64,000 nucleotides of DNA from positions 3,670 through 67,669 of the forward strand of contig JAZUGG010000121.1 of assembly GCA_045641105.1 (NCBI GenBank). The letters run 5' to 3'. Position numbers and translations under genes: made by a program. How positions within the stretch are numbered: the first letter of the stretch is position 1; every line of letters starts with the position of its first letter. Below, piece after piece: positions 1 through 64,000 of this stretch. A model generated the notes under the pieces. It did no database searches. It saw only the letters and a program-made list of their open reading frames with translations, and had not been told where the DNA came from. This stretch comes from Ruminococcus sp. (GTDB taxonomy: Bacteria > Bacillota > Clostridia > Oscillospirales > Ruminococcaceae).

Positions 1-41
1 AGGGCAACAGAAACTGTTCCACGCTTTAACCCTGAAGACAT
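1..41 (-). CDS. N-terminal fragment of a gene running off the window, possibly GrpB-like
   Basis: ATG at 41 just after the thiT stop reads MSSGLKRGTVSVA; GLKRGTV resembles GrpB-family N-termini. Only 13 codons are visible. Confidence 0.3.
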   Translation of the reverse strand, partial: MSSGLKRGTVSVA

Positions 42-45
42 TATT

Positions 46-648
46 TTAATTTGCCTCACGCACAGTGAACATACGCTTTGTCTGCGGTACACGGAAAAGA
101 ATGAGTGCACCGAGGGTAGTCAGCAGTATTTCAGGCAGCATATATGCGCCGTTATATACAAGACTGTAAATATACTTGTTTTCTGCGACAAAATCAAGGC
201 TGTCCCAGATTTTACCTGTTGCGGCAAAAATTACAACACCGCTCATGAAATGGCTTGCAAATCTCAGTAGCATTACCATTATTGAGCCGCCTATCCATCC
301 TTTTATGCCGAATTTTCTGAAAGCACCTGCAAATCCGAGAACGGTGTAGGCGATGATGTAATCAAACATCACACAGCCGACAAGCATCGATGCTGATAAT
401 CCCCAGCCGAAAACGCCGTCTCTGACAGCACCCTGAAAAAGTTGGAATGCGGCAAAGAGGAATGATACGCTTAATCCCTTGGCAGTTCCGTGTCTGATGC
501 TGAAAGTACATATCGGCAGCATGGACATAAGAGTTATAGATCCGCCGAATGGCAGAAGTCTCTGAAAAGGTGTAATGAAGCTTAGAGCAATCGCAAGCGA
601 CAACATTACAGCTCCTTCAACAAGGGTACGGGTTTTTGAGTTTTTCAT
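46..648 (-). CDS. thiT: Energy-coupling-factor thiamine transporter S component (ThiT/YuaJ)
   Basis: Hydrophobic ~200 aa protein with GGSITL, RHG..KG and SLVYNGAYMLPE motifs; lies under a TPP riboswitch; start moved to MKNSK (RBS GAAAGGAAG). Confidence 0.9.
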   Translation of the reverse strand: MKNSKTRTLVEGAVMLSLAIALSFITPFQRLLPFGGSITLMSMLPICTFSIRHGTAKGLSVSFLFAAFQLFQGAVRDGVFGWGLSASMLVGCVMFDYIIAYTVLGFAGAFRKFGIKGWIGGSIMVMLLRFASHFMSGVVIFAATGKIWDSLDFVAENKYIYSLVYNGAYMLPEILLTTLGALILFRVPQTKRMFTVREAN

Positions 649-704
649 AGAAATACTTCCTTTCAAAAATAGTGAGTGCAGGAAGTACCGAATTTCCGTG
701 GTGT

Positions 705-736
705 ACAAAAAATGCACACCCTATCGGAGTGTGCAC
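705..736 (-). terminator. Intrinsic terminator of the TPP riboswitch expression platform
   Basis: Minus strand GTGCACAC-TCCGATAGG-GTGTGCA followed by TTTTTTGT, between the aptamer and the thiT RBS. Confidence 0.75.
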
Positions 737-755
737 AAAGTAAGCTTAGATACTT

Positions 756-832
756 GCTTCCTACGACGGTACTAACCGACAGGTTCAAAGGGTCAGATAA
801 AATCTTCTCAGCTGAAAACAGCTCCCCTGCAA
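756..832 (-). ncRNA. TPP riboswitch aptamer
   Basis: Minus strand GGGGAGCTG..CAGCTGAGA..GACCCTTTGAACCTG..GGTTAGTACCGTCGTAGGAAG matches the THI-box consensus (CTGAGA, ACCC..GAACCTG, CGTAGG); upstream of thiT. Confidence 0.93.
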
Positions 833-856
833 ATCTTTATTAAATTTACAACAGAT

Positions 857-885
857 ATTATACCATATCAAAATGAATTTGTCAA
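857..885 (-). promoter_or_regulatory. sigmaA promoter for the riboswitch-thiT transcript
   Basis: TTGACA-17 bp-TATAAT on the minus strand, overlapping the stop of the upstream gene. Confidence 0.8.
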
Positions 886-3410
886 GCGGTAACTATGTTG
901 TTTGCCTTTTGGAGATTGAGTTTCTCGACAGCTTGTTCTCTCATTTTATATTTGAGTATCTTTCCGGCGGCATTCATCGGGAAACTGTCTACAAAGTCAA
1001 CATAGCTCGGACATTTATGTTTAGCCATTCTGTCAAGGCAGAACTGCTTTATTTCAGCCTCATCGCAGGTCACGCCTTCTTTGAGGATAATGCAGGCCAT
1101 GATCTCTTCGCCGTAGTCCTCACTTGGAACACCGATGACCTGAACATCCTTTATCTTAGGATTGGTATAGAGGAAGTCCTCTATTTCCTTCGGGTAGATA
1201 TTTTCACCGCCACGGATTATCATGTCCTTGATACGGCCTGTTATCTTAAAATAACCATCCTCGGAACGTCGTCTTGCAAGGTCTCCCGTATGCAGCCAGC
1301 CCTCGGAGTCAATAGCGGCAGCAGTAGCCTCAGCCATTTTATAGTAGCCCTTCATGATGTTGTATCCTCTTGCGACAAATTCGCCGTCTGTATCGTCAGG
1401 AACTTCCTGATTTGTCTCAGGATCAACGATCTTGCATTCTACACCGAAAATAGGACCACCGACAGTGTTTACACGCTGTTCAAGAGAGTCTGTGGTCTTA
1501 CTCATGGTAGTTGCAGGGGATGCTTCTGTCTGACCGTAGGTTATGCATATTTCAGACATATGCATTTTTTCGATAACGTCCTGCATAGTTTTGATAGGAC
1601 AAGGTGAACCTGCCATGATACCTGTTCTCATGTGTGAAAAATCGGTTTTTTCAAAATCAGCATGGCCAAGCATAGCAATAAACATAGTAGGAACGCCGTG
1701 GAAACAGGTAATTTTTTCTTGATTTATGCAGGCAAGTCCCTTACGTGGAGAGAAACGTGTAATAGGGGACATGGTAACACCATGAGTTACAGAAGCAGTC
1801 ATAGCAAGAACCATGCCGAAACAATGGAACATAGGTACTTGTATCATCATGCGGTCAGCTGTGGAGAGATCCATGCAGTCACCGATAGCCTTGCCGTTGT
1901 TGACAACATTGTAGTGTGTGAGCATAACGCCCTTAGGAAAGCCTGTTGTACCTGATGTATACTGCATATTGCAGACATCATGTATGCTTATGGTCTTGCG
2001 GACAGCCTCAACCTCACTGTATGGCACATTTTCAGCAAGAGCAACGGCTTCATCCCATGTGTAACAGCCGTTGTTTTTTGAATCAACTGTAATGACATTT
2101 CTGAGGTACGGCAGTCTTTTTGAGTGGAGCTGACCGGGCTGACAGGTTTCAAGTTCCGGACAGAGTTCCTTGATTATGTCCACATAATTTATATTCTTGA
2201 TTCCGTCTATCATAATAAGCGTCATTGTATCTGACTGACGGAGAAGATATTCTGTTTCGTGGATGCGGTACTCGGTGTTCATGGTGACAAGAACAGCACC
2301 TATTTTGGTAACTGCCCAGAAAGCAATGTACCATTGAGGAATATTAGTAGCCCATATCGCAACATGGTCGTCTTTTTTAACACCCATAGCAAGAAGTGAA
2401 CGTGCAAAAGTATCAACATCGTCACGGAATTCAGGATATGTTCTTGTATAATCAAGTTCGGTATAGCGGAAGGCATACTGATTCGGGAACTGGTCGCAGA
2501 TACGGTCAAGGATATCAGGGAAGGTGTAGTTGAGAATACGTTCCTTCGGCCACGGATACTGACCGTCACCTCTCATATTTGTCTGGAGAGAGTGCTTGTG
2601 TTTGGTTCTGTATGGTGACATGAATTCGGCAAACTGCGGAATAACGATACCGCCGTCACTGAGGTCTCTTGCCCAGCGTTTTACCCATTCCAGAGAAATA
2701 TAGCCGTTGTAATTAATAGCTTCAACAGCCTTTATCATTTCCTTGACAGGAATATCACCTGTACCCATAATACGGTATTCAACAGTGCCGTTTGTATTCA
2801 ATACGCTGTCTTTTACCTGAATATACTTGATGAATTCACCGAGATTTGCAACTGTAGTTTCAGGGGATTCACCGCCGAAACGATAAGGGTGATGCATATC
2901 CCAGAGAGCAGCTACCTTTCGGCTTCCTACTTTTCTGAGTACTTCGGCAAGACGTGCTGTATTTGAATAAACACCGTTTGTCTCAACGAGAAGTGTGACA
3001 TTGTATTCTTCAGCGATAGGAACGAGCTTTTTCAGTGATTCGATGATAAGCTCATCATCAACATCATCTTTTGGTGCGGGTTCAAGGTCAGCGAGGATCC
3101 TTATGAAAGAAGCGCCTATCTTCTGAGCAAGTTTGGCATATTCAAGAACTTCATTTTCGGCAATGTCAAACTTATCGCTGAATTTAAGACACGCACCGGA
3201 AGAAAGGCAAGGAATTTCAAGATTTAGTGAACGCAGCTTCTCAACAGTTGCAGGGAGTTGTTTTTCGGTAAAAGGCTGTGCTTTGACCGAAAAGATCTCA
3301 TTGCCGAGACCTCTGATCTCGATACCGTCGAAACCGAAGTCCTTGGCTATAGAATAGATATCCGACCATGCCCAGTCAGGGCAGGCGAGAGTTGAAAAAG
3401 CAATTTTCAC
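882..3410 (-). CDS. Fusion of a xylose-isomerase-like TIM barrel (AP_endonuc_2) and an acyl-CoA synthetase (AMP-binding)
   Basis: N-terminal ~270 aa has AFSTLACP, LVETNG, LWDMHHP, QVKD, SLEW; C-terminal part has YTSGTTGFPKG, YGQTE, TGDL, RIKDMIIRGGENIYP, GKI. GTG start at 3410 after AAAGGA. Confidence 0.85.
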   Translation of the reverse strand: MKIAFSTLACPDWAWSDIYSIAKDFGFDGIEIRGLGNEIFSVKAQPFTEKQLPATVEKLRSLNLEIPCLSSGACLKFSDKFDIAENEVLEYAKLAQKIGASFIRILADLEPAPKDDVDDELIIESLKKLVPIAEEYNVTLLVETNGVYSNTARLAEVLRKVGSRKVAALWDMHHPYRFGGESPETTVANLGEFIKYIQVKDSVLNTNGTVEYRIMGTGDIPVKEMIKAVEAINYNGYISLEWVKRWARDLSDGGIVIPQFAEFMSPYRTKHKHSLQTNMRGDGQYPWPKERILNYTFPDILDRICDQFPNQYAFRYTELDYTRTYPEFRDDVDTFARSLLAMGVKKDDHVAIWATNIPQWYIAFWAVTKIGAVLVTMNTEYRIHETEYLLRQSDTMTLIMIDGIKNINYVDIIKELCPELETCQPGQLHSKRLPYLRNVITVDSKNNGCYTWDEAVALAENVPYSEVEAVRKTISIHDVCNMQYTSGTTGFPKGVMLTHYNVVNNGKAIGDCMDLSTADRMMIQVPMFHCFGMVLAMTASVTHGVTMSPITRFSPRKGLACINQEKITCFHGVPTMFIAMLGHADFEKTDFSHMRTGIMAGSPCPIKTMQDVIEKMHMSEICITYGQTEASPATTMSKTTDSLEQRVNTVGGPIFGVECKIVDPETNQEVPDDTDGEFVARGYNIMKGYYKMAEATAAAIDSEGWLHTGDLARRRSEDGYFKITGRIKDMIIRGGENIYPKEIEDFLYTNPKIKDVQVIGVPSEDYGEEIMACIILKEGVTCDEAEIKQFCLDRMAKHKCPSYVDFVDSFPMNAAGKILKYKMREQAVEKLNLQKANNIVTA

Positions 3411-3466
3411 AATAATCAATCCTTTACTTAGTATAAAAATTCAAGGCATCTTTGAGGTAAACTGCC

Positions 3467-3730
3467 TCAAAACAGCTTTTTTTTCAAAAAGTCAGGGTCA
3501 GATGTGATCTTCTGACGAATAAGTTCATTAAGTTCATTTTTCAGCATATCTGCCGATTCATCTGAAAACTCCTCAGCAGCATATTCCTTTGGGCGCATTC
3601 CGCTTGTTCTTGCAGCAGCTTTTGCCTGTTTTTCTGAATTGAAACGTTTAGCAAAAACACGGCTGTAAACAAAAGCTTTTGAAGAATACAGGTATTTCCC
3701 GTCAGAAAAACGCCTGATAGTCCATTTCAC
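3467..3730 (-). CDS. Small basic hypothetical protein
   Basis: 87 aa ORF with RBS GAGGTG, 10 bp after the YdcF-like gene on the same strand. Confidence 0.6.
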   Translation of the reverse strand: MKWTIRRFSDGKYLYSSKAFVYSRVFAKRFNSEKQAKAAARTSGMRPKEYAAEEFSDESADMLKNELNELIRQKITSDPDFLKKKLF

Positions 3731-3739
3731 AGCATCACC

Positions 3740-4501
3740 TCAGCCAAAAAGCTTATAAAATGCAATTCCGAACCATTCTCTTACCCAGTAGGTAGGAACG
3801 ATATACCATGAAGTATAACCTGAGATGTTGGTCGGGTGCATATCAATCTTTTCTGCCAGCATTTCTGCACGGTATTGATGAAATCCGTCAGTTACAAGAG
3901 TAAACTGCTGCGGGAGTGCATTATCTTCAGCTATTTTCTTTGAGAATTTCAGGTTTTCAACGGTATTTACGGATCTATCCTCCATAAAAATGCGTTCACG
4001 GCTTATGCCTTTTTCGGTAAGATATTCCATCATGCACTGCGCCTCGCTTATGACCTCATCGTCACCTTTTCCGCCTGAAACGATAACATTTACGCTGTCA
4101 TGCTGACTGAGATAATCATAGGCGGCATCAAGTCTGCGTCGGAGCATAAGGCAAGGCTTTCCGTTTTTGACCTTGCAGCCGAGAACTATAAGTGTAGTGT
4201 TATCATTTTTTGGCGGATCATGTATCTCTCTTACCATCAGTATGCTCATAATAACTGACAGCACTATACAGATGCACACGATAACGGAAAAAACACATAT
4301 GAAAACCTTTCCGACCGGCTTATCCCAGATGCCGGAGACAAGCTTTCTGAAAGGTTTCCAGAAAATGAAGATAAGAGTCAGAATGCCTGATATGAGCATT
4401 CCTGCAATATTTCCGACATTCAGAATATTAGTGAGTATCGGCGCTGCGAAAAGTCCGAAAATCAGCAGACAAATAATTGCAGGTATGATTTTTACTTCCA
4501 T
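3740..4501 (-). CDS. YdcF/DUF218 family membrane protein
   Basis: N-terminal TM helices, then IVLG, RRRLDAA, VSGGKG, SEA..M, EDRSVNTVENL, VTDGFHQYRA, VRE motifs. Confidence 0.85.
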   Translation of the reverse strand: MEVKIIPAIICLLIFGLFAAPILTNILNVGNIAGMLISGILTLIFIFWKPFRKLVSGIWDKPVGKVFICVFSVIVCICIVLSVIMSILMVREIHDPPKNDNTTLIVLGCKVKNGKPCLMLRRRLDAAYDYLSQHDSVNVIVSGGKGDDEVISEAQCMMEYLTEKGISRERIFMEDRSVNTVENLKFSKKIAEDNALPQQFTLVTDGFHQYRAEMLAEKIDMHPTNISGYTSWYIVPTYWVREWFGIAFYKLFG

Positions 4502-4512
4502 TTAACCTCCTG

Positions 4513-5352
4513 TCAGGTCTGTTTCAAAGAAGCGGCGAGTTTCAGTATTCTGTCAAGATTTTCCTTGGTGGTCTGACCGCTTCCGAGATGAGTCGGAACG
4601 CTGTTGTAAAGACCGTGGAAATCCGAGCCGCCTGTCTGTATAAGGTCATATTTTTCGGCAATTTCAATAAGGCGTTTTTTATAGCTGTCGTCAGCCGAAT
4701 AGTGGTCAATCTCAACACCGTCGATACGTCCCTGTTTTGCAAGTTCTTCGAGGAGTTCGATGCTGTCATACTGTGCAGGATGAGCCATAACGGCAACGCC
4801 CTTTGAGGTATGTATCAAATCAATAACGAAATTGACATCCGGATATTCACGTTCAACATAGCAAGAACCTGTCTGAGGGTTAAAGAGTTCTCTGTCAAGG
4901 TCACCATAGAATTCAAGAGCATAGCCGTAATCAATAAGTGCACGCATGATGTGCTGTTTGAAAATGCTCTTTGAACCCGTAGTATGTCTCAGTATACTTT
5001 CCTGAGTTATCGGGAATTTCTGCATGACTTTCTCGATCATTTCCTTTGAGCAGTCACGTCTTATCTCGCAGCATTTCAGGCAGAGACCTTCAAGGCGGTT
5101 AGGCTTTGACGGGGCGTAGCAGAGAATATGGACTTTGCGGTTCCTCTCTTTGTCCCATGCGGAAAGCTCAACGCCGTGGAGAATTTTTATGCCTGCACGT
5201 TCAGCAATGACATCTGCTCTTGAAAATGAAGCCATAGTATCATGGTCAGTTATCGAAAGCCATTCGATATTTGTACGTTTTGCCTGTTCGATGATATCCT
5301 CAATACCAAGAGAACCATCGGACAGCATAGTGTGGCAATGTAAATCAATCAT
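4513..5352 (-). CDS. PHP-domain metal-dependent phosphoesterase (TrpH-like)
   Basis: DLHCHT..SDG, ITDHDT, GVE, VHIL, MAHP, GGSDFHG motifs. Confidence 0.88.
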   Translation of the reverse strand: MIDLHCHTMLSDGSLGIEDIIEQAKRTNIEWLSITDHDTMASFSRADVIAERAGIKILHGVELSAWDKERNRKVHILCYAPSKPNRLEGLCLKCCEIRRDCSKEMIEKVMQKFPITQESILRHTTGSKSIFKQHIMRALIDYGYALEFYGDLDRELFNPQTGSCYVEREYPDVNFVIDLIHTSKGVAVMAHPAQYDSIELLEELAKQGRIDGVEIDHYSADDSYKKRLIEIAEKYDLIQTGGSDFHGLYNSVPTHLGSGQTTKENLDRILKLAASLKQT

Positions 5353-5551
5353 AATAGAACCTCTTTCACCGCATCAATGCGGAAGATATACGTCATGTAT
5401 ATCCTGAAAATAAATAAAAAATAACCTGTACTGATTATTAAAAAATAAAATTAATGGAGTTACAATATGATATTACGTAATATTATACCACAAAATGAAA
5501 GAGAATTCAAGTATTTCAGATATATTTTTAGTTTTTCAAATTTTTTGACGA

Positions 5552-6382
5552 TTATTCACCGCAAAAAGCAGAATATAGTTCGCCTTTTCTGAAACCTGTT
5601 TCCTTAGCCACAGCCTTGCACGCTTCTGTAGGTTTTTCGCCCATATCGATGAGCTTTCTGACCTGAGAAAGAGCCTGTTCTATGGTTATCTCACCCGATA
5701 TATCAGCAGTTTTGCCTTCAAGTACAAGGACAAATTCTCCCTTTGGCTCATGTTCCGAATAGTATTCCACAGCTTCGTCGAGAGTCATTCTTAGAACTTC
5801 CTCATGTATTTTCGTAAGTTCACGGCAAAGTGAAACATGTCTTTCGCCGCCGAAAAATTCCGCAAGATCAGCAAGAGTTGTTTTCAGCTTATGGGGAGCT
5901 TCATAGAAAACCATGACAGCAGTTTCATTCCTGAGAAGTTCAAGGCGTTCATTGCGCTCTTTTTTCGGAACGGGAAGAAATCCCTCAAAAGTAAATCTTC
6001 TTGTGCTCAAACCTGAGACAGCAACAGCGGAAACTACAGCGCTCGGACCTGGAACAACTTTGACTTCAATACCGTTTTCAGCGCACATTTTTACAAGTAC
6101 CTCGCCCGGATCGGAGATGCACGGCATACCCGCATCAGTAACGATGCCGCAGTTCTCACCGTTCATAATACGGTCAATAATGTGCTGTGCATCGGCTTTT
6201 GAGCTGTGTTCATGGAAACTGACAAGCTGTTTTTTTATTTCATATCGGTTGAGAAGTTTGAGGCTTACTCTCGTATCTTCGGCGCAGATGAAGTCAACGC
6301 TGCCAAGTGTATCAAGCTGACGGAGGGTGATATCCTCCATATTGCCTATCGGAGTTCCGATGATGTAAAGTATTCCGCTCAT
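5552..6382 (-). CDS. rsmI: 16S rRNA (cytidine1402-2'-O)-methyltransferase
   Basis: TPIGNMEDIT.R, AEDTR, DAGMPCISDPG, VPGPSA, FEGFLP, FYEAPH, RELTKIHEE. Confidence 0.95.
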   Translation of the reverse strand: MSGILYIIGTPIGNMEDITLRQLDTLGSVDFICAEDTRVSLKLLNRYEIKKQLVSFHEHSSKADAQHIIDRIMNGENCGIVTDAGMPCISDPGEVLVKMCAENGIEVKVVPGPSAVVSAVAVSGLSTRRFTFEGFLPVPKKERNERLELLRNETAVMVFYEAPHKLKTTLADLAEFFGGERHVSLCRELTKIHEEVLRMTLDEAVEYYSEHEPKGEFVLVLEGKTADISGEITIEQALSQVRKLIDMGEKPTEACKAVAKETGFRKGELYSAFCGE

Positions 6383-7101
6383 AGCTGTTCCTTTCCTGTT
6401 GAGTAGATTTTTTGCAGTTCATCTGAAAAGCCGTTTTCGCTTCGTATATACAGCTGAGGTTCAACGACCATGAACGGTTTTGAGCCTTTTTTTCCCTCGA
6501 TAAGAAAAAGCCATGGGGCTTCATCGGGATTTTTTGACACGAAGCGCAGACGTTTCGGCTCTATATTGTGATTTTTCATTGCGGCAATGACATCGCTGAG
6601 ACGTTCAGGACGGTTGCAGACACATAGTCTGCCGCCGAATTTCAGCAGTTTTTCAGCCGCACCGCATACATCGTCAATATTGCACATTATCTCATGACGT
6701 GCTATTTTCTGTGCAGTGATGACACTCTGAAAGCCTGCATTCACAGCCTTATAAGGAGGGTTGCAGGTGACGAGGTCAAGCTGACCGAGCGGAGCGCCGT
6801 CCCATAATTCCTTTAGGTCGGCACATATTGGAACAATGCCCTGAGTTTCACTTTTTTCGATGCCCATGCGCAGCTGTTCAACAGCGCCTTCCTGAATATC
6901 GACAGCATAGGTTATCTGCGGCGGCAGTTTTTTCTGCATTATCAGTGGGATTATGCCGCAGCCTGTACCAAGATCGCAGGCTTTGTCCTTGTGTCTGTAC
7001 TGCGAGAAATCAGCAAGCAGAAAGGCATCAGTGCCAAATCGGTGGTCAGTGCTTGCACAGACGTATACTTTGTCAGTAAGTTTTTCAAATTTATATTCCA
7101 T
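6379..7101 (-). CDS. tRNA1(Val) A37 N6-methyltransferase (TrmN6/YabB-like)
   Basis: FGTDAFLLA, DLGTGCGIIP, CNPPY, ARHE, RPERL; overlaps rsmI by 4 bp, the usual neighbour in Firmicutes. Confidence 0.88.
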   Translation of the reverse strand: MEYKFEKLTDKVYVCASTDHRFGTDAFLLADFSQYRHKDKACDLGTGCGIIPLIMQKKLPPQITYAVDIQEGAVEQLRMGIEKSETQGIVPICADLKELWDGAPLGQLDLVTCNPPYKAVNAGFQSVITAQKIARHEIMCNIDDVCGAAEKLLKFGGRLCVCNRPERLSDVIAAMKNHNIEPKRLRFVSKNPDEAPWLFLIEGKKGSKPFMVVEPQLYIRSENGFSDELQKIYSTGKEQL

Positions 7102-7110
7102 AGCAGTTCC

Positions 7111-8187
7111 TTATCTTATTGTACCGCCGCCGACAACGATATCTCCGTCATAGAGTACGACTGCCTGACCGCTTGTGACAGCTCGCTGCGGCTTATCAAA
7201 TTCAACGAGATATTCGCCGTTTCCAAGATATGAAAGAACGGCAGGCTGTTCCTTTTGGGTGTAGCGTGTTTTGGTAGTGACACGAATCGGCTGGGGAAGT
7301 TCAGCTGTTGAGATGAGGTTGAAATCCTCGGCAATCAGCGAATTTGTGTACAGATCAGATTCAAGACCGAGAGTCACGGTATTTGAATCAATGTCTTTTT
7401 TTACGACATATGCAGGATGACCGAGAGCAATGCCGAGACCTTTGCGCTGACCTACAGTATAGTTTATTATGCCCTTATGCTGACCGAGAACATTGCCGTT
7501 CATGTCGATGAAATCGCCTGATTCAGGCATATAACCTGTATGACGGGTGATGAACGAAGCATAATCACCGTCGGGCACAAAGCAGATATCCTGACTGTCG
7601 GGCTTGTCTGAATTGCCGAGAACGGCATTCTGAGCGAGTTCACGAACCTGAGTTTTTTCAAGTTCACCGAGAGGAAAAACGATATGTGACAACTGTTCCT
7701 GAGTGAGGGAATAGAGCACATATGTCTGATCCTTACTGCGGTCTTTGGGGCGTTTCAAAAGCCATCTTCCTGATTTTTCATCATATTCCGAAACGGCGTA
7801 ATGACCTGTAGCAATGCAGTCAAATCCCATTTCAAGGGCACGTTCGAGCATATGACCGAATTTGATGTGGCGGTTGCACTCAATACATGGATTAGGCGTT
7901 TTGCCGCAGATATAGCTGTCCGCAAACTTTTTCATGACACATTCATGAAAAAATTCACGAAAGTCAAAAATGTGGTGGACAATGCCGAGCTTTTCAGCGG
8001 CTTTTCGGGCATCTTCCGCATCAGAAAGGGCACAGCACGTTTTTCCTTCGGTAAGGGCATCAGCTATATCCTCATCTGAGAAAAGTTTCAGGGTAACGCC
8101 TGTAACATCAAATCCACGCTCTTTCAGAAGCAAAGCGGCAACCGAACTGTCAACTCCGCCGCTCATGCCGACCAGAACTTTTTTCAT
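7111..8187 (-). CDS. mnmA: tRNA 2-thiouridylase MnmA
   Basis: GMSGGVDSS, TPNPCIECN, IATGHYA, KDQTY, DSQDICF, YTVGQRKGLG, SGQAVVLY; start at MKKVLVG. Confidence 0.95.
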   Translation of the reverse strand: MKKVLVGMSGGVDSSVAALLLKERGFDVTGVTLKLFSDEDIADALTEGKTCCALSDAEDARKAAEKLGIVHHIFDFREFFHECVMKKFADSYICGKTPNPCIECNRHIKFGHMLERALEMGFDCIATGHYAVSEYDEKSGRWLLKRPKDRSKDQTYVLYSLTQEQLSHIVFPLGELEKTQVRELAQNAVLGNSDKPDSQDICFVPDGDYASFITRHTGYMPESGDFIDMNGNVLGQHKGIINYTVGQRKGLGIALGHPAYVVKKDIDSNTVTLGLESDLYTNSLIAEDFNLISTAELPQPIRVTTKTRYTQKEQPAVLSYLGNGEYLVEFDKPQRAVTSGQAVVLYDGDIVVGGGTIR

Positions 8188-8237
8188 AGTAACTCCTTTA
8201 CAAAAGATATGGCGAACATTGTTCGCCATGAATATTT

Positions 8238-8885
8238 TCAAAATATATTTTTCAATTCATCAAGTGATTCAAGATAATAGTCAGACAGCCCGATGATACG
8301 CTGTTTATCGGCATCGGCGGCTTCATCATAAATACCTGCGGTGACAAATCCTGCACTTACAGATGTTTCAATGCAGTGAAGCGAATCTTCAATAACAAGT
8401 GTTTCATCAGGCTTACAGCCGAGTCTCTCTGCACCGCCGAGAAAGATATCAGGCTTTTTTTTGCCCATAGGATACTCAATATCTGTAAGCAGAAAGGCAA
8501 ATCTGTCAGCGATTCCGCATCTTTTAAGCACAGCTTCGGCAAGTCCTTTATAGGTTGCGGTTGCTACGCCATACGGAATACCTGTACTGTCAAGGAAATC
8601 AAGTGCTTCATGTACGAAAGGTTTCAGTTGGATATTCTGCTCATACTGCACACGCACAAGCTCCTCGATACGCTTTATCACATATTCCTTTGTGAGGTCA
8701 AGTCTGAAAAAATCAATGAAATACTGTGACGATTCATCCACAGACATGGTTTTCATGCGGTCTGAGATATCTTCGGGAGGATCAGTAACGCCGTTCTCCC
8801 TTAGGAATTCACGGTCAATGTTATACCATATCTTCATGGAGTCGATGAGAGTGCCGTCAAGGTCAAAAATTACGCCTTTAATCAA
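8238..8885 (-). CDS. HAD-family phosphatase
   Basis: FDLDGTLIDS motif I, KKPDIF, IEDS. Confidence 0.88.
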   Translation of the reverse strand: MIKGVIFDLDGTLIDSMKIWYNIDREFLRENGVTDPPEDISDRMKTMSVDESSQYFIDFFRLDLTKEYVIKRIEELVRVQYEQNIQLKPFVHEALDFLDSTGIPYGVATATYKGLAEAVLKRCGIADRFAFLLTDIEYPMGKKKPDIFLGGAERLGCKPDETLVIEDSLHCIETSVSAGFVTAGIYDEAADADKQRIIGLSDYYLESLDELKNIF

Positions 8886-10122
8886 CCTGAACCTCCTCTG
8901 GAACGGGGATATCCATAGGCTGCGGATCTGTTTCAGGCGGAATATCAGGTATTGTTTCCGGAATATATGGCTCAGTAGTTTCTGGCTGTATTTCAGATTC
9001 TGACGGCAGTTCCGCTTCCGTAGAAGGATCGGTTATGACTTCTGACGGCTCGGCAACATATTCAGTCACAGGCGGGATATACTGAGCGATATATTCACTT
9101 CTGCGAGGCTCTGCCGTGATACGTGTCGGAGGCTCTGTAGGCGGCTCAGTAACAACTGTTTTACCTTCCTTTTCAGCCTTTTCACGTTCTTTGCGCTCTT
9201 TTTCAGCCTGTTTTCTTTCTTCTTCTTCCTTTTTGCGTTCCTGTTCATTACGGCTGAGATATTTTGAACGCTTGTAATTCTTATCAGGATTATACTCGCC
9301 CTCTGTATCGGAATCGCCGCAGATAACAACTGCTTTTTCTTCAAGCAGTTCATACATTCTCTCGAATTGTTCAAGATTGTATTCCATATTTCCACGCAGA
9401 GGATCGGCAACATATACAATGCCCTTATCAAGGTCATAACCGTAAATTGTCATACAGTGCTGCATACCGTTGAACCACATTTCCTCGCCGTCCTCGGTAG
9501 TCCATCTGAGCTCATTCGGACATTCCCACAAGTCAATTGTAGCCCATATAATAAGCGGTCTGCCTTCTTCGATCTGATAGAACAGTTCTTCAAGCTTTTT
9601 GCCGCTTATATCGACAGCGTAGCACGGAGAATTGACTGATTTGAAATAATCATCAGCTGTCTGGACTATAACAGGAGGGAGACAGCCGAATCCGTCGCAG
9701 AATTTCGGATCTCCGATATATGCGTGGTTCATAGTGGTTGAGCCTTCTGTATCAAGAGGCATGAATTCATCGGCAAGTTCCTCCTTGTCGATGTCAAATC
9801 CGAGAAAATTGAGTGTCTGGCAGAGAGCGGTGACTTCACAGCCTGTAGGAAGTTCAGGTTCCTGCATTACAGTCTCAAAATTTTTTATTACTGATTTTCT
9901 GGCAATTTTGTGACCTTTCGGCATAGTCACATCAAGTGAGAATGGTTCGGTTGTTGGTTCTGTCTCTTTTTCTTTTGTGACAGCTTCGCTCTCCATGCTG
10001 ATAATGTCTTGTTTTTCCTGGGAATTGGCCTTGGTTTCGGTAACTGTTGAGGCTTTTCCGCAGGCTGTCATACACAGAAGTGCGGCTGAGACAGCAGTGA
10101 ATTTAAGAAATCTGCCTGTCAT
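8878..10122 (-). CDS. Lipoprotein with peptidase C39-like domain and charged Pro/Glu/Thr-rich tail
   Basis: Lipobox MTAC; QEPELPTGCEVT (Cys), QHCMTIYGYD (His), VADP (Asp); low-complexity C-terminus. Confidence 0.75.
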   Translation of the reverse strand: MTGRFLKFTAVSAALLCMTACGKASTVTETKANSQEKQDIISMESEAVTKEKETEPTTEPFSLDVTMPKGHKIARKSVIKNFETVMQEPELPTGCEVTALCQTLNFLGFDIDKEELADEFMPLDTEGSTTMNHAYIGDPKFCDGFGCLPPVIVQTADDYFKSVNSPCYAVDISGKKLEELFYQIEEGRPLIIWATIDLWECPNELRWTTEDGEEMWFNGMQHCMTIYGYDLDKGIVYVADPLRGNMEYNLEQFERMYELLEEKAVVICGDSDTEGEYNPDKNYKRSKYLSRNEQERKKEEEERKQAEKERKEREKAEKEGKTVVTEPPTEPPTRITAEPRRSEYIAQYIPPVTEYVAEPSEVITDPSTEAELPSESEIQPETTEPYIPETIPDIPPETDPQPMDIPVPEEVQVD

Positions 10123-10129
10123 TTACATT

Positions 10130-11332
10130 CTACTCCATATCTATCATTATTTTTGCCCTGTAGTCCTTCTGGGCTGAGGTAACTGTATCAAGAGCGAGTC
10201 CGTATATATCTGACGCTCTTATTTCAAGTTCAACGAAACGTTCTGCAATTTCGCTGACCTGAGAAAGCTTTGCAAGTGAGGCGGCATAAGGTATTTTTGC
10301 AACATTTTTTGCTTTTGCAAGGATTTCCCTGCCACGTTCATTGAATGCAAGAATTCTGCCATATGGCGGAAGCTGTGACATATCGTCCTTTTTAACGCCA
10401 ATGAGGAGTTTGAGCATGATACGTCTTATCCGTGCCATTGTATATCTCTTAGTTTTGACAGTAAACAGCAGTTCATCCAGAGAACCTGCCATTCTTGCAC
10501 CGTATATTCTGTTTTCAAGTCCCTGTGCAACGTCATCAATTTCTTTTATTTCTTCTACGCTGCAGCTTCTGAGTTTGTAAAGGAGAACACGTTCCAGCCT
10601 GTTCAGTGAGGCGATTTCACCTTTTGATACGGCAGCAGCAATAGCATCCTGCCAGAGCTGGGGAGTGAATTCTGCTATGCTTGCGGTATCGTTGTCATAT
10701 TCAAGCATCTCACGGAGGAGCGAGGCACTTGCGAAACCATTTTCGGTTTCATGGCTGTCATGAGCCGAATTTATGCGCTTTACAGTAAACGGCATCATGG
10801 CACATGACATATTTTTCAGTGCTCTCAGGTATTCAATAGCAAGGAGATTGTTCGGTTCGGAAATAATTTCTGCGACCTCAGGTTCTGTGCCTTTGAGGAC
10901 AGAAGTGAGTGCTCTTGGATATGTGTATCCCTTTTCCATTATCTCACGGATATCGTCGGAATGAACCATTGCTGTAAGGTCTACGGCATCCATGGCACTG
11001 CGGAGTTTTTCCACATCGCCGCATTCGCTTCCGAACGAAACTTCGTCAACTGCGCCGAGAGAATCCAGCAGATAAACAGCCCCTGCCGCAAAATTTTCAG
11101 CAGAGGAGAGACAATACTGCACAGGAAGTTCAATTACGAGGTCAGCGCCAGAACGAACGGCAAGACGTGCTCTTTCAAGCTTATCCATTATGGCAACATC
11201 GCCACGCTGAACGAAGTTTCCGCTCATAACGGCAACAATATGAGTAGCGCCGTTTTTTCGGGTTTCGTTAATGTGGTAAAGATGACCATTGTGGAAAGGG
11301 TTATATTCGCAGATAATTCCGCTTATTTTCAT
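10130..11332 (-). CDS. tmcAL: tRNA(Met) cytidine acetate ligase (YlbM-like nucleotidyltransferase)
   Basis: GIICEYNPFHNGH, MSGNFVQRG, FGSECG, PNNLLAIEY, SAS, KTKRYT.ARIRR. Confidence 0.9.
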   Translation of the reverse strand: MKISGIICEYNPFHNGHLYHINETRKNGATHIVAVMSGNFVQRGDVAIMDKLERARLAVRSGADLVIELPVQYCLSSAENFAAGAVYLLDSLGAVDEVSFGSECGDVEKLRSAMDAVDLTAMVHSDDIREIMEKGYTYPRALTSVLKGTEPEVAEIISEPNNLLAIEYLRALKNMSCAMMPFTVKRINSAHDSHETENGFASASLLREMLEYDNDTASIAEFTPQLWQDAIAAAVSKGEIASLNRLERVLLYKLRSCSVEEIKEIDDVAQGLENRIYGARMAGSLDELLFTVKTKRYTMARIRRIMLKLLIGVKKDDMSQLPPYGRILAFNERGREILAKAKNVAKIPYAASLAKLSQVSEIAERFVELEIRASDIYGLALDTVTSAQKDYRAKIMIDME

Positions 11333-11535
11333 TTTACTACCTCTTTTCTGAAATTTCAATGGTTTTCATATATATTTCAATTTCCTTACTAATTTTTGTC
11401 ACAAACTAATATGTTTTGGCTTAAATTAAGGAGAAAATAATGCGTATTGAGACAAATTTACAAAAAAGACTTGCTTTTTGCCGAAAATGGTATATAATAA
11501 TATATGCAATTTAATCTGAAAGGAAATGTTATTTT

Positions 11536-12735
11536 ATGATTATTTTAGTTGTTAATGCAGGAAGCTCATCCCTCAAGTATCAGCTCATCAACATGGAAGA
11601 TGAGAGCGTTATCGCAAAGGGAAACTGTGACAGAATCGGCATCGACGGTCATCTTGCCCACAAGACAAGCGACGGCAGAAAGATCGATGAGGACTGCAAT
11701 TTCCCAACACACACGGAAGCTTTCATGAAGCTTGTTGAAGTTCTTACTTCAGGCGAAGGCAAGGTTATCGACAGCATGGATGAAATTTCCGCTGTAGGTC
11801 ACCGTATCGTGCAGGGTGCTGATGTATTTGACAAGTCTGTTCTTGTTACTGATGAGATCATTGAGAAGATCGACGAACTCCGTGAGCTTGCTCCTGTTCA
11901 CAACCATGCTCATGCACTTGCTCTCAGAGCCTGCAAGAGTGTAATCCCTGCAAATGTTCCGCAGGTAGTTGTATTTGATACAGCATTCCACCAGACAATG
12001 CCGCCTAAGGCTTTCATGTTTGGTCTCCCATATGAGGATTATGAGAATCTTCACGTAAGAAAGTATGGTTTCCACGGCACATCACACCGCTTTGTATCTG
12101 CTGCACTTGCAGAGGCAATGGGCAAGGATGCAAAGGATCTCAAGATCATTTCATGCCATCTCGGAAACGGTTCTTCAATCACAGCTGTAAACGCAGGCAA
12201 GTCTGTTGATACAACAATGGGCTTCACACCTCTTGACGGCGTTATCATGGGTACAAGATCAGGTGCAGTTGATCCGTCAGCAGTTACATTCGTAGCAGAC
12301 AAGCACGGCTTCACACCTGCACAGATGAGCGACTACATGAACAAGAAGTCAGGATTCCTCGGCTTATCAGGCATCGGTTCAGACAACCGTGACATTCAGG
12401 AAGCTGCTCTTAACGGCAATGAAAAGGCACAGCTCGTATGCGATATGCTCACATATGAGATACAGAAGTACATCGGTGCATTTACTGCTGCAATGAACGG
12501 CGTTGATGCTATCCTCTTTACAGGCGGTATCGGTGAGAACTCATGGGAAGTAAGAGAAGCAGCCTGCTCAAATATGGAATACTTCGGAATCAAGATCGAT
12601 TATGCTCTTAACAAGACAATCAGAGGAAAACTCCAGAAGATCTCCACACCTGATTCAAAGGTTGAAGTATGGGTTGTACCTACAAATGAGGAACTTCTCA
12701 TCGCAAGAGATACTCTTGCTCTTATCTCAAAATAA
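11536..12735 (+). CDS. ackA: Acetate kinase
   Basis: VVNAGSSSLK, GHRIVQG, APVHN, FDTAFH, YGFHGTSH, CHLGNGSS, MGTRSG, FTGGIGENS, PTNEEL. Confidence 0.97.
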   Translation: MIILVVNAGSSSLKYQLINMEDESVIAKGNCDRIGIDGHLAHKTSDGRKIDEDCNFPTHTEAFMKLVEVLTSGEGKVIDSMDEISAVGHRIVQGADVFDKSVLVTDEIIEKIDELRELAPVHNHAHALALRACKSVIPANVPQVVVFDTAFHQTMPPKAFMFGLPYEDYENLHVRKYGFHGTSHRFVSAALAEAMGKDAKDLKIISCHLGNGSSITAVNAGKSVDTTMGFTPLDGVIMGTRSGAVDPSAVTFVADKHGFTPAQMSDYMNKKSGFLGLSGIGSDNRDIQEAALNGNEKAQLVCDMLTYEIQKYIGAFTAAMNGVDAILFTGGIGENSWEVREAACSNMEYFGIKIDYALNKTIRGKLQKISTPDSKVEVWVVPTNEELLIARDTLALISK

Positions 12736-12789
12736 GACAATAACCATTATACTACAAAAAAAAACAAAAATCAATAGATTTTTACAAAT

Positions 12790-12822
12790 ACAGTCGTACT
12801 CTCCGGGTACGGCTGTTTTTTG
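12790..12822 (+). terminator. Intrinsic terminator after ackA
   Basis: ACAGTCGTAC-loop-GTACGGCTGT followed by a T run. Confidence 0.75.
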
Positions 12823-12837
12823 AAAGAGGAGTATCTG

Positions 12838-13089
12838 ATGATAAAGACGATTGTAAGATCAGAAGGCATGATGTGCCATATGTGCGAATCACACGTAAAT
12901 AACGCTGTTAAGAAGAATTTCAAAGTTAAAAGTGTTGAGTCATCACATGAAAGCGGAGAGACAGAAATAATCTCGGTGGATGTGCCTGATGAAGCAAAGC
13001 TTCGTGAGGTAATTGAAGCAGAAGGGTACAAGGTTCTTTCAGTAAGCAATGAAAATGTTGAGAAAAAAGGCTTTTTCAGAAAAAAATAA
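12838..13089 (+). CDS. Stand-alone heavy-metal-associated (CopZ-like) protein
   Basis: EGMMCHMC (GMxCxxC) HMA motif; RBS GAGGAG. Confidence 0.8.
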   Translation: MIKTIVRSEGMMCHMCESHVNNAVKKNFKVKSVESSHESGETEIISVDVPDEAKLREVIEAEGYKVLSVSNENVEKKGFFRKK

Positions 13090-13127
13090 GACATCCCCGA
13101 AATATTTTCAGAGATGTCTTTGAGTCG

Positions 13128-13152
13128 GCACCGCACAAAATTTGTGGGGTGC
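13128..13152. repeat. GCACCGCACAAA/TTTGTG.GGTGC hairpin family, copy A
   Basis: Arms shared with copies at 33732, 40054 and 50664; lies between convergent genes. Confidence 0.6.
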
Positions 13153-13180
13153 TGTTTTTATATATTCTTCAAATTTCTGA

Positions 13181-14443
13181 TTAATTCTGCTCTATTGTTA
13201 CTGCTTTGAGTATACGTGCCTCTGCCTCGGAAAAATCGCTTACTGTTGAGGAATACAGTGTCAGGATGTGTTCACCTTTCTGGACATTGTCACCGTTTTC
13301 ACGTTCAAGAATGATACCTGCGGACATATCGATATCGGCAGATTTAACTGCTCTGCCTGCGCCAAGAATGAGAGATGTCATTCCGATTTCTTCGCTGTCC
13401 ATTCTGGTTATTCTGCCGCTGTTCGGGACATATACTTTATGTGAATAAAGCGGCTGAGGGAGAAGTGAGATATCTTCGGTGATACGCTTGTCGCCGCCCT
13501 GCAGTTCAATGGTACGTGCAAAAGTTTCTAGGGCTTTTCCGCTTGATACAGCATTTTCAGCAAGCTGACGGCATTTTTCGGTACTGCCTTTTCCTGCAAG
13601 TCTGAGCATTTCAGCGGAAAGTTCAATGCACAGTTCGTATAATCTGCCTTTTGATCTGCCCTGAAGTATTTCTACAGCCTCGGCAACTTCAAGGGCATTT
13701 CCGATATTTTTTCCGAGCGGTATATTCATATCAGTGACCATTGCACTGCATTTTTTGCCTGCCATGATACCTATTTTGGTCATGATATCGGCAAGTTTCT
13801 GTGCATCCTCCATAGTTTTCATGAATGCGCCCGAACCGTATTTAACATCAAGAAGGATACAGTCAGCATTCATGGCAAGTTTTTTGCTCATAATGCTTGC
13901 ACAGATAAGGGGGATGCTGTCAACTGTACCTGTTGCATTTCTCAGCGCATACAGTTTTTTATCGGCAGGGCAGAGACTTCCGCTCTGTGAAACTATGGAG
14001 AAACCTGTCTGATTGACAATGCTGATGAATTCATCAAACGGAATTTCAGTACGATAGCCGTTAATGCTTTCGAGTTTGTCGATAGTGCCGCCTGTATGTC
14101 CGAGACCTCTGCCTGACATTTTCGGAACATAAACACCGCATGAAGCGGCAATCGGGCCGATAATGAGACTTGTTTTGTCACCGACACCGCCCGTGCTGTG
14201 CTTGTCAACGGTAACGCCGTTTATTGAACTGAGATCAAGAATATCTCCTGATTTCTTCATTACATCGGTCAAAGCAAATGTTTCATTATCGGTAAGCGAA
14301 TTGAGACATACTGCCATAAGCCATGCTGAAACCTGATAATCAGGGATATTTCCGTTTGTATATTCGTTAATGAACCATGTTATTTCTTCGTCTGAAAGCG
14401 GAGTTTTTCTTTTTGTTTTATTTATTATATCACAGCTGTTCAT
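13181..14443 (-). CDS. pdp: Pyrimidine-nucleoside phosphorylase
   Basis: PDYQVSAWLMA, DKHSTGGVGDK, KMSGRGLGHTGGTIDKLES, PADKKLYALR, SIMSKKLA, DVKYGSGAFMK. Perfect TTGACA-17-TATAAT at 14474-14502. Confidence 0.93.
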   Translation of the reverse strand: MNSCDIINKTKRKTPLSDEEITWFINEYTNGNIPDYQVSAWLMAVCLNSLTDNETFALTDVMKKSGDILDLSSINGVTVDKHSTGGVGDKTSLIIGPIAASCGVYVPKMSGRGLGHTGGTIDKLESINGYRTEIPFDEFISIVNQTGFSIVSQSGSLCPADKKLYALRNATGTVDSIPLICASIMSKKLAMNADCILLDVKYGSGAFMKTMEDAQKLADIMTKIGIMAGKKCSAMVTDMNIPLGKNIGNALEVAEAVEILQGRSKGRLYELCIELSAEMLRLAGKGSTEKCRQLAENAVSSGKALETFARTIELQGGDKRITEDISLLPQPLYSHKVYVPNSGRITRMDSEEIGMTSLILGAGRAVKSADIDMSAGIILERENGDNVQKGEHILTLYSSTVSDFSEAEARILKAVTIEQN

Positions 14444-14556
14444 AATAACACCTCCAGTGAATTATATGTATATATTATATCATAATGCTGAAACTTTGTC
14501 AATAAATATGTGGTAAAACAACAATGGCTGCCGTTGCCGACAGCCATAAATTAAAT

Positions 14557-15483
14557 TTATTCAGATAATCCCTCAGATATTCCAAGGAGAATGATGCCGA
14601 TAATAACAACGGAAACTGAAACAGCCTGAGAGCGTGTAAGCTTTTCTTTCAGGAAAATTCTTGACAAAACCAGAGAAACTATACAGTAAGCTGATACCAT
14701 AGGAGCGGCAACTGCGCCGTTTCCGCTGAGAGCATAGACATATGTGAACTGACCTGCAGTCTCAAAAACAGCGGCAGTACCACGGTTTACCTGTGCTTTG
14801 GGCTTTAAAGTCTGACCTTTGATTTTGAGGAAAATGAAAATGCATACAGCACAGAAAAGAAATGTAAGTTCATATGATGTATTGGCAACATTTTCAAATG
14901 TTTCAGCGGTTACATTTTTAAGCGGTGTTTTTGACACGTCATCAAGGTAATATGCATCAAAAAACGTTCCAAGTGCATCAACAGCACAGTAGATAAGAGG
15001 TATTATGAATGCTTTAAGACCTGAGCGGTATTTTTTGTTATCGTCAGAAATCTGCGGTTTATCGAGCTTTTTCTCAATAATTCCGAGAGCAAGTATACCT
15101 GCACATATCAGAACAGTACCGCTTGCAGAAAGAAGATCCATGCTCTGACCAAGAATGATAAGGCAGAGAATTGCCGTGACTGCACCCGAAGAATTCTGAA
15201 CAGGCGAGGAGATCGATAATTCAAGGTAACGCAGACCAAAATAGCCTACCACCATAGAAAGAATATACATCAGCGAAACGGGAAGATAAATAAGAATATT
15301 TATCGGATCATAGTTCATATCGGTGAAAATCAGCATACAGACCGCATGGATACCCATGACAAATCCTACCATCATAGCCGTTTTCAGATGACTGTATTTA
15401 TCCTTTTCGTCAGCGCCCTTCTTATAAAAAAGATCGGCAGTTCCCCATGCAAGAACGGTCAGCAGAGCAAAAATAAACCACAT
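14557..15483 (-). CDS. DMT/EamA-family transporter
   Basis: About ten TM helices in two repeats, ending FLKEKL; RBS GGAGGT; TTGACA-17-TATAAT at 15516-15544. Confidence 0.8.
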   Translation of the reverse strand: MWFIFALLTVLAWGTADLFYKKGADEKDKYSHLKTAMMVGFVMGIHAVCMLIFTDMNYDPINILIYLPVSLMYILSMVVGYFGLRYLELSISSPVQNSSGAVTAILCLIILGQSMDLLSASGTVLICAGILALGIIEKKLDKPQISDDNKKYRSGLKAFIIPLIYCAVDALGTFFDAYYLDDVSKTPLKNVTAETFENVANTSYELTFLFCAVCIFIFLKIKGQTLKPKAQVNRGTAAVFETAGQFTYVYALSGNGAVAAPMVSAYCIVSLVLSRIFLKEKLTRSQAVSVSVVIIGIILLGISEGLSE

Positions 15484-15678
15484 AAATAATACCTCCGTAA
15501 TAAATTCTCTCAAAAATTATATAATACCGAAAAATGTTTGTCAAGGAAAAATACAAAGTTTGTTGAGGCATCATAAAAATTCTTATGTTTTTTTATGATG
15601 CGTTTACGCTTTATTTATTAATTGCACAAAAAAAGCAAGAAATTTATATAAAAAAGGTAAAAAACCGCAATAAAATAC

Positions 15679-15707
15679 TTGAATTAATTTTATATATGTG
15701 ATATAAT
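15679..15707 (+). promoter_or_regulatory. sigmaA promoter for the GH11-GH10-dockerin gene
   Basis: TTGAAT-17 bp-TATAAT. Confidence 0.7.
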
Positions 15708-15802
15708 CAAAACAGATATAAAATTCGGCATGAATATGATGCTGCAAATAACTGTGAAAGAACAAAAAACGGAGATAAAATATTATATAGGGAGGAATTT
15801 CT

Positions 15803-17821
15803 ATGAAATTCAGATTTTTAGGAGGGTTAACAGCGGCGGCAATGACAGCATCACTGATTCCGGCAGCGGCTATCGTAGCATATGCCGAAACGGAAACGTT
15901 CAGTGAATCAAAAGACGGCTATGATTACTTCTGGGAGAACACAGACGATACCGGCACTATCAATATGGATATCGGAAGCAATGGTTCTTTTGAAGCCACA
16001 TGGAGTTCTGTTGAGGACTGTGAGTTCAGATGCGGCAAAGAGCTTGGCAGCACACATCCGTTCTGGGACTACGGCGGAATCCAATTTAATTATAATGTTG
16101 ATTATAAAACAAGCGGCAATTCTTCTATGGGATACTGCTGCACGTTCAGCAATCCAAAATCAGATCTGTACGACATTGAGGTCTATATTATCGAAGCATG
16201 GGGAGACTGGAGACCGCCGGGAATGAATACTCCGCTTAATAAGGTAGTTATAGACGGAAAAAGCTATGACATATACGAGAAAGTTGAATATGAAGATATC
16301 GGGGATGAAAGATTGCCTGTAACAAAATATTACAGCGTTCGGCAAAGCAATCCTGCGCAGGTAAATGTAAGGAAAAATCTCATAGGCACCGTTACTGTCA
16401 GCGAACATCTGAAAGAAATGAAGGATCTTGGTCTTAACGTTAATGGCAACCTTAAATTTGTCGGTTTCTTTGTAAACGGATACCGTTCAAACGGAACAAT
16501 AAGTGTCAAGAAAAATCAATTACCTTTTGGACTATGTCCAATACCTGATTATACAGATGAAGATACAGAAACGCCTGACAACGGTTCAGAAGATACAACT
16601 GTGATCGAACAGGAAACTATTGATACCGAAGAAAACAACACTGAAAAGGCAGGTCCGTTCAGACAGGCGGTCGGAACAGATATCAAGGTAGGTCATACTG
16701 TCTCGGTAATGGACATCAGACAATCACGGGATAATACTATACCAAGCTATAAGGAATATTTTGATTATTTCACACCTGCATATGAGTTGTATCCAGACAG
16801 TATAATTGATAAGGATGCTTCAACTGAAAAAGGAAACAATGTTGATACTCAGATAACACTTCATAACGCAGACGAAATGCTGAAATACTGCGAGGAGAAT
16901 AATATCCCGATATTCGGCGGACCATTTGTGTTTTCCAGCCAGACTCCGGATTGGTTCTTCAGAGAAGATTTTAATGCAGCCGGAGCATATGTAAGCAAGG
17001 AGGTCATGAGACAGCGCCTTGAAAGCCTCATCAAAAATACGTTTGAAGCAATAAAGAAAGACTATCCTGATCTGAAAATATGCGGATATGAGGTATGCAT
17101 GGATATGTTTGAAAGCGAAACAGGAGAATTCAGACATAACAGTGGAAACTGCTGGTATAAAACATATCAGGATGATGATTATATCATTGATGCATACAAA
17201 TTTGCAAGACAGTATGCTCCCGAGGGAACTAAGCTGTTTTACAGCGATTTCAACGAATACATCCCTGAAAAGACAATGGGCATATTCAAGCTTGCAACAG
17301 AGCTTCGGGATATGGAACTCCTTGACGGCATAGGCATGGAGGCTTATCTTAGCGACGATTATCCAGATAAGGAAGAATTCAGAACTGCACTTGAAACGTT
17401 CTCGGAAACAGGTCTCGATATCCAGCTTACGCATTTCCAGGTACACGGTAAGGAAAGACAGAAAAAATATGCAGATATAATTTCTCTTTGCAGGGAGTAC
17501 AGCGATCGTATCAGCGGAATCAATTTTGATTATATCAGCGGTCATTCATGGGACGACGGACTGACTAAGCCTGATATGGAATTGATCAACAGCTATCTTG
17601 AAGAAGCAAACAACGACAAGGCAAACGCTGAAAAGGCTGACGGTGATGCAAATGGTGACGGCTCGTTCAATATTGCAGACGTTGTCCTTGTTCAGCAGTC
17701 TCTCCTGAATGCCAATAAATATAAGATATCTGAAATAGAAAAGGTAGATTATGACAATGACGGCGAACTTACTGTTTTTGACCTTTGTATCATGAAAAGT
17801 GAACTTCTGAATAAAGCATAA
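15803..17821 (+). CDS. Secreted GH11-like + GH10-like + dockerin protein with degenerate catalytic residues
   Basis: Signal peptide; GH11 landmarks (EVYIIEAWGDWRPPG, DGKSYDIY, YYSVRQ, GTVTVSEH, VNGY); GH10 landmarks (SSQTPDWFF, AYKFARQYAP, KLFYSDFNE, DGIGM); dockerin GDANGDGSFNIADV...DNDGELTVFDL. Confidence 0.85.
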   Translation: MKFRFLGGLTAAAMTASLIPAAAIVAYAETETFSESKDGYDYFWENTDDTGTINMDIGSNGSFEATWSSVEDCEFRCGKELGSTHPFWDYGGIQFNYNVDYKTSGNSSMGYCCTFSNPKSDLYDIEVYIIEAWGDWRPPGMNTPLNKVVIDGKSYDIYEKVEYEDIGDERLPVTKYYSVRQSNPAQVNVRKNLIGTVTVSEHLKEMKDLGLNVNGNLKFVGFFVNGYRSNGTISVKKNQLPFGLCPIPDYTDEDTETPDNGSEDTTVIEQETIDTEENNTEKAGPFRQAVGTDIKVGHTVSVMDIRQSRDNTIPSYKEYFDYFTPAYELYPDSIIDKDASTEKGNNVDTQITLHNADEMLKYCEENNIPIFGGPFVFSSQTPDWFFREDFNAAGAYVSKEVMRQRLESLIKNTFEAIKKDYPDLKICGYEVCMDMFESETGEFRHNSGNCWYKTYQDDDYIIDAYKFARQYAPEGTKLFYSDFNEYIPEKTMGIFKLATELRDMELLDGIGMEAYLSDDYPDKEEFRTALETFSETGLDIQLTHFQVHGKERQKKYADIISLCREYSDRISGINFDYISGHSWDDGLTKPDMELINSYLEEANNDKANAEKADGDANGDGSFNIADVVLVQQSLLNANKYKISEIEKVDYDNDGELTVFDLCIMKSELLNKA

Positions 17822-17826
17822 ATAAT

Positions 17827-17870
17827 AAAAGTCCTGAATACGCTTGATTGGCAGTATTCAGGACTTTTTC
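17827..17870. terminator. Bidirectional terminator between convergent dockerin genes
   Basis: AAAAGTCCTGAATAC-loop-GTATTCAGGACTTTTTT. Confidence 0.85.
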
Positions 17871-17884
17871 TATTCTTTTCAGTG

Positions 17885-19804
17885 TTACTTTATATCGTCA
17901 AAAGAATCAATGTCCGAAACAGATGACAATGCATAGTATCTGAGAATATCAGAAGCATCACGGGCATCAACTGTTCCGTCCTTGTTGACATTGGCAGCCT
18001 TTATCTGTGCAGGAGCGAATGAAGCGCCGACTGCTGTTGAAGAATTGGCATATTCGGCAAGTACGGCAGAAGCATCTCTTGCATCAATAGTTGAGTCATT
18101 GTTTACATCACCAAGTATAAACTCATCTGATTCTGCATCAGGCGTTCTGAACTGAATATCGTTTTCCTTTGCATAGGTTTCTGCATAACTTCCTGTATTT
18201 CCGATAATAACAGCATTTGGACAGTTTGCAAAAGCATTATCGCCGATAGATGTGATAGTGTCAGGCAGTGTGATTTTTTTCAGTGAAGAAAAATCTGCAA
18301 AACAATCATCTGGAATATTTGTTCCGTCAGTAATGACGATTTCTTCAAGTGACTTCGGGATATATCCGATTGATTCATAAAATCTGTCGTCATTATTTAA
18401 TGTATCAGACATGAAAAGGTTTTGCTGAAAATTCAACATATCTGTAATATTTGAAATAGGAAATGTTATTTTTTTAAGGTTAGCACATCCGAAGCAAATT
18501 CCTTCTGTTCTGTCGGATTTGCCGAAAGCAGACGGGAATGATATTTCTGTAAGACCGTCACAATTCCTGAATGCTCTTGAACCTATGTATGTCACGCTTT
18601 CAGGAATTACAAGACTGCCGAAATTCATTGATTTACAGCCTGAAAAAGCACTGTCTCCGATATAAGTGATCTTGTCTGATATCTTGAAATCCTTTATATC
18701 AAGTGATTCACACGCACCGAACATATCGTTGGAAAATTTAGTTAGACTATCAGGAATATTAATAGTTTTAAGAGATGTACATTTCATAAATGCTCTGTCA
18801 CCTATTTCTGTGACACTATCGGGAATGTTGATCTCTTCAAGTGATTCGCAGAATGAAAATGCACCAGTACCGATAGATTTGATACTTTCAGGCAGAGTTA
18901 TTGATTTGAGAGAAGCAGCGCCTTGACAAATGCCGTCAGGGATTGCATCACAATCGGTAATAATAAGAGTGGTGAAAGATTTTGGAATAAACACACCTTG
19001 CTGATTTCTGATATAATTTTCGTCAGTACTTCTGTCATAAACGACTTCGTCAGTATCAGGATATGACAATATTACTCCATATGAAACGCCAAAAAATAAA
19101 TCTATGATATCTGTATTGGTATCACAAGGAGAAATGCCTATATATGGAAGAGTTACTTTTTCAATGGCGATATCTTCATAGAAAAGCTCTGTGCCAAGTT
19201 TTTCAATGCCATTGGGAATAACGATTTCTTTAAGTGAAGAACACCACCCGAATGCCATATCACCAATTTCTTTGAGAGACTGCGGCAGATCAATTTTTTC
19301 AAGTGAAGAACAGTTTTCAAAAGCTTTTTTTTCGATTTTAGTAAGTGTATCCGGAAGAATGATCTCCTTAAGATTTTTGCAGTCTGAAAAAGCTGATTCT
19401 CCTATACTTTCTATACCGCCTGAAAAAGTTACTTTTTCAAGTGAAGTACAGGATGAAAAAGCTGAGTAACCGACTTCCTTCAGAGTTTTAGGCAGAGTGA
19501 CAGCAGTAATCTTATCACAGAACCAGAAAGCGCTTTCTCTGATCTCAGTAACAGGTCTGCCCTTGATAGTTTCAGGGATAACAAGCTCACCCTTGACTGA
19601 ATCCTGACAGTCAAGAATGACAACATGATCCGATTTAACGTCATAGTCAATGCCGTCAAACAAGACTTCACCCTCAAATTCAAGTTCATCTTCTGCGGCA
19701 TAAGCGGTAACAGAAGAATTTGTGAACGAGCTGCCGTTTGTCATGAAAGCAGTACCGACAATAGCAAGTGCCGTGATCATTGTGAGAGTTTTTTTGATTT
19801 TCAT
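17885..19804 (-). CDS. BspA-type leucine-rich-repeat (LRR_5) protein with C-terminal dockerin
   Basis: Signal peptide; repeated LxxIxLPxxLxxIGxxAFxxC; dockerin GDVNNDSTIDARDAS...ANVNKDGTVDARDAS. Confidence 0.88.
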   Translation of the reverse strand: MKIKKTLTMITALAIVGTAFMTNGSSFTNSSVTAYAAEDELEFEGEVLFDGIDYDVKSDHVVILDCQDSVKGELVIPETIKGRPVTEIRESAFWFCDKITAVTLPKTLKEVGYSAFSSCTSLEKVTFSGGIESIGESAFSDCKNLKEIILPDTLTKIEKKAFENCSSLEKIDLPQSLKEIGDMAFGWCSSLKEIVIPNGIEKLGTELFYEDIAIEKVTLPYIGISPCDTNTDIIDLFFGVSYGVILSYPDTDEVVYDRSTDENYIRNQQGVFIPKSFTTLIITDCDAIPDGICQGAASLKSITLPESIKSIGTGAFSFCESLEEINIPDSVTEIGDRAFMKCTSLKTINIPDSLTKFSNDMFGACESLDIKDFKISDKITYIGDSAFSGCKSMNFGSLVIPESVTYIGSRAFRNCDGLTEISFPSAFGKSDRTEGICFGCANLKKITFPISNITDMLNFQQNLFMSDTLNNDDRFYESIGYIPKSLEEIVITDGTNIPDDCFADFSSLKKITLPDTITSIGDNAFANCPNAVIIGNTGSYAETYAKENDIQFRTPDAESDEFILGDVNNDSTIDARDASAVLAEYANSSTAVGASFAPAQIKAANVNKDGTVDARDASDILRYYALSSVSDIDSFDDIK

Positions 19805-19957
19805 AAAAGTATCCATCCTTATATAATATTAGTTTCGGAAAAAATAAGTTCCCCAACGTTTTCCAAAACTTTGCTATTATTTTATCATTTTATATTTAAT
19901 TTGTCAATCTGTATTAGTAAAGTATATGCTGCTATAGCTGTATGTTATTATCATATT

Positions 19958-19996
19958 GCAAAAAGCTGATGTACGAATTCTGCACATCAGCTTTGC
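19958..19996 (-). terminator. Terminator after the GH43 gene
   Basis: AAAGCTGATGT / ACATCAGCTTT inverted repeat with a T run on the minus strand. Confidence 0.7.
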
Positions 19997-19998
19997 AT

Positions 19999-22218
19999 TC
20001 AGTTCATAAGACTGCGCATTACTATGAGGTCATATAAATCGATTTCGCCGTCATTGCACAGATCAGCGGCATATGTATCAGTTATGCTGCCGTTTCCGAG
20101 GAGATATGACTGCATCATAACAAGGTCAGCTATTGAAAATTCACCGTCATCATTTATATCACCAACTATTTTCTGCGGTTCAGGGATAACTTCTTCCATT
20201 ATCCAGTCCTGACAGTTGAAGCCGTTGACCTCCCATTCCTGAATATTTGCGCCGCTGTCGGTCTTGCCGTCAACGACCTCCACACAGCTTGTGCCGTTTG
20301 TGATTTTGGTACGTATCTTTACTGAGCCGTCAGGATTTTCAGTAAGCTGATACTTCTGGTTGTCGCCGCCTGTGAGCGTATAGAGGGCAATATTCGTGCC
20401 GTTTGCAGTTTTCTTTGATGTTACATCGAGGAGAGTATCATTATCAGTATAAATGCTGCAATAGCCGTCGCCAACATCACGGAAAGTCCATACAGTTCCG
20501 TTTTCTGTCTGTTCGACGTTTGCGCCTGATTCGTTAGTAACCGCTGTCATATATAATCCGCTGTTGACATTTTTCAGTCTGAATCTGCTTCCGTCAACTA
20601 TATTTTTTATGCTCAGAGGTGAACGTGGAGAGCCGCTGTAAGCAGTAGTCTTATTGCCCCATATGGTCTGATTATTATTTCCCACAGCTGTGAATGACAT
20701 GATCTTTGTGCCTTTTTCATTCTGGGCGGCGAGAAATTTTCCGTGATATTCCTGATTGCCGATATTTAGTATTGCATCGGCAGAATCGGGAAGTTCACGC
20801 CATGTTCCGCTGACTGCGCCCGAGATATTTCCGTCAGCAGACAGGGTAATGGTACTGCTGCTGTGAATGGTTTTGTCAGTATCATTTCCGTGGTTGATAA
20901 ATTCATATGTACCTGCGATATCAGCGGCTTCATAGCCTGTTTCATCGATTTCGTCGCCGCAGTATTCATTAGGCGAGACAACGCACCAGCCGTCATTTGT
21001 AAACTGCATGGAATGAACTCTGACCTCATGATATTCAGTACCGCTGTTGAAGCGTGTGTGGTAAACGAGATACCATTTGCCGTCATCATCACGCAGAACT
21101 GAATTGTGACCGCCTGCCATATAAGCTGTATCAAGAGTGCTGAATTTATAGTTGCCCATGACCTTCAGACCAACGCTGTCAAGATTGGAATTAGCCGAAA
21201 GTACAGCATTGTTTCCTTTGGCATCTTTAAACGGGCCAAGAGGGGACTGCGAACGGAAAACTCGCATATTATAGCCTCCCTGAGCAGTAAGACCGCCGTA
21301 TGTTACCCAAAGGTAGTAATATCCTGTATCAGGATTATATTCAATGAACGGCCCTTCACCTGATTTGCCGTAACCGCCTGATATTTTCGTGCCGAAGTAG
21401 CTGTCAACCATTCTGCCGTCAGTGGTATTTCCGGATTCAGGGTGAATGCATTTTCCTGTTTTTTTATCGATTTCAAGAGAGAAAATTCCGCCTGACCATG
21501 AACCATAGCTCATGTACATTCTGCCGTTAGTATCGAAATAGATATTTGGATCAATGGCATTTGGGAAAAGCTGATTATTGAAGTTGTTATTGCTGAACCA
21601 GCCGTTATTGAATGTGACTTCACCTGACGACATCAGTTCGTCAATATTTGTGGAGGTATACTTTTTGTTTACATTTTTCGTTGAACTTCTGACATACTGA
21701 TCGCTGCCGGTAAATCCCGAATAGATCAAAGTATCAACAAAAGTATAAGGACCTTCGATATTCTGAGAAACAGCGTATCCGATAACTGAACGTATATAAG
21801 TTGATGATGTGCAGAAGTACATCATGTAGGCGCCTGTTGAGCCGTCGGGATTAACGTAGTCGGAATTCCATACAACATCAGGTGCCCAGACAGCAAAACC
21901 GCCCTCACAGTCCTCAAGATTTTCGCCGCTCCAGTCAAAGGCTTTTTTCAGATTTGATGAAAGATTGCCAAATTCTACATTATTTGTCGTAGTATAGCCG
22001 TTTGCAAAGCTTTGCCAGTTCATAAGGTCAGAGGAACGTGCCGCCTCTATGTGTGAGCCGAAAACATAGTATTTGTTTGTCTGAACATCTTTCACAATAG
22101 ACGGATCATGTACTGAAACCCGTGCGTGAGAGACAGCATAAGCGGGTATGACTGAAAGCTTAGAGCCTGAAATCAGGAACAGACCTGTCAAAGCCGCCGC
22201 AATAATTTTTTTGAACAT
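19999..22218 (-). CDS. GH43 glycoside hydrolase (probable endo-arabinanase) + CBM13 ricin module + dockerin
   Basis: VHDPSI, VWAPDV, NAIDP and GEGP carry the GH43 D/D/E triad; QKYQL/QDW ricin repeats; dockerin GDINDDGEFSIADL...ADLCNDGEIDLYDL. Start at MFKKII (RBS GGAG). Confidence 0.9.
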   Translation of the reverse strand: MFKKIIAAALTGLFLISGSKLSVIPAYAVSHARVSVHDPSIVKDVQTNKYYVFGSHIEAARSSDLMNWQSFANGYTTTNNVEFGNLSSNLKKAFDWSGENLEDCEGGFAVWAPDVVWNSDYVNPDGSTGAYMMYFCTSSTYIRSVIGYAVSQNIEGPYTFVDTLIYSGFTGSDQYVRSSTKNVNKKYTSTNIDELMSSGEVTFNNGWFSNNNFNNQLFPNAIDPNIYFDTNGRMYMSYGSWSGGIFSLEIDKKTGKCIHPESGNTTDGRMVDSYFGTKISGGYGKSGEGPFIEYNPDTGYYYLWVTYGGLTAQGGYNMRVFRSQSPLGPFKDAKGNNAVLSANSNLDSVGLKVMGNYKFSTLDTAYMAGGHNSVLRDDDGKWYLVYHTRFNSGTEYHEVRVHSMQFTNDGWCVVSPNEYCGDEIDETGYEAADIAGTYEFINHGNDTDKTIHSSSTITLSADGNISGAVSGTWRELPDSADAILNIGNQEYHGKFLAAQNEKGTKIMSFTAVGNNNQTIWGNKTTAYSGSPRSPLSIKNIVDGSRFRLKNVNSGLYMTAVTNESGANVEQTENGTVWTFRDVGDGYCSIYTDNDTLLDVTSKKTANGTNIALYTLTGGDNQKYQLTENPDGSVKIRTKITNGTSCVEVVDGKTDSGANIQEWEVNGFNCQDWIMEEVIPEPQKIVGDINDDGEFSIADLVMMQSYLLGNGSITDTYAADLCNDGEIDLYDLIVMRSLMN

Positions 22219-22417
22219 AGTGATCACTCCAAAATAAATAATTTATCCCCTTTATACAATTGTAGCAAAACAAAGTAAAATGGTCAATGATACATTATAC
22301 TATATTTATAACATTTCATGCCATAATCAGTTTATGTATATTTATAGCTTGACAAAATGCGGAAAATATGTAAGAATATAAATGAGGAACAGTTTTAAGA
22401 AAGAGAGACTGATAACT

Positions 22418-22960
22418 ATGCAGATAAAGAATCATGATGACAAAAGCGGTTTCACAATTTTAGATGGCGAAACGGTAATTCCTGTTAATGTTGAGAACTT
22501 TTACAATGCGATTCAGCTTGATGATATATATATTTCCGTAGTTTCAGATGCTGAGGGCTACACAAGAAAATGTTTTGACAAAAGCGGCAGAGAGATATTT
22601 TCAATTATTTCAGGTCAGGACAGAATGATATTTCTTGGAAATGAGATATCGCTTGACTGCAATTTTGTAACAGCTGATCTGTATTGTCCTGAGCAGAAAC
22701 TTGTACTGCTTGCAAATAATACCGATAAATCCGGAAGAAAGCATCATTCCATATATGTTTTTGACAAAGAAAGCATGCTTCTTAAAACGGTGAACGAGCC
22801 TGTCAAAACCGATGACAGACGTGTTGAATGGTGTTCATTATACTACAAAAGCGGCGAAATGCTTATAAAAGGTGTGGAATATCTTTACAGCGGCGGTGAA
22901 TGCTACGAGCGGAACAAACTGCATTTCAGGCTTGATATGGAAAAATATACAGTTGAATAA
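22418..22960 (+). CDS. Hypothetical protein
   Basis: 180 aa ORF with TTGACA upstream and a terminator downstream; no recognised motif. Confidence 0.65.
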   Translation: MQIKNHDDKSGFTILDGETVIPVNVENFYNAIQLDDIYISVVSDAEGYTRKCFDKSGREIFSIISGQDRMIFLGNEISLDCNFVTADLYCPEQKLVLLANNTDKSGRKHHSIYVFDKESMLLKTVNEPVKTDDRRVEWCSLYYKSGEMLIKGVEYLYSGGECYERNKLHFRLDMEKYTVE

Positions 22961-22964
22961 AAAT

Positions 22965-23000
22965 AAGCGGCACTGCGTAATTGACAGTGCCGATTTTTAT
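22965..23000. terminator. Terminator between convergent genes
   Basis: CGGCACTG-loop-CAGTGCCG followed by ATTTTT. Confidence 0.7.
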
Positions 23001-24190
23001 TATCTGAAGCGTTCATTTGCAAGCTCAATATACTGACTGCGTGTGATTCCGCCGAATTTACATGAAAAATCATCACATGGGCATGAAGCGTCAAGTCCGA
23101 AATATTCTGTGATTCGTTTTTTCAGTTCATCTGCCTTTGAGGAGGTGACAGTAATTTCGCCTTTTTTCAGGTCGTTATCATTGTATTGTATAAAAAGGTG
23201 CATCCCGTAACTGCTCATGTCGGTTTCAGCATCAAAAATCTGCTCAAATTCGTCGCCAAGTTCATGATATGTCAGTCCCCATGAAATGCTTTTGAAGTAT
23301 GAAGATGCCGAAAATCCAAGGTCTATGTCACTTTTCTCAAGAGCTTTATGAGCGGCTATGGGATATGTTCCCCATAAAATTTCATTATCCTGTGCAAATT
23401 CGCAGTCAAGCATAGGAATACCGCACAATTCTTGAGCAGTCATGTCAGGGTTATCAGTTACGATTGCAAACTGCCTGTATACTATCGGCTGTGCCATGAC
23501 CTTTTGCAAAGGATGATTTTTGTCCAGTTCCTCCCATTTGAGGATATCCCTCACCTTGCCTAAGATAAGGCAGTAGGTGTACAGCGTGGGAGTGATTTGT
23601 ATGCGGAAAATGTCGCCTGCCCTGAATTTTACGTGGGGGCGGTCAATGGTTCTGAAACGCTGGATAACATCGTCATAGTTTTCTGGGCATGAGCTGATAT
23701 AATCCTCCGTCAGCCTGATAAAATCGTCCTTGCTGTTCATATTGTCTGACAGAACGGGAAGTATCTGGTCATTTTTAGGATTGAATACAGAAATGCCGCT
23801 GTTTTTTTGGCATAGTGCCACTTCTAAAGTAGCACGGCTGTATGTGGGATTCTGCAAAGAAGTCGGGGTGAGAGATTTGTTTTTGCCACGTTCCGTTTTA
23901 GGAATAAGCAGTTTCCTGTCAACAGTTTCAGCTTCTACATCAGTTTCACGGTAAACCTGACCGCCATTCAGAGAATTTTTCTCCTCAAAAATCATCTTTT
24001 TCACTGAATTGCCGTCAAAAAACATAATAGTCCGCTTATAGAAACAATGAGTGACGGAATAGAAAGTCATGCTTTCCCATTTTGAGTCAATGGGCGCAAG
24101 ACCGTAGTAATAGCGGTATCTGTCATTCAGATCGACAGCGAATTCGCCGTCAGTGAAATATTCTTCAGCTCTGGATTTTTTCTCAGCCAT
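23000..24190 (-). CDS. Imm26-like immunity-family protein
   Basis: N-terminal LNDRYRYYYGL.PI...W and central FRAGDIFRIQI...YCLILG match my recollection of Imm26/HocA-annotated proteins. Confidence 0.65.
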   Translation of the reverse strand: MAEKKSRAEEYFTDGEFAVDLNDRYRYYYGLAPIDSKWESMTFYSVTHCFYKRTIMFFDGNSVKKMIFEEKNSLNGGQVYRETDVEAETVDRKLLIPKTERGKNKSLTPTSLQNPTYSRATLEVALCQKNSGISVFNPKNDQILPVLSDNMNSKDDFIRLTEDYISSCPENYDDVIQRFRTIDRPHVKFRAGDIFRIQITPTLYTYCLILGKVRDILKWEELDKNHPLQKVMAQPIVYRQFAIVTDNPDMTAQELCGIPMLDCEFAQDNEILWGTYPIAAHKALEKSDIDLGFSASSYFKSISWGLTYHELGDEFEQIFDAETDMSSYGMHLFIQYNDNDLKKGEITVTSSKADELKKRITEYFGLDASCPCDDFSCKFGGITRSQYIELANERFR

Positions 24191-24219
24191 TTCTGTACCT
24201 CCTGTTTAATGTTCCATAT

Positions 24220-24756
24220 TTACTCCTTATCAGCATAATTCATGGATTTGCCCGATGCAGGATCATAGTATCCGTAGTGTTCAAGTGCATATCTTAATCG
24301 TGATGAATTAGGGCCATGATCATTAAAAGATCCGACATAAAGTATCCTGTTATCCGAAAACGTAATTTCCAGACCATGTTCAGGTTCCCAGCAGCAGCTT
24401 CCGCTGACATGAAATTCTATTCTGTCCTGACGGCATTTTTTATCCACGATCAGCAAATTTATATGAATGTGCGAAAAAATTGTGTTTTCATCCATTAATC
24501 CCCATTCTTCAAGTTTCTTTGTATCATAGTACTGTTCATAATCCCTGAAATATCTGAGAAGATACCTGCGGAGTTTCTTTTCCGTTTCATCAGGCAAATT
24601 ATCCAAATAGGAAAGGCATTTCTCCGCATATGGCAACTGTTCCATTGAATCACAAGTCAAAGAAAAATTCCCTCCCCATTTCCGGGAGTCCGTCGTGCCG
24701 TCTACTGTATTCCAGCAAGTTTCGTTTATATTACGTATATTATATTTTGTTTCCAT
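24220..24756 (-). CDS. DUF6985-like protein (putative immunity protein)
   Basis: SGSCCWEPEHGLEITF motif; RBS GGAGGT before METKY. Confidence 0.65.
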   Translation of the reverse strand: METKYNIRNINETCWNTVDGTTDSRKWGGNFSLTCDSMEQLPYAEKCLSYLDNLPDETEKKLRRYLLRYFRDYEQYYDTKKLEEWGLMDENTIFSHIHINLLIVDKKCRQDRIEFHVSGSCCWEPEHGLEITFSDNRILYVGSFNDHGPNSSRLRYALEHYGYYDPASGKSMNYADKE

Positions 24757-25108
24757 GATAATTACCTCCGAAATTTTGTAAATATCTATGATAAACTCCA
24801 AAAAAGATTGAAGTTTCGTTAATTTGCCGAATATCTTGTTTTATTTTTGTACATTTTGTGCATTGAATTGTATAGAATTTATCTTAAATCAGATTGCATT
24901 TTTAATTATAACGCTGAAATATGTGCGGGTAAACTATGACGAAAATGAGAGTATCAGCGAGAAAAAACGAGAATAGTCATTATATATTCAAAAAACAAAT
25001 GAATATGAAAATTTGTGAAAATGTTTGCAAATGGGGAATAAACCTGTTATAATAGCTTTGTTGGCATAAGCTTGTTATGTCACAGATAAGAAAAGAGAGG
25101 TTTAAATT

Positions 25109-25954
25109 ATGAAAAAGACAAAGATGTTAGCAGGAATTCTTGCATTATCAATGATTTTTGCAGGCTGCGGCAAGACAGACGACGAAAACAAGGATTCTTC
25201 AACAGAAGCAACTACTGTTGCAACAACAGAAGCAGAGACAACAGAAGAAGCTACAACAGAAGCTGAAACTACAACAGAGGCTGAGGAGCTTGGCGAAGAA
25301 GATCCTGAGGAAGAAGAACCAGCAAGCGAAGAAGAACTTCAGGAAGTAAAGGCTCTTATTGCTGCATATGAAACTGCTTTAAAGGCAGATGACTATGAGA
25401 CAATGGTTGACTTAACTGACGTAGAGCTTCTTCAGTACATAACAAAAGGCACAGAAGGCACAAAGGAAGAACTTACTGCACTTTTAAAGGGTGAGACCGG
25501 CGATGAAAATACAATCGTTGTTAAGCAGGATTACTCAAATACAGTATTTGGTGAACCACACTGCTATAACTCACAGGCTAAGATGTTTAATGATTTCCTT
25601 GCAAGTGATGCAATTGCATTTTTTGCTGAGGAAGGCGAAGGCGTAACAGATGCTGCTGACAAGTACACAATTGATGGCCTTTATTCATTCAGTATGTCAT
25701 CTGACACAACTGCTAATGCTGAAACATCATCTGAAACTGAAGACGGCGAAGGCAGTATGTCATTCAGTTCAAACGGCAGCTTTGATATTGATATGTATGC
25801 TGTTCGCATCAACGGCGAATGGAAGATAGATTCAGGCTTTATTATGGTTGCCGGTATGTATCAGGCATTCAGCGGCATGGCTGATGAAGATGCTGAGATC
25901 GGCTTTGACACAGAAGATGCTGAAACTGAGGAAGCAACAACAGAAGCTGAATAA
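25109..25954 (+). CDS. Highly acidic lipoprotein with Thr/Glu-rich repeats
   Basis: Lipobox FAGC; EATTEAE-type repeats at both ends; promoter TTGCAA-17-TATAAT at 25025-25053. Confidence 0.8.
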   Translation: MKKTKMLAGILALSMIFAGCGKTDDENKDSSTEATTVATTEAETTEEATTEAETTTEAEELGEEDPEEEEPASEEELQEVKALIAAYETALKADDYETMVDLTDVELLQYITKGTEGTKEELTALLKGETGDENTIVVKQDYSNTVFGEPHCYNSQAKMFNDFLASDAIAFFAEEGEGVTDAADKYTIDGLYSFSMSSDTTANAETSSETEDGEGSMSFSSNGSFDIDMYAVRINGEWKIDSGFIMVAGMYQAFSGMADEDAEIGFDTEDAETEEATTEAE

Positions 25955-25976
25955 TCAACAATTGTACAAACAAGTG

Positions 25977-26013
25977 ACAGCCGCAGTTCTTTTTGAACTG
26001 CGGCTGTATTTTT
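25977..26013. terminator. Bidirectional terminator
   Basis: ACAGCCGCAGTTC-TTTTT-GAACTGCGGCTGT. Confidence 0.85.
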
Positions 26014-26017
26014 GTTA

Positions 26018-27046
26018 TCAGAGCATATCAGCCATTTCAAGGATAAGCTTTTCGGTCTTTTCCCAGCCAAGGCACGGATCTGTAATGGATTTTCCATAGA
26101 TGTGCTCGTCAATTTTCTGAGAACCGTCCTCAATATAGCTTTCGATCATGAAGCCTTTGACAAGTTTTCTGATATTGTTGTTATAGCGGCAGTTATTGAG
26201 CACTTCCTTGAGGATACGTGGCTGCTCAAATGGATGTTTGCCTGAATTACTGTGATTTGTATCGATAATAACGGCAGGATTTGCGAATCCCTTCTGAGCA
26301 TACATATCAGAAAGAAGAATGAGGTCTTCATAATGATAGTTAGGCATACTCTGACCGTGGTGATTTTCAAAGCCTCTGAGAATTGCGTGAGCGAGCGGAT
26401 TGCCGCTTGTGCTTACTTCCCATCCTCTGTAAAGGAAGGTATGCGAAGCCTGTGCAGCTTCAATAGAGTTCATGAGAACGTTCATACTTCCGCTTATCGG
26501 GTTTTTGAGTCCGACAGGGATATTCAGACCGCTTGCTGTAAGACGGTGCTGCTGATTCTCAACGGAACGAGCGCCGACAGCAACATATCCCAGCAAGTCA
26601 TTGAGATATCTGTGATTTTCAGGATAGAGCATTTCGTCAGCACAGGTGAAGCCTGTTTCCTGAATAGCACGGAGATGAAGCTTACGGATAGCAACAATTC
26701 CCTTGTACATATCAGGCTCTTTGTCAGGATCGGGCTGATGGAGCATACCCTTATAGCCTTTGCCTGTAGTTCTCGGTTTATTAGTATAGATACGTGGAAC
26801 TATGAGTATTTTTTCGCTGACTTTTTCCTGAATGGCTCTGAGTCTGCTGATATAGTCAATAACGCTGTCCTCATGGTCGGCAGAACACGGACCTATAATG
26901 AGGAGCATTCTGTCATCAGCGCTTGTGATGATATCAGCGATTTGTTTATTTCTGTTATTGATGACCTTCTGGTTTTCTTCAGAAACAGCATACTGTTCCT
27001 TGACTTCCTTTGGAATAGGAAGCTTGCATTTGAAATTCATATTCAT
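26018..27046 (-). CDS. aroF: 3-deoxy-7-phosphoheptulonate (DAHP) synthase, class I
   Basis: IIGPCS, RIYTNKPRTT..GYKG, AVGARS, PVGLKNP, HAILRG, IDTNHSNS, MIESY, SITDPCLGW. Confidence 0.9.
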   Translation of the reverse strand: MNMNFKCKLPIPKEVKEQYAVSEENQKVINNRNKQIADIITSADDRMLLIIGPCSADHEDSVIDYISRLRAIQEKVSEKILIVPRIYTNKPRTTGKGYKGMLHQPDPDKEPDMYKGIVAIRKLHLRAIQETGFTCADEMLYPENHRYLNDLLGYVAVGARSVENQQHRLTASGLNIPVGLKNPISGSMNVLMNSIEAAQASHTFLYRGWEVSTSGNPLAHAILRGFENHHGQSMPNYHYEDLILLSDMYAQKGFANPAVIIDTNHSNSGKHPFEQPRILKEVLNNCRYNNNIRKLVKGFMIESYIEDGSQKIDEHIYGKSITDPCLGWEKTEKLILEMADML

Positions 27047-27146
27047 ATTCTTATCTCCTTCTTTCAAAAACGATATGAACATTTTTTCATATTGTCATCT
27101 TTATTATAACACAAATCAGCATATATTTCAATGCTGATTTTATATT

Positions 27147-28250
27147 TCATATATTGAATTTTGGACTGCCGTCAAAAATGTGGAGTGTATTTAAATTTTT
27201 TGCATGGCTGAGAAGTGTTTCGGCATCATGTTCAACAGCAAAATCGTATTCAGCTTTTGTGAGCGGTACAGCCCATAGCAGATTTACTTTTGTACCGTCC
27301 TGAAAACGTGGGTATTCAGGTTTTTCAATGCCTTTTGTCATATCGGGATTAACGAAAAGTACAGCATCAAAGCCTTTCAGCTTATTGAAAGGAATTGTGT
27401 GACCGTGAGCGAAAAAAGTATATTCAATCCACGGATATTCGGTATAGTTCCCAAGAATTCCTGCCATAGGCTGAAGAAGCTGACGGTATCTGGTATCAGC
27501 GGCAAAACCAAATTCGGTACGCTGATAATCGGCTGATTTTTCACCGACATACATTTCAACCTTCGGCATAGCGGCAAGGCTTGCGCCTATAGTAAGGCAG
27601 TAACAGGTATTATTGCGTGAACCTGAAACCACTGCTTTTGACGGAAAGCGTTTTTTGCTGATGTCAAAGTCGTTTCCGTGGACATTGAGAAATTTTAGTA
27701 TTCCCGTAAGCTGATTCATCATATATTTTTTTGAAGTTTCGATAGTTCCGAAGTTATTCCAGAGTTTTCTGCCTTTTTCCACACGTTCCATAAGGTTTGC
27801 AGCGGCATTTTTCATTTCCCAAGCATATCTTCCTGTGCCGACAGCATATTTTGAATAGCCGTGGAAATCTTTGTATCCGCTCCATTCAGGAATGACACAG
27901 ATGAGTTCACTGCCGCAGAGAAGGGCAGCAGCGTTGCCCTGTTCAAACCATACAATAGAAAGCTTTTCGTCATCAAGGTCAATGCCGTTGATATCATGGC
28001 ATATGGAATCGGCAGTCATCATAGGGGCGTTGCCGTTTTTCATTGAATTCGGATCAAATGTCTGAGGCGCAGTTTTTCTGTTGCATATCCAGCAGACGTT
28101 CATGATCTTTTTAACGGGTTCAAAAAGATAAAAGTAATATGTCAAGTCGCTTTTTTCGACAAAAGCCTGCATATTGCAGACAGGGGATTCGCTTTCGCAG
28201 ACCACTAAAGGCTTGTTAACGTCTGCATTAAAATTATCAGTAGTATTCAT
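27147..28250 (-). CDS. Suppressor-of-fused (SUFU) domain protein
   Basis: CWICN, WFEQGNAAAL, VIPEWSG in the N-terminus; FAHGHTI and VNLLWAVPLTKAEYDFA in the C-terminal SUFU-like part. Confidence 0.75.
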   Translation of the reverse strand: MNTTDNFNADVNKPLVVCESESPVCNMQAFVEKSDLTYYFYLFEPVKKIMNVCWICNRKTAPQTFDPNSMKNGNAPMMTADSICHDINGIDLDDEKLSIVWFEQGNAAALLCGSELICVIPEWSGYKDFHGYSKYAVGTGRYAWEMKNAAANLMERVEKGRKLWNNFGTIETSKKYMMNQLTGILKFLNVHGNDFDISKKRFPSKAVVSGSRNNTCYCLTIGASLAAMPKVEMYVGEKSADYQRTEFGFAADTRYRQLLQPMAGILGNYTEYPWIEYTFFAHGHTIPFNKLKGFDAVLFVNPDMTKGIEKPEYPRFQDGTKVNLLWAVPLTKAEYDFAVEHDAETLLSHAKNLNTLHIFDGSPKFNI

Positions 28251-28290
28251 TCTTCCTCATCTTTCATATAAAAAGGGATTTATATTTTGT

Positions 28291-29595
28291 TTATTTTATC
28301 TTTACACAGTTCCTTCCGGAGGATTTTGCGAGGTACATGGCTTCATCAACACGCTTGAAAGCATTGTTAGCTTCTTCATTTTCCTTAACTTCCGTAACAC
28401 CTATACTGCAGGTGATATGTCCGATCGTTTCAAAATTGGTATCGGCAATCAGAATGCGGAATTTTTCGGCAATACTTGCAGCTTCATTAAGCTGTATACC
28501 GAGACAGACAGCAAGAAATTCCTCTCCTCCCCATCTGCCAAACTTAATGTTATATTTCCTGAGAAAATCAACGGAAATTTTTGCAAGCTGTTTCAGAACA
28601 TCATCACCGACGGAATGACCGTATGTATCGTTAATATTCTTGAAGTGATCGAGGTCGATCATGATAATGGCTAATGGCTGATGAGTATCATTTTTGAAGC
28701 TGATAGCCTTATAGAATTCGGTCTCGGTTTTTCTGCGGTTATAAATGCCTGTGAGGGAATCTTTAGAAGCAAGTTCCTCATATTTTTTCAGTGTGGACAT
28801 AAGTTCAACTGTACTTTCATGAATGTTCTGAACCATGAATACGAATCTGAAATCGTTTTCATCATGAGTTTCAACACGGCTGAAAATGAGCTTTACCCAA
28901 ATGTAAACGCCTTCAAGATTCTGCATCTGACAGTCAAAGGAAGTTGTCCTGCCTGAAAGAAGGTGAGTTTTCAGGTATTCCGGTTCGGTTCTGTCAAGGA
29001 AAAGAGGCTGATCTTCGGGAAATATCATATTCACGATCATAAGCCGCCACTGAGAGTATGAAAGTTCGTTGGCATTCATAGGTTCGTCAGAGATTTCTGT
29101 AATACTGATACTGCTTATGGTATCATTTATGAGATCAACATACATAGAGAAAAGGTATGTATCCTGAATGCTGTCGATTTTTTTCTTGGTGAGAAATTCC
29201 TGAATGTACTCACTGTTGTCCAGTTCATTAAGTATCATGAGATACTTTTCAGGATCATTCAGAGGATAGAGTGACATTTGCACAACATGGGAAGTTCCGT
29301 TGAAAACCAGAGTAATTCTTTTGCTGTACTTGCCGTTGAATTTGCCGAATGCAGGGACAAAGACATGATAGTCCTCAGTTATTGCATCCGAACTGTTGTT
29401 GAAGTGAAACCATAGTTTTTCGATAAGATCATGATATTTTCCGCTTTTTTCAAATATATCAGCAAATATTCCTTTTTGATGAACAGCTCTGTATGAGTCG
29501 GATTCTGCATCGATAAGAAATACAGCATCGATTTCTTCACGTATGATCTCAGCTATGTCATTCAGCGTATAATTTTCGATTGATTTATAATCCAT
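28291..29595 (-). CDS. Diguanylate cyclase (GGDEF) with PAS-like N-terminus
   Basis: DSLTGIYNRR, DLDHFKNINDTYGHSVGD, GRWGGEEF, VDEAMYLAKSSGRN. Promoter TTGAAA-17-TATAAT at 29685-29713. Confidence 0.9.
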   Translation of the reverse strand: MDYKSIENYTLNDIAEIIREEIDAVFLIDAESDSYRAVHQKGIFADIFEKSGKYHDLIEKLWFHFNNSSDAITEDYHVFVPAFGKFNGKYSKRITLVFNGTSHVVQMSLYPLNDPEKYLMILNELDNSEYIQEFLTKKKIDSIQDTYLFSMYVDLINDTISSISITEISDEPMNANELSYSQWRLMIVNMIFPEDQPLFLDRTEPEYLKTHLLSGRTTSFDCQMQNLEGVYIWVKLIFSRVETHDENDFRFVFMVQNIHESTVELMSTLKKYEELASKDSLTGIYNRRKTETEFYKAISFKNDTHQPLAIIMIDLDHFKNINDTYGHSVGDDVLKQLAKISVDFLRKYNIKFGRWGGEEFLAVCLGIQLNEAASIAEKFRILIADTNFETIGHITCSIGVTEVKENEEANNAFKRVDEAMYLAKSSGRNCVKIK

Positions 29596-29737
29596 TATTT
29601 GTCTGATCCCTCGTTTCATCAGAATATATCAGAAATTCAAAGTACAGGTCACATTAAATTTCCATAAAAAGATAACATATAAATATTATATCACAAAATT
29701 GCTGATATTTCAATAGCTAAAATAAAATATTACATAT

Positions 29738-29895
29738 GGGCGGCTCTAAAAACCCCTTCTGGGAAAAAGGAGCTATGCACAGCATCTGTTGCGTCAAGCC
29801 CTCTCGTAGTGCGAAAGCACGCCTTCAAGGGCTTTTCTTGAATCTACTGTACCTATCTGTTTTTTCTTACTCAAAATGGGTTTTTAGAGATGCCC
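29738..29895. mobile_element. 158-bp MITE-like element, copy 1
   Basis: Terminal inverted repeats GGGC..CTCTAAAAACCC / GGGTTTTTAGAGATGCCC; ATAT direct repeat on both flanks; 141/158 identical without gaps to 48603-48760. Confidence 0.8.
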
Positions 29896-30058
29896 ATATA
29901 AGTTTTACATTTTTTATAATGCGGATGAAATATTGAAAAATAAATTAATTTGTGATAAAATATTTTTAGAGGTGTCCTTTAGCAGAAAAAAATATGTCCG
30001 CTGAGGATGTGATAAAGCGATTATATTTATGAACATGTTCAAAGGAGTGAAATAGATA

Positions 30059-30628
30059 ATGACTGACAGTCAGATGCGGGAACTGATTGAAAAATCTCCT
30101 ACATATGGTCAGCGTGCGGTATATGAGAATTACTGCGGCTATGTGTACGCAATAACTGCCAATTATCTGAAAAACTGCGGTTCTTCCGAGGATATCGAGG
30201 ACTGCGTGGCTGATACTTTCGTTGAGATATTTCGTTTGCTGACGGAAAAAAACGAAAAGGGAAAAGGGCTTAAAGGCTTGATATCAGTAGTTGCAAAAAG
30301 GCGTGCTATCGATAGATTCCGAAGTATATCATCGAAAAACAACAAAACTGTATCAATTGATGATATGGAGGAGGAAATATCCGAAAACGCAAGCATTTCC
30401 GAAAATGCAGAACGCTTGGAAATCCAGCATATTCTGATAGACTGCGTGAAAAAGCTCGGCGAGCCTGATTCCGATATTGTTATTCAGCATTATTACTATG
30501 GAAGAAGCTGTTCGCAGATAGGCGATAAACTAAGAATGTCGGAAAGCTCAATTCAGAAACGTATTCAGAGGGCAAGGGCAAAATTGAAAAAAATGCTCGA
30601 AAAATTCGGTATCAGCGGGGAATTATAA
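30059..30628 (+). CDS. ECF RNA polymerase sigma factor
   Basis: YCGYVYAITANYL, EDIEDCVADTF (region 2), KRRAIDRFR, HYYYG.SCSQIG..L.MSE (region 4). Confidence 0.9.
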   Translation: MTDSQMRELIEKSPTYGQRAVYENYCGYVYAITANYLKNCGSSEDIEDCVADTFVEIFRLLTEKNEKGKGLKGLISVVAKRRAIDRFRSISSKNNKTVSIDDMEEEISENASISENAERLEIQHILIDCVKKLGEPDSDIVIQHYYYGRSCSQIGDKLRMSESSIQKRIQRARAKLKKMLEKFGISGEL

Positions 30629-30629
30629 T

Positions 30630-31466
30630 ATGGATAAGAAAGACATTTTCAGAATTTACGACGATGACCTGCATGAGCAGATCTCAAAGGATTATCCGGT
30701 TCTCACAGATGAGGAAACGGAAAGGATATACAGCAAAATATGTGAACGCCTTGGCACACGCAGCGAAGAAAACGAAAAACGTTCAGTGGTATCCGGCGTG
30801 GAGCATTACCGCCGTCCGATGTGGCATAAGATATTCGGAATTGCGGCGGCGGCAGTACTTGTTGTTACTGTTGCAGGAGGTGCTGTCCTTATGAAGCGCA
30901 GTCACGTCAATCCAAACAAAAACAAAAAAATAAGCAGTTTCAGCGATGAATGCCTTATACAAACTGCCGAAGAACTTACGGACAGTTTTATCGGCACAGC
31001 CAACATTCTCAGCGGTGCTGTTCCGCTGGAAACGGGCGAAAAAGAAATAGTTTTCTACCAGTACAGCGCAGACAGCGGATACTGGGACGGAGATGATGTT
31101 GTCTACAGAAATGTCGTCAGCAGCGATCTTGAATCGCCCCGTGATGCCGTTGATATGCTTGACGGCGTTGTTACGGCTGAATATAAGGCAGAGCTTGAGG
31201 AAAGCGGCGGCGAACTGTTTGACTGCGGACTTGATGCTGTTGCAGGTGTCGTGAACGGGGACGATGCACCTGTATTCAAGGCTTTCCGCAATGAATTGTA
31301 TACAACCGAAAAAGATGAAACCGCATTTGTATTCTATGACACTCCGACAATTTCAGAAAGAAATGACACATATTATGTTGTAAAACGAAAAGCCGAGGAC
31401 GATATGTATTTCCAGATAGTGTATGACGGTTCTCACTGGCTTATCAATGATATGGAAAGGAAATAA
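30630..31466 (+). CDS. Putative single-pass anti-sigma factor
   Basis: Starts 1 bp after the sigma stop; short cytoplasmic N-terminus, one TM (IFGIAAAAVLVVTVAGGAVLM), acidic extracellular domain. Confidence 0.75.
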   Translation: MDKKDIFRIYDDDLHEQISKDYPVLTDEETERIYSKICERLGTRSEENEKRSVVSGVEHYRRPMWHKIFGIAAAAVLVVTVAGGAVLMKRSHVNPNKNKKISSFSDECLIQTAEELTDSFIGTANILSGAVPLETGEKEIVFYQYSADSGYWDGDDVVYRNVVSSDLESPRDAVDMLDGVVTAEYKAELEESGGELFDCGLDAVAGVVNGDDAPVFKAFRNELYTTEKDETAFVFYDTPTISERNDTYYVVKRKAEDDMYFQIVYDGSHWLINDMERK

Positions 31467-31469
31467 AAA

Positions 31470-33716
31470 ATGAAAACGAATAGATATATAGCTTTATCAT
31501 CGGCAGTCATCCTTTTTGCTTCGGCGTTTGCGTCATGCGGAAAAGTGCCGAATGTTGCAGAATTTTCTTCAGATTCTGAACAGAATCTGATTCACCTTGA
31601 TGATTCATCTGAAAATAAAGTTACCATTGAAGGTCTTTATGAGGAAGTACCGTTTGACTATACTGATAAATATTATTTCTGGGAAGGGCTTGAAAAAGTC
31701 AATGATGATCTTTTTACTGCAACTCTTATATCAGGCAGTGAAGATGAACCTGAAATGCAGAAGGTCATAACTGACAGTTCGTTCAGTGATTTTGTTGTTG
31801 TTGATTATGATACACCTGAAGAAATAGCAGAAAAGGAAAATAGTTCGCTTAAATCTATGATGCCCACTGTTTCATTTTGTGATGACGGAAGCTTCAATGT
31901 TATCTGGCAGTTCTATGATCCGGATTATTGGGCAAATGTTGAGAATTATCTCGGACATTATGATAAAAACGGCGTTCTTGAAAATGTAATCAAAGTTGAT
32001 GCGCCTGATACAATGCAGATCTATGCGCAGGAGTCAATATCATACGGCAATTACATATATGCGAATTCAAATAATTCAATAATAAGAATTGACAGAACTG
32101 ACGGTTCAGTAACCACTATATATGATTATAATGATAAGGAATCAAAAACATATTTTGAGAGTTTTAAACGTGATAATGAAGGCAAGCCGCTTCTGGTTAT
32201 GGCCTGCTGTGATATTGAAACTTCGGAAATCTGCACTTATGTATACGAAATCGCTGACTGCGAGAGCCTGCCTGAACCTTTATGCACCTATCCGACAGAG
32301 CTAATAATGATTTATGAAGGATACGGCGAATATAAATATCTTAAACATACTTATGGCGATTATGCTGAAAAACTGTACGGCGTAAGAGCAGACGGAACAG
32401 AACAGCTTATTATTGACTGGGAACTTTCGAGATTATCATATCAATATTTTTGTCCTGTCGGAAATGATGAATTTGTTGCGCTCAAAGGTGTGGAAAGTTT
32501 AAATTACAGCAAGGATACACTTGTAAAACTTGTTAAAAAAGATGCTTCTTCGATGGAAAATACGAATTTCCTGACAGTATGTGATTACTATTCTGTTTTC
32601 AGAGGTGATACCTATAATTACAACAATTTACAGGACAGCTATCATGTTTTGCAGTTTACTATGAACTGCTCAAATTATACTGATGAGGAATTTGTTAATG
32701 GTCTTGATGAGTTAACGCCGTCAGAAGATTTCCCCGATATAATTATTTTCAACAACAGGTGGGAAATGTACAGATATGCAAATCAGGGCTTGCTTGCGGA
32801 TATGGGCGAGATAATGGACAATGATCCCGAATACGGCAGAGATGCATATGTACCGAATCTGCTTGAAATATTTACAGAGCCTGACAATAAAATATATGGA
32901 CTGCCGCTTTCATTTTATTACTGTACACTTGCCGTAAAGCCTAAATACTGGGATAAGCCAAGCTGGACGCTTGATGAGATGATATCCGAATTTGATAAGA
33001 ACGAGGATAATATGTGCTATATTTACGATAGTTATACAAGACAGCAAGTACTTACCGAACTTATAGCAAACAGTGAAGATCTGGTAGATTACAAAAACAA
33101 GACCAGCAATTTTAACAGTCCCGAATTTATAAAAATACTTGAATTTTCAAATCGTTTTCATGATGAAATTTCGTACAATGATATATATGCAAGAGAGAAT
33201 TATCAGCGTTTTGGTCTTGACAGAACACTTGTTGAAGAAACGGGAGAAGGTTATTCATACTGCAATACTAAATATTTAAAAGGATTAGGTGAAGATATTT
33301 CACTGGTAGGTTATCCATCTGACAGCGGAAACGGCGGTAGGCTCAGTGTGGAGTATATTGCGGCAATTTCCGAATCATGCACCAACAAAAAAGCCGCATA
33401 TGAATATATAAAATACATTGTTTCCGAATGTGGCACGGAACATCTGTTGTCATCCCTTGCCGAAAGATTTGAAAATGATGCCTATCGTGATGTCGGACTG
33501 GAATATAACGAATTCGGCTTCAAGATTCAGCCTCTGAGCAAAGAAGAAGCAGACATGCTTAAAGAGGAAATGCTTTCATGTCATTCTCTAAGAGAAATGC
33601 TCGGCTATAATTTTGAAGAATTTGTTACTGCTGAGGCGGATAGATACTTCAGCGGAGAGATATCCTCACAGGAAGCCGCTGAAAATATCCAGAGGATCGC
33701 AGATAAATTTATCTGA
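31470..33716 (+). CDS. Large lipoprotein with C-terminal extracellular solute-binding domain
   Basis: Lipobox FASC; FPDII, GLLADMGEIMD, IYGLPLSF, WTLDEM, VGYPS, NKKAAYEYIK, AAENIQ are typical of SBP_bac_1-like domains. Confidence 0.75.
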   Translation: MKTNRYIALSSAVILFASAFASCGKVPNVAEFSSDSEQNLIHLDDSSENKVTIEGLYEEVPFDYTDKYYFWEGLEKVNDDLFTATLISGSEDEPEMQKVITDSSFSDFVVVDYDTPEEIAEKENSSLKSMMPTVSFCDDGSFNVIWQFYDPDYWANVENYLGHYDKNGVLENVIKVDAPDTMQIYAQESISYGNYIYANSNNSIIRIDRTDGSVTTIYDYNDKESKTYFESFKRDNEGKPLLVMACCDIETSEICTYVYEIADCESLPEPLCTYPTELIMIYEGYGEYKYLKHTYGDYAEKLYGVRADGTEQLIIDWELSRLSYQYFCPVGNDEFVALKGVESLNYSKDTLVKLVKKDASSMENTNFLTVCDYYSVFRGDTYNYNNLQDSYHVLQFTMNCSNYTDEEFVNGLDELTPSEDFPDIIIFNNRWEMYRYANQGLLADMGEIMDNDPEYGRDAYVPNLLEIFTEPDNKIYGLPLSFYYCTLAVKPKYWDKPSWTLDEMISEFDKNEDNMCYIYDSYTRQQVLTELIANSEDLVDYKNKTSNFNSPEFIKILEFSNRFHDEISYNDIYARENYQRFGLDRTLVEETGEGYSYCNTKYLKGLGEDISLVGYPSDSGNGGRLSVEYIAAISESCTNKKAAYEYIKYIVSECGTEHLLSSLAERFENDAYRDVGLEYNEFGFKIQPLSKEEADMLKEEMLSCHSLREMLGYNFEEFVTAEADRYFSGEISSQEAAENIQRIADKFI

Positions 33717-33731
33717 AATAATTGTGAAAAA

Positions 33732-33769
33732 GCACCGCACAAAGTCATCAGACATACTTTGTGCGGTGT
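33732..33769 (+). terminator. GCACCGCACAAAGT hairpin family, copy B (terminator)
   Basis: GCACCGCACAAAGT-loop-ACTTTGTGCGGTGT followed by T-rich sequence. Confidence 0.7.
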
Positions 33770-33792
33770 TGTCTTTATTTGTTGAGATTGGG

Positions 33793-33821
33793 TTGACTTT
33801 ATACAGCGAATGAGATATAAT
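33793..33821 (+). promoter_or_regulatory. sigmaA promoter for the tatD/two-component operon
   Basis: TTGACT-17 bp-TATAAT. Confidence 0.7.
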
Positions 33822-33912
33822 AATTGTATCGTTTCACTATTCAGAATCTTTCTTCATAAGCTGAATATACAGATTTTTGACAACAACTTCACATAAAACA
33901 AGAGGTGGTAAA

Positions 33913-34686
33913 ATGATAAAATATTATGATATTGGACTGAATTTGTTTTGCAGACAGTTCAGAGAGCCTGAAAAAATAATCAGCGATGCGGCTGAATACG
34001 GAGTTAGCTGTATTCTTACAGGTTCGGATATGAAAAGCAGTGAGAGCGTGAACAAATTTGTTAAAACTCATGATTGTTACGGAACGTGCGGCATACATCC
34101 GCATAGTGCGGATAATGCGACAGCCGACAGTTTCAGGCGTATCCGAGAGGTAGTTTCAGGCAATGAAAAGATAGTGGCAGTAGGCGAATGCGGACTGGAT
34201 TACGACAGAATGTTTTCAACCCGTGACAACCAGATACGTTGTTTTGAGCATCACATAAAAATTGCAGAGGAGCTTGACAAGCCGCTTTTTCTGCATGAGC
34301 GTTCGGCAGCAGACGACTTTATCGCAAGATTCAAAAAGCATGGTGATATCTGCAAAAAATCGGTAGTTCATTGTTTTACGGGCGATAAAGATACGCTGAA
34401 AAAGTATATTGACATGGGATTCTTCATCGGCATCACAGGCTGGATATGTGATGACAGGCGTGGAAAGGAACTGCGTGAGGCTGTGAAGTATATTCCGCTT
34501 GACAGGCTGATGATAGAGACTGATGCGCCTTATCTTACCCCAAAGAATGTTCCGGGACTTGACAGGACAAATCTGCCGCAGAACATAAAATATGTGGCAG
34601 AGGAACTTGCAAAGCATATGAAAATTGATGCTGAGACTCTGACTGAACAGGTGCGTGAGAATACAAAGAAATTTTTCGGTATCTGA
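33913..34686 (+). CDS. tatD: TatD-family nuclease
   Basis: DIGLN, GIHPH, VGECGLDY, FLHER, VHCFTG, ETDAPYL. Confidence 0.92.
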   Translation: MIKYYDIGLNLFCRQFREPEKIISDAAEYGVSCILTGSDMKSSESVNKFVKTHDCYGTCGIHPHSADNATADSFRRIREVVSGNEKIVAVGECGLDYDRMFSTRDNQIRCFEHHIKIAEELDKPLFLHERSAADDFIARFKKHGDICKKSVVHCFTGDKDTLKKYIDMGFFIGITGWICDDRRGKELREAVKYIPLDRLMIETDAPYLTPKNVPGLDRTNLPQNIKYVAEELAKHMKIDAETLTEQVRENTKKFFGI

Positions 34687-34781
34687 TCGGAGATGATATT
34701 ATCGTATATACAATTCTTGACAATGTTATCATAGCTGTCATATCGCTGATATGTGCGTTTTACAGCAAGAACACTGAGTAT

Positions 34782-35861
34782 ATGCTTATTGCGGCAGGAA
34801 TGCTTACGACTATGGTCACATATGAATCATTCAGCTGTGAAAAAAGTCGTCTTTTTGCAGCGGCGAAAATATCAGTTACTGCTTTATTCGCAGTTTTTTC
34901 AGGCAGCTTTGTCGGTTTTGCGGCATTTGCTCTGCTGCGTGACATCAAGTTGTATATCAGGGCTGTGGTTGGAGTTGGAATATTTGTGGTTTCGGAATTA
35001 TTGCTGTATGGCTGTAACAAGCCTGCGGATATTATAATCAGCGGGATATTCATTGTTGCGGCAATTTCACTGATATCCCTTATTTATTATGGGTTGAGCT
35101 TCTATGATATTCAGAAACAGCAGAAATCAGCACATATCATGTCTGCCCAGATAAGTGAGATGCATGAAAAGCGGCTGAATGAGGAACTTATGAAGCAGAA
35201 TATACTTGCGGAAAAAAATGCACGTCTTATTGAACGTGAAAATATAAGCCGCAATATTCATAACAGCGTCGGACATTCAATAACGGCTGCAATAATGACG
35301 CTTGATGCCGCAGATATGCTGTATGACGTAAAGCCTGATGAGGCAAGAAAAAAGATGAATGATGCAAACGAACGAATCCGTGGCAGTCTTGAATCGATAC
35401 GCAGGGCAGTGCGTGTGCTTGATGAGCAGAGCGCCGCAGTATCGGCATCTGATCTGAAATTCGCTTTTGAAAATGTGATAAACGAGTTTGTTATCGATAC
35501 AAACATTGAGGTCAGCCGCAGTTTTTCACAGCTTTCAGATGAAATAAAAATACCGCATGATGATGCAGAATTTCTTACGGGTATGCTTCAGGAAATGTTT
35601 ACAAACGGTGTAAAACATGGAAATGCCAATGAATTCTATGTTTTTCTGTCGGGCGATACAACTCATATAAAGCTTGAGGTTTCTGACAACGGAAAGAGCG
35701 GTTTTAATGATGAAAATGCTGAAAATAAGATAGAAAACGGCTTCGGGATAAAGCGTATTATTTCCTATGTGAAAAAACACGGCGGAAAAACGAGTTTTGT
35801 CAATGACGGCGGTTTCAGAGGAAGCGCTGAACTTCCTATCATAATTACAGACAAAGAATGA
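34782..35861 (+). CDS. Membrane sensor histidine kinase (HisKA_3, DesK/NarX-like); true start probably further upstream
   Basis: ERENISRNIHNSVGHSIT H-box, QEMFTNGVKHGNA N-box, SDNG, GFGI; the frame is open back to 34659. Confidence 0.88.
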   Translation: MLIAAGMLTTMVTYESFSCEKSRLFAAAKISVTALFAVFSGSFVGFAAFALLRDIKLYIRAVVGVGIFVVSELLLYGCNKPADIIISGIFIVAAISLISLIYYGLSFYDIQKQQKSAHIMSAQISEMHEKRLNEELMKQNILAEKNARLIERENISRNIHNSVGHSITAAIMTLDAADMLYDVKPDEARKKMNDANERIRGSLESIRRAVRVLDEQSAAVSASDLKFAFENVINEFVIDTNIEVSRSFSQLSDEIKIPHDDAEFLTGMLQEMFTNGVKHGNANEFYVFLSGDTTHIKLEVSDNGKSGFNDENAENKIENGFGIKRIISYVKKHGGKTSFVNDGGFRGSAELPIIITDKE

Positions 35862-35870
35862 GGTGCAAAT

Positions 35871-36503
35871 ATGTATAGGATACTGCTTGTTGATGATGAA
35901 AATCTTCTGCTTGAAAGCCTTGAGATAATTCTATCACTTAACGGCATGGAGATAACAGGCAAGGCAAATGACGGCAATGCGGCACTTAAACTGCTGGATT
36001 CTTCTGATTTTGCAGGCTGTGACATAGCGCTTGTTGACCTGAATATGAAGGGCATGGGCGGAATTGAGCTTATCCGAATTATGAAACAGAAATATCCTGA
36101 AATAAGGATACTTGTGCTTACTACTTTCTATGACGACAAATTCATTACTGATGCAATTTCGGGCGGTGCTGACGGATATCTTCTGAAGGACAGCGGGAAA
36201 GATGCGATACTCGGCGCTGTAAACCAGATAATGAGCGGAGTGACAGTGCTTGACCAGAAGGTGATGATGAGGCTTTCTGCGTTGATGAACCGGAATAATG
36301 CTCCCGAAAAAAAGAGCATATCAGATGAAATGACAAGCCGTGAAAAAGAGATATGTTCTCTCATGGCGGAGGGACTGACCAATTCCCAGATAGCCGCAAA
36401 GCTGTATATTTCCGAGGGAACGGTCAAGAATTACATATCAAATATCTATGACAAAACAGGTATACATGACAGAGTAAAGCTTATTGTTGAACTTAAAAAA
36501 TGA
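35871..36503 (+). CDS. NarL/LuxR-family response regulator
   Basis: LVDDE, LVDLNM, LTTF, GYLLKD receiver; MTSREKEI..LMAEGLTNSQIA..LYISEGTVKNY HTH. Confidence 0.93.
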   Translation: MYRILLVDDENLLLESLEIILSLNGMEITGKANDGNAALKLLDSSDFAGCDIALVDLNMKGMGGIELIRIMKQKYPEIRILVLTTFYDDKFITDAISGGADGYLLKDSGKDAILGAVNQIMSGVTVLDQKVMMRLSALMNRNNAPEKKSISDEMTSREKEICSLMAEGLTNSQIAAKLYISEGTVKNYISNIYDKTGIHDRVKLIVELKK

Positions 36504-36508
36504 TGAAC

Positions 36509-36545
36509 GTGACTGTGGTAATATGAAAAATATGACCACGGTCAC
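36509..36545. promoter_or_regulatory. Two TGAC-N4-GT(C/A)A boxes forming an inverted repeat; candidate response-regulator operator or terminator
   Basis: GTGACTGTGGTAAT and ATGACCACGGTCAC, 23 bp apart, just upstream of TTGACC at 36553. Confidence 0.5.
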
Positions 36546-36641
36546 TTGTTTTTTGACCAGAAAAAATGTATGATATATATGTCAGCAGAAATAAAGACAA
36601 CACCACACAAAGAGTGTGAATAAAAACTACTGGAGGAAAAA

Positions 36642-37787
36642 ATGAAGGGAAAACTTTCAGCACTGAAATATGTGCGGAACAACAAAAAACAGGTCAGTAT
36701 TATGATTGCCATTATTGCACTAACGTTTACAGTAATGTATGTCGTTAATGCTGTACTGATGTGTACGGTAGAGAGTTTCAAAGTCGTTTTTCTTGAACAG
36801 CCGAAAAAAACAGCGTATGTTGAACTTACACTTGAAAGCATGGGGCTTGTGAATGATGAATCACTGACTAAAGAAATGTATCGGGAAAGACGGGCAGAAA
36901 TATTAGAAGAACTGAACGATCATGAAGGAATTGACGGAGCGTATTATACATCTGTACTATCAGCAAAGTATGAAGGTATTATTGGCGAAACAAGATTTTT
37001 GTTCCCGCTTCTTGAAAAAGATCAGATACCGTCCTATCTTGACCACATGGATGCCGAACTTATTGAAGGAAGAATGCCTGAAAATGAAGGAGAAGTGATC
37101 ATTGACAGCCGTCTCATGAAGAATAACAAACTGAAAATTGGTGATTTATTTGATGAAGATCTATTTGGTGATTCCTATATAATTACAGGTGTTCTTGAAT
37201 CTGATATTTTCGCCTGTGCCGGCATACCGAACGGCTCAAATAATGGCGCATACTATTCTGTATTATGTGATGAAGACAACTGCGACATGAAAAAGTTGTT
37301 TTCCGATATCGGTATTGAGCTTACTTCACTTGATTCAATAATAGATATCAATACACGGGCAGAATTTTATGAAACAGAATGTAAAAGCGTAATAAATACA
37401 GCACTTACTGCAATAATCATAGTTGTAATGATATTCCTTGCCATATCGGTGCTTGTAGCTTATATTTCGTCAATGCGAAGCAGAATGAATGAATATTGCC
37501 TGTATACATCTCTTGGGTTTTCAAGAATTGAAGTTTACGGTATGATAATGAGAGAGATTTTATTTGATTTCATTTCGGGAATGCTTTTTGGTACAATTCT
37601 TACAGTTATACTTATGTTCATACTGAAAACGACTGTTACCGAGCCTGTAGGTCTGATATTAAAGGCATTCTATCCACGCCAGCTTTTGAAAATAACAGCT
37701 TCATTTGCGGCAATTATCGAAATCCTGCAAATACCGATAATAGTGATCATAAACAGCATAAAAACTATTGACAGGATAGAGGAATAG
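36642..37787 (+). CDS. FtsX-like ABC exporter permease
   Basis: N-terminal TM, GRMPENEGEVII periplasmic domain, RMNEYCLYTSLGFSR, C-terminal TMs. Confidence 0.85.
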   Translation: MKGKLSALKYVRNNKKQVSIMIAIIALTFTVMYVVNAVLMCTVESFKVVFLEQPKKTAYVELTLESMGLVNDESLTKEMYRERRAEILEELNDHEGIDGAYYTSVLSAKYEGIIGETRFLFPLLEKDQIPSYLDHMDAELIEGRMPENEGEVIIDSRLMKNNKLKIGDLFDEDLFGDSYIITGVLESDIFACAGIPNGSNNGAYYSVLCDEDNCDMKKLFSDIGIELTSLDSIIDINTRAEFYETECKSVINTALTAIIIVVMIFLAISVLVAYISSMRSRMNEYCLYTSLGFSRIEVYGMIMREILFDFISGMLFGTILTVILMFILKTTVTEPVGLILKAFYPRQLLKITASFAAIIEILQIPIIVIINSIKTIDRIEE

Positions 37788-37796
37788 GAGAAAATT

Positions 37797-38474
37797 ATGT
37801 TTGAGATAAAAAATTTAAGCATGATATATGATATAGATACAGATGAGAAAATGTATGCTCTCAATGGTGTTGACCTGAAACTGCCTGATACAGGGCTTAT
37901 TGGAATAATCGGCCCTTCAGGAAGCGGAAAAAGTACACTTATGTACTGTATGTCAACACTGAAAAAGCCTACAGAAGGCAGTATAAAATACAATGGTACG
38001 GAAATTACAGGATTATCCGATAGAAAGCGTGAGGAGACAAGACACAGTGAATTCGGTTTTGTATTCCAGAAACATTATCTTGTTCCGTATCTCAATGCCA
38101 TAGACAATGTTGTAGTTGCATCAGACGGCGATGAAAAGAAAATGGCTGAAAAAGCAGCAGAACAGCTTCTTTCACTCGGACTAAAAGAAAAGGAATTCAA
38201 AAAGCGTCCGTCAAAGCTTTCGGGCGGTCAGTGTCAGCGTGTGGCTATTGCAAGGGCACTTATCAACGATCCGAAGGTCATATTCGCTGATGAACCAACA
38301 GCATCACTTGACCATGAAAATGCATTCAATGTTATGAAGATACTGAAAAAACATTCACAGGAAAGGCTTGTGATAGTCGTTACGCATGACAGGTCAGTAC
38401 TTGCAGATGCAGATATGCTTGTTGAGTTATGGGACGGAAAGATAAGCGGTGTAAAGACTGTGGAAGGGGACTGA
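37797..38474 (+). CDS. ABC exporter ATP-binding protein
   Basis: GPSGSGKST, LSGGQCQRVAIARA, ADEPT, VTHD. Confidence 0.95.
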   Translation: MFEIKNLSMIYDIDTDEKMYALNGVDLKLPDTGLIGIIGPSGSGKSTLMYCMSTLKKPTEGSIKYNGTEITGLSDRKREETRHSEFGFVFQKHYLVPYLNAIDNVVVASDGDEKKMAEKAAEQLLSLGLKEKEFKKRPSKLSGGQCQRVAIARALINDPKVIFADEPTASLDHENAFNVMKILKKHSQERLVIVVTHDRSVLADADMLVELWDGKISGVKTVEGD

Positions 38475-38475
38475 A

Positions 38476-39576
38476 ATGAAGAAGAACAAGCCTTTTTCAG
38501 CCGTTGTATACATAAAGGAAAATAAAGAGCGGACAGCGGTATGCGTACTTATGATGTTCCTCGGAACGCTGATGTTTCTTGCCGGAAATTATATTTACTC
38601 TCAAACAAATATGTGTTATGTTGATGAAAAATATTCAGACAGCTTTGTCAGGACAAGTTATGTAGCAAATGATGAGGACGGAAAGGATTTTTACTCATTT
38701 GTCGATGATGTGGAGAAAGATGAGAAGCTTAAATCAGTAAAGGCTTCTCCAAGGGGATTCGGGGGACTTCCATTCATGTCAGTTCTGGATATGAAGTGTG
38801 GTGTAGATTCATATGTTTTCAATTCTGTTGAGGATATGCAGGCAGTTTTTGAACATCGTGGAATAGAATGTGATCTGTCAGACTGCAAAAACGAAAGCAT
38901 AGTCATAAGCCGTGACCTTGCAAACAACAGAGGAATAAAACTCGGCGACAAACTTGATAAAAGCTTTGATGGTGCCCTTCCTTTCGCTGTTACCGTTGAT
39001 GCAATAATCGATGACGGCAGTTACGCTACGTATTATATTTATGAAGATGAACAGTTTTGCAGATTGAATATCTACAGCGATGAAATGGAAGGCGAGGAAT
39101 TATACAGCTATGTCAGAAGCCTTATCGGGGACAGAAAGGTTCATATTGATGCACCTTTAAGGGAAGGCTTTGAATCGGTATATTCAATTTATAATTTACT
39201 GTTTTATTTGATAGATGTTCTCATAGGCGTTGTTCTTGCAGTAAGCATAAACCTTGTAGTATCAGGACACTATATGAAAAGAAAGTATGAATTCGGCGTA
39301 TACATGGCGATCGGAAAGAAAAAAAGAGATATAAAGAGAAAGGTTGCCGCCGAAATTCTGCTTATGGAAGGAATAGCGATAATAATAGGGGCGGCAGTTA
39401 TGCTGTTATTTACATATCTTATTAACGAACTTTACTATATCCCAAGCGGCAGACATCTTCTGTATTTCTCACCGCTGGGAATTTTCGGTGAACTTCTGTG
39501 TACTGCGCTGGTAGTTATTCCGCTTATTATTTTAAATGGCAGGAAGATGTGCAGGGCGGATGTAACAGAGTTTTAA
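38476..39576 (+). CDS. FtsX-like ABC exporter permease
   Basis: KRKYEFGVYMAIG motif; same topology as the first permease. Confidence 0.85.
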   Translation: MKKNKPFSAVVYIKENKERTAVCVLMMFLGTLMFLAGNYIYSQTNMCYVDEKYSDSFVRTSYVANDEDGKDFYSFVDDVEKDEKLKSVKASPRGFGGLPFMSVLDMKCGVDSYVFNSVEDMQAVFEHRGIECDLSDCKNESIVISRDLANNRGIKLGDKLDKSFDGALPFAVTVDAIIDDGSYATYYIYEDEQFCRLNIYSDEMEGEELYSYVRSLIGDRKVHIDAPLREGFESVYSIYNLLFYLIDVLIGVVLAVSINLVVSGHYMKRKYEFGVYMAIGKKKRDIKRKVAAEILLMEGIAIIIGAAVMLLFTYLINELYYIPSGRHLLYFSPLGIFGELLCTALVVIPLIILNGRKMCRADVTEF

Positions 39577-39590
39577 GGAGGAAAATCAAT

Positions 39591-40046
39591 ATGAAAATTT
39601 TAAAAAAATTCTTGGTAACAGTAATTGCCATGTCAGTTTTTCTGATGTTATGCTCATGTGATAAAGAAAATTCTGATGCTGATATTTACAAAAACGGTGC
39701 GGAGAGCGTGGTTCCTTCAAAATCGGAACTGATAGAGAATACCGAAGATGCCGGTTATAAGGTATCTGAATCTGATAATATATATGATCTGGATGTTTCA
39801 GGAGTGAAAGTATTTGCTGAAAAAGGGGACAGCTGCATTGATATATGCTATGGATTAAATTCGGATGATGCCATTAAGGTTTATGACTATTATGAGGAAA
39901 AATATGCTCCTAAGCTGAAATCAGGCGATTATTACATTCTTGCCCGAAATGAAAATTTTGTATATTATATAAGTGACAAAACTGCTTTTAAGAAAAGCGG
40001 ATTTAAAAGTACCGATAATATAGGAACACAGCATATAAAAGGATAA
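39591..40046 (+). CDS. Small lipoprotein
   Basis: RBS AAGGAGG; MKILKKFLVTVIAMSVFLMLCSC lipobox. Confidence 0.75.
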   Translation: MKILKKFLVTVIAMSVFLMLCSCDKENSDADIYKNGAESVVPSKSELIENTEDAGYKVSESDNIYDLDVSGVKVFAEKGDSCIDICYGLNSDDAIKVYDYYEEKYAPKLKSGDYYILARNENFVYYISDKTAFKKSGFKSTDNIGTQHIKG

Positions 40047-40053
40047 AAAAACA

Positions 40054-40090
40054 GCACCGAACAAAGTCTATTTTAAACTTTGTTCGGTGC
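40054..40090. terminator. Hairpin family copy C (bidirectional terminator)
   Basis: GCACCGAACAAAGT / ACTTTGTTCGGTGC between convergent genes. Confidence 0.75.
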
Positions 40091-40095
40091 TTATT

Positions 40096-42921
40096 TTATC
40101 TTGAAGTATATTGTTTTGTGGAAAGATTTCTTACCGAATTGAGGACGAGCAGCATTGCCGTACCTGAATCGGCAAATACAGCGAACCACATATTCGGCAG
40201 TCCGAGCAGTCCGAGAATAAGAACTGCGGCTTTGATAACAAGTGCAAAGATGATATTCTGATATGCTATCTGACGTGTTCTGTCAGCAAGACGTTTTGCA
40301 TTTACAACAGCCTCAGGCTCAGAATTGATGAAAACTGCATCAGCGGCTTCAATTGCAAGGTCTGAACCAGTCTGCATAGCACCGCCGACATCTGCACCTG
40401 CAAGAACAGGGCCGTCATTTATTCCGTCACCGACAAACATGACAGGGCCGAATAATCCACGGAAGTTTTCGATTTTTTTGAGCTTATCCTCAGGAAGAAG
40501 TTCTCCGATAGAAGTTTCTATGCCGAGTCTCTGACCTGTAATAGCGGCATTTTCACGTTTATCGCCTGTCAGCATAACTGTGTGTATGCCCATTGAATTA
40601 AGCTTTTCAACGGCAGAAGCGGATGTCTTTTTTACAGTATCGGAAACGACGATTCGTCCTTCCACTTTTCCGTTTACAGCGATATATACGACACTGCCGC
40701 TTTCACCACGCTGTCCCTTCGGAATGGTGATGCTGTATTCGTCCATCATCTTTTCGTTGCCGCAGAGAACATCTCTGCCGCTGATAACAGCTTCGATTCC
40801 TCTGCCTGCGATCTCGGAGACTTTTTCAGGTTTGCCGAGTTTAAGTTTATTCTTATTGCAGTATTCGATGATGCTTTCTGCAACGGGATGAGTTGAAGCC
40901 ACCTCACAGCTTCCGCATATTCTAAGAAGATGCTTGTTGCTGAGAACACCGAATGACTGTATAGAAGTAACAGAGAACGTACCGTTTGTAAGAGTTCCTG
41001 TTTTGTCAAATGCGATAGCCTTTACCTTAGCGAGAGCCTCGATCGATGCGCCGCCTTTAAAGAGAATTCCAAGCTTTGAAGCAGCGCCGATGCCTGAAAA
41101 ATAGGCGAGCGGAACGCTGAGAACAAGTGCGCACGGACAGCTTATTACGAGAAATGTGAGTGCAGAGTATATCCATTTGTGCCAGTCACCGGTGACGATT
41201 GACGGGATAACAGCAGTCAGAACAGCAATAGCAAGAACAACAGGGGTATATACCTTTGAAAATTTAGTAATAAATCTTTCAATAGTCGGCTTTGATGCAG
41301 AGGCATCTTCAACAGCCTGAGCGATCTTTGATACCATTGAATTTTCGGCGGAGGCAGTAGCACGGAGCGTAATGCCTTCAGAAAGATTTATGCATCCAGA
41401 GTAGACAGGATCGCCTGCACGAACTATAACAGGAACAGGTTCGCCGTTGATTGCGGCTGTGTCTATTCTTGACTTGCCTGATTCCACAATGCCGTCAACA
41501 GCAATTCTTTCACCAACCTTTATTCTGAGAATGTCACCGACTCTGATACCATCAGCGGGGATTCGCTTGAATTCGCCGTCAATAAGTACGTCAGCCTCAT
41601 CGACTTTAAGAGCGGCAGTTTCCGTAATGGCTTTGCGGCTTTTTGAAACTGCATAATCCTCAAAAAGCTCGCCGATCCTGTAGAAAAGCATGACACCGAC
41701 GGCTTCGGGGAATTTGCCGATAATAAAAGCACCGACGGTAGCAATGGTCATCAGGAAGTTTTCATCAAAGAATTTCTTAGCCTTCACGTTACGAACTGTT
41801 GATTTCAGAACATTTACACCGAGAATCAGGTAAGAAATGATGAAAAGTATAAGTGTAATCGGCAGACAGTTTGAAACTGCACTGCATACAACAGCACCTA
41901 AGAATATTTCAGCACCGAGAAGAAGTTTTGCGAAATCATATGAAACAGTTCCGTCCCATTCTTCTTTGAAGCTTTTTTTCACATGAACGTATTTGGGGAC
42001 AGGTGCAGGTTCGGATTCAGGCTCATTGTCGTTATCGGCGATAAGTTCTTCCTCCTGAACGAGCTGTGCCGCAGGCTGAGGCTCTATCTCATGTGAGACA
42101 GGTTTTTCCTCAGGTTTATCCTGTTTTTCTTCCGGCTTGTTTTCATCTTCAACAAGTTCATATTTGCCTACAGTAACGCCTTCATATAGACCTTTTTTGC
42201 TTTTGGGAAGCGGCTCGTCGTTATAAAGTTCACCGAGAATTTCCTTATATTCATCTACGATCTCAGGTTCTTCACAGTGTTTTGTTTCTTCCGCAGGCTG
42301 TTCCTCTGCCGCAGTATGTTCATGATGATCTTCGTTATGTTCGTGTTCATGTCCGCACTCACAGGATTCATCATGGTCATGAGTATGTTCGTGTTCTTCT
42401 TCATGAGGCGGTTCAGGTTCATGAACTTCCTCAAGTTCCCTGACAATTTCCCTGATGCGGTTTCTGCGCTGGGATTCCTTTGCAAAACAGGGGATAATTT
42501 CAATATCAGGTTCAACAGAAGCGGCAGTATCCGATATGAGCTTTATCATTTCATCGGAGAAAACAGCAGTAACTCTCAGCTTTTTCAGCGGAAAATTGAG
42601 GACTGCCGATTCAACACCGTCAATTTTTGAAATTGCCTCCTCAACCTTTGTACCGCAGTGTGCGCAGTCGAGGTTATTTACTTCAAACTGTTTTGTAACA
42701 GGTTCAAGAAGCGGAACAACTTCGGCTTCTTCGACAATTTCAGTGACGGCTTCATTCATTCTGCTGATGATATCATCGGATAAATTGCCCATTATCTTCA
42801 GCTTTCTCATCGGAAAGTTGAGAACTGCACATTCAATTCCATCGAGTTTATTAACAGCAGATTCTATTTCCGAGCCTGATGTTTCGTCTTTCAGGTTCAG
42901 AATGGAATAGTCTTTTTCCAT
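40096..42921 (-). CDS. cadA: Heavy-metal P1B-type ATPase (Zn/Cd/Pb type) with extended N-terminus
   Basis: NGEP, SCPCAL, FDKTGTLT, STHP, MLTGD, GDGIND, QNI, FADSG; two HMA-like domains and a His/Glu-rich linker. TTGACA-17-TATATT at 42962-42990. Confidence 0.9.
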   Translation of the reverse strand: MEKDYSILNLKDETSGSEIESAVNKLDGIECAVLNFPMRKLKIMGNLSDDIISRMNEAVTEIVEEAEVVPLLEPVTKQFEVNNLDCAHCGTKVEEAISKIDGVESAVLNFPLKKLRVTAVFSDEMIKLISDTAASVEPDIEIIPCFAKESQRRNRIREIVRELEEVHEPEPPHEEEHEHTHDHDESCECGHEHEHNEDHHEHTAAEEQPAEETKHCEEPEIVDEYKEILGELYNDEPLPKSKKGLYEGVTVGKYELVEDENKPEEKQDKPEEKPVSHEIEPQPAAQLVQEEELIADNDNEPESEPAPVPKYVHVKKSFKEEWDGTVSYDFAKLLLGAEIFLGAVVCSAVSNCLPITLILFIISYLILGVNVLKSTVRNVKAKKFFDENFLMTIATVGAFIIGKFPEAVGVMLFYRIGELFEDYAVSKSRKAITETAALKVDEADVLIDGEFKRIPADGIRVGDILRIKVGERIAVDGIVESGKSRIDTAAINGEPVPVIVRAGDPVYSGCINLSEGITLRATASAENSMVSKIAQAVEDASASKPTIERFITKFSKVYTPVVLAIAVLTAVIPSIVTGDWHKWIYSALTFLVISCPCALVLSVPLAYFSGIGAASKLGILFKGGASIEALAKVKAIAFDKTGTLTNGTFSVTSIQSFGVLSNKHLLRICGSCEVASTHPVAESIIEYCNKNKLKLGKPEKVSEIAGRGIEAVISGRDVLCGNEKMMDEYSITIPKGQRGESGSVVYIAVNGKVEGRIVVSDTVKKTSASAVEKLNSMGIHTVMLTGDKRENAAITGQRLGIETSIGELLPEDKLKKIENFRGLFGPVMFVGDGINDGPVLAGADVGGAMQTGSDLAIEAADAVFINSEPEAVVNAKRLADRTRQIAYQNIIFALVIKAAVLILGLLGLPNMWFAVFADSGTAMLLVLNSVRNLSTKQYTSR

Positions 42922-43062
42922 GTTTCACTGTCCTTTCAAAATGAATGGATAACCAAATTAAAATATACCATACATATTGAAAAATGTCAAGAGTTTGAAT
43001 GTATTTTTTTCAAAATGAAGAATCGGCTTTCTGCAGTATTTTTACAGAAAGCCGATCCCGCT

Positions 43063-43614
43063 TTATTTAAGGAAGAAAGTATATATCATATCACAGGCTA
43101 AAACAGCAAGGATAATGAAAGCGATTATTTTGATTTTTTTATCCGAGAATTTTTCTGATATTTTGTCGAGGGCAGGCTGGATAACGTAGAGGAAAGCAGT
43201 TCCGCCGAGACCGAATCTGATGCTTGGGTTAAGAGCGATACGTGCCTGAAAATTAATGGGATAGTCGGCGTATGTCTGCCACGGCCACGGTTTGCCCACA
43301 AGGTCAAACAGATATGTGGTGGAAAGTTCGATCGCAGTTGCCGTGAGCATGGTCAGAAGAAAAATGACGGGGAGCATCATAGCCTTTTTTCTGTGATCCT
43401 TTCCTTTGATAAGTGGATACCAGAGGAGAACGAATACTATAGCGCCAAAGCCGTAAACAGGGAGCCATGGCCCGAAAAGAACGCCACGGTTGCTGAATCC
43501 CCAGCGATAGATGCAGGTTTCGAGGAATACCTCATATCCCCAGCCTATCATGGCATAAACAATGAAGAACAGTGTCAGTTCAAAAAATCTTCTTACTTTC
43601 ATTTCTTTTTTCAT
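43063..43614 (-). CDS. Putative ABC transporter permease (CmpB-like membrane protein)
   Basis: FFIVYAMIGWGYE, NRGVLFGPWLPVYGFGA, AIELST, W..Y...P.NFQARIAL. Confidence 0.8.
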   Translation of the reverse strand: MKKEMKVRRFFELTLFFIVYAMIGWGYEVFLETCIYRWGFSNRGVLFGPWLPVYGFGAIVFVLLWYPLIKGKDHRKKAMMLPVIFLLTMLTATAIELSTTYLFDLVGKPWPWQTYADYPINFQARIALNPSIRFGLGGTAFLYVIQPALDKISEKFSDKKIKIIAFIILAVLACDMIYTFFLK

Positions 43615-43746
43615 AATATATCATTTCCTTTCTTATGCGGAGTAACAGTGAATTTCTCTGTTGTTGTACATATTATAGCTTAAAAACGCATAAGAGTAAA
43701 TATGATATATATCATTGAAAGAGTGACATTTGTAACTGAATTTTTG

Positions 43747-43778
43747 AAAAAAAGACAGCCGCAGAAAACGGCTGTCTT
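43747..43778 (-). terminator. Terminator after the small peptide gene
   Basis: AAGACAGCCG-loop-CGGCTGTCTT with a T run on the minus strand. Confidence 0.8.
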
Positions 43779-43802
43779 GAAAAATATAATTTTTCTCAGT
43801 TC

Positions 43803-43916
43803 TTACTTGACATAAACACCAATTTCATCTTCATCAAGAATGATAGATGTCATAATAACATCTGCACACGAAAATTCAATTATATCAAGTTCCGGTTTGG
43901 TATAAACTTCCTTCAT
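43803..43916 (-). CDS. Unannotated 37-aa peptide MKEVYTKPELDIIEFSCADVIMTSIILDEDEIGVYVK
   Basis: Translated by hand; AGGAGG RBS 7 nt before ATG; lies between the LRR gene stop and the terminator; below the ORF-track size cutoff. Confidence 0.75.
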   Translation of the reverse strand: MKEVYTKPELDIIEFSCADVIMTSIILDEDEIGVYVK

Positions 43917-43955
43917 ATGTTTTTCCTCCTGAAATAATATTTATATTCGGCTTAT

Positions 43956-46748
43956 TCAGGCAATTTTCTTGCAGGCCTCTGCATAATCATAAAGGGCAAC
44001 GCAAAGATTTTTAAGAGATGCATCAGCACTGTCTGACGAAAGAGTATTGTAGATGTAGTCATAAATGCTGTAATCATATCCTTCTATTATCTTATCATAT
44101 TCAGTAGGAATGAATTCTTGTTCAATGTAATAGTATGTTGTACCGCCTTCTGTGCTTGGAAGCTTTATCTTTCTTCCCGGAGCATTCTCAGTGAAATAGT
44201 GACGGAGAACAGTGTTTGTTTTGAGAAGCAGTGATGTGCCATAGTAATCCTCATCGGTTATGCCTTTTGAAGGAGTAATGCTGTTTTTAACCCTTGTAAG
44301 ATCATCAGATGTATACTCAAGCGGATAATCAGCGGACTGATTGAAATAGCAGTTTGCAAATCTTCCATAGTTTATGAAAGCTTCGGCAAATTCTGCATAC
44401 TCAGGCTGAGTGTTTCTGAGCGCTGTGATGTAGTCGCTGACTGTGAAACTGAGTGAATCGACCTTGGATTTGTCGCCGAGAACGATCTGGGCTGTGATAG
44501 GATTGAACATATCCTTTGTTGCAACATGACAACTGAAAATATAGCATTCCTTGCCGTTCTGAGTCGTTTTTTCTGCGGCAGAAACCGGCGCATTGACTAC
44601 AGTATTGTCAGGCATAATGAAGTTTATGGAAGCTTGTTCATCGGCAAGTATTGCATCATCAAGTGTCATATATACATTTACGCCGATAGAACCGTCGATG
44701 TTGATCGAATAGCCTTCAAAACGGGTATTTGTATAAGGATTCTTTTCGCCGCAGTATGAGCAGACATCGTAATGATAATCATGGAACTGAGGATATTCAT
44801 GGAATTTTCCGTTGTTTTCTCCGATTTGGATATTATCCCACTGCTCTTTAGTGCCGCAGTAAATGATCTTGTTGAGATTCTTTGTGCTGTAGAAAATGTT
44901 CTTCTCAATTGTTTTCAGACTTGTCGGGATATAGAGTTCTTTCAGACTGCTGCATCCGGTGAATGCACCTGATTCGATAGTTTCGATATTCTTTGAAAGT
45001 GTAAATTCGCTGAGGTTAGGGCACTGTGCGAATGTTGAATCTTTAAGGACAGTCACGCCGTCAGGCATTCCGAAGCCCTTGAGCGATTCGCAGCCGTTGA
45101 ATGCAGATGCACCGAGATATGTAAGCTGTGAGTCACTTGAAAGAAGCGCATATTTTAAATTATAGCAGTCAATAAATGCGTTGTCGTCGATTTTGGTTAC
45201 AGAGTCAGGAATAGCAACTTCCTCCATACCACAGGCGAAGAATGCCTGAAAACCAATGGTTTTAAGTCCATCCGGCAGGGTAAGTTTTTCAAGTGCATTA
45301 GCACCTGCAAAGCAGTCCTTCGGGATTTCTGTTACTCCTTCCGGGATATTCAGTTCCTTTAAAGGATAGCAGCAGTAGAATGAAGCTTCACCAAGAGAGG
45401 TGAGAGTGCTTGGCAGTTCGATAGTATCCAGACTTTCGGCGCCATAGAAAGCAAAATCAGCGATTGACGTAAGTCCTTCCGGGAAATTGATGTTTTTCAG
45501 CTTTGGATCATGTGCAAATGAATTGAGATTGATTTTTGTAATTGTTGACGGAAGAACAACGGTTTCAAGATTTTCAAAGTACTCAAAGGCACGCACGCCG
45601 GCAGATTTAATGCCTTCTCCAATTACGATTTTCTTAACCATTTTACGGTAATTAGACCATCCGGAAGTGAATGAAGCTGTTCTTTCCTGGTCACGCATTT
45701 CGCAATTTCCGCTGAGTGTGAGAACGCCGTCGGAGGTGATTTTCCAGTTGATATAATCGCTCGAATATTTTCCGTGATCTCTGCCCTCGTAAACCACATA
45801 AGTAAAAGGCGCATTTTGTATAGCGGCATCGCCTACGAAAGCGTTATCTGCGAAACTGATGCCGTCAGGAATATCAAGGCTGGTGAGCTTAGGACAATCT
45901 GAAAAAGCACCCTCACCAACTGTTGCGGCGGGATTTGAAATTTTCAAGCTTTCAACAGAACTGCATCCCTGAAAAGCGCAGTCGCCTATTTTGGTAACAC
46001 TTTCAGGAATATCGATGTTTTTCAGACCTATACATGCTTCAAAAGCGTTGTATGAGATTTCTTTCAATCCGGCAGGTAAGTCGATTGAAGTAAGAGATAT
46101 ACAGCCTGAAAAAGCATAATATTCAATTTCTTCAACTGAGGCAGGTATATTTACATCTGTAAGATTTGAGCATCCCGAAAACATAACTGCACCTATTGAT
46201 TTAATAGAATCAGGAAGAACGACCTTTTGAAGTTTCAGGCTGTCTGCCACGATTGCTCCGTCCATTTCAGTTACGGAATTCGGGAAAACTATTTCCGTAC
46301 AGCCTGTGTTTGAGAAAGCTCTGCTCCAGATCTCCTTAACTGAAGATGGAATGCTGACCGAAGTCAGCTTCGGGGTGTTCATAAAAGCACAGTTTTGTAT
46401 AATGGTGACTGTGTCTGGAATTGATACGCTTTCAAGATTCGGGCAGTCTGAAAAAGAGTATGGGCTGATAGATGTAATGCCTTTTTCAATAATTACTTTT
46501 TTGATCTCAGAACGCCTTAGATCCCATTTAACAGATTTTGCGTTGATCTCATATGGCATTTCGCCGGTACCGCTGATTCTCATTGTACCGTCAGCATCTA
46601 TGTCCCATGCAAAATCGGCAGCGGTATCAGCGTTTGCTGTCAGTACAACTGAATTGTCAAGAAAAGAAGTGAACGGAATAGAATAATTCATAGCAAGAAT
46701 GGATACTACAGCCATAATTCCGGCTATGGTTTTTTTGTGACTTATCAT
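43956..46748 (-). CDS. Large secreted BspA-type LRR protein with uncharacterised C-terminal domain
   Basis: Signal peptide; two LRR_5 blocks each led by W.I..DG..T/R.SG; HDY...C..CG motif; C-terminal FEGYSINIDGSIGVNVY domain; no dockerin or LPxTG seen. Confidence 0.88.
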   Translation of the reverse strand: MISHKKTIAGIMAVVSILAMNYSIPFTSFLDNSVVLTANADTAADFAWDIDADGTMRISGTGEMPYEINAKSVKWDLRRSEIKKVIIEKGITSISPYSFSDCPNLESVSIPDTVTIIQNCAFMNTPKLTSVSIPSSVKEIWSRAFSNTGCTEIVFPNSVTEMDGAIVADSLKLQKVVLPDSIKSIGAVMFSGCSNLTDVNIPASVEEIEYYAFSGCISLTSIDLPAGLKEISYNAFEACIGLKNIDIPESVTKIGDCAFQGCSSVESLKISNPAATVGEGAFSDCPKLTSLDIPDGISFADNAFVGDAAIQNAPFTYVVYEGRDHGKYSSDYINWKITSDGVLTLSGNCEMRDQERTASFTSGWSNYRKMVKKIVIGEGIKSAGVRAFEYFENLETVVLPSTITKINLNSFAHDPKLKNINFPEGLTSIADFAFYGAESLDTIELPSTLTSLGEASFYCCYPLKELNIPEGVTEIPKDCFAGANALEKLTLPDGLKTIGFQAFFACGMEEVAIPDSVTKIDDNAFIDCYNLKYALLSSDSQLTYLGASAFNGCESLKGFGMPDGVTVLKDSTFAQCPNLSEFTLSKNIETIESGAFTGCSSLKELYIPTSLKTIEKNIFYSTKNLNKIIYCGTKEQWDNIQIGENNGKFHEYPQFHDYHYDVCSYCGEKNPYTNTRFEGYSINIDGSIGVNVYMTLDDAILADEQASINFIMPDNTVVNAPVSAAEKTTQNGKECYIFSCHVATKDMFNPITAQIVLGDKSKVDSLSFTVSDYITALRNTQPEYAEFAEAFINYGRFANCYFNQSADYPLEYTSDDLTRVKNSITPSKGITDEDYYGTSLLLKTNTVLRHYFTENAPGRKIKLPSTEGGTTYYYIEQEFIPTEYDKIIEGYDYSIYDYIYNTLSSDSADASLKNLCVALYDYAEACKKIA

Positions 46749-46787
46749 AATGATTACCTCCCTCAATGTAAATCATCCTTATTTCTA

Positions 46788-46945
46788 TTGCTCCACCAAC
46801 TAAATCTTGAATTTTACTGCTTGTCCTGAAGAAGAAATTCTGCGTCAGAAAACCTTGAAATACGCCAGTATTCCTGCGGCTTTCTTCCTTGACTTTCTCC
46901 TTCATTACTTCGCATAAATTATTCAAGACTTAATTGGCGGAGCAA
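46788..46945 (-). mobile_element. 158-bp palindromic element (second subfamily) in the predicted 5' UTR of the LRR gene
   Basis: Inverted ends TTGCTCCACCAACTAAATCTTGAAT / ATTCAAGACTTAATTGGCGGAGCAA flanked by TA; 52-nt core in register with the two MITE copies. Confidence 0.65.
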
Positions 46946-46980
46946 TACAATCTAACCGAATCATTAGATTGTATAAATTA

Positions 46981-47009
46981 AGTATAGCATAAAAATATTA
47001 ATAAGTCAA
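46981..47009 (-). promoter_or_regulatory. sigmaA promoter for the LRR-peptide operon
   Basis: TTGACT-17 bp-TATACT on the minus strand. Confidence 0.7.
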
Positions 47010-47468
47010 TAAAACTTGTTAATATTTTCTTCACAAACAAAATTTTGTAAGAATTTCCTGAAATAGGAGAATTTGCTTGTATGAATTGAATAATAAAAAG
47101 ATGTTATACCTTTGAAAATAAAAGTTAAAATATAATAGTATATAATTAATTCAATAGGGTATTATAAGAAATTGCGGCTGTGTTCAAAAATAATTCATAA
47201 AAAAATTACATATTATGAATGTATTATGAAAATTGTTTTAAGATAAAGTGAATTGAATTATGTTATTTCCGTTATTGGTCAGAGTGCATAAAAACAACGT
47301 GAAAAAAACGTCGTATTGTGCAGTGACAGTACGTGAATCAGTAATTGACTTTGGGGTGAAAATGTGGTAAAATATACTATTATATAAGAACTCAATTGGT
47401 TCTGATACAGAAAAAGCAGTGGTCTATAAATGACACGCTGCAAAAATAAAATATCGGTGGGTGAAAAA

Positions 47469-48596
47469 ATGGGTAACTTCAACAAACATGATACAACAAG
47501 AGATGCCTGTCAGCTATACGGAAAACAGGCAAAAAACGGCTATGACTGGTGGTGGAATTCACTGACGGCATACCATGAAAAAACAGGCGCACCAAAACAG
47601 TTTTTCATCGAATTTTTTCTCTGTAATCCCGCACTTGGAAAAAATTATCCTGTATACGGTCAGCTGCCTGAAAATCAGCGCAAACACAGAAAACCGTCAT
47701 ATATGATGGTAAAAGTCGGAACATGGGGAAAAGATGCTGTACAGCTCAACCGCTTTTTCGGCTGGAAAAAAGTCAGGGTAAATATGAGCGATGATTTCTG
47801 CATAAGTGCGGACGACTGCCGTATCGATGAATATCATACATCAGGTACAGTGGACATTAATGCTGAAACAGCAGCTGAACATCCCGAAATGATGACTGAC
47901 AGCGGAAGTATGTCGTGGAATCTGCTTATCAATAAGAAGGTTGCGTATAATGTCGGATACGGCGCAGGCAGAACTTTCCGCAAAATGCAGCTTTTTGAGA
48001 TGTTCTGGCACGCAGAAGGTATGCAGACAGCTTTTGACGGCGAAATTATCCTGAACGGCGAGAAGTATATAGTGAAACCGAATACTTGTTTCGGCTATTC
48101 TGACAAGAACTGGGGCAGGGATTTTACGTCTCCGTGGGTGTGGCTGTCATCTAATGACCTTTACAGCAAGACGTTTAAATGCAGACTCAATGACAGTGTA
48201 TTCGATATCGGAGGAGGATGCCCGAAAATAGGTTGTATTGCGCTTAAAAGAAAGCTTTTGTCGGCATTCTGGTATGAGGGACAGTGTTTCGAGTTCAATT
48301 TCTCAAAATTCTGGGAATTTCCGACTACAAAATTTGACTGCCGTGAAACTGAGGATAAGGTGATATGGCACGTTGACCAGTCCGCACTCGGCAGGCGGAT
48401 GGTGGCGGATATCGTCTGTGACAAGGCTGATATGCTTTTGATAAATTATGAAGCACCGAACGGCAAAAAACTTCATAACAGGCTGTGGAACGGCGGAAAC
48501 GGCAGGGGACGCATCAGGCTTTATAAATGGGGAAAACTTGTTGATGAGATATTATGCCGGAATGTTGGCTGTGAATACGGTGAGTACGGCAAATAA
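47469..48596 (+). CDS. Tocopherol-cyclase-like protein
   Basis: GYDWWW, FFIEFF, GYSDKNWGRDF..PWVW aromatic motifs typical of this beta-barrel family. Confidence 0.7.
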   Translation: MGNFNKHDTTRDACQLYGKQAKNGYDWWWNSLTAYHEKTGAPKQFFIEFFLCNPALGKNYPVYGQLPENQRKHRKPSYMMVKVGTWGKDAVQLNRFFGWKKVRVNMSDDFCISADDCRIDEYHTSGTVDINAETAAEHPEMMTDSGSMSWNLLINKKVAYNVGYGAGRTFRKMQLFEMFWHAEGMQTAFDGEIILNGEKYIVKPNTCFGYSDKNWGRDFTSPWVWLSSNDLYSKTFKCRLNDSVFDIGGGCPKIGCIALKRKLLSAFWYEGQCFEFNFSKFWEFPTTKFDCRETEDKVIWHVDQSALGRRMVADIVCDKADMLLINYEAPNGKKLHNRLWNGGNGRGRIRLYKWGKLVDEILCRNVGCEYGEYGK

Positions 48597-48602
48597 TCAA
48601 TA

Positions 48603-48760
48603 GGGCACCTCTAAAAACCCCTTCTGAGAAAAAACAGCTATGTACAGCATATGCTGTGTCAATCCCTCTCGTAGTGCGAAAGCACGCCTTCAAGAGCTTT
48701 CCTTGCATCTGTTGCACCTATCTGTTTTTTCTTACTCAAAACGGGTTTTTAGAGATGCCC
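48603..48760. mobile_element. 158-bp MITE-like element, copy 2
   Basis: GGGCACCTCTAAAAACCC...GGGTTTTTAGAGATGCCC; AATA direct repeat on both flanks; 89% identical to copy 1. Confidence 0.8.
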
Positions 48761-48959
48761 AATAATTATATATGGCAACAATGCACAAAAATGACAACTA
48801 TTATCTGTGCACTGTTGCCATAACTTTTTTTCATGTTCCGGTAAAAATAGCCAAGACGCTGATTTTTTGAAGAATGTCGAAAATTGCTTGAAAAAAGCTG
48901 ATTTTAGTAGTATAATTAAAAACGTTTTCCACACAAAAATTCAGAAGTGAGGTAATTTT

Positions 48960-50651
48960 ATGTCAGAACAGGCTGTAAAACCAACCGAAGAAAAGCTGAA
49001 ACCGAAACTTTTCTCGGTACTGAAAAATTATTCAAAGGAGCAGTTCTTTAAGGATATCGTTGCAGGTATAGTTGTTGCCATAATCGCTATCCCGCTTTCA
49101 ATTGCCCTTGCACTTGCATCAGGCGTAAATCCTGAACAGGGACTTTATACAGCAATTGTTGCAGGTTTTATTGTATCCTTCCTCGGCGGAAGCCGTGTGC
49201 AGATCGCAGGCCCGACTGCCGCATTTGCTACGATAGTTGCAGGAATTGTAGCTTCAGAAGGCATGGACGGTTTGATTATCTCAACAATTATGGCAGGAAT
49301 CATTATGCTGATTATGGGCTTCTGCCGTTTCGGCGCACTCATAAAATATATCCCCGGAACTATAACGACAGGTTTTACATTCGGTATCGCCGTGACGATA
49401 CTTGTGGGACAGATCAAGGATTTTCTTGGCCTTACCTTCAAAAATTCACCGATAGAAACCGTTGATAAGATAAAGGAGGTATTCCTCTGCATCGACACAT
49501 TTAACTGGCAGGCGTTTGTTATTGGTCTAATATCACTTGCGATACTTGTTCTTTGGCCAAAAAAGCTTGAAAAGATACCTGCATCACTTATAGCAGTTCT
49601 TGTATGTTCGCTTATTGTAAATCTTTCGGATATGAAAGTCAATACCATAGGTGACTTGTATCAGATATCATCGTCACTTCCGCATCTCACAATTCCTGAC
49701 GTGACTTTTGCAAGAGTCAAGGCACTTATCCCGAATGCATTTACAATAGCTGTTCTTGCGGCTGTTGAATCACTGCTTTCATGTGTTGTATCCGATGGTA
49801 TGGTAGGTTCAAAGCACCGCTCAAATATGGAACTTATTGCACAGGGTACTGCAAATATCGGTTCTGCGCTCTTTGGCGGTATCCCTGCAACAGGAGCTAT
49901 TGCAAGAACAGCCGCAAACGTAAAGAACGGCGGCAGAACACCTGTTTCAGGCATGGTTCATTCAGTTGTTGTTCTTCTTATTCTATGTATTCTCATGCCG
50001 AAAGCATCGCTTATTCCAATGCCGACAATTGCGGCTATTCTTTTTGTTGTAGCATATAATATGTGCGGCTGGAGAAATATCAGAAATACACTTCGTACAG
50101 CACCTAAAAGCGATGTTGCAGTTCTCTTTGTGACACTTATTTTTACGGTTGTATTTGACCTCGTTGTTGCAATTGGTGTAGGTCTTGTACTTGCCGCTCT
50201 GCTCTTTATGAAGCGTATGGCAGACGTTACAGAAGGTCATGTATGGATTGATGTTGATGATGAGGAAACTGATCCTGATAATATCCTCCTGAAAAAAATT
50301 CCTGAAAGAACCCGTGTTTATGAAATAAACGGTCCTATGTTCTTTGCGGCAACGGACAAGTTCAGATTTGTTCTTTCCGATAAGAATATTGATGTACTTT
50401 GCATAAGAATGAGAAATGTTCCTGCGATTGATGCCTCAGGTGTTGAAATGCTGATGAGTGTAGTCAAAAGATGCAAAAAGCATAAAATAGAGGTCATATT
50501 CTCTCATGTAAATGAACAGCCGATGAAAGCAATGGAAAAGGCTGGATTCTTTGAACAGATAGGCAGAGAAAACTTCTGCGATCATATCGATACCGCACTT
50601 CTGAGGGCAGAAGAAATTGAGAATGGCATTAAGCAAAATAAAAAGAATTAA
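48960..50651 (+). CDS. SulP/SLC26 anion transporter with STAS domain
   Basis: DIVAGIVV...PLSIALA, GLYTA, QIAGPT, ESLL, NMELIAQG, ARTAAN, C-terminal STAS (GPMFF, IDASG). TTGAAA-17-TATAAT at 48888-48916. Confidence 0.92.
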   Translation: MSEQAVKPTEEKLKPKLFSVLKNYSKEQFFKDIVAGIVVAIIAIPLSIALALASGVNPEQGLYTAIVAGFIVSFLGGSRVQIAGPTAAFATIVAGIVASEGMDGLIISTIMAGIIMLIMGFCRFGALIKYIPGTITTGFTFGIAVTILVGQIKDFLGLTFKNSPIETVDKIKEVFLCIDTFNWQAFVIGLISLAILVLWPKKLEKIPASLIAVLVCSLIVNLSDMKVNTIGDLYQISSSLPHLTIPDVTFARVKALIPNAFTIAVLAAVESLLSCVVSDGMVGSKHRSNMELIAQGTANIGSALFGGIPATGAIARTAANVKNGGRTPVSGMVHSVVVLLILCILMPKASLIPMPTIAAILFVVAYNMCGWRNIRNTLRTAPKSDVAVLFVTLIFTVVFDLVVAIGVGLVLAALLFMKRMADVTEGHVWIDVDDEETDPDNILLKKIPERTRVYEINGPMFFAATDKFRFVLSDKNIDVLCIRMRNVPAIDASGVEMLMSVVKRCKKHKIEVIFSHVNEQPMKAMEKAGFFEQIGRENFCDHIDTALLRAEEIENGIKQNKKN

Positions 50652-50663
50652 ATAATGGTATAT

Positions 50664-50697
50664 ACCGCACAAATAACACTATATGTTTTTGTGCGGT
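50664..50697 (+). terminator. Hairpin family copy D
   Basis: ACCGCACAAA...TTTGTGCGGT directly after the SulP gene. Confidence 0.6.
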
Positions 50698-50729
50698 TTA
50701 CTATTTTAAATGTTTTTGTACAAAAAGGC

Positions 50730-50758
50730 TTGACAAACACTGATTTTTATTGTATAAT
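50730..50758 (+). promoter_or_regulatory. Perfect-consensus sigmaA promoter
   Basis: TTGACA-17 bp-TATAAT. Confidence 0.8.
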
Positions 50759-50819
50759 CAAGTAAAAGCATTGTTCTTTCATATATACCAATTAATCAAT
50801 TATAAAGGAGTGTGGAGTT

Positions 50820-51134
50820 ATGAAATTTAACGAATTACAACTTGAACATGGAACAGGCGGAAAATATTTTGGAGCAGATTCTTCAATGGTCTGGAATCTT
50901 GAAGAAAAGCTTCATACCGCTTTCAGAGCAAACATTGTCGCAGAAGCCAAAAAAATAGCTCAGGTTATCATTGATACGGGATATTCGGAGGCAATACAGG
51001 ATGTTATCGAGCCATACCGCAATATTAAGAGATATATGAGCTATGCAAAGTATCTTATCAACGATGATGTCAACGATGCTATTAAGGCTGTTGAAAGAAT
51101 GATAGGGTATTACCCCGAAGTAAAACACGACTAA
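50820..51134 (+). CDS. Hypothetical protein, 104 aa
   Basis: Own promoter, RBS AAGGAG/GGAG and terminator; no recognised motif. Confidence 0.7.
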   Translation: MKFNELQLEHGTGGKYFGADSSMVWNLEEKLHTAFRANIVAEAKKIAQVIIDTGYSEAIQDVIEPYRNIKRYMSYAKYLINDDVNDAIKAVERMIGYYPEVKHD

Positions 51135-51145
51135 AATGTAACAGA

Positions 51146-51178
51146 AAGGCGGCAGATGAGTTTCTGCCGCCTTATTTT
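51146..51178. terminator. Terminator hairpin between convergent genes
   Basis: AAGGCGGCAGA-loop-TCTGCCGCCTT followed by ATTTT. Confidence 0.75.
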
Positions 51179-51234
51179 GTACTGTATCATACGTATTCGG
51201 TATGATGCAGTTTTCGTTTCATTTATTGATATTC

Positions 51235-54200
51235 TTATTCCTTCCCCTTGCCGATGATATTTGTAAGCTGGAGAATGACTTCGCTGAAATAGCGCTTGTT
51301 GACATCATTGATATTTATCGGCTTGCTGTAATCGGAAGCTTTGAAGAATTTGAGCTTTTCAATAGTAACATCTTCCGAGCCGTATTCAAAAACGCCGATA
51401 TATGTGCCTGAGAACGAAAGTTCAGCGATATATCCGAGATTTTCACAGCTTCCGTCAGGATTGCGTTTAAGGCCAGAGATATCCTTGCGGAGAAATTCCA
51501 TGAACCAGCCTGCATCCTGAGCCTGACCTTTATCCCAGCCGTACTTTGTCATTCTTCCGCAGAGAGCCTGATTATCGATTTCTTCACCGTCAAATCTGTC
51601 TATCTCATTCTTTGAAAGTTCCTTGTCCTCAGCGGTGAATATCTCTCTTGAAATTTGTGGGAATGGCTGAGTTATCTCATAATCCGAAAGCTGTTCAGCC
51701 CATGTACTGCGCTCATCTTCGGTAAGCTCGATAGGATGAACAAGACCGATAAGTGCATTTTCTGTCAGTTCAAATTCGTCCTCGTCGGAAGTGGTGAATG
51801 AGCCGTCATCGAGGTAGCGGAATGTCGTGACGAGCTTGCTGTCCTCGTATGTGCCCCAGATAAGACCGATAGCAAAGCAGTGCATAACAGGATTAGCAAC
51901 AAAAAGCTTTTTCCAGTTTTCGGCAGTCCATTTTCTGTCGCACATAAGTACATATTCCAGACGAGCCTTCTGTGATGCAACGACATTTTTCATCTGTTTT
52001 TTCATTTCTTTGAATTCATTGTATGACTTCTCGGCAATTTCAGCATCATCAGAAGCACCAGGTTTAGGCATGGATTTGACTTTTTTATCACCGTTGAATA
52101 TTTCGATTTCAAGGTCAGGAGTGAGGTAAACATTGAACTGACGCTTGCCGTAGTCAAATACTCTGCACATTTTTTCGTCAAATCCCATATCAGGAACAAT
52201 TCTGTCGGAAAGCTCCTCTTTGGTGATGCCAAGCTGGTCAGCGGCATAGATAAGGGCATTGTTAGCGGCAGAGCGTACCTGTTTGTTTTTGAATTTGCGG
52301 GACATATTGTCCACGTTCATGAGTGCGGCAGAACTTCCGTTGAGAGCAAGAGCCTTTACAGCTTCTGCGGCAATTGCACTTCGCATTTTTTCAGCCCAAT
52401 ACTTGATGTAGTACATAAGGTTGTCTATCATATCAGAACCGCCGTAAACGCCTGAGAAATAGAGCACCCATTTTGTTTTGGCAGCCGCACCGTCTTCAAC
52501 CCATTTGCCGAAAAGTTCGTTTGCAAAACGAGTAAGGTCATTTTTGTTCAGCATATCTGAGAATTTTTCTGCGATAGGATTGACAATGCCTGCCTCCGGA
52601 GCATAGCACATTATGAGGCTTTTCAGGATATCCGAGGACTCATCAGAGCCGTCTTTGAGGTGAACAGGGGAGTATTTGCCTTCCCATACCCAGTCTATCT
52701 TTTTTGCACGATTTCCGCCGATAAGTTTCTTAATTTCATCTTCAATTGACAAAGCCGCAGCAGCAGTATCATTAGATACATTTTTCTGACCGAGCAGAAC
52801 GGCGATCCTGTTTTTGAGTTTATCGGATTTTTCAGTTTCAAGAGCCTTGCTGAGGGCATCGGTAAATTCAGCAGCGCCTTTTTTCTCGATTATTGAAACA
52901 GCTGTTTCACGAATTGCGCTCTTTTTTGATAAAAGGAGTGCGGCTATTTCGTCATCCCATTTGGAATTTGCGATAATCGGGATAAGTTTTTCTTTTACGG
53001 CTTTGCTTGTATCCGAAGTTAGTGAGAGAAGAAGTTCCTTGTTTCTGTTTGGATTTTTGCCTATGACATCAATAAGAATTAAACGTGAATAAAGCGGGAA
53101 TCCGTCAGGCTTGACATCCGAGAATATATTCGGATATTTTTCAAGAGCATTCAGAGCAAAGCTCATTTCCTCATTGATGCTGTATGAATAGAAACCTGCC
53201 ATAAGATTGCCGAGCATATAAAGAACAACGTCGGCAGGAATTTTCTCATTCATCATAGCATCTATAAGCTTGCTTTCCTTTTTTGACATACTTATGCCTG
53301 TATGATATGATATATTACTGCTTGGATCGTCTGTACAGAGAAGCGTTACGAATATACTGTGCAATATAAGTTCATCAAAACCGTATGAAGAACAGTATGA
53401 ACTGCCGTTTTTCCAGCGGTATGAGCCGATTTTCTTATCCTTTATCAGCGGATATATCTCATTGAATGTAGTTTTTCCAAGAAGATAATTTCTGACAGCC
53501 TCAGAAGCATCGTTGTCATCAAACTTAGCGGCAACAGTATTGACCATCTGCATTTTAATGTCAGAGAGCTGCTTTTCAATGTCGATTTTTATTTCCGGCT
53601 TTTCGGATTTGAGAATATTATACATAATTTTTATTATGTCAGGTGCGTCACTTGCAGCAATGGCAGAAACGTAATCCTCTGTATATTCACGGGCAAGTCT
53701 TTTGAAAACTTCTTTTTTATCAAGGCAGTGCTGGGCAAGAGCGGTAATGTATTCAGCATTGACAAATTCCTGAATATTTGTAATAGCATCGAAAAATCTG
53801 TCTGAAAAACGATAGCTGCATCGTATAATACTGTCGATATCAAGTTTTTTAATATTATCGCTGAACAGCTTTTTAAGCTTTTCGGAGAAGAATGAGCCTT
53901 CGCCGACAGCAACAAGGTCATTACTGATACTATAATATCCTGAAATATCAACACTATGATTTGAGAAGTAATCCTCAATAATTCTGACAGCTTTTTCTGC
54001 GGTATCAGAAAGGCTGTTTTTATCCTTTGGAAGAGGCTGATTCTGAAGGATTCTGGTACTTAATAAAATTGAATAATAATCTGATTTTTTTCTTGTAATT
54101 TCAGCCGCTTTTAAAAGAAGTTCAGTATTTTTACATTCCACATCTTTCAAAGCTATGAGGATATGCACCTGTGCATCAGCTTCGCCGTACTCTGAAATAA

Positions 54201-54549
54201 GAGCATCTTTTATCTTTGCATTTGCATCATCATAAGCACCTCTGAGATATTTGCAGCAATCACTGCCTGTAAGCTTATACAGAGCAATGATGAAACGCTG
54301 AGTAAGTTCGTCATCTCTTTTCTTTTTGATATCGGAAGTGACAGCATTAAAAAAATTATATGTAGCATTGTTGTAAAAAAAACTCTCACCTGTGGGAATA
54401 CTTTTAATGTTATCAAGAAGTTTACTGTCACGTTCATTGTCAGTATCGATATACGCAATGAAATTGCCGATAGTTTCAGCATTGATTCCGAGCCCTGTCA
54501 TAGCCTCTGAGAGTTTGTCGAATTTGTTAGAGCCGTTTGAGTAGATCAT
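51235..54549 (-). CDS. DUF4132 domain protein (MolR/YehI-like) with HEAT-like helical repeats
   Basis: C-terminal AAKTKW...YGG, KQVRSAA..AL..AA..LGIT.EEL.DR.VPD.GFD, RLE..L...R.W, LIWG, LVHPIEL, W......ITQPF.QI.R. Confidence 0.85.
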   Translation of the reverse strand: MIYSNGSNKFDKLSEAMTGLGINAETIGNFIAYIDTDNERDSKLLDNIKSIPTGESFFYNNATYNFFNAVTSDIKKKRDDELTQRFIIALYKLTGSDCCKYLRGAYDDANAKIKDALISEYGEADAQVHILIALKDVECKNTELLLKAAEITRKKSDYYSILLSTRILQNQPLPKDKNSLSDTAEKAVRIIEDYFSNHSVDISGYYSISNDLVAVGEGSFFSEKLKKLFSDNIKKLDIDSIIRCSYRFSDRFFDAITNIQEFVNAEYITALAQHCLDKKEVFKRLAREYTEDYVSAIAASDAPDIIKIMYNILKSEKPEIKIDIEKQLSDIKMQMVNTVAAKFDDNDASEAVRNYLLGKTTFNEIYPLIKDKKIGSYRWKNGSSYCSSYGFDELILHSIFVTLLCTDDPSSNISYHTGISMSKKESKLIDAMMNEKIPADVVLYMLGNLMAGFYSYSINEEMSFALNALEKYPNIFSDVKPDGFPLYSRLILIDVIGKNPNRNKELLLSLTSDTSKAVKEKLIPIIANSKWDDEIAALLLSKKSAIRETAVSIIEKKGAAEFTDALSKALETEKSDKLKNRIAVLLGQKNVSNDTAAAALSIEDEIKKLIGGNRAKKIDWVWEGKYSPVHLKDGSDESSDILKSLIMCYAPEAGIVNPIAEKFSDMLNKNDLTRFANELFGKWVEDGAAAKTKWVLYFSGVYGGSDMIDNLMYYIKYWAEKMRSAIAAEAVKALALNGSSAALMNVDNMSRKFKNKQVRSAANNALIYAADQLGITKEELSDRIVPDMGFDEKMCRVFDYGKRQFNVYLTPDLEIEIFNGDKKVKSMPKPGASDDAEIAEKSYNEFKEMKKQMKNVVASQKARLEYVLMCDRKWTAENWKKLFVANPVMHCFAIGLIWGTYEDSKLVTTFRYLDDGSFTTSDEDEFELTENALIGLVHPIELTEDERSTWAEQLSDYEITQPFPQISREIFTAEDKELSKNEIDRFDGEEIDNQALCGRMTKYGWDKGQAQDAGWFMEFLRKDISGLKRNPDGSCENLGYIAELSFSGTYIGVFEYGSEDVTIEKLKFFKASDYSKPININDVNKRYFSEVILQLTNIIGKGKE

Positions 54550-54567
54550 AATATATCATCCTTTCAT

Positions 54568-56331
54568 TCACTGCATAGCAGTTATTATTTCAAGTTTTTT
54601 GCGTGCAGCGGCGATATATGTAAGAATATCGTTCATCAGCACGATAATGTCTGTGATGGTTTTATCACCGCCGTGACGGTATGAATCTGCGGCAGACATA
54701 AATTCCGCAGTCATTTTTGCAAGTCCTTTCAAACCGCAGTTTTTTGTTTTATTTTCAAGTTCTTTGTCATTTATCACGCCGGATTGCAGACCGCACTGGA
54801 GTGTAAGTTCGATTTTATTCTGAACATCTCCGAGGACATTGAGAACAGCACGGGCATAATATGCATCTTCTTCAGAAAAACGGTATTCATCAGGGAGAAC
54901 ATAGTTTCTGTGCGGCTGAGGAGTGATGAAATCATAAACTTCAATAGGAAAGAAATTCAGTTTCCCATTATCGATATAGGCAGAAACCAGCATGACAAAA
55001 TATGTATCAGGATTTTCAAGTATTTTTTTGCCGATTTTTTCAAGAGTTTCAATAAAATCTTTGGTTTCGGCACGGTATTTCACCTTGATGTCAGTCGTTC
55101 TGCCATTGCAGTCCTCAATATTCATGACAAAAGTCTGGGTATATTTGTCAAATGTCGAAGAACTTATCTTTGTCGGGTGAATGAAGAACAGTCTGTCAGC
55201 CTCGCTCTGAATGTCACGGCTGAAAAGTTCAGTGCAAACAGCCGAAAAGTCGTCATAAATAAGCTCATGTATCTCATGGCAGTCAAGATTTGCGGCAGCC
55301 TGTGAAAGCAGTGATGTCTCCTGAGAGGAGGAAAGTTTGCCGCCGTTTATTTTGGCATTGCCAAGAACCATTTGAGTTCGCATCATATTTTTCAGCGGAG
55401 TGCCGAGTCCCCACGGAACTACATTCTGTACGGCAGTCCGACGTCTTTCGGATACTTCATAGAATACAGGACGCAGGTCTGAAAGTGTAAGAAAACGCTG
55501 TTCTGCATTCTTATCCATATTCAGAAAATAGTACACATCGCCCTCATACTCGCCGCCTGAGACCTGCCGCTGACCGATTGGAAGAATGGTCAGTTTGTCA
55601 CCGTATGAATCATATTTCTGGCGGAAAACACCAAGTTCTTCGGCTGTGATATCCTTTTCGTAAAGGCGGCTGAGAAGCTTCACGCAGTCAAAGAATTTTT
55701 CTGAGAATGCCCGTATGCTGAACGAAGCACGTCTTGCAATACAGTCGCCAAGTCTGCCGCCGAGGTCACGTACAGCACGTTCCGCATCAGCCATTTTCAG
55801 CGAATGACAGCGGACAGCGTTGACTTCAAGTGTTTCAGCCTCCGCATCAGGAACACGCACAAGACCATGTTTAAGGATATCTTCAAGTGACGCAAGAGAC
55901 TGCTTTGCACAGAGATTGATTTTTTCTATCTGTTTTTCGGTGAGTTTTTCGGTCGCAATTTCAGGTTCAGGCTGTGTTTCGGGCTTTTTTTCGGGAACAT
56001 CTTCTGAATTTGATTCTGTCTGCGGTTCAGTTTTTTCACTGTCAGCTTCCTCAGCCGCAGATTCGGGAACAGTGCTTTTCATAAGCAGAATAGCCGATAG
56101 AATATGCCTGCAAACAGTACGTGAAACGCATGAGCATTTGCATTCCGTCAACGGTGCTTTCAGCGTGACTGTTTCGCCGCTGACGGAAACCTCAGCCGTA
56201 TCGCCGTTAATTTTTATATCGGGAGCAACGCCGTCAATATCCTTAACAGCACGTTTATACAGTCCCTTGTTTGCGAGACTGACGAGAAAATCCTCATCAG
56301 CCGCCGCAACAGCTTTTATAAGTTCATTCAT
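54568..56331 (-). CDS. SWIM zinc-finger protein (YehQ-like)
   Basis: L..LANKGLYKRA.K N-terminus and CKCSCVSRTVCRH (CxC-x5-CxH); RBS AGGAGG. Confidence 0.85.
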   Translation of the reverse strand: MNELIKAVAAADEDFLVSLANKGLYKRAVKDIDGVAPDIKINGDTAEVSVSGETVTLKAPLTECKCSCVSRTVCRHILSAILLMKSTVPESAAEEADSEKTEPQTESNSEDVPEKKPETQPEPEIATEKLTEKQIEKINLCAKQSLASLEDILKHGLVRVPDAEAETLEVNAVRCHSLKMADAERAVRDLGGRLGDCIARRASFSIRAFSEKFFDCVKLLSRLYEKDITAEELGVFRQKYDSYGDKLTILPIGQRQVSGGEYEGDVYYFLNMDKNAEQRFLTLSDLRPVFYEVSERRRTAVQNVVPWGLGTPLKNMMRTQMVLGNAKINGGKLSSSQETSLLSQAAANLDCHEIHELIYDDFSAVCTELFSRDIQSEADRLFFIHPTKISSSTFDKYTQTFVMNIEDCNGRTTDIKVKYRAETKDFIETLEKIGKKILENPDTYFVMLVSAYIDNGKLNFFPIEVYDFITPQPHRNYVLPDEYRFSEEDAYYARAVLNVLGDVQNKIELTLQCGLQSGVINDKELENKTKNCGLKGLAKMTAEFMSAADSYRHGGDKTITDIIVLMNDILTYIAAARKKLEIITAMQ

Positions 56332-56349
56332 AATTGCACCTCCTGACCG

Positions 56350-57486
56350 TCAGCTGAATATCCTGCCGAGGTAATCGCCGAGCTGTTCAGGTGTCATAGC
56401 GCCGACGAATGCGCCCATATCCGCAAGTTTCTGACCGAGAGTGCGGTCAAATGCAGGATTAGCCTCCTCATCAAGAGCAGTCAGAAAGCTGAGTTTTGCG
56501 CCGCTTGTAATGATATTGCGGCTTGTATTGAGAAGATATTTTTCTGATGCGCCCTCATACAGGTCAGTGACGATAATCACAGCAGTCTGGAGCGGTGTAT
56601 CGATAAGCTGTTCGCAGTATGCGGCGGCTTTTCCGATATCAGTACCGCCGCCAAGCTGAACACTCATAAGAATTTGTGCAGGATCATCAGCATAGTCTGA
56701 AAGGTCAACAACACTGGTATCGAAAATAATGAGTTTCAGTTCAGCAAACGGCAGACTTGCAATTATCTGAGCCATTACAGCACTGTGAATGATAGAGCCT
56801 GTCATCGAGCCGCTTTCGTCAATTGCAATAATAACACGCTTGTTATTGTATTTTTTGACACGGTTGCTGAAATAGATATCCTTTAAAATAAGCTTCTGCG
56901 ATTCTGTATCGAAATTCTTGAGATTTCTGCGAATCGTTTTGGTGATATCAAGGTTTCTTGCCGAATGTACGGGACTTGAGCTGTTTCTGTCGATACGTCC
57001 GAGAATTGAGCGCTTTACATCATTTTCGAGTTTATGCCGCAGTTCCTCTGCGACCTGACGGGCGATATTCCTGGCAGTTTCAAGGACTTCGCCTTTCATG
57101 AGATGTTTCAGCTGGAGAATGGTTTTGAGCAGATCCATATCAGGCGTAATTTTTTGCAGTACATCATTATCAGTAAGCAGTTCGGTCATATGGAATTCTT
57201 CAAGGGCGTGTTTTTCCATAATTTCAGCGGTTTTCTTTGGAAAAAGTGTTCGTACCTTAGTTATCCAGTCAGCGGCTGAAATAACTGACGGACTTAGACT
57301 GCCGCCACGTTCGCCTGTGCGTACATCATCACCCTGAGAGCGGCTGTACAGGTAGTCAAGAAGCTGTTCCATATCCGTAAATGAAGCCACATCTCTTGTA
57401 CTTCCTGAGAAAGAAAGCTGTTTGTCTGAAAGACTGCCGAGGATAAGCCTCCACCTGTTTACAGAAGTTTCCGGATTGCTGTTCAT
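56350..57486 (-). CDS. VWA domain protein (YehP/CoxE-like)
   Basis: RWRLILG N-terminus; MIDAS IDESGSM, LGGGTDIG, VTDLYEG; ATGA overlap with the upstream gene. Confidence 0.88.
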   Translation of the reverse strand: MNSNPETSVNRWRLILGSLSDKQLSFSGSTRDVASFTDMEQLLDYLYSRSQGDDVRTGERGGSLSPSVISAADWITKVRTLFPKKTAEIMEKHALEEFHMTELLTDNDVLQKITPDMDLLKTILQLKHLMKGEVLETARNIARQVAEELRHKLENDVKRSILGRIDRNSSSPVHSARNLDITKTIRRNLKNFDTESQKLILKDIYFSNRVKKYNNKRVIIAIDESGSMTGSIIHSAVMAQIIASLPFAELKLIIFDTSVVDLSDYADDPAQILMSVQLGGGTDIGKAAAYCEQLIDTPLQTAVIIVTDLYEGASEKYLLNTSRNIITSGAKLSFLTALDEEANPAFDRTLGQKLADMGAFVGAMTPEQLGDYLGRIFS

Positions 57487-59846
57487 GAAAGCCACGCCTC
57501 CTTTCCGAGCGAAGTGCATATATCGGCATCGATTTTTTCTCCGAAAGCGAAAAGTTTTTCATCGATACCTTTTTTATGAAGAATGTCATTTTTATCAGAA
57601 TTGTTGATCTTTGCCGCAGATTCGGCAATTGTCTGTATTTCATCAGGCGTGAAATAACCGAATGCAAGGCGCATTGACGGGAGAATATCCATAAAATCAT
57701 CATATTCCATTTCCGTGATGAGCGTATCGGTCATATTCATAAATGTATCATCAGCGAGAACAATATCCCTTGCCGAACTGAAAAGTCCACGCAGATATTC
57801 AGCACCAAGCTTTTTTATTTCAGGTGTACCTTTCAGGAAACCTGCCATAGCGTTTTCAGCATCACTTCGTCTGTCGGGATCAATTGCGCATAGAATGCCC
57901 ATAGCAGAGCCGAAAATTGACGGTTCTTTTTCTGCTGTTTCAACAAGAGTGAGGAGAGACTGTTCAAAAACGCCGAGTTTTTCAGGAAGTATTCTTGAAG
58001 CAACGGAGAACATCTCACGCATGATATCAGTGCATTTGTCAGCAACGTCACATGGTGCATCTGCCATTGACGGCAGGGAAGAAATGAGTTTATCGTAACA
58101 GCGTTCAATGTAATTGAGTGAGCTTGCATCATCAAAGCTGTAAAGCTGACGGAGACTGTGAAGAATCTCAAATTTATGAAGTGCTCTGCCGACAGAGAAG
58201 AAATCGCCGTCATTAGTCAGAATCAAATCAAGCTGTTCATATTCTGATACACTGAGCGGGATACCCATAAGAAAGCAGTCAACAGCGATATCTGCGGCAT
58301 TGTCACAGCGGCGTTCAGCCTTCATTTTCTTTGCCGCAAATGATGAACAGGCTTCCTCAATAGTGAAACCGTCTGTCATATGGTCAATAAGAGCGGCATC
58401 GACATTAGGTGTGCGTCTGTAACTCCATTCCTCATGAACACGGCTTCTGTCCTTATTATTGCGCAGATCAGGACCTTTTTTGCGCTTTGCAAAATCCGTA
58501 TCAAGAAAAATCATTCTATGCAGAAAACGGCTCTGCTCTATGCCTTTCTGAGTTGTGAACAGTGGAACGTCAAGCGTTTTCGGCACAACTGATGTATATT
58601 TGATGCCAAGCTTGTCACACTGTTTTTCAAAGTCGGTTATAAGTGGCGGAATATGCTGTTTATCGCCGATTTTTCCGACAGCTTCACCTGTAGCGATAGT
58701 TTTGAGTATATCAAGGGGCATAGCTGATGAAACTGTTTTTTCGCCCTTGATAAAAGTGCTTGTGATGCCGTCAATAAGTTCAAACATACCGCATTCAGGG
58801 GAATTTCTGAGGGCGGCAAGTCCCTGCATAAGACTTAAAGCCGATGTGACATCAGCGGTAGAAACAGCAATATCCTTTTTTGCAGATGCTTTTGATGTTT
58901 TCACAAGAAGGTCGAGAGTAAGGTCATTGTAGACATTTTCCGGACTATCGTTTTCAGCAAGTTTTTTTGAAATTGAGTCATAGAAAAAAGGGTAGCTCAT
59001 GCCTGATGCATAGCCGTGCAGAGCATCAGCGGCTTCATATGAATAAGCCATTGGATAGCTTCCCTGCAAATTATCCGGAATCTTATGGAGTTTAGGCGCT
59101 TTGAAGCTTTTGTTCTGCAACAGGGTATATAAACCGATACTGTGGAAACCTCCTGTAACGACGAGAACTTTTCCGAACTGCTCCATAGCCTCGGAGATAC
59201 GAACAGCCATGTGATTTTCACGAACGTTCGTACCGTCAGCATCAAGTTCTTCATCAGGAACGTCCTGACGTGAAAGGATGCAGTATGTATGCATCTGCTT
59301 TATAAAATCCTGAGGACTCAGGCGGAGTCCCTGAATTTCAAAGTATTTCTCCCAGAATTCCTCAAAACAGCGCAGACCTGTTTTCTCGCAGATTTTTTTG
59401 TAGAACTGACTTCGGATAAGTCCTGAATCATCAGCATATGAATGTCTTTCGGCATTTTTGCGCAGACCTTTGCCACTTGATGTGCTTATGAGAATCTCAC
59501 AGTAGGGAAGATCGATGAATTTTGCAGGTATACCCAGCTTTTTTGCTTCGTTTGCGGCATTATACTCAGGTGAGGAACTGAGAAACGGATAGTAGCATTT
59601 ATAGTCGCCGCCCTCATCGCTTATGAGTTTTTTTGTATCCTTATAGAAGTAATACAGGGCGGCAGGAAGTTCAGTTTCCTCATGAGTAAGCGACGGAATA
59701 AGTTCATTTGCATTTTCGGGGCCTTCTATGAGAATAATCTCAGGCTTGTATTCATTTATTGTCCTGACAAGCTGAAAAGAGCATACAGGGCTGTGATGCC
59801 TTACAGGAAAAAGCAGAAGCGGCTGGTCAAAACTGCATGGGATCAT
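57483..59846 (-). CDS. DUF5682 protein (YehM-like)
   Basis: PVRHHSP, IEGP, LPAAL, YYPF..SSPEY.A, FIDLP, F.EFWE..FE, RE..M, VTGGFH, SGM..P; ATGA overlap with the ATPase stop gives the start at 59846. Confidence 0.85.
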   Translation of the reverse strand: MIPCSFDQPLLLFPVRHHSPVCSFQLVRTINEYKPEIILIEGPENANELIPSLTHEETELPAALYYFYKDTKKLISDEGGDYKCYYPFLSSSPEYNAANEAKKLGIPAKFIDLPYCEILISTSSGKGLRKNAERHSYADDSGLIRSQFYKKICEKTGLRCFEEFWEKYFEIQGLRLSPQDFIKQMHTYCILSRQDVPDEELDADGTNVRENHMAVRISEAMEQFGKVLVVTGGFHSIGLYTLLQNKSFKAPKLHKIPDNLQGSYPMAYSYEAADALHGYASGMSYPFFYDSISKKLAENDSPENVYNDLTLDLLVKTSKASAKKDIAVSTADVTSALSLMQGLAALRNSPECGMFELIDGITSTFIKGEKTVSSAMPLDILKTIATGEAVGKIGDKQHIPPLITDFEKQCDKLGIKYTSVVPKTLDVPLFTTQKGIEQSRFLHRMIFLDTDFAKRKKGPDLRNNKDRSRVHEEWSYRRTPNVDAALIDHMTDGFTIEEACSSFAAKKMKAERRCDNAADIAVDCFLMGIPLSVSEYEQLDLILTNDGDFFSVGRALHKFEILHSLRQLYSFDDASSLNYIERCYDKLISSLPSMADAPCDVADKCTDIMREMFSVASRILPEKLGVFEQSLLTLVETAEKEPSIFGSAMGILCAIDPDRRSDAENAMAGFLKGTPEIKKLGAEYLRGLFSSARDIVLADDTFMNMTDTLITEMEYDDFMDILPSMRLAFGYFTPDEIQTIAESAAKINNSDKNDILHKKGIDEKLFAFGEKIDADICTSLGKEAWLS

Positions 59847-60952
59847 TTCAGAAGCTTTGCTGTCTCTGAATATTCTTTCCATAATCCACCAACCTTAGCA
59901 CTTTTTTCTTTGACGGCTGTTCTGAAATAGCCCTTTAGTTTTTCAAGGTCATTTTTATTCTCCTTGCAGACTGCGCCGAGGAGATTTTCGGTGAGAATGC
60001 CGATATCGGTCTTACCGTTTCCATAGTACCATGAATGGCTGATAGTCTGGTAGAAAACTGAAACGGCTTCGGCGGTACTCATAACAGCGGAGGGCTTTTC
60101 TACTATAGTACCCTCTGCGGTCACGCCCTCACGCAGTTCATGGTAAGTCACTGCAAGAAGTTCAGCGGCATCTGTATCAACAGGCATATCAATATGACCT
60201 GCGGCGGCGAGATTTTCAGCTTCACGTACAATAATAGCCTTTTCAAGACGAACATCTCTTACAGGCTCAACTGTTTCAAAATTGAAACGACGCTTCAGAG
60301 CGCCTGACATTTCGTTTACGCCTTTGTCTCTTGTATTTGCAGTACCGATTATATTGAATCCGGGACGGGCAAAAACAAGACCGTCATCACCGAGTTCAGG
60401 AATATTTAGTATCTGGTCACTCATGACGGAGATAAGGCTGTCCTGAATTTCGGCAGGAGTACGTGTGATTTCCTCAAAACGTGCGAAAATGCCCTGTTCC
60501 ATTCCGACAAGAAGCGGAGCGGGGACAAGTGCCTCACGGCACGGACCTTTTGAGAGCAGAAGGGCATAGTTCCAGCTGTATTTTATCATGTCCTCGGTAG
60601 TGCCTGCCGTGCCCTGAACGGTATTCGTGCTTGAACCGCAGCAAGCGGCTGAGAGAAGTTCCGAGAGCATGGTTTTAGCAGTACCCGGTTCACCAACGAG
60701 CATAAGTCCACGGTTTCCGGCAAGGGTGATTATGCATCTTTCAACAAGAGCATCATTTCCATAAAATTTTTTCGGGATATCAACGGTGCCGTCGGGAGTC
60801 TGAACTTTTCCGCCAAGAATGAATGTCCTGACTGCTTTAGGTGAAAGTTTCCAGTTCTGCGGCTTTTTGTTGTCATTATCAGCTGATCTGAGTGCTTCAA
60901 GTTCATCAGCATAGCGTATTTCTACAGGTGGTTTAATAAGTTTTTGTTCCAT
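59843..60952 (-). CDS. MoxR-type AAA+ ATPase (YehL-like)
   Basis: Walker A GEPGTAKT, Walker B region ARFEEITR, YSWNYA, TANTRDKGVNEMSGALKRRFNFE, STAEAV. Confidence 0.9.
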   Translation of the reverse strand: MEQKLIKPPVEIRYADELEALRSADNDNKKPQNWKLSPKAVRTFILGGKVQTPDGTVDIPKKFYGNDALVERCIITLAGNRGLMLVGEPGTAKTMLSELLSAACCGSSTNTVQGTAGTTEDMIKYSWNYALLLSKGPCREALVPAPLLVGMEQGIFARFEEITRTPAEIQDSLISVMSDQILNIPELGDDGLVFARPGFNIIGTANTRDKGVNEMSGALKRRFNFETVEPVRDVRLEKAIIVREAENLAAAGHIDMPVDTDAAELLAVTYHELREGVTAEGTIVEKPSAVMSTAEAVSVFYQTISHSWYYGNGKTDIGILTENLLGAVCKENKNDLEKLKGYFRTAVKEKSAKVGGLWKEYSETAKLLK

Positions 60953-61009
60953 AATTATCGTCCTTTCGGCAATATAAAATATATAGTAAAAACATCAGAA
61001 TTTTGCTTA

Positions 61010-61038
61010 ATTATACCATATTTTTGTAACTTAGTCAA
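61010..61038 (-). promoter_or_regulatory. sigmaA promoter for the MoxR-VWA operon
   Basis: TTGACT-17 bp-TATAAT on the minus strand. Confidence 0.75.
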
Positions 61039-61220
61039 GAATAAAATAAATGAAATGCACAGAAACAGGAAAAATAATGCGTTGATCGACTTCTTGTGGA
61101 ATGCGGTGTATAATATGTTATCAAGGCAGTTTTCATAAAAAAAGAAATACAGCATGACCGTGCTCTGTCATGCTGTATTTCCATTAAAGAGGTATAATTA
61201 GAAGAAGTAGAATGCGTAAT

Positions 61221-61526
61221 TTAGCGAGACTCGGTCTGACGACTCATCATAAGGACTATTTCCAACTTTATCTGACGAATGCAGATAGTAGCGTGCTTAA
61301 CGACGAGTATCATGATAACTGCTGCTGCAATTCTTATCGGATCTGATGCTGTAAGTACTAATGCGGCGAAATCTGCGACTAATGCAACGATGATTCCCAC
61401 CATCATTCCGACGGCTGGCAGTGGAAGCTTTTGTGATTGATAGTATGCTCCCAGCGGCAGTATTATCAGCTTGTTGACTATCACAAAACCGATAAAGCTA
61501 ATGAGTGTAAGTGCTATTTTCAACAT
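61221..61526 (-). CDS. Small hypothetical membrane protein
   Basis: 101 aa, three hydrophobic segments, RBS GAGGGGG; terminator AAATACAGCATGAC/GTCATGCTGTATTT at ~61145-61180. Confidence 0.6.
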   Translation of the reverse strand: MLKIALTLISFIGFVIVNKLIILPLGAYYQSQKLPLPAVGMMVGIIVALVADFAALVLTASDPIRIAAAVIMILVVKHATICIRQIKLEIVLMMSRQTESR

Positions 61527-61939
61527 ATGAATGCCCCCTCATACGATGTTGTTGATATTGTTTATATGCGGATGGTTCATGTTTTCTTTTTCTATGTACA
61601 TTATACCACAAGTATCACCAAAATGCAAGTTTTTTTATGAAAATTTCTTGTTTTTTCCGTATTTCACAAACATATAGCCGCTTATTGTACATAATTACGT
61701 AAAATGAATTATCATATTGTGATAATTCAAAGCAAGTATACATAATGTTGATATTCTGAATATGTTCTGATAAGCTGATTTCAGGCATAATTACGGAGAT
61801 AACAGCATCATTAACAAAATTAATTTGAATTTTTGTAATTATATACAGTTTTTTTATGAAAGCATTGACCTTTTCTTTTTTTATGTGTATAATAAAAATA
61901 ATTGATGCACATATAAATTTTTATAAAAGGAGAAATATC

Positions 61940-62863
61940 ATGATACAGTGTAATATTTGCAATTCCGTTATTAAAGATGGCTCGTCTTTTTGTCCTAACT
62001 GCGGCAACAGAGTTGCAGTCAATGTTCAGCAGCAGCCAATGAATCAATCAATGAATGTGCCAATGAATGGTCCGATGGGTGGAACAATGGGCGGACAAGG
62101 AGATACGAATATCGCTAATCTCGAAAATGAAAACCGCAAAATCGTAAATACAATGGGTGCTTTCAGTGTCCTTGAACATATGAAAGATCTCAGCGTAAAC
62201 TCATTAACTGCTCAGAATGAATATTTTATGAGCAAAATGAATGTAAGACGCAGACAGGTTATCGTTATGCTTGATGGCAGTAATTCTGCGGTACTGCAAG
62301 CCGGCGCAATGCAATGGACAGCCGGAAATATCCAGTGTGAAACAGGTGTAAAGGGCGTAGGAGATTTTGTTGGCAAGATGTTCAAGGGCGCAGCGACAAA
62401 AGAGAGTGCTGTTAAGCCTATTTACAGAGGCAACGGAATACTTATGCTTGAACCTACATATAAACATATTATTTTGATTGATGTTGCACAGTGGGGCGCA
62501 GGCATAGTTCTTGAAGACGGAATGTTCCTTGCCTGTGACGGTACAGTAAATCAAAAAGTTATTTCAAGAGCAAACGTTTCATCCGCACTTTTAGGCGGAG
62601 AAGGTCTGTTCAATCTCTGTCTCAGCGGTCAGGGCATTGCCGCTCTTGAAAGCAATGTTCCTCTTGACGAACTTATTGAGATAGACATCCATGGTGAAGA
62701 ATTGAAAATTGATGGAAATATGGCAGTATGCTGGTCATCAAGCCTTAATTTCACAGTTGAGAAATCAACGAAGTCTCTCCTCGGTTCAGCAGTCAGCGGC
62801 GAAGGACTGGTAAATGTATACAGAGGAACAGGAAAAGTTCTTATGGCTCCGATTCCAAGATAA
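61940..62863 (+). CDS. AIM24-family protein with N-terminal zinc ribbon
   Basis: CNIC...FCPNCG, Met/Asn/Gln/Pro linker, GAMQW, GEGLF, KIDG...VCWS, SGEGLVNVYRGTGKVL; RBS AAAGGAG. Confidence 0.85.
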   Translation: MIQCNICNSVIKDGSSFCPNCGNRVAVNVQQQPMNQSMNVPMNGPMGGTMGGQGDTNIANLENENRKIVNTMGAFSVLEHMKDLSVNSLTAQNEYFMSKMNVRRRQVIVMLDGSNSAVLQAGAMQWTAGNIQCETGVKGVGDFVGKMFKGAATKESAVKPIYRGNGILMLEPTYKHIILIDVAQWGAGIVLEDGMFLACDGTVNQKVISRANVSSALLGGEGLFNLCLSGQGIAALESNVPLDELIEIDIHGEELKIDGNMAVCWSSSLNFTVEKSTKSLLGSAVSGEGLVNVYRGTGKVLMAPIPR

Positions 62864-62872
62864 CATAATTAA

Positions 62873-62918
62873 CAAGGTCATCAGAGATGCCGTCTAAAGC
62901 ACTTCTGATGACCTTGAT
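62873..62918 (+). terminator. Terminator after the AIM24 gene
   Basis: CAAGGTCATCAGA-loop-TCTGATGACCTTG followed by ATTTT. Confidence 0.75.
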
Positions 62919-63035
62919 TTTATTTCACGAAAAATTTAGTCGGATATTATTGTGTGAAACCGCTTGATTAATCTGTTGATATGTGATATAATATGTATAA
63001 TTTGAAGTGAAATATTAACTAAGGAGCAATTAACT

Positions 63036-64000
63036 ATGATAAATTATAATTATCTTAACAGCCTTCCGCATGGAGAGGACAGACTTGCATACCTGAAAAA
63101 AGCCATTGCTGAATCTGATAACGAAAAAAATATCAAGGACATGATGTGGGCAAGATACTACTATATAAAAGAGTCAGTTTTTTACGGCGATACTTTTAAA
63201 GGACTGCTTACATTTCCAGAATTAAAAAAGCTGTATGAGGAAAATCCCGATGTAATGCCAGCAGACAGTTTTGTATACCCGTTTAAGTGGATAGTTGAGG
63301 ACAGCCCCTATTATTATCAGATATCAAAGGAACAGATCGATAAGTATCTTGACAGCTACAAGGAATTTCTGCTGAAAAACGGTGAAACTCTGAGGTCATA
63401 TTATCTGAAAAAATGCGGAGCATACCAGTCGATAGACTGCCAACAGGCTTATAAAGACTGGTTTGAACTGGAGAAGTATGAGCATTCGGAAATGGATGAC
63501 GGCGAGATATATGAAAAAAGCGAACTTATTCACCTTGAAACTATGCTTGGTTTGCCTGAAAAAGCAATATCAATGCTGAATGAACTGCTTGACAAGGGAT
63601 ACGGATATGATGATTTTCCGCCTCAGCTTTTTGGTGATATGGCATATGATCTTGCAAAGCACGGAATGTTTGATGAAGCAGATCATTATTCAAACCTTAT
63701 GATGTTCTATATCGGCGATAATGTGGTACAGTCAATGAAGCAGTGTGCATATACCATTGCATTCAAACAGATTACTTCTCCTGCATATGCATATCAGCTT
63801 TTCTGCAAGTGCATGAATGAATGGATAAAGCTGAAAAATCCGTCATATAAGTTCCATTTTGCAAATGCAGCACACAGACTTATGAAGAAAATGAGCAGTG
63901 ACGGTACGAAAGAAATCGAACTTAGTCTCATTTCTGATTTTGAACTTTATAGTCAGAACGGAATTTACCGTACTGATGAACTTGCAGAGTATTTCGGCAG
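63036..64000 (+). CDS. Helical (TPR-like) hypothetical protein, truncated by the window end
   Basis: Promoter TTGATT-17-TATAAT at 62964-62992, RBS AAGGAG, reading MINYNYLNSLPHGEDRLAYLKKAIAESD...; missing from the ORF track because no stop lies in the window. Confidence 0.7.
   Translation, partial: MINYNYLNSLPHGEDRLAYLKKAIAESDNEKNIKDMMWARYYYIKESVFYGDTFKGLLTFPELKKLYEENPDVMPADSFVYPFKWIVEDSPYYYQISKEQIDKYLDSYKEFLLKNGETLRSYYLKKCGAYQSIDCQQAYKDWFELEKYEHSEMDDGEIYEKSELIHLETMLGLPEKAISMLNELLDKGYGYDDFPPQLFGDMAYDLAKHGMFDEADHYSNLMMFYIGDNVVQSMKQCAYTIAFKQITSPAYAYQLFCKCMNEWIKLKNPSYKFHFANAAHRLMKKMSSDGTKEIELSLISDFELYSQNGIYRTDELAEYFG

What the first reader, a model, noticed from the sequence alone, without database searches (positions are those of the whole stretch)
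15803..17821. Double pseudo-enzyme: GH11 and GH10 modules both lack catalytic residues, yet the gene is intact and dockerin-tagged
Seen, aligned by eye to family consensus. GH11 keeps the nucleophile (E126, EVYIIE) but the acid/base VEGY reads VNGY (N225), the YGW motif reads YCC and the PSI thumb is lost. In GH10, WDVxNE reads YEVCMD (D434), the nucleophile ITE reads LTH (H544), GHTLVWH reads GGPFVFS and ENEMK reads AYELY. The ORF still has no stops or frameshifts, and has a consensus promoter, strong RBS, signal peptide, two-loop dockerin and terminator. Established: GH11+GH10 bifunctional xylanases occur in R. flavefaciens; the plant inhibitor XIP targets GH10 and GH11 and TAXI targets GH11; catalytically dead paralogue decoys are known in Phytophthora (PsXLP1). 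Inference: this is a non-catalytic cellulosomal subunit acting as a xylan-binding anchor, an inhibitor decoy, or an enzyme with new chemistry.
Basis: partly seen in the sequence, partly recalled or inferred. Interest (0 to 1): 0.8.

Follow-up and report, generated by a model that had tools for sequence, protein, structure and literature searches.

The report
Cellulosome protein made of two dead xylanases
A horse-gut Ruminococcus gene encodes a secreted, dockerin-tagged protein built from a GH11 and a GH10 xylanase module that have both lost their catalytic machinery, yet the gene is transcribed in vivo and kept by selection, so it most likely serves a non-catalytic (probably glycan-binding) role in the cellulosome.

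Summary
ORF 15803-17821 (+) encodes a 672-aa protein: signal peptide, GH11, linker, GH10, dockerin. Profile, pairwise and structure-prediction comparisons confirm these replacements:
- GH11 keeps the nucleophile (E126) but has N225 for the acid/base Glu, and has lost Y69, W71 and the Pro-Ser-Ile thumb tip.
- GH10 has D434 for the acid/base Glu and H544 for the nucleophile Glu, and has lost nearly every -1/-2 subsite residue.

It is not a decaying gene:
- Both folds are predicted with confidence.
- Three gut metatranscriptomes yield RNA contigs over the gene but almost none over its neighbours.
- 42 SNPs from 11 public runs give pN/pS of 0.21, with no frameshift or stop.

Constraint sits on GH10 and the dockerin (10 N : 21 S). 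The GH11 module looks relaxed (9 N : 1 S).

The gene belongs to a well-supported clade found in horse-faeces and related Ruminococcus/Oscillospiraceae MAGs. That clade first remodelled the GH10 active site and then lost both Glu residues in the query subclade.

The closest precedents are the inactive-GH10 xylan-binding protein BACOVA_03431 and the RsgI6 GH10 sensor. A binding role is inferred, the ligand is unknown, and a decoy role is unlikely. I rate it a new variant of a known kind.

The parts
15679..15707 (+). Promoter-like site: TTGAAT, 17-nt spacer, TATAAT, with TG before the -10 hexamer
   Evidence: 10 of 12 matches, TG present. Weak alone: 10 such sites were found in the region against 7.6 expected in shuffles.
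15790..15795 (+). Ribosome-binding site GGGAGG, 7 nt upstream of the ATG
   Evidence: read directly from the sequence.
15803..17821 (+). Whole coding sequence, 672 aa plus stop: signal peptide, GH11-like, linker, GH10-like, dockerin
   Evidence: Contigs from 11 public runs show no stop or frameshift.
15803..15886 (+). Signal peptide (aa 1-28, MKFRFLGGLTAAAMTASLIPAAAIVAYA, cleavage after AYA)
   Evidence: Judged by eye. Conserved in clade members P0002 and P0003. Low-pLDDT N-terminal helix. No signal-peptide predictor was available.
15896..16528 (+). GH11-like beta-jelly-roll module (aa 32-242). Nucleophile E126 (16178-16180) kept. Acid/base is N225 (16475-16477). Y69 to C, W71 to T, thumb tip PSI to DIG, Q127 to K.
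   Evidence: AF2 pLDDT is about 87-97. Foldseek TM 0.87-0.91 to GH11 structures. SNPs 9 N: 1 S.
16529..16657 (+). Acidic Thr/Glu/Asp-rich linker (aa 243-285), predicted disordered
   Evidence: pLDDT below 50 for residues 243-280.
16658..17602 (+). GH10-like (beta/alpha)8 module (aa 286-600). Acid/base position is D434 (17102-17104). Nucleophile position is H544 (17432-17434). ENxxK to AYxxY, GH to GG, W to F, N to M, QxH to ExY, D to Q. The beta8 Trp region is replaced.
   Evidence: AF2 pLDDT is mostly above 90. Foldseek TM 0.73-0.76 to GH10 structures. SNPs 7 N: 14 S.
17636..17812 (+). Type I dockerin with two Ca-binding loops (DANGDGSFNIAD 615-626, DYDNDGELTVFD 649-660)
   Evidence: SNPs 3 N: 7 S.
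17827..17868 (.). Hairpin terminator between the convergent genes, followed by a U-run on the + strand to about 17880
   Evidence: free energy -25.8 kcal/mol, z = -8.7, 0 of 200 shuffles fold as well.

Best explanation
The gene encodes a secreted, cohesin-docking protein descended from a canonical GH11-GH10-dockerin xylanase of the R. flavefaciens XynA / P0008 type. Both glycosidase modules keep their folds but have lost the canonical retaining mechanism, so it is a double pseudo-enzyme.

**Shown here.** The residue losses, fold retention (predicted), in-vivo transcription, purifying selection on the GH10 and dockerin parts, relaxed constraint on GH11, and membership of a conserved clade.

**Inferred history.**
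- The clade's ancestor first remodelled the GH10 active-site network while keeping both Glu residues. The changes were R371F, H to S/G, D430E, N to K, Q513E and L545F.
- The branch leading to the query, P0002 and P0003 then lost both Glu residues and the -2 subsite.

**Inferred function.** The protein is mounted on the cellulosome through its dockerin. It acts without catalysis, most likely as a glycan-binding or targeting module whose main working part is the GH10-derived barrel. This would parallel the inactive-GH10 xylan-binding protein BACOVA_03431 of Bacteroides ovatus and the RsgI6 GH10 sensor of C. thermocellum. The ligand is probably no longer plain xylan, because the xylose-holding residues are replaced, several of them by new aromatic residues (Y327, Y330, F377, Y515, F545).
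For: - **Domains and replaced residues:**
- **Outlier status:** about 110 of 119 related GH10 modules have the canonical site. So do 202 of 238 GH10 modules and 78 of 138 GH11 modules in the exhaustive search.
- **Clade:** the GH10 modules of P0001-4, P0012, P0014 and P0050 are monophyletic in 100 of 100 NJ bootstraps. P0001+P0002+P0003 are also monophyletic in 100 of 100. P0003 shares the exact 'LTHFQV' motif. The loss therefore predates about 50% sequence divergence, and the ORFs have stayed open since.
- **Selection on the query itself:** 42 SNP sites from 11 runs, 23 S: 19 N, pN/pS 0.21, P = 7e-7. For GH10 plus the remaining non-GH11 sites (10 N: 21 S), P = 1e-8. No frameshifts.
- **Selection on the sister lineage:** L001 versus L004 gives dN/dS of 0.14-0.19.
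- **Expression:** RNA contigs cover 16065-17831 at depth 3-7 in three metatranscriptomes while the flanks are near 0. Acetate kinase of the same genome reaches 10-20 in the same runs.
- **Folds intact:** mean pLDDT 86.5. TM 0.87-0.91 to GH11 structures and 0.73-0.76 to GH10 structures.
- **Active site remodelled rather than randomised:** 6 clade-wide new conserved residues sit at positions that are at least 85% conserved in 201 canonical GH10 modules.
- **Tandem arrays:** relatives carry 3-4 degenerate GH11 modules plus a dockerin, an arrangement typical of binding modules.
- **Precedents:** PMC4491172 and PMC4711584.
Against: - No binding was measured and no ligand is known.
- Former cleft positions vary between the query and P0002/P0003. 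Only 3 of 12 are identical, against about 50% identity for the module overall. That argues against one shared ligand in the old cleft.
- Within the population the GH11 module shows 9 N : 1 S, which is compatible with neutrality. That module may contribute nothing, or may be decaying.
- Contig depth is a poor expression measure, and the RNA libraries could contain some DNA.
- The SNP counts are small, and many of the SNPs are linked on one haplotype.
- Residue roles (Cex and BCX numbering) come from memory of the literature and were not tested here.
- Cohesin partners were not identified.
Confidence: 0.5

Rival explanations
1. Structural or regulatory cellulosome subunit without glycan binding. 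The folded GH10 barrel plus dockerin occupies cohesin sites, spaces neighbouring enzymes or mediates protein-protein contacts. The old clefts have no ligand.
For: - The former cleft residues are poorly conserved among subclade members, while the barrel core and the dockerin are constrained.
- The neighbouring genes also encode non-enzymatic dockerin proteins, such as LRR_5+dockerin.
Against: - Six new residues at the old active site are conserved across the clade, which suggests the site still matters.
- No precedent was found in the literature searches.
- Not testable with these tools.
Confidence: 0.2
2. Neofunctionalised enzyme. One or both modules catalyse a different reaction with other residues. 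Candidates are E126 of GH11 acting on a substrate with a good leaving group (as in GH1 myrosinase, which naturally lacks the acid/base Glu; from memory), or D434, E513 and H544 in GH10.
For: - The GH11 nucleophile E126 and Y80 are kept.
- GH10 has D at the acid/base position and a clade-wide new Glu (E513) next to the old nucleophile.
- Sister group P0004, P0012 and P0014 keeps both GH10 Glu residues with N to K and Q to E changes, which looks like a specificity shift.
Against: - No acidic pair is conserved in the P0001/2/3 subclade. The acid/base position reads D/N/N and the nucleophile position H/R/H.
- GH11 has also lost Y69 and W71, and is under relaxed constraint.
- 11 of 12 canonical GH10 positions are replaced.
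Confidence: 0.12
3. Decoy for plant xylanase inhibitors of the TAXI or XIP type. It would soak up inhibitors to protect the active cellulosomal xylanases, as PsXLP1 does for PsXEG1 in Phytophthora.
For: - The protein consists of catalytically dead paralogues of inhibitor targets.
- It lives in a plant-fed gut.
- The excess of non-synonymous changes in GH11 (9 N: 1 S) could reflect an arms race.
Against: - The GH11 cleft and thumb tip, which the inhibitors contact (from memory of the TAXI and XIP complexes), are replaced in the query. They are deleted or different in other clade members.
- 9 N: 1 S is not significantly above the neutral 4:1 expectation (P = 0.38).
- From memory, XIP inhibits fungal rather than bacterial GH10 and GH11 enzymes.
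- No binding data exist.
Confidence: 0.06
4. A gene on its way to becoming a pseudogene, intact only by chance or recency.
For: - The catalytic residues are lost in both modules.
- The GH11 module shows a neutral-like 9 N: 1 S.
- The nearest relative in 5.8 billion protein clusters is only 42% identical.
Against: - pN/pS is 0.21 overall, and the non-GH11 sites (GH10, dockerin, linker) depart from neutrality at P = 1e-8.
- No stops or frameshifts appear in 11 runs.
- The gene is transcribed in three metatranscriptomes.
- The same losses are shared with P0002 and P0003 across about 50% divergence, with open ORFs and dN/dS of 0.14-0.19.
- The folds are predicted with confidence.
Confidence: 0.05

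Closest known systems
BACOVA_03431 of Bacteroides ovatus PUL-XylL: a natural 'inactive GH10' surface xylan-binding protein (Rogowski et al. 2015, PMC4491172)
   Same: A naturally occurring GH10 fold that has lost the catalytic nucleophile and has a disrupted -2 subsite. It is extracellular, part of a xylan-degrading apparatus, and retained as a non-catalytic component.
   Different: - It is a Bacteroidetes lipoprotein in a PUL, not a dockerin protein of a Gram-positive cellulosome.
- It has a single module with no GH11 partner.
- Its origin is very probably independent, since the query's GH10 nests among Ruminococcus XynA-like modules.
- The query has also lost the acid/base Glu and most -1 subsite residues.
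- Xylan binding is demonstrated for BACOVA_03431 and untested here.
Bifunctional GH11-GH10 xylanases of Ruminococcus: XynA/XylA of R. flavefaciens (P0031) and the GH11-GH10-dockerin protein P0008
   Same: Same module order, collinear over the full length (38% identity to P0008). Same signal peptide, linker and dockerin layout. This is the evident ancestor type.
   Different: These proteins carry the complete catalytic and subsite residue sets in both modules. The query does not.
RsgI6 anti-sigma factor of C. thermocellum, with a C-terminal GH10 module used as a polysaccharide sensor (PMC4711584)
   Same: A GH10 module in a cellulosome-producing Firmicute that has been repurposed from catalysis to polysaccharide binding.
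   Different: RsgI6 is membrane-anchored and signals to sigma-I6. Its GH10 module keeps low activity and high similarity to Xyn10D. The query is secreted, carries a dockerin and has lost both Glu residues.
GH18 chitinase-like lectins (chi-lectins), e.g. PMC3662789 (listed), and the GH18-fold inhibitor XIP-I (from memory)
   Same: A glycosidase fold retained after loss of the catalytic acid and reused for binding.
   Different: A different fold family. Eukaryotic. Single module.
PsXLP1, the catalytically dead GH12 paralogue decoy of Phytophthora sojae
   Same: A dead paralogue of a secreted plant-cell-wall hydrolase, kept by selection.
   Different: PsXLP1 keeps the inhibitor-binding surface and sits next to its active paralogue. 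Here the inhibitor-contact regions are replaced, and no active paralogue lies in the window.

Membership tests
Glycoside hydrolase family 10 (sequence/fold family) | Significant match to the GH10 profile and a (beta/alpha)8 fold | tested here: met
   Pfam PF00331, E 5.6e-35. phmmer to PDB entry 2w5f, E 2e-39. Foldseek TM 0.73-0.76.
Glycoside hydrolase family 10 (active enzyme) | Acid/base Glu at the end of beta4 (the N-E motif) | tested here: not met
   The position reads M433-D434.
Glycoside hydrolase family 10 (active enzyme) | Nucleophile Glu at the end of beta7 (the T-E-L-D motif) | tested here: not met
   The motif reads T543-H544-F545-Q546.
Glycoside hydrolase family 10 (active enzyme) | Conserved -2/-1 subsite residues (E/N/K, H, W, Q, H, W) | tested here: not met
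   11 of 12 canonical positions are replaced. Of 82 positions that are at least 85% conserved in canonical modules, 45 are variable in the clade.
Glycoside hydrolase family 11 (sequence/fold family) | Significant match to the GH11 profile and a beta-jelly-roll fold | tested here: met
   Pfam PF00457, E 3.8e-22. Foldseek TM 0.87-0.91, rmsd about 2.3 A.
Glycoside hydrolase family 11 (active enzyme) | Nucleophile Glu (BCX E78) | tested here: met
   E126 in IEVYIIE.
Glycoside hydrolase family 11 (active enzyme) | Acid/base Glu (BCX E172) | tested here: not met
   N225 in VNGY.
Glycoside hydrolase family 11 (active enzyme) | Y69, W71 and the Pro-Ser-Ile thumb tip | tested here: not met
   Y to C, W to T, PSI to DIG. 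The thumb hairpin itself is still predicted.
Type I dockerin (cellulosomal component) | Two Ca-binding repeat segments matching the dockerin profile | tested here: met
   PF00404, E 2.2e-8. DANGDG at 615 and DYDNDG at 649. SNPs 3 N: 7 S.
Type I dockerin (cellulosomal component) | Binding to a cohesin of the same organism | not testable with these tools
   No scaffoldin lies in the window. Two adjacent genes also carry dockerins.
Inactive-GH10 glycan-binding proteins (BACOVA_03431 type) | Loss of the nucleophile and a disrupted -2 subsite | tested here: met
   H544 at the nucleophile position. ENxxK reads AYxxY. The definition comes from PMC4491172.
Inactive-GH10 glycan-binding proteins (BACOVA_03431 type) | Demonstrated xylan binding without hydrolysis | not testable with these tools
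   Requires recombinant protein.
Decaying pseudogene | Stops or frameshifts, dN/dS near 1, no transcription | tested here: not met
   - Open ORF in 11 runs.
- pN/pS 0.21.
- RNA contigs in 3 metatranscriptomes.
- For the GH11 module alone the result is inconclusive (9 N : 1 S).
Inhibitor decoy (PsXLP1 type) | Retention of the inhibitor-contact surface and tight inhibitor binding | tested here: inconclusive
   The thumb tip and cleft residues are replaced, and are not conserved in the clade. Binding is not testable here.

The most novel reading that the evidence does not exclude
The clade represents GH10- and GH11-derived non-catalytic module families that equine-hindgut Ruminococcaceae have recruited into their cellulosomes. 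This would include the relatives with 3-4 tandem degenerate GH11 modules plus a dockerin. Their remodelled clefts would recognise a ligand other than plain xylan, in effect new CBM families born from xylanases. Rapid change in the GH11 part would then reflect ligand diversification or an arms race.
Probability: 0.3. Interest if true: 0.75.

Novelty: new variant of a known kind. Interest (0 to 1): 0.6.

Why it matters
CAZyme counts from genomes and metagenomes are routinely read as enzymatic capacity. This protein would be scored as two xylanases although it very probably has no xylanase activity. It is not an isolated case in this lineage: 36 of 238 GH10 modules and 60 of 138 GH11 modules among the query's top relatives are non-canonical.

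In 2015 a single natural inactive GH10 had been described, in Bacteroides. My literature searches found no natural inactive GH11 and no dockerin-borne pseudo-glycosidase.

If the modules bind glycans, they would be a new source of carbohydrate-binding modules. They would also show stepwise enzyme-to-binder evolution inside a cellulosome, with an intermediate (the N-to-K / Q-to-E group) still available for study.

Tried and rejected
1. **Looking up the query or P0003 by exact sequence.** Neither is on record, so the rest of the query genome could not be read.
2. **Synteny.** The P0002 locus (MurJ, cobW | gene | lactamase_B) shares no neighbours with the window, so context gives no functional clue.
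3. **Paralogues in the window.** tblastn finds no other GH10 or GH11 there, only one further dockerin match.
4. **dN/dS between the query and its nearest relatives.** Synonymous sites are saturated (dS 1.6 to undefined). I used population SNPs from public runs instead.
5. **Terminator scan.** It found nothing. Folding showed a strong hairpin.
6. **Literature searches.** Searches for pseudo-GH in cellulosomes and for inactive GH11 returned no description of this family. The 'inactive GH11' hits appear unrelated, judged from their titles only.
7. **Alternative Glu pairs.** E430 and E513 are conserved across the clade, but the acid/base and nucleophile positions are not conserved acids in P0002 and P0003. 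I rejected them as a conserved catalytic pair.
8. **GH11 monophyly.** Support for the degenerate modules is only weak (54 of 100). The query's GH11 is closer to canonical P0008 (47%) than to other degenerate modules (27-42%). GH11 degeneration may therefore be partly parallel.
Full report
**1. What is there**

The window carries an open reading frame at 15803..17821 on the + strand, encoding 672 aa.

Pfam finds three domains:
- GH11, residues 42-235, E 3.8e-22.
- GH10, residues 294-588, E 5.6e-35.
- A type I dockerin, residues 614-669, E 2.2e-8.

NCBIfam gives only a sub-threshold match to a xylanase/feruloyl-esterase equivalog, 58.6 bits against a cut-off of 1200.

The gene is flanked by these signals:
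- A promoter-like TTGAAT-17-TATAAT with an upstream TG at 15679-15707. It is not significant on its own.
- An RBS, GGGAGG, 7 nt before the ATG.
- A hairpin followed by a U-run at about 17827-17880, with a free energy of -25.8 kcal/mol and z = -8.7. It is shared with the convergent downstream gene.

The N-terminus, MKFRF...AIVAYA|ET, reads as a signal peptide by eye.

Neighbouring genes:
- An EamA-type transporter on the - strand.
- An LRR_5+dockerin protein at 17885-19816 (-).
- A GH43 + GH43_C + ricin-B + dockerin protein at 19999-22227 (-).

The gene therefore sits in a small group of dockerin genes in a Ruminococcus-like chromosome. The window contains no other GH10 or GH11.

**2. The catalytic residues are really replaced**

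Three independent alignments agree.
- phmmer against PDB chains: 'diqlTHfqv' aligns with 'dvqiTEldi' of C. thermocellum Xyn10B, 'YEVCMD' with its 'YDVVNA', 'VNGYRSNG' with 'VEGYQSSG', and 'iEvYIieaWG' with 'vEfYIvdsWG'.
- MAFFT alignments of all GH11 and GH10 modules from 120 homologues.
- A full-length collinear BLASTP alignment with P0008, a canonical GH11-GH10-dockerin protein.

GH11 module:
- The nucleophile E126 and Y80 are kept.
- The acid/base is N225.
- Y69 is C and W71 is T.
- The thumb tip P-S-I reads D-I-G.
- Q127 is K.

GH10 module:
- ENxxK reads AYxxY.
- G-H reads G-G.
- W is F.
- N-E reads M-D (D434).
- QxH reads ExY.
- T-E-L-D reads T-H-F-Q (H544).
- The beta8 Trp segment is replaced.

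Two small points differ. The 'YCC' assignment is one residue out of register. The thumb hairpin itself is still predicted, and only its tip motif is lost.

This is far from typical. About 110 of 119 related GH10 modules carry the full canonical set.

AlphaFold2 with a 55-sequence alignment predicts both modules and the dockerin confidently, with mean pLDDT 86.5, and a disordered linker at 243-280. Foldseek matches GH11 structures at TM 0.87-0.91 and GH10 structures at TM 0.73-0.76. The folds are kept and the chemistry is not.

**3. It is a member of a clade, not an accident**

The nearest relatives in 5.8 billion protein clusters are only about 42% identical. They show related degeneration.
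- P0002 and P0003 (866-867 aa) have two GH11-like modules plus GH10 plus dockerin. They have lost both GH10 Glu residues (acid/base N, nucleophile R or H), and P0003 has the identical 'LTHFQV'. Every GH11-like module of theirs that was scored has lost the acid/base (N or H).
- P0004, P0012 and P0014 (634-647 aa) and P0050 keep the two GH10 Glu residues. They have N to K, H to S/G and Q to E/A, and have lost the beta8 Trp. In the three that carry a GH11 module (P0050 has none), it lacks Y69, Y80 and the thumb.

In NJ trees the seven GH10 modules form a clade in 100 of 100 bootstraps, and P0001+P0002+P0003 form a subclade in 100 of 100. GH11 monophyly is weak, at 54 of 100.

I compared the clade at the 82 positions that are at least 85% conserved in 201 canonical GH10 modules:
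- 31 are kept. These are mostly core residues.
- 45 are variable.
- 6 carry a new residue conserved across the clade: R371F, D430E, S449N, Q513E, S514A and L545F. Most of these lie in the old active-site network.

This suggests a two-step history. The active site was first remodelled under selection, with the Glu residues kept. The catalytic Glu residues and the -2 subsite were then lost in the branch leading to the query.

An exhaustive phmmer search of 1.84 billion representatives adds more members with the same architecture and lost residues: P0131, P0135 and P0139 (Pfam). It also finds proteins with three or four tandem degenerate GH11 modules plus a dockerin: P0145, P0146, P0177 and P0215. 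Among the top 150 representatives, 36 of 238 GH10 modules and 60 of 138 GH11 modules are non-canonical. This sample is biased by the degenerate query.

In species-representative genomes, the degenerate loci occur only in the following:
- A horse-faeces Ruminococcus MAG, which holds two paralogues.
- GCA_045617245.1.
- A series of Ruminococcus/Oscillospiraceae MAGs labelled 'T19000452xx_TH2019', whose origin I could not establish.

All loci from rumen isolates and rumen MAGs, including R. flavefaciens FD-1 and Y1, are canonical.

**4. It is expressed and under selection**

Near-identical DNA is present in 20 public runs, from horse, gut and faeces metagenomes, including three metatranscriptomic RNA runs.

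In all three RNA runs, assembled contigs cover 16065-17831 at word depth 3-7. The flanking genes (13000-15670 and 18010-23000) are almost uncovered. In the same runs, acetate kinase of this genome reaches 10-20 and several other genes reach 0-5. Contig depth is a crude measure. Even so, gene-specific coverage argues for real, moderate transcription rather than DNA carry-over.

Contigs from 11 runs give 42 SNP sites in the CDS and no frameshift or stop. The 15-16-nt insertions near 17810-17823 are duplications that fall after the stop codon.

SNP counts:

| Region | Non-synonymous | Synonymous | Note |
|---|---|---|---|
| Whole CDS | 19 | 23 | pN/pS 0.21; binomial P = 7e-7 against neutrality |
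| GH10 | 7 | 14 | |
| Dockerin | 3 | 7 | |
| GH10 + dockerin | 10 | 21 | P = 1e-8 |
| GH11 | 9 | 1 | differs from the rest, Fisher P = 0.002; not above the neutral 4:1, P = 0.38 |

The sister lineage gives the same overall result. L001 versus L004 are 97.6% identical at the amino-acid level and give dN/dS of 0.14-0.19. There, all modules fall below the neutral ratio.

Taken together, the gene is maintained by selection. The selected parts in the query lineage are the GH10-derived barrel and the dockerin. The GH11-derived module is relaxed or fast-evolving.

**5. How it most likely works**

Shown: this is a secreted protein with a cohesin-binding tag. It carries two folded xylanase-derived modules that cannot use the canonical double-displacement mechanism.

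Inferred: it is mounted on the cellulosome and acts non-catalytically, most plausibly by binding a plant cell-wall glycan.

Support for that inference:
- Two published cases of GH10 modules repurposed for binding. One is BACOVA_03431, a natural inactive GH10 lacking the nucleophile and with a disrupted -2 subsite, which binds xylans at the B. ovatus surface (PMC4491172). The other is the RsgI6 GH10 sensor of C. thermocellum (PMC4711584).
- New residues at the old site that are conserved across the clade.
- CBM-like tandem arrays of degenerate GH11 modules in relatives.

Cautions:
- The residues that hold xylose are themselves replaced.
- The former cleft differs between the query and P0002/P0003.
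- The ligand need not be xylan and may differ among paralogues.
- A purely structural or regulatory role cannot be excluded.

**6. Rival explanations**

- **New chemistry.** This is not excluded. It lacks a conserved acidic pair in the subclade, where the acid/base position reads D/N/N and the nucleophile position H/R/H.
- **Decoy for TAXI or XIP inhibitors.** This is unlikely. The GH11 thumb tip and cleft, which the inhibitors contact (from memory), are replaced, and they are not conserved in the clade.
- **Decaying gene.** This is refuted for the gene as a whole. It stays open for the GH11 module alone.

**7. Comparison with the known, and novelty**

By sequence and fold the modules belong to families GH10 and GH11. 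By the defining catalytic features they fail the test for active enzymes.

Functionally the closest known thing is the inactive-GH10 binding protein of Bacteroides. The authors of that 2015 paper stated that no other natural inactive GH10 had been described. My four literature searches found no description of natural inactive GH11 modules or of dockerin-borne pseudo-glycosidases. The library searched is incomplete.

I therefore rate this a new variant of a known kind. It is a pseudo-glycosidase retained for a non-catalytic role, in a new setting (the cellulosome) and in a new form (two dead modules of different families in one polypeptide). It also has a traceable stepwise origin.

**8. Verdict**

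A non-catalytic cellulosomal subunit is supported. A xylan anchor is unproven. A decoy or new chemistry is unlikely.
- Interest is 0.6.

Noticed in passing
Proteins P0145, P0146, P0177, P0215, P0147, P0156: Relatives carry three or four tandem GH11-like modules, nearly all lacking one or more catalytic or subsite residues, followed by a dockerin or a degenerate GH10. This looks like a radiation of xylanase-derived jelly-rolls used like CBM arrays.
   Followed up: partly
Loci L001-L004, L023, L029, L032, L035 versus all other loci: In the species-representative genomes, degenerate GH10 loci occur only in a horse-faeces Ruminococcus MAG, GCA_045617245.1 and 'T19000452xx_TH2019' Ruminococcus/Oscillospiraceae MAGs. 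All rumen-derived loci (sheep, buffalo, yak, deer, R. flavefaciens FD-1 and Y1) are canonical. This may be a hindgut-specific clade.
   Followed up: partly
window 17750-17800; loose ends in runs X15 and X6: Short contigs that cross-map on the dockerin continue into sequence translating to the P0003 C-terminus (YRIDGWKKAD...ILLKDEYDEY). A P0003-type paralogue therefore co-occurs in the same samples, perhaps in the same genome.
   Followed up: no
window 17810-17823: A 15-16-nt insertion polymorphism, a duplication of ATAAAGCATAAA-like sequence, occurs in several runs just after the stop codon. It does not change the protein.
   Followed up: partly
P0005, P0007, P0121, P0127; L005-L007: Otherwise canonical GH11-GH10 proteins carry a second, C-terminal GH11-like module. 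In that module the acid/base Glu is Asp and the thumb reads C-I-L instead of P-S-I.
   Followed up: no
P0004, P0012, P0014, P0050, P0129, P0134; L002, L003, L023, L035: A sister group keeps both GH10 Glu residues but has Lys in place of the Asn before the acid/base. Most members have Glu in place of the beta6 Gln (P0004/L002 has Ala). It may be an enzyme with altered specificity and an evolutionary intermediate.
   Followed up: partly
window 17885-19816 (-) and 43956-46766 (-): Two BspA-type leucine-rich-repeat (LRR_5) proteins. The first carries a C-terminal dockerin, so it is a non-enzymatic cellulosome passenger lying convergent with the focal gene.
   Followed up: no
window 19999-22227 (-): A GH43 + GH43_C + ricin-B lectin + dockerin protein, a likely arabinofuranosidase or xylosidase of the cellulosome. 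It shows almost no RNA contig coverage in the three metatranscriptomes.
   Followed up: no
window 23000-24190 (-) and 51235-54549 (-): An Imm26 immunity-protein domain gene, and a 1104-aa DUF4132/HEAT protein. Both are unrelated to the finding.
   Followed up: no
window 16183-16228: Contigs from other GH11 genes cross-map on the conserved 'EAWGDWRPPG' segment at the nucleotide level. This produces an apparent 'goes back 41' joint in run X6. It is a mapping artefact, not a rearrangement.
   Followed up: partly

What the first reader, a model, noticed from the sequence alone, without database searches (positions are those of the whole stretch)
29734..29899. 158-bp MITE-like element in two copies, each with its own 4-bp target duplication
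Seen: 29738-29895 and 48603-48760 are both exactly 158 bp and align without gaps with 17 mismatches. They have 18-bp terminal inverted repeats and are flanked by ATAT/ATAT and AATA/AATA respectively. Different duplications at the two sites are the signature of independent transposition. There is no coding capacity and no transposase in the window. Copy 1 sits between two divergent promoters; copy 2 starts 6 bp after a stop codon. I cannot assign it to a named element.
Basis: partly seen in the sequence, partly recalled or inferred. Interest (0 to 1): 0.7.

Follow-up and report, generated by a model that had tools for sequence, protein, structure and literature searches.

The report
Small IS5-type mobile repeat (MITE)
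This is a 158-bp non-coding "hitch-hiker" transposon (a MITE) of gut Ruminococcus-type bacteria that is moved by an IS5-family transposase encoded elsewhere; it is real and very abundant, but it is an ordinary kind of element.

Summary
Positions 29738-29895 and 48603-48760 are gap-free 158-bp copies with 17 mismatches. Their inverted termini match at 16/18 and 17/18 positions, and they are flanked by ATAT/ATAT and AATA/AATA.

The MITE interpretation is supported, and the family can now be assigned.
- Eleven more full copies in other Ruminococcus/Oscillospiraceae genomes are all intergenic. Nine of the ten with both flanks readable have a perfect 4-bp duplication, and the tenth matches 3 of 4.
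- The same ~18-nt terminus bounds complete 1.2-1.3 kb insertion sequences that also make 4-bp duplications.
- Their transposases score as IS5 family (NF033581, 259-284 bits, cutoff 140; DUF772 + DDE_Tnp_1). The closest named relative is IS1194.
- The MITE shares only about 19 nt at each end with these IS, so it is a "type II" MITE and not a deletion derivative.
- In public gut samples the element's depth is roughly 50-800 times that of its flanks.
- A relative about 85% identical lacks the element at site 2.

Not shown: no IS5 transposase lies in the window, the host's own partner was not identified, and no precise empty allele was found.

One feature goes beyond the minimum. The whole element forms a hairpin maintained by compensatory changes, with no strand or orientation bias. 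New member of a known kind; modest interest.

The parts
29738..29895 (+). MITE copy 1 (158 bp), in the divergent intergenic region between a GGDEF-domain gene (28291-29619, -) and a sigma-70/ECF-type gene (30059-30628, +)
   Evidence: repeat boundaries confirmed by contigs that break at 29735-29744 and 29895-29899 and continue into different flanks
29734..29737 (.). left copy of the target-site duplication ATAT of copy 1
29896..29899 (.). right copy of the target-site duplication ATAT of copy 1
29738..29755 (+). left terminal inverted repeat GGGCGGCTCTAAAAACCC (inferred transposase-binding end)
29878..29895 (+). right terminal inverted repeat GGGTTTTTAGAGATGCCC, identical to ends of IS5-family IS next to a transposase N-terminus (L006, L081, L114)
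29796..29834 (+). central stem-loop of copy 1 (alignment columns 59-97), with GNNA/UNNC loop and compensatory changes between subfamilies
48603..48760 (+). MITE copy 2 (158 bp), 6 bp after the stop codon of ORF 47430-48596 (+) and upstream of a terminator-like hairpin, so probably in that gene's 3' UTR; 199 bp upstream of a SulP-family permease gene (48960-50651)
   Evidence: boundaries confirmed by contigs breaking at 48600-48603 and 48760-48761
48599..48602 (.). left copy of the target-site duplication AATA of copy 2
48761..48764 (.). right copy of the target-site duplication AATA of copy 2
48603..48620 (+). left terminal inverted repeat GGGCACCTCTAAAAACCC, identical to both ends of the complete gut IS in L205 and to the left end of L068/L108
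48743..48760 (+). right terminal inverted repeat GGGTTTTTAGAGATGCCC
48661..48699 (+). central stem-loop of copy 2 (alignment columns 59-97)
29685..29713 (-). promoter-like site TTGAAA-17-(TG)TATAAT facing the GGDEF gene, 25 bp from the left end of copy 1 (context, not part of the element)
29933..29961 (+). promoter-like site TTGAAA-17-(TG)TAAAAT facing the sigma-factor gene, 38 bp from the right end of copy 1 (context)
48771..48832 (+). terminator-like hairpin (-23.2 kcal/mol, z -5.9) followed by a T-run, downstream of copy 2 (context)
   Evidence: not called by the simple scan because its loop is long

Best explanation
[quoted passage not shown] It is a non-coding, non-autonomous DNA transposon that carries only the roughly 18-19-nt ends recognised by a DDE transposase of the IS5 family (IS5 group, IS1194-like).

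Inferred mechanism: the transposase is made by a full-length IS elsewhere in the genome or community. It binds the two inverted ends, cuts the element out or copies it, and inserts it at a staggered 4-bp cut in AT-rich DNA, with a preference for W-T-A-W. Repair of the stagger produces the 4-bp direct repeat at each site.

Because the interior is unrelated to the IS, this is a 'type II' MITE, not an internally deleted IS.

The interior is an element-long imperfect palindrome. When transcribed it forms a long hairpin. Copy 2 lies between a stop codon and a terminator-like hairpin, so it is probably transcribed. Copy 1 sits between two divergent promoters without interrupting either. Any effect on neighbouring genes is inferred, not shown.
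For: SHOWN
1. Two gap-free copies with inverted ends and 4-bp flanking repeats.
2. Eleven more full copies (157-158 bp, about 79-91% identical to copy 1) in other Ruminococcus, Oscillospiraceae and related genomes. With the window's two, 11 of the 12 copies whose flanks are both readable have perfect 4-bp duplications, a different 4-mer at most sites.
3. 4 bp is a sharp mode. It holds for 10/11 in the family subset, with a permuted mean of 1.6 and none of 5000 permutations reaching 10.
4. The same terminus bounds complete 1.2-1.3 kb IS with 4-bp duplications: L021 TTTA, L106 TTCA, L205 TATA, L168 TGCA, L173 AAAA, L210 ATAT.
5. Their transposases are IS5 family: NF033581 at 259-284 bits against a cutoff of 140, with PF05598 + PF01609.
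6. In Clostridia contigs the exact MITE terminus GGGCATCTCTAAAAACCC lies about 50 nt from an IS5-type transposase start (L006, L081, L114), and the same end type occurs in a Ruminococcus MAG (L019, L075).
7. L159 is a complete 1242-bp copy of the L081 type with an intact 343-aa ORF.
8. An annotated IS1194-family element ends in GGGCACCTCTAAAAACGT.
9. The element is a high-copy dispersed repeat. Its depth is roughly 50-800 times that of its flanks in eight public runs, and dozens of contigs break at its boundaries into different flanks.
10. The orthologous site 2 lacks the element in a relative about 85% identical.
11. All 13 copies are intergenic, there is no conserved ORF and no Rfam family matches.

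INFERRED
Mobilisation in trans, the staggered-cut mechanism (established knowledge of DDE transposases) and transcription of copy 2.
Against: 1. No autonomous IS5 copy is in the window.
2. The host's own partner was not identified. The two gut IS tested (L159 and L168 types) are not present at 80-85% identity or better in the samples that hold the window's organism. Only short conserved transposase fragments are present, one at high depth.
3. No precise empty allele, meaning flanks joined with a single copy of the 4-mer, was recovered. The only empty site is in a diverged relative where the intergenic DNA cannot be aligned base by base.
4. One family copy (L123) has an imperfect duplication, TAAA/TGAA.
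5. Many complete IS in metagenome contigs lack matching flanks: only 11/36 are perfect. This is plausibly due to chimeric assembly of multi-copy IS, but that was not shown.
6. Transposition was never observed.
7. The compensatory maintenance of the interior hairpin is not required by the simple MITE model and remains unexplained.
Confidence: 0.9

Rival explanations
1. The element began as a MITE, but its element-long hairpin is now kept by selection for a host-level or RNA-level role. Examples would be a 3'-UTR stabiliser or an RNase III/RNase E processing site, as described for Correia and ERIC elements, or a transcription barrier between neighbouring genes. This adds a function to the best explanation and does not replace it.
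For: The hairpin is supported by covariation: 10 of 50 pairs keep pairing through changes on both sides, against 4.1 +/- 1.3 in shuffles (0/500) and 0-3 in slid controls, and 97.5% of cells are paired. The family is 93% conserved per column across species-level genomes. About half of the copies lie 0-46 bp after a stop codon. Copy 2 lies between a stop codon and a terminator-like hairpin. Family sequence is present in contigs of an RNA run, joined to several different flanks. RNase III cleavage of Correia-containing mRNAs and an RNase E effect of ERIC at 3' ends are described in PMC10969869.
Against: Apart from one invariant G-T pair, wobble pairs show no strand asymmetry (7 against 7). There is no orientation bias relative to the upstream gene. 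Both points argue against a strand-specific RNA function. The double-sided changes mostly separate two subfamilies, so they represent few independent events. Proximity to stop codons can follow simply from a W-T-A-W target preference, since TAA is such a site; in L083b the duplication ATAA contains the stop. Arm-to-arm correction in a DNA palindrome could produce the same pattern without selection. The RNA run may contain DNA.
Confidence: 0.2
2. The element is mobilised by a transposase of another family that makes short duplications (IS1182, IS701, IS1380, IS982), and the match to IS5-family ends is coincidental.
For: The IS1182 and IS982 models give secondary, sub-threshold hits to the same transposases, which shows that these families are related. 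The host's own partner was not identified.
Against: Every complete element found with these termini encodes a protein that passes only the IS5 model: NF033581 at 259-284 bits against a cutoff of 140, while IS1182 scores 135-142 against 270 and IS982 scores 33-59 against 130. Element lengths (1.2-1.3 kb) and the 4-bp duplication are the same for the IS and the MITE.
Confidence: 0.03
3. The two sequences are copies of a structured non-coding RNA gene or cis-regulatory RNA, not a transposable element. The flanking 4-mers are chance matches in AT-rich DNA.
For: Strong folds (z -3.8 to -9.5), a conserved central stem-loop with a GNNA loop, and covariation.
Against: No Rfam match, even at E <= 1. 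Both strands fold equally well or better on the minus strand. Both orientations occur relative to genes. Perfect 4-bp duplications with varying sequence occur at 11/12 sites (permutation control). The termini are identical to IS5-family IS ends. The element is at very high copy with many different flanks.
Confidence: 0.02
4. It is a REP/BIME-type palindromic repeat spread by a RAYT (IS200/IS605-like) single-strand transposase.
For: Palindromic; the centre of the window copies contains GTAG followed by a small palindrome (GTAGTGCGAAAGCAC), reminiscent of the REP head motif (recalled from memory).
Against: The GTAG is GGAG in most family members. REP/RAYT systems do not make target duplications (established knowledge), whereas this element has 4-bp duplications at 11/12 sites. 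The element has long terminal inverted repeats identical to those of DDE-type IS.
Confidence: 0.01

Closest known systems
IS5 family, IS5 group insertion sequences with GGGCAYCTCTAAAAAC... ends; closest named relative is IS1194 (annotated as 'IS5-like element IS1194 family transposase' in Lactococcus plasmids)
   Same: The first 16 of 18 terminal nucleotides match: IS1194-family copy L208 has GGGCACCTCTAAAAACGT, window copy 2 has GGGCACCTCTAAAAACCC. Related IS with these ends make the same 4-bp duplication (L210 ATAT/ATAT, L205 TATA/TATA). The gut IS with identical ends (L159) is about 51% identical in protein to the IS1194-family transposase.
   Different: The MITE has no transposase and is 158 bp instead of about 1200 bp. 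Beyond about 19 nt its sequence is unrelated to any IS end examined. ISfinder was not available, so assignment to a named ISfinder entry was not tested.
Type II MITEs that share only their TIRs with IS5-family elements: Porphyromonas gingivalis BrickBuilt, MITE239/293/464/700 (ISPg1/3/4/9) and the Neisseria meningitidis ATR element (ISNme1)
   Same: Same logic: a short non-coding element whose terminal inverted repeats are identical or nearly identical to those of IS5-family IS in related genomes, with no transposase remnant inside (PMC4596501).
   Different: The termini differ (GAGACCTTTGCA... there). BrickBuilt contains a minisatellite and its duplications vary in length. Reported copy number is 10-20 per genome, whereas this family appears far more abundant. 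A different host phylum.
Hairpin-forming bacterial MITEs with post-transcriptional effects: Correia/NEMIS (Neisseria), ERIC (enterobacteria), RUP (pneumococcus)
   Same: About 100-160 bp, intergenic, high copy. The whole element folds into a long stem-loop when transcribed, and copies often lie in 5' or 3' UTRs (PMC10969869).
   Different: No sequence similarity. Correia and RUP have TA or other duplications and different proposed transposases (from memory). RNase processing is shown for those elements and was not tested here.

Membership tests
[quoted passage not shown] | Small size (about 50-800 bp) and no coding capacity | tested here: met
   158 bp; no frame is open in both copies; no transposase similarity
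[quoted passage not shown] | Terminal inverted repeats | tested here: met
   18-nt ends complementary at 16/18 and 17/18; invariant or nearly so in 13 copies
[quoted passage not shown] | Target-site duplications of fixed length that differ between sites | tested here: met
   11/12 perfect 4-bp duplications, a different 4-mer at most sites; permutation and offset controls
[quoted passage not shown] | Multiple dispersed copies | tested here: met
   2 in the window, 11 more full copies in other genomes; depth about 50-800 times the flanks, with many different flanks
[quoted passage not shown] | Presence/absence polymorphism (empty sites) | tested here: inconclusive
   Site 2 is empty in a relative about 85% identical. 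No precise empty allele was found in 12 runs, whose contigs are too fragmented
[quoted passage not shown] | An autonomous element with matching ends that can supply transposase | tested here: met
   Complete IS5-family IS with identical or near-identical ends exist in gut Clostridia and other phyla. Presence in the same genome was not shown
IS5-family-derived element (IS5 group) | Ends match those of IS whose transposase passes the IS5-family model | tested here: met
   NF033581 at 259-284 bits (cutoff 140) for L021, L108, L159 and L205, all bounded by the terminus
IS5-family-derived element (IS5 group) | Same duplication length as the autonomous IS (4 bp) | tested here: met
   L021, L106, L168, L173, L205, L210 and several human-gut copies have perfect 4-bp duplications
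IS5-family-derived element (IS5 group) | Mobilisation by that transposase | not testable with these tools
   Needs a transposition assay
IS5-family-derived element (IS5 group) | Internal sequence derived from the parent IS (type I, deletion derivative) | tested here: not met
   Beyond about 19 nt the ends of the MITE and of 14 complete IS are unrelated. It is therefore filed as type II (TIR-only), which does not exclude IS5 mobilisation
Known RNA family (Rfam 15) | Match to a covariance model | tested here: not met
   No hit at gathering score, nor at E <= 1 over 29650-29990
REP/RAYT palindromic repeats | Conserved GTAG head and no target duplication | tested here: not met
   GTAG is not conserved; 4-bp duplications are present
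IS630/Tc1-mariner-type MITE | TA duplication | tested here: not met
   A 2-bp direct repeat is seen at only 6/51 short elements, against 28/51 for 4 bp

The most novel reading that the evidence does not exclude
The roughly 18-nt terminus GGGCAYCTCTAAAAAC is shared almost unchanged by IS5-group elements and by many unrelated MITE interiors in several distant bacterial groups (Clostridia, Campylobacterota, Bacteroidota, Spirochaetia, Alphaproteobacteria, Nitrospirota, Desantisbacteria). In the Ruminococcus family the interior is an element-long hairpin kept by compensatory change. The most novel reading not excluded has two parts. First, this IS5 subgroup repeatedly generates new MITEs from foldback sequences. 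Second, the hairpin itself is selected. It could act as a single-stranded DNA intermediate that helps transposition, or it could be an orientation-independent RNA or DNA structure that the host uses at gene ends.
Probability: 0.15. Interest if true: 0.5.

Novelty: new member of a known kind. Interest (0 to 1): 0.3.

Why it matters
For annotation, this explains two otherwise puzzling structured intergenic sequences. It also flags a repeat family that breaks short-read assemblies of Ruminococcus and Oscillospiraceae genomes, because many contigs end inside it or inside its parent IS.

For biology, a very abundant MITE that prefers W-T-A-W sites lands next to stop codons and between promoters. 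It is therefore a plausible source of regulatory variation between strains of fibre-degrading gut bacteria.

It is also a convenient natural system for asking why some MITEs keep an element-long hairpin. None of this is unexpected for a bacterial MITE.

Tried and rejected
1. Structured RNA reading. Rfam at gathering score and at E <= 1 found nothing at the element. Both strands fold, and there is no strand or orientation bias.
2. Exact look-up of the two flanking proteins, to find sister strains and empty sites: not on record.
3. Viral contigs. Only IS ends were found, no MITE copies. The phage collection gave no match.
4. Full-length parent via a protein search with the 67-aa N-terminus from L081. 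Only truncated proteins of 47-118 aa were returned, because assemblies break in the IS. This was solved with the metagenome scan.
5. Plasmid collection with the truncated protein: only distant hits.
6. Is the L159-type or L168-type IS present in the host's samples? No, not at 80-85% identity or better. Only short conserved fragments of other IS5 transposases were found.
7. Precise empty alleles in eight more run-site combinations: none, because the contigs are too short.
8. Literature search for the terminus sequence returned only unrelated primer matches. No paper describing this element in Ruminococcus was found.
9. IS1168 (Bacteroides), although about 50% identical in protein, lacks this terminus.
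10. REP/RAYT and IS630-type assignments were rejected on duplication length and motif conservation.

Full report
OBSERVATION

Positions 29738-29895 and 48603-48760 are each 158 bp and align without gaps with 17 mismatches. The ends are inverted repeats of 18 nt, complementary at 16/18 and 17/18. The flanks are ATAT/ATAT and AATA/AATA. The terminus, with up to three mismatches, occurs only at these four ends of the window (expected 0.05), and a repeat scan finds no further copy.

Copy 1 lies in the 439-bp region between a GGDEF-domain gene on the minus strand and a sigma-70/ECF-type gene on the plus strand. It sits between two strong extended -10 promoter-like sites and interrupts neither. Copy 2 begins 6 bp after the stop codon of ORF 47430-48596. 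It is followed by a stable hairpin with a T-run at 48771-48832, and then by a promoter-like site and a SulP-family permease gene.

The inverted symmetry therefore runs through the whole element, not only through 18 bp.

WHAT IT IS

Eleven further full-length copies of this same 157-158-bp family, about 79-91% identical to copy 1, were found in Ruminococcus, Oscillospiraceae, Candidatus Ornithomonoglobus and other Clostridia MAGs. Truncated copies were found at contig ends.

With the window's two copies, 12 of the 13 copies have both flanks readable. Eleven of these have a perfect 4-bp direct repeat: ATAT, AATA, TTAA, ATAA, TAAA, ATAA, ATAT, GAAA, TTAT, TTAA, TTTA. The twelfth matches at 3 of 4 positions.

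Among all elements bounded by this terminus, 4 bp is a sharp mode. It holds for 28/51 short elements, against 0-6/51 for lengths 2, 3, 5 and 6 and 0-3 at offset positions. Permuting the flanks gives a mean of 2.7. In the family subset it holds for 10/11, and none of 5000 permutations reaches 10. The duplicated 4-mers show a W-T-A-W preference.

THE AUTONOMOUS PARTNER

The same terminus bounds complete elements of 1.2-1.3 kb with 4-bp duplications. Examples are L021 in Pseudomonas bohemica (1208 bp, TTTA) and L106 (1214 bp, TTCA). Their ORFs pass the NCBIfam IS5-family model NF033581 at 259-265 bits against a cutoff of 140. The IS1182, IS982 and ISNCY models stay far below their cutoffs.

In Clostridia contigs the exact MITE end GGGCATCTCTAAAAACCC lies about 50 nt from the start of an IS5-type transposase (L006, L081, L114). 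The same end type is present in a Ruminococcus MAG (L019, L075). All of these are cut at contig ends, and all database relatives of the N-terminus are truncated.

A metagenome scan with one such fragment recovered complete gut copies:
- L159: 1242 bp, an intact 343-aa ORF, with the same N-terminus as L081.
- L205: 1247 bp, GGGCACCTCTAAAAACCC at both ends, TATA/TATA.
- L168: TGCA/TGCA.
- L173: AAAA/AAAA.
- A human-gut clade with GGTAACCTCTAAAAACCC ends and ATAT or ATAA duplications.

L159 and L205 score 277-284 bits on NF033581 and have the DUF772 + DDE_Tnp_1 architecture.

Annotated relatives at about 50% protein identity include the IS1194 family in Lactococcus. That copy ends in GGGCACCTCTAAAAACGT and spans 1200 bp. 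Another is an Aliarcobacter plasmid IS with ATAT/ATAT. IS1168 of Bacteroides lacks the terminus.

Beyond about 19 nt the MITE ends are unrelated to the ends of 14 complete IS. The element is therefore a TIR-only ('type II') MITE, not a deletion derivative. The window contains no IS5-type transposase.

ABUNDANCE AND POLYMORPHISM

Contigs from eight public runs that hold this window's DNA (gut, faecal and horse metagenomes, plus runs labelled with a coded organism) were laid on both sites. Word depth over the element is roughly 50-800 times that of the flanks. Dozens of contigs end at 29735-29744 / 29895-29899 and at 48600-48603 / 48760-48761 and continue into different sequences.

These contig sets are community-wide, so the ratio is not a per-genome copy number. 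The window itself has two copies in 64 kb.

Site 1 is occupied in three runs: X1, X3 and X11. At site 2, one contig from a relative about 85% identical covers both flanks and skips 48581-48769, with 19 nt in between. That is an empty site in a related lineage. No precise empty allele was recovered.

The L159 and L168 IS types are not in these samples at 80-85% identity or better. Short conserved IS5-transposase fragments are present, one at depth 126-334. The host's own partner therefore remains unidentified.

THE HAIRPIN

An alignment of 13 copies has 93% mean column identity and shows two subfamilies. The consensus fold has 50 pairs. Ten of them keep pairing through changes on both sides, mainly in the central stem, which reads AAGCCCT...AGGGCTT in one subfamily and AACCTCC...GGAAGGTT in the other. 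Controls give 4.1 +/- 1.3 such pairs in shuffles (0/500 reach 10) and 0-3 in slid structures. 97.5% of cells are paired.

Three cautions apply:
- The changes mostly separate two subfamilies, so they represent few events.
- Excluding one invariant G-T pair, wobble pairs are equally frequent on either strand (7 against 7).
- Copies occur in both orientations downstream of genes.

The structure is therefore maintained, but not in a strand-specific way. This fits a DNA-level palindrome or an orientation-independent effect better than a dedicated RNA.

All 13 copies are intergenic, and about half lie 0-46 bp after a stop codon. In L083b the duplication ATAA contains the stop. A W-T-A-W target preference explains this without invoking function.

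Family sequence is present in contigs of an RNA run, joined to several different flanks, though DNA carry-over is possible.

MECHANISM AND RIVALS

The best-supported account has three steps:
1. An IS5-family DDE transposase supplied in trans binds the conserved ends.
2. It inserts the element at a 4-bp staggered cut in AT-rich DNA.
3. Repair of the stagger gives the duplication.

The ends, the duplications, the copy number and the existence of matching IS are shown. The trans-mobilisation and cutting steps follow from established knowledge of DDE transposases.

A post-transcriptional or insulating role of the hairpin, as for Correia and ERIC elements (PMC10969869), is possible (about 0.2) but untested. 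Mobilisation by another IS family, a stand-alone RNA gene and a REP/RAYT repeat are each contradicted by specific tests.

COMPARISON AND NOVELTY

MITEs that share only their TIRs with IS5-family elements are already described: BrickBuilt and related elements of P. gingivalis, and the Neisseria ATR with ISNme1 (PMC4596501). No paper describing this Ruminococcus family or its terminus was found.

It is a new member of a known kind.

Noticed in passing
window 46784-46947 (read on the - strand): A second, unrelated MITE-like repeat of about 162 bp with a ~25-nt terminal inverted repeat (TTGCTCCGCCAATTAAGTCTTGAAT...ATTCAAGATTTAGTTGGTGGAGCAA). It has TA/TA flanks in the window and in L085. Copies are 96-97% identical in two other species (L085 199-360, L105 1-142), with weaker copies in L083 and L091. 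It is also high-copy by depth (the bin at 46564-47227 reaches up to 299, against about 5). In the window it lies between a promoter-like site and the RBS of a 936-aa BspA-type LRR protein gene, so in the 5' UTR. No Rfam hit.
   Followed up: partly
window ~33733-33780 (and inverted partner 36589-36617): A small repeat with raised depth in public runs (the bin at 33284-33947 reaches 40-56, against about 2). Contigs in other samples join it directly to the start or end of the 158-bp MITE. The 29-nt arms at 33752-33780 and 36589-36617 are 90% complementary.
   Followed up: no
L014 182-365, L027 2298-2481, L050 543-707 (Ruminococcus MAG FUKU06_bin.005): A different MITE family (165-184 bp) with the same 18-nt termini and an unrelated interior; L050 has ATAA/ATAA. 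One transposase type therefore appears to serve several MITE families in the same genus.
   Followed up: partly
L013, L015, L029, L031, L039, L096 (Campylobacterota, ~265 bp); L043, L056, L119 (Cytophagales, 87-88 bp); L099, L080 (Tannerellaceae, 121 bp); L036, L062 (Spirochaeta, ~155 bp); L113 (Alphaproteobacteria, 146 bp); L122, L101, L058 (141 bp): The terminus GGGCAYCTCTAAAAAC is nearly unchanged across distant bacterial groups. In each it bounds lineage-specific short elements, many with 4-bp duplications. This is an unusually conserved IS end that has given rise to many independent MITE families.
   Followed up: partly
P0001, P0002, P0003, P0024 (proteins): Several gut 'transposase' fragments share the first ~65 residues with the L081/L159 type and then diverge into unrelated sequence. 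This suggests decayed or internally rearranged IS copies that could be intermediates towards non-autonomous elements.
   Followed up: no
L105 3995-4094 (100 bp), L077 4897-5021 (125 bp), L125 729-816 (88 bp), L066 1711-1808 (98 bp, R. flavefaciens FD-1): Shorter variants keep both ends of the 158-bp family but lack the centre. In L105 and L077 the 4-nt flanks are reverse complements of each other (TTAT/ATAA, TAAA/TTTA) and not direct repeats. That hints at foldback or hairpin-mediated rearrangement instead of simple insertion.
   Followed up: no
window 48601-48762 (run X9): One contig joins the right end of the element (48762) back to 48601 ('goes back 162'). This is either two elements in tandem sharing a duplication somewhere in that sample, or an assembly cycle.
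   Followed up: no
window 741-838 (- strand): TPP riboswitch (RF00059, 66.7 bits, gathering score 54.3). It is the only Rfam family above threshold in the window.
   Followed up: no
L076 5064-5108: A sequence that begins like the 158-bp MITE for 45 nt (GGGCACCTCTAAAAACCCCTTCTGAGAAAAAGCAACTATGCAGAG) and then diverges. It may be a larger or interrupted family member.
   Followed up: no

Follow-up and report, generated by a model that had tools for sequence, protein, structure and literature searches.

A short hairpin element upstream of a leucine-rich-repeat gene in Ruminococcus is probably a MITE from a superfamily whose shared core is under selection on one strand

In the 64,000-nucleotide stretch of Ruminococcus sp. 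DNA analysed here (hereafter, the window), a TA-flanked near-perfect hairpin of 162 bases occupies positions 46786-46947, between a promoter-like site and a gene for a BspA-type leucine-rich-repeat (LRR) protein. Its ends are unrelated to those of two copies of a miniature inverted-repeat element (MITE) family in the same window, and its centre is in register with theirs. What is this element, and why should elements with unrelated ends share a centre? The original prediction had read it as a third 158-bp element with a 52-nt structured core, one of a family of structured non-coding elements. We refer to it as E3, to the sister family as M and to its two copies as M1 and M2. Our analysis suggests that E3 is probably a MITE belonging to a superfamily of whole-length hairpins, with a conserved core that is selected on one strand (Table 1).

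The extent of E3 was established from public sequencing runs in which close relatives of the window are present. In these runs, contigs of the repeat break exactly at 46786 and 46947, and these loose ends coincide with the borders originally proposed. The arms, at 46783-46812 and 46921-46950, are 30 nt long and pair as an inverted repeat with 87% complementarity. Folding of the 168 nt from 46783 to 46950 gave -80.1 kcal/mol for the window minus strand (z -13.2) versus -50.4 for the plus strand; for the exact element, the values were -78.4 with six G-U pairs on the minus strand and -49.7 with none on the plus strand. As the original prediction had claimed, all three non-Watson-Crick appositions of the terminal stem (46795A/46938C, 46800C/46933A and 46804A/46929C) are A-C on the plus strand and hence G-U on the minus strand. 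The sole open reading frame (ORF) that overlaps E3 is a mechanical one with a TTG start. E3 resembles bacterial MITEs in being 162 bp long and non-coding, with terminal inverted repeats and many dispersed copies with sharp borders.

Read depth over E3 in the same runs was 570-3900, compared with about 10 on the flanks (50-300 times the flank overall), which identifies a high-copy repeat family; over M2, it was 2000-3000, compared with 10-16 on the flanks. The third element of the original prediction is real, but it does not stand alone: it belongs to a second high-copy family. The ends of E3 were covered about five times as deeply as its core, indicating that the ends are common to sub-families with other interiors, and sub-families of this kind were also present among the copies that we fetched. 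The ends of E3 are under their own constraint, and ends shared beyond the interiors have the look of transposase-binding ends.

The insertion sites differ between families. Every one of 17 E3-family copies in other genomes is flanked TA...TA, M-type copies carry non-palindromic 4-bp AT-rich direct duplications (TTAT, TTTA, ATAT and TATA, and AATA at M2), and the largest family often has TTA or TAA flanks. Insertions of one MITE into another adjoin a TA. Only 6 of the 130 copies in the fetched loci, among the matches listed, lie inside long ORFs. Genomes of Ruminococcus and Oscillospiraceae from the rumen and hindgut contain such elements in great abundance; the elements adjoin genes there and cause assemblies to break.

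M1 and M2 are 89% alike, and both are hairpins of the size of E3 with the same strand preference. Taken as 48600-48763, M2 folded at -75.0 on the minus strand versus -59.6 on the plus strand. Loose contig ends mark it at 48602 and 48760-48761, and its site is empty in a relative that is about 85% similar. E3, M1 and M2 are the only long-hairpin elements in the window, and all three are intergenic.

We compared the cores of E3 and M directly. They align without gaps and in register over 52 nt, at a distance from the left end of 57 nt in E3 versus 54-55 nt in M, and are identical at 28 of the 52 positions. The best wrong-orientation window reached 25-27 of 52, so the raw identity is at chance level. 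What the two cores have in common are the blocks CTGYGTCA, CCT and TTCCTTG, at identical spacing and in register with the centre of the hairpin, together with the positions of the helices. Tests outside the window put these landmarks beyond chance, and the in-register core of the original prediction is real in this sense, although the raw identity is not above the chance level.

One of these tests used a strict pattern, CTGCGTCA-N25-CCT-N9-TTCCTTG, which fixes 18 bases and was run against one genome per species (596 Gb). It matched at least 117 genome loci, compared with about 17 expected by chance by our own calculation. Among the matches listed, the same three-helix architecture is present in 89 of 91 distinct cores. 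The fetched loci contain about 130 copies, the arm sequences of which define at least 20 families with unrelated inverted ends; copies with clean borders measure 157-169 nt. The hosts among the matches listed are mainly Ruminococcus, Oscillospiraceae and other Clostridia from the rumen and hindgut, and further include Paenibacillus, Saccharibacillus, Alistipes, Sphingopyxis, a Vibrio, Myxococcota and Hydrogenedentota. A relaxed pattern gave 21 matches in viral contigs, mostly chance matches in coding sequence; one of these (L003) clearly represents a third family, which combines the shared architecture with ends of its own. In a plasmid collection, we found one copy on a Paenibacillus chromid and no match to E3. 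None of the fetched loci is syntenic with the window, and an exact-protein look-up with one gene of the window gave no record.

We built an independent covariance model (R2) from 41 cores, leaving out window, E3-family and M-family sequences. With this model, E3 scored 82.3 bits (E 7e-20), M2 scored 52.7 bits (E 9e-12) and M1 scored 46.7 bits (E 4e-10); no other part of the window gave a match below E 0.1. Covariation in 57 diverse cores was strong: 86.7% of cells were paired versus 54.8% in column shuffles, 445 cells were changed on both sides versus 148 in shuffles, and the covariation score was 0.794 versus 0.216 in shuffles and 0.14-0.22 in slid controls. These results support the structured family of the original prediction, with a conserved core and different ends.

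Read along the better-folding strand, the core runs outer stem-C-AAGGAA-s1 (7 bp)-GCAGG-s2 (5-6 bp)-UGNC loop-s2'-UCAA-s1'-UGACGCA-G-outer stem. Because the pattern that gathered the sample fixes the landmarks, their conservation is 100% by construction, and families that have lost them are left out. Positions outside the pattern are also conserved: among the matches listed, the first G of s1' is present in 78 of 91 cores, and the U, G and C of the s2 loop in 65, 55 and 62 of 91, respectively. The family consensus of this loop differs from the window copy of E3 at 46865 and 46866. No near-identical inner modules, as expected from recent exchange, occur in different arm families among the fetched copies, which indicates that core and arms diverge together.

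Table 1 Features of E3, its core and its surroundings in the window.
Feature	Position	Strand	Basis or remark
E3, complete miniature inverted-repeat element	46786..46947	minus (structured strand)	Borders from loose repeat-contig ends; folding
TA at E3 left end	46786..46787		Putative target duplication, or else terminal dinucleotide; TA...TA in every E3-family copy elsewhere
E3 left terminal inverted repeat (TTGCTCCACCAACTAAATCTTGAAT)	46788..46812		Inverted-repeat search; end versus core depth
E3 right terminal inverted repeat	46921..46944		Inverted-repeat search; three A-C appositions with left arm, G-U on minus
TA at E3 right end	46945..46946		Putative, as for left TA
Conserved 76-nt core: proximal outer stem, two internal loops, two helices	46828..46903	minus	Model R1, 85.7 bits; model R2, 82.3 bits, E 7e-20
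Loop strand J1, CAAGGAA	46885..46891	minus	Fixed by search pattern; one change in M1
Helix s1, 5' strand (GAAAGCC), partner 46848-46854	46878..46884	minus	All 7 pairs changed on both sides across families
Loop strand J2, GCAGG	46873..46877	minus	First G in 82/91 cores, outside search pattern
Apical hairpin s2, AAUAC-UGGC-GUAUU, loop 46864-46867	46859..46872	minus	5/6 pairs covary; loop consensus UGNC
Loop strand J3, UCAA	46855..46858	minus	C/A/A in 82, 67 and 83 of 91 cores; none in search pattern
Helix s1, 3' strand (GGUUUUC)	46848..46854	minus	Covariation across families
Loop strand J4, UGACGCAG	46840..46847	minus	Core comparison; M2 has UGACACAG
M1, sister-family copy	29738..29896	minus	Core 29777-29852; 46.7 bits with independent model
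M2, second sister-family copy	48603..48760 (or 48761)	minus	Core 48642-48717; AATA on both sides
BspA-type leucine-rich-repeat protein gene	43956..46751	minus	Start codon 34 nt beyond E3 border; context
Promoter-like site, TTGACT-17-TATACT	46981..47009	minus	Upstream of E3 and LRR gene; context, not part of element

Covariation alone is no proof of pairing in such elements, since both arms of a transposon must bind the same protein. In the arms outside the core, the strand that reads CAAGGAA...UGACGCAG has 449 G-U versus 156 A-C appositions in the families among the matches listed, with a G-U excess in 17 of 20 families and the opposite in two. G-U wobbles number about four per copy, and wobble positions that are common to the copies of a family indicate inheritance from the propagating lineage. 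The strand that is the reverse of the search pattern folds better in nearly every match. The G-U/A-C asymmetry is the only evidence that is specific to base pairing, and it bears out the original proposal that one particular strand carries the structure.

To find what might move these elements, we looked for transposases with matching ends. The ends of the M family (GGGCATCTCTAAAAACCC) are identical over 16-21 nt to those of autonomous elements of 1.25-1.3 kb from the IS5 family, which is marked by DDE_Tnp_1 together with the InsH N-terminal domain. One of these, a 1.3-kb insertion sequence at 8379-9681 of locus L301, has the M-type ends GGGCATCTCTAAAAACT and ...GAGGTGCCC and a 4-bp duplication, TTAA, a length shared with the M-type MITEs. 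It encodes a 349-aa protein that matches DDE_Tnp_1, DUF772 and DDE_Tnp_4, with homologues named IS5 family transposase in their sources; a single-protein search of viral contigs for relatives of it returned only L301 itself. A metagenome scan with a longer M-type end gave 32 rumen and gut contigs, most of them broken at the repeat. Four of these (L309, L315, L321 and L328) hold full IS5-type copies of about 1.25 kb each, in which a 342-345-aa IS5-type transposase starts 54 nt from the left end and the right end reads ...GGTTTTTAGAGGTTCCC.

The IS5-family elements with M-type ends have no core and no long hairpin. They share only the ends of about 20 nt with the M MITE, the interior of which is not a deletion derivative of them. 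M-type ends are also found on a 105-nt MITE whose interior is unrelated and coreless (L290 and L293), and on end-only palindromes of about 40 nt (L288). The coreless MITE indicates that the core is not strictly needed for movement by that transposase. The M-type ends are a transposase handle, and the core is something else, although it may still be a mobility signal, as the original prediction suggested.

For E3, neither the fetched loci nor a scan of viral contigs for E3 ends yielded an insertion sequence with E3-type ends; all viral-contig matches to the 17-nt E3 end were chance matches in coding sequence. Core halves lying far apart, as expected of an autonomous element, were absent from 1 Mb of loci, and the clustered long ORFs of these loci contained only housekeeping families and no recurrent transposase. 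Two candidate autonomous elements (L074 and L094), with inverted repeats 0.6-3.5 kb apart, proved to be ordinary genes between separate MITE copies. We also considered a retron or reverse transcriptase beside the proteobacterial copies and rejected it, as the neighbours there are PilZ, M23 peptidase, kinase and LytB genes.

Taken with the conserved core, these findings suggest a mechanism with two parts. The terminal inverted repeats of each family would be bound by a DDE transposase that is specific to this family and provided in trans; for the M family, this would be an IS5-family enzyme, as the match to the autonomous elements suggests, and for E3, presumably a DDE enzyme that recognises the E3 ends and duplicates TA. 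All families share one module on one strand, CAAGGAA-s1 (7 bp)-GCAGG-s2 with a UGNC loop-UCAA-s1'-UGACGCAG, in which the loop letters are conserved and the two helices covary, as does the long outer stem. A selectively relevant part of the life of the element would then be spent as a folded single strand of that polarity, on which the core may be a module that is recognised by a protein or that nucleates folding. We know of no reason why DDE cut-and-paste transposition should by itself select on a single strand.

MITEs are usually viewed as deletion remnants of insertion sequences, specific to one family, with the ends as their sole functional parts. In the present case, one central module is kept by many families that have unrelated ends and duplicate two, three or four bases, and this points to a second requirement in the life of the element that is independent of the ends. 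The 76-nt model and the defined strand provide a concrete handle on this requirement. One speculative possibility is that the core is the recognition module of a host- or element-encoded factor that acts on the folded single strand. The elements might then constitute a separate class of mobile structured nucleic acids, with interchangeable, transposase-specific ends. Such a class would extend from Clostridia of the gut to Paenibacillus, Bacteroidota and Proteobacteria, and maybe to the Correia elements of Neisseria.

The orientation of the elements towards transcription bears on whether the single strand is DNA or RNA. Of the flanking long ORFs of 130 copies among the matches listed, 77 are co-oriented with the structured strand and 97 are anti-oriented; between gene pairs that run in the same direction, 12 copies are co-oriented and 17 anti-oriented, again among the matches listed. 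We tentatively favour DNA, because the pairing includes the very terminal bases and the orientation to transcription is random. The random orientation further suggests that selection acts on the propagation or persistence of the element itself and not on the regulation of its neighbours.

It is possible, though in our judgement rather doubtful, that the functional form is instead an RNA: a long hairpin transcribed in the CAAGGAA-to-UGACGCAG direction, by read-through or from an internal promoter, the purine-rich loops of which are bound by protein or processed, for instance by RNase III, to the benefit of element or host. G-U wobbles occur at an RNA-like frequency, the conserved, unpaired, purine-rich loops flank variable helices, and published work shows that RNase III cleaves transcripts containing Correia elements and that ERIC has effects involving RNase E (PMC10969869). 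Both the E3 and the M family are also present in metatranscriptome assemblies, in contigs that are unstranded and break at the repeat, with possible DNA carry-over. The depth of these RNA contigs over the elements is only 5-10 times that of the adjacent gene, versus 100-300 times in DNA runs, which fits passive read-through or DNA carry-over. Furthermore, a hairpin that includes the terminal bases would require the RNA to start outside the element, yet the orientation is random, and we saw no conserved internal promoter.

Nor does the element match an RNA family. In Rfam 15, the window holds only a TPP riboswitch, elsewhere than E3; the region 46600-47100 gave nothing credible at E up to 10, and 15 loci of other families gave nothing. 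The original prediction, which could not match the element to a named motif, is upheld here at both gathering and permissive thresholds.

The preferred reading, a core selected on one strand, could be mistaken if all families descend from one ancestral MITE and the core itself is under no selection, with a sample biased to those that keep the landmarks and a G-U excess that is mutational (for example, from strand-biased C-to-T change). The search pattern did fix 18 positions, coreless elements with the same ends exist, and some related elements keep only the inner module. Several observations nevertheless make this unlikely. Positions outside the pattern are 75-90% conserved, whereas the intervening helices now contain several pair types; the asymmetry goes with the polarity of the element itself and not with the orientation of genes; and the hosts span several phyla.

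The original prediction had gone further and linked the structured strand to transcription into the LRR gene, reading E3 as a cis-regulatory leader, possibly a mobility signal that doubles as a regulator, selected on the transcribed strand. At this locus, the arrangement is suggestive. E3 is co-oriented with the LRR gene and lies between the ribosome-binding site and a good promoter-like site on the same strand (47009-46981; 10 of 12 consensus positions, with TG), so that its stable strand is the transcribed one, and one metatranscriptome contig covers the LRR gene up to 46778. If this promoter is used, the leader would start with a small perfect 11-bp hairpin at 46945-46974, followed directly by the hairpin of about -80 kcal/mol, and may affect LRR expression.

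Across the superfamily, this arrangement is not the rule. There are hundreds of copies with unrelated neighbours, those elsewhere adjoining varied housekeeping genes, and the 130 copies analysed have no orientation bias; we saw no association of superfamily copies with LRR genes that is conserved between species. Both genes that flank M2 run antisense to it, and M1 occupies a divergent intergenic region. In related strains, conservation does not extend to the intergenic DNA on the right side of E3. The random orientation argues against host cis-regulation and makes the position in the 5' untranslated region look accidental. The link between strand and transcription is not supported, and a cis-regulatory role is therefore very unlikely as the target of selection: the placement of E3 between promoter and LRR gene looks like an accident of insertion, and a possible effect on expression would not be why the core is conserved.

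It is more far-fetched still that the core, carried on a mobile hairpin, serves in single-strand replication or priming in the manner of ssoA (palA), the orientation-specific hairpin of about 160 bp in rolling-circle plasmids, since a search of pE194 and pT181 with model R1 gave no match (the best score was 12 bits), the RSB (present in pE194) and CS-6 landmarks of ssoA have no counterpart in the core, and the elements are chromosomal repeats with target duplications, for all that pE194 palA resembles E3 and M in size, whole-length hairpin and strand-biased fold (-77.5 versus -54.4) and has GACGCAG in its 3' arm.

We compared the preferred reading, a MITE with a one-strand core, with known dispersed repeats. 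Bacterial MITEs of the Correia/NEMIS, ERIC and RUP type are shorter than 200 bp and non-coding, with inverted ends, TA termini and target duplications; they occupy AT-rich intergenic sites in tens to hundreds of copies, and long stem-loop transcripts are predicted from them (PMC2229807, PMC10969869). E3 fits this general description, with its flanking TA as a putative duplication. Our limited literature search found no description of a structured core shared by many MITE families with unrelated ends and differing duplication lengths in several phyla, or of a consistent strand asymmetry of the pairing. ERIC membership was rejected, as there was no model match on an E. coli ERIC copy. REPIN/RAYT and IS200/IS605-derived elements, which are analogues for mobility through single-strand hairpins, resemble E3 and M in being dispersed hairpin repeats with a function tied to one DNA strand. 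Palindromic elements of these types have subterminal hairpins, lack terminal inverted repeats of the E3/M kind and make no target duplication; the inverted ends of E3 and M, the duplications of M and the putative one of E3 speak against membership of either group.

The closest named relative, by weak model matches, is the Correia element of Neisseria. A match to an already described repeat, which the original prediction counted against itself, is thus present in weak form (E 2e-5 to 0.03). Like E3, Correia elements are TA-flanked with inverted ends, and their centre, CAAGGC-N-CCGCAG-hairpin-GCAAGG-N-ACGCCG, has the same order and polarity as the core. Models free of Neisseria sequences span the 106-bp Correia form over its full length and are exactly centred on it, with scores of 26.9-29.4 bits (E 2e-5 to 4e-5), and match other Correia copies at 17-20 bits (E 0.01-0.03); individual matches include 29.4, 19.8 and 18 bits (E 2.4e-5, 0.011 and 0.033). 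The differences are also clear: helix s1 is mostly unpaired in Correia, unlike in the superfamily core, the outer stem is about 26 bp versus about 55 bp, and the Correia inverted repeat, TATAGTGGATTAA..., is unrelated to the E3 ends, TTGCTCCACC.... The 156-bp Correia form has a 50-bp insert with an IHF site. These model matches are compatible with a possible distant relationship. We know of no transposase identified for Correia elements, and the relationship, if true, would open a new line on how they move.

Autonomous insertion sequences of the IS5 family, 1.25-1.3 kb in length, were found at five loci outside the window (L301 8379-9681, L309, L315, L321 and L328). Their ends match over about 20 nt the terminal inverted repeats of the M family, the sister MITE family of the hairpin element E3, and the copy at L301 is accompanied by a TTAA duplication. 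M-type ends also occur without the core, the conserved 76-nt module that is common to MITE families with unrelated ends. At L290 (3983-4090) and L293 (6459-6566) they enclose an unrelated, coreless interior of 105 nt, with TTATA on either side of the element, and the palindromes of about 40 nt at L288 (near 5440-5485) consist of two M-type ends only.

MITEs inserted into other MITEs, adjoining TA, were present at L031 (4758-4905), at L055 (minus strand) and in contigs of X1 and X2, two public runs that contain close relatives of the window. Among these nested copies, an E3-type element lies within an M-type arm, and in the contigs of both runs window position 48634 is joined to 46782. A further family, with TTAGGCAACACCGCAC ends, has retained the inner module alone (GCAGG-hairpin-UCAAGG).

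The same core was found in longer and less symmetrical elements of Sphingopyxis and another proteobacterium (L060, L088, L133, L078 and L097) and at L098 (Vibrio), L115 and L127. Housekeeping genes border these elements, which extend beyond the core into further conserved sequence, such as TAGGGTCAAAACCC to its left and GAAATGGCTTCGATCTC to its right. The covariance model of the core gave no match to either of two known structured elements, the palA single-strand origin of pE194 (L139) and an E. coli ERIC copy (L167). In palA (640-790), one strand folds far better than the other (-77.5 versus -54.4 kcal/mol), and the 3' arm has an asymmetric internal loop containing GACGCAG, a sequence that resembles J4, the loop strand of the core 3' of helix s1. 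In the ERIC copy (255-285), GCAGGAAG lies near GGTGACGCAGCG, but the two are arranged otherwise than in the core.

Features beside E3 and at the TPP riboswitch of the window
Feature	Window position	Strand	Remark
Perfect 11-bp inverted repeat, ATACAATCTAA / TTAGATTGTAT	46945-46974		Between the E3 border and the promoter-like site
TPP riboswitch	741-838	-	66.7 bits; 5' of ORF 46-717
TTGACA-17-TATAAT	857-886	-	Directly upstream of the TPP riboswitch

If the promoter-like site near E3 is used, the 11-bp inverted repeat would fold into a 5'-terminal hairpin of the transcript. The intergenic spacer to the right of E3 (46950-47240) varies among strains, as it had little or no coverage in the four related runs examined, whereas the genes on either side were covered.

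The direct-repeat families D3 and D4 of the window (positions 857, 5482, 12746, 15516, 19879, 61010 and 61600) look like promoters of the TTGACA-17-TATAAT type rather than mobile repeats. Short in-frame repeats were also seen in two ORFs: a ACAGAAGC-type repeat with a 15-nt period in ORF 25109-25954 (25196-25276 and 25910-25960), and one spaced 48 nt in the stretch of the P-type ATPase gene that encodes the N-terminal region (42319-42396).
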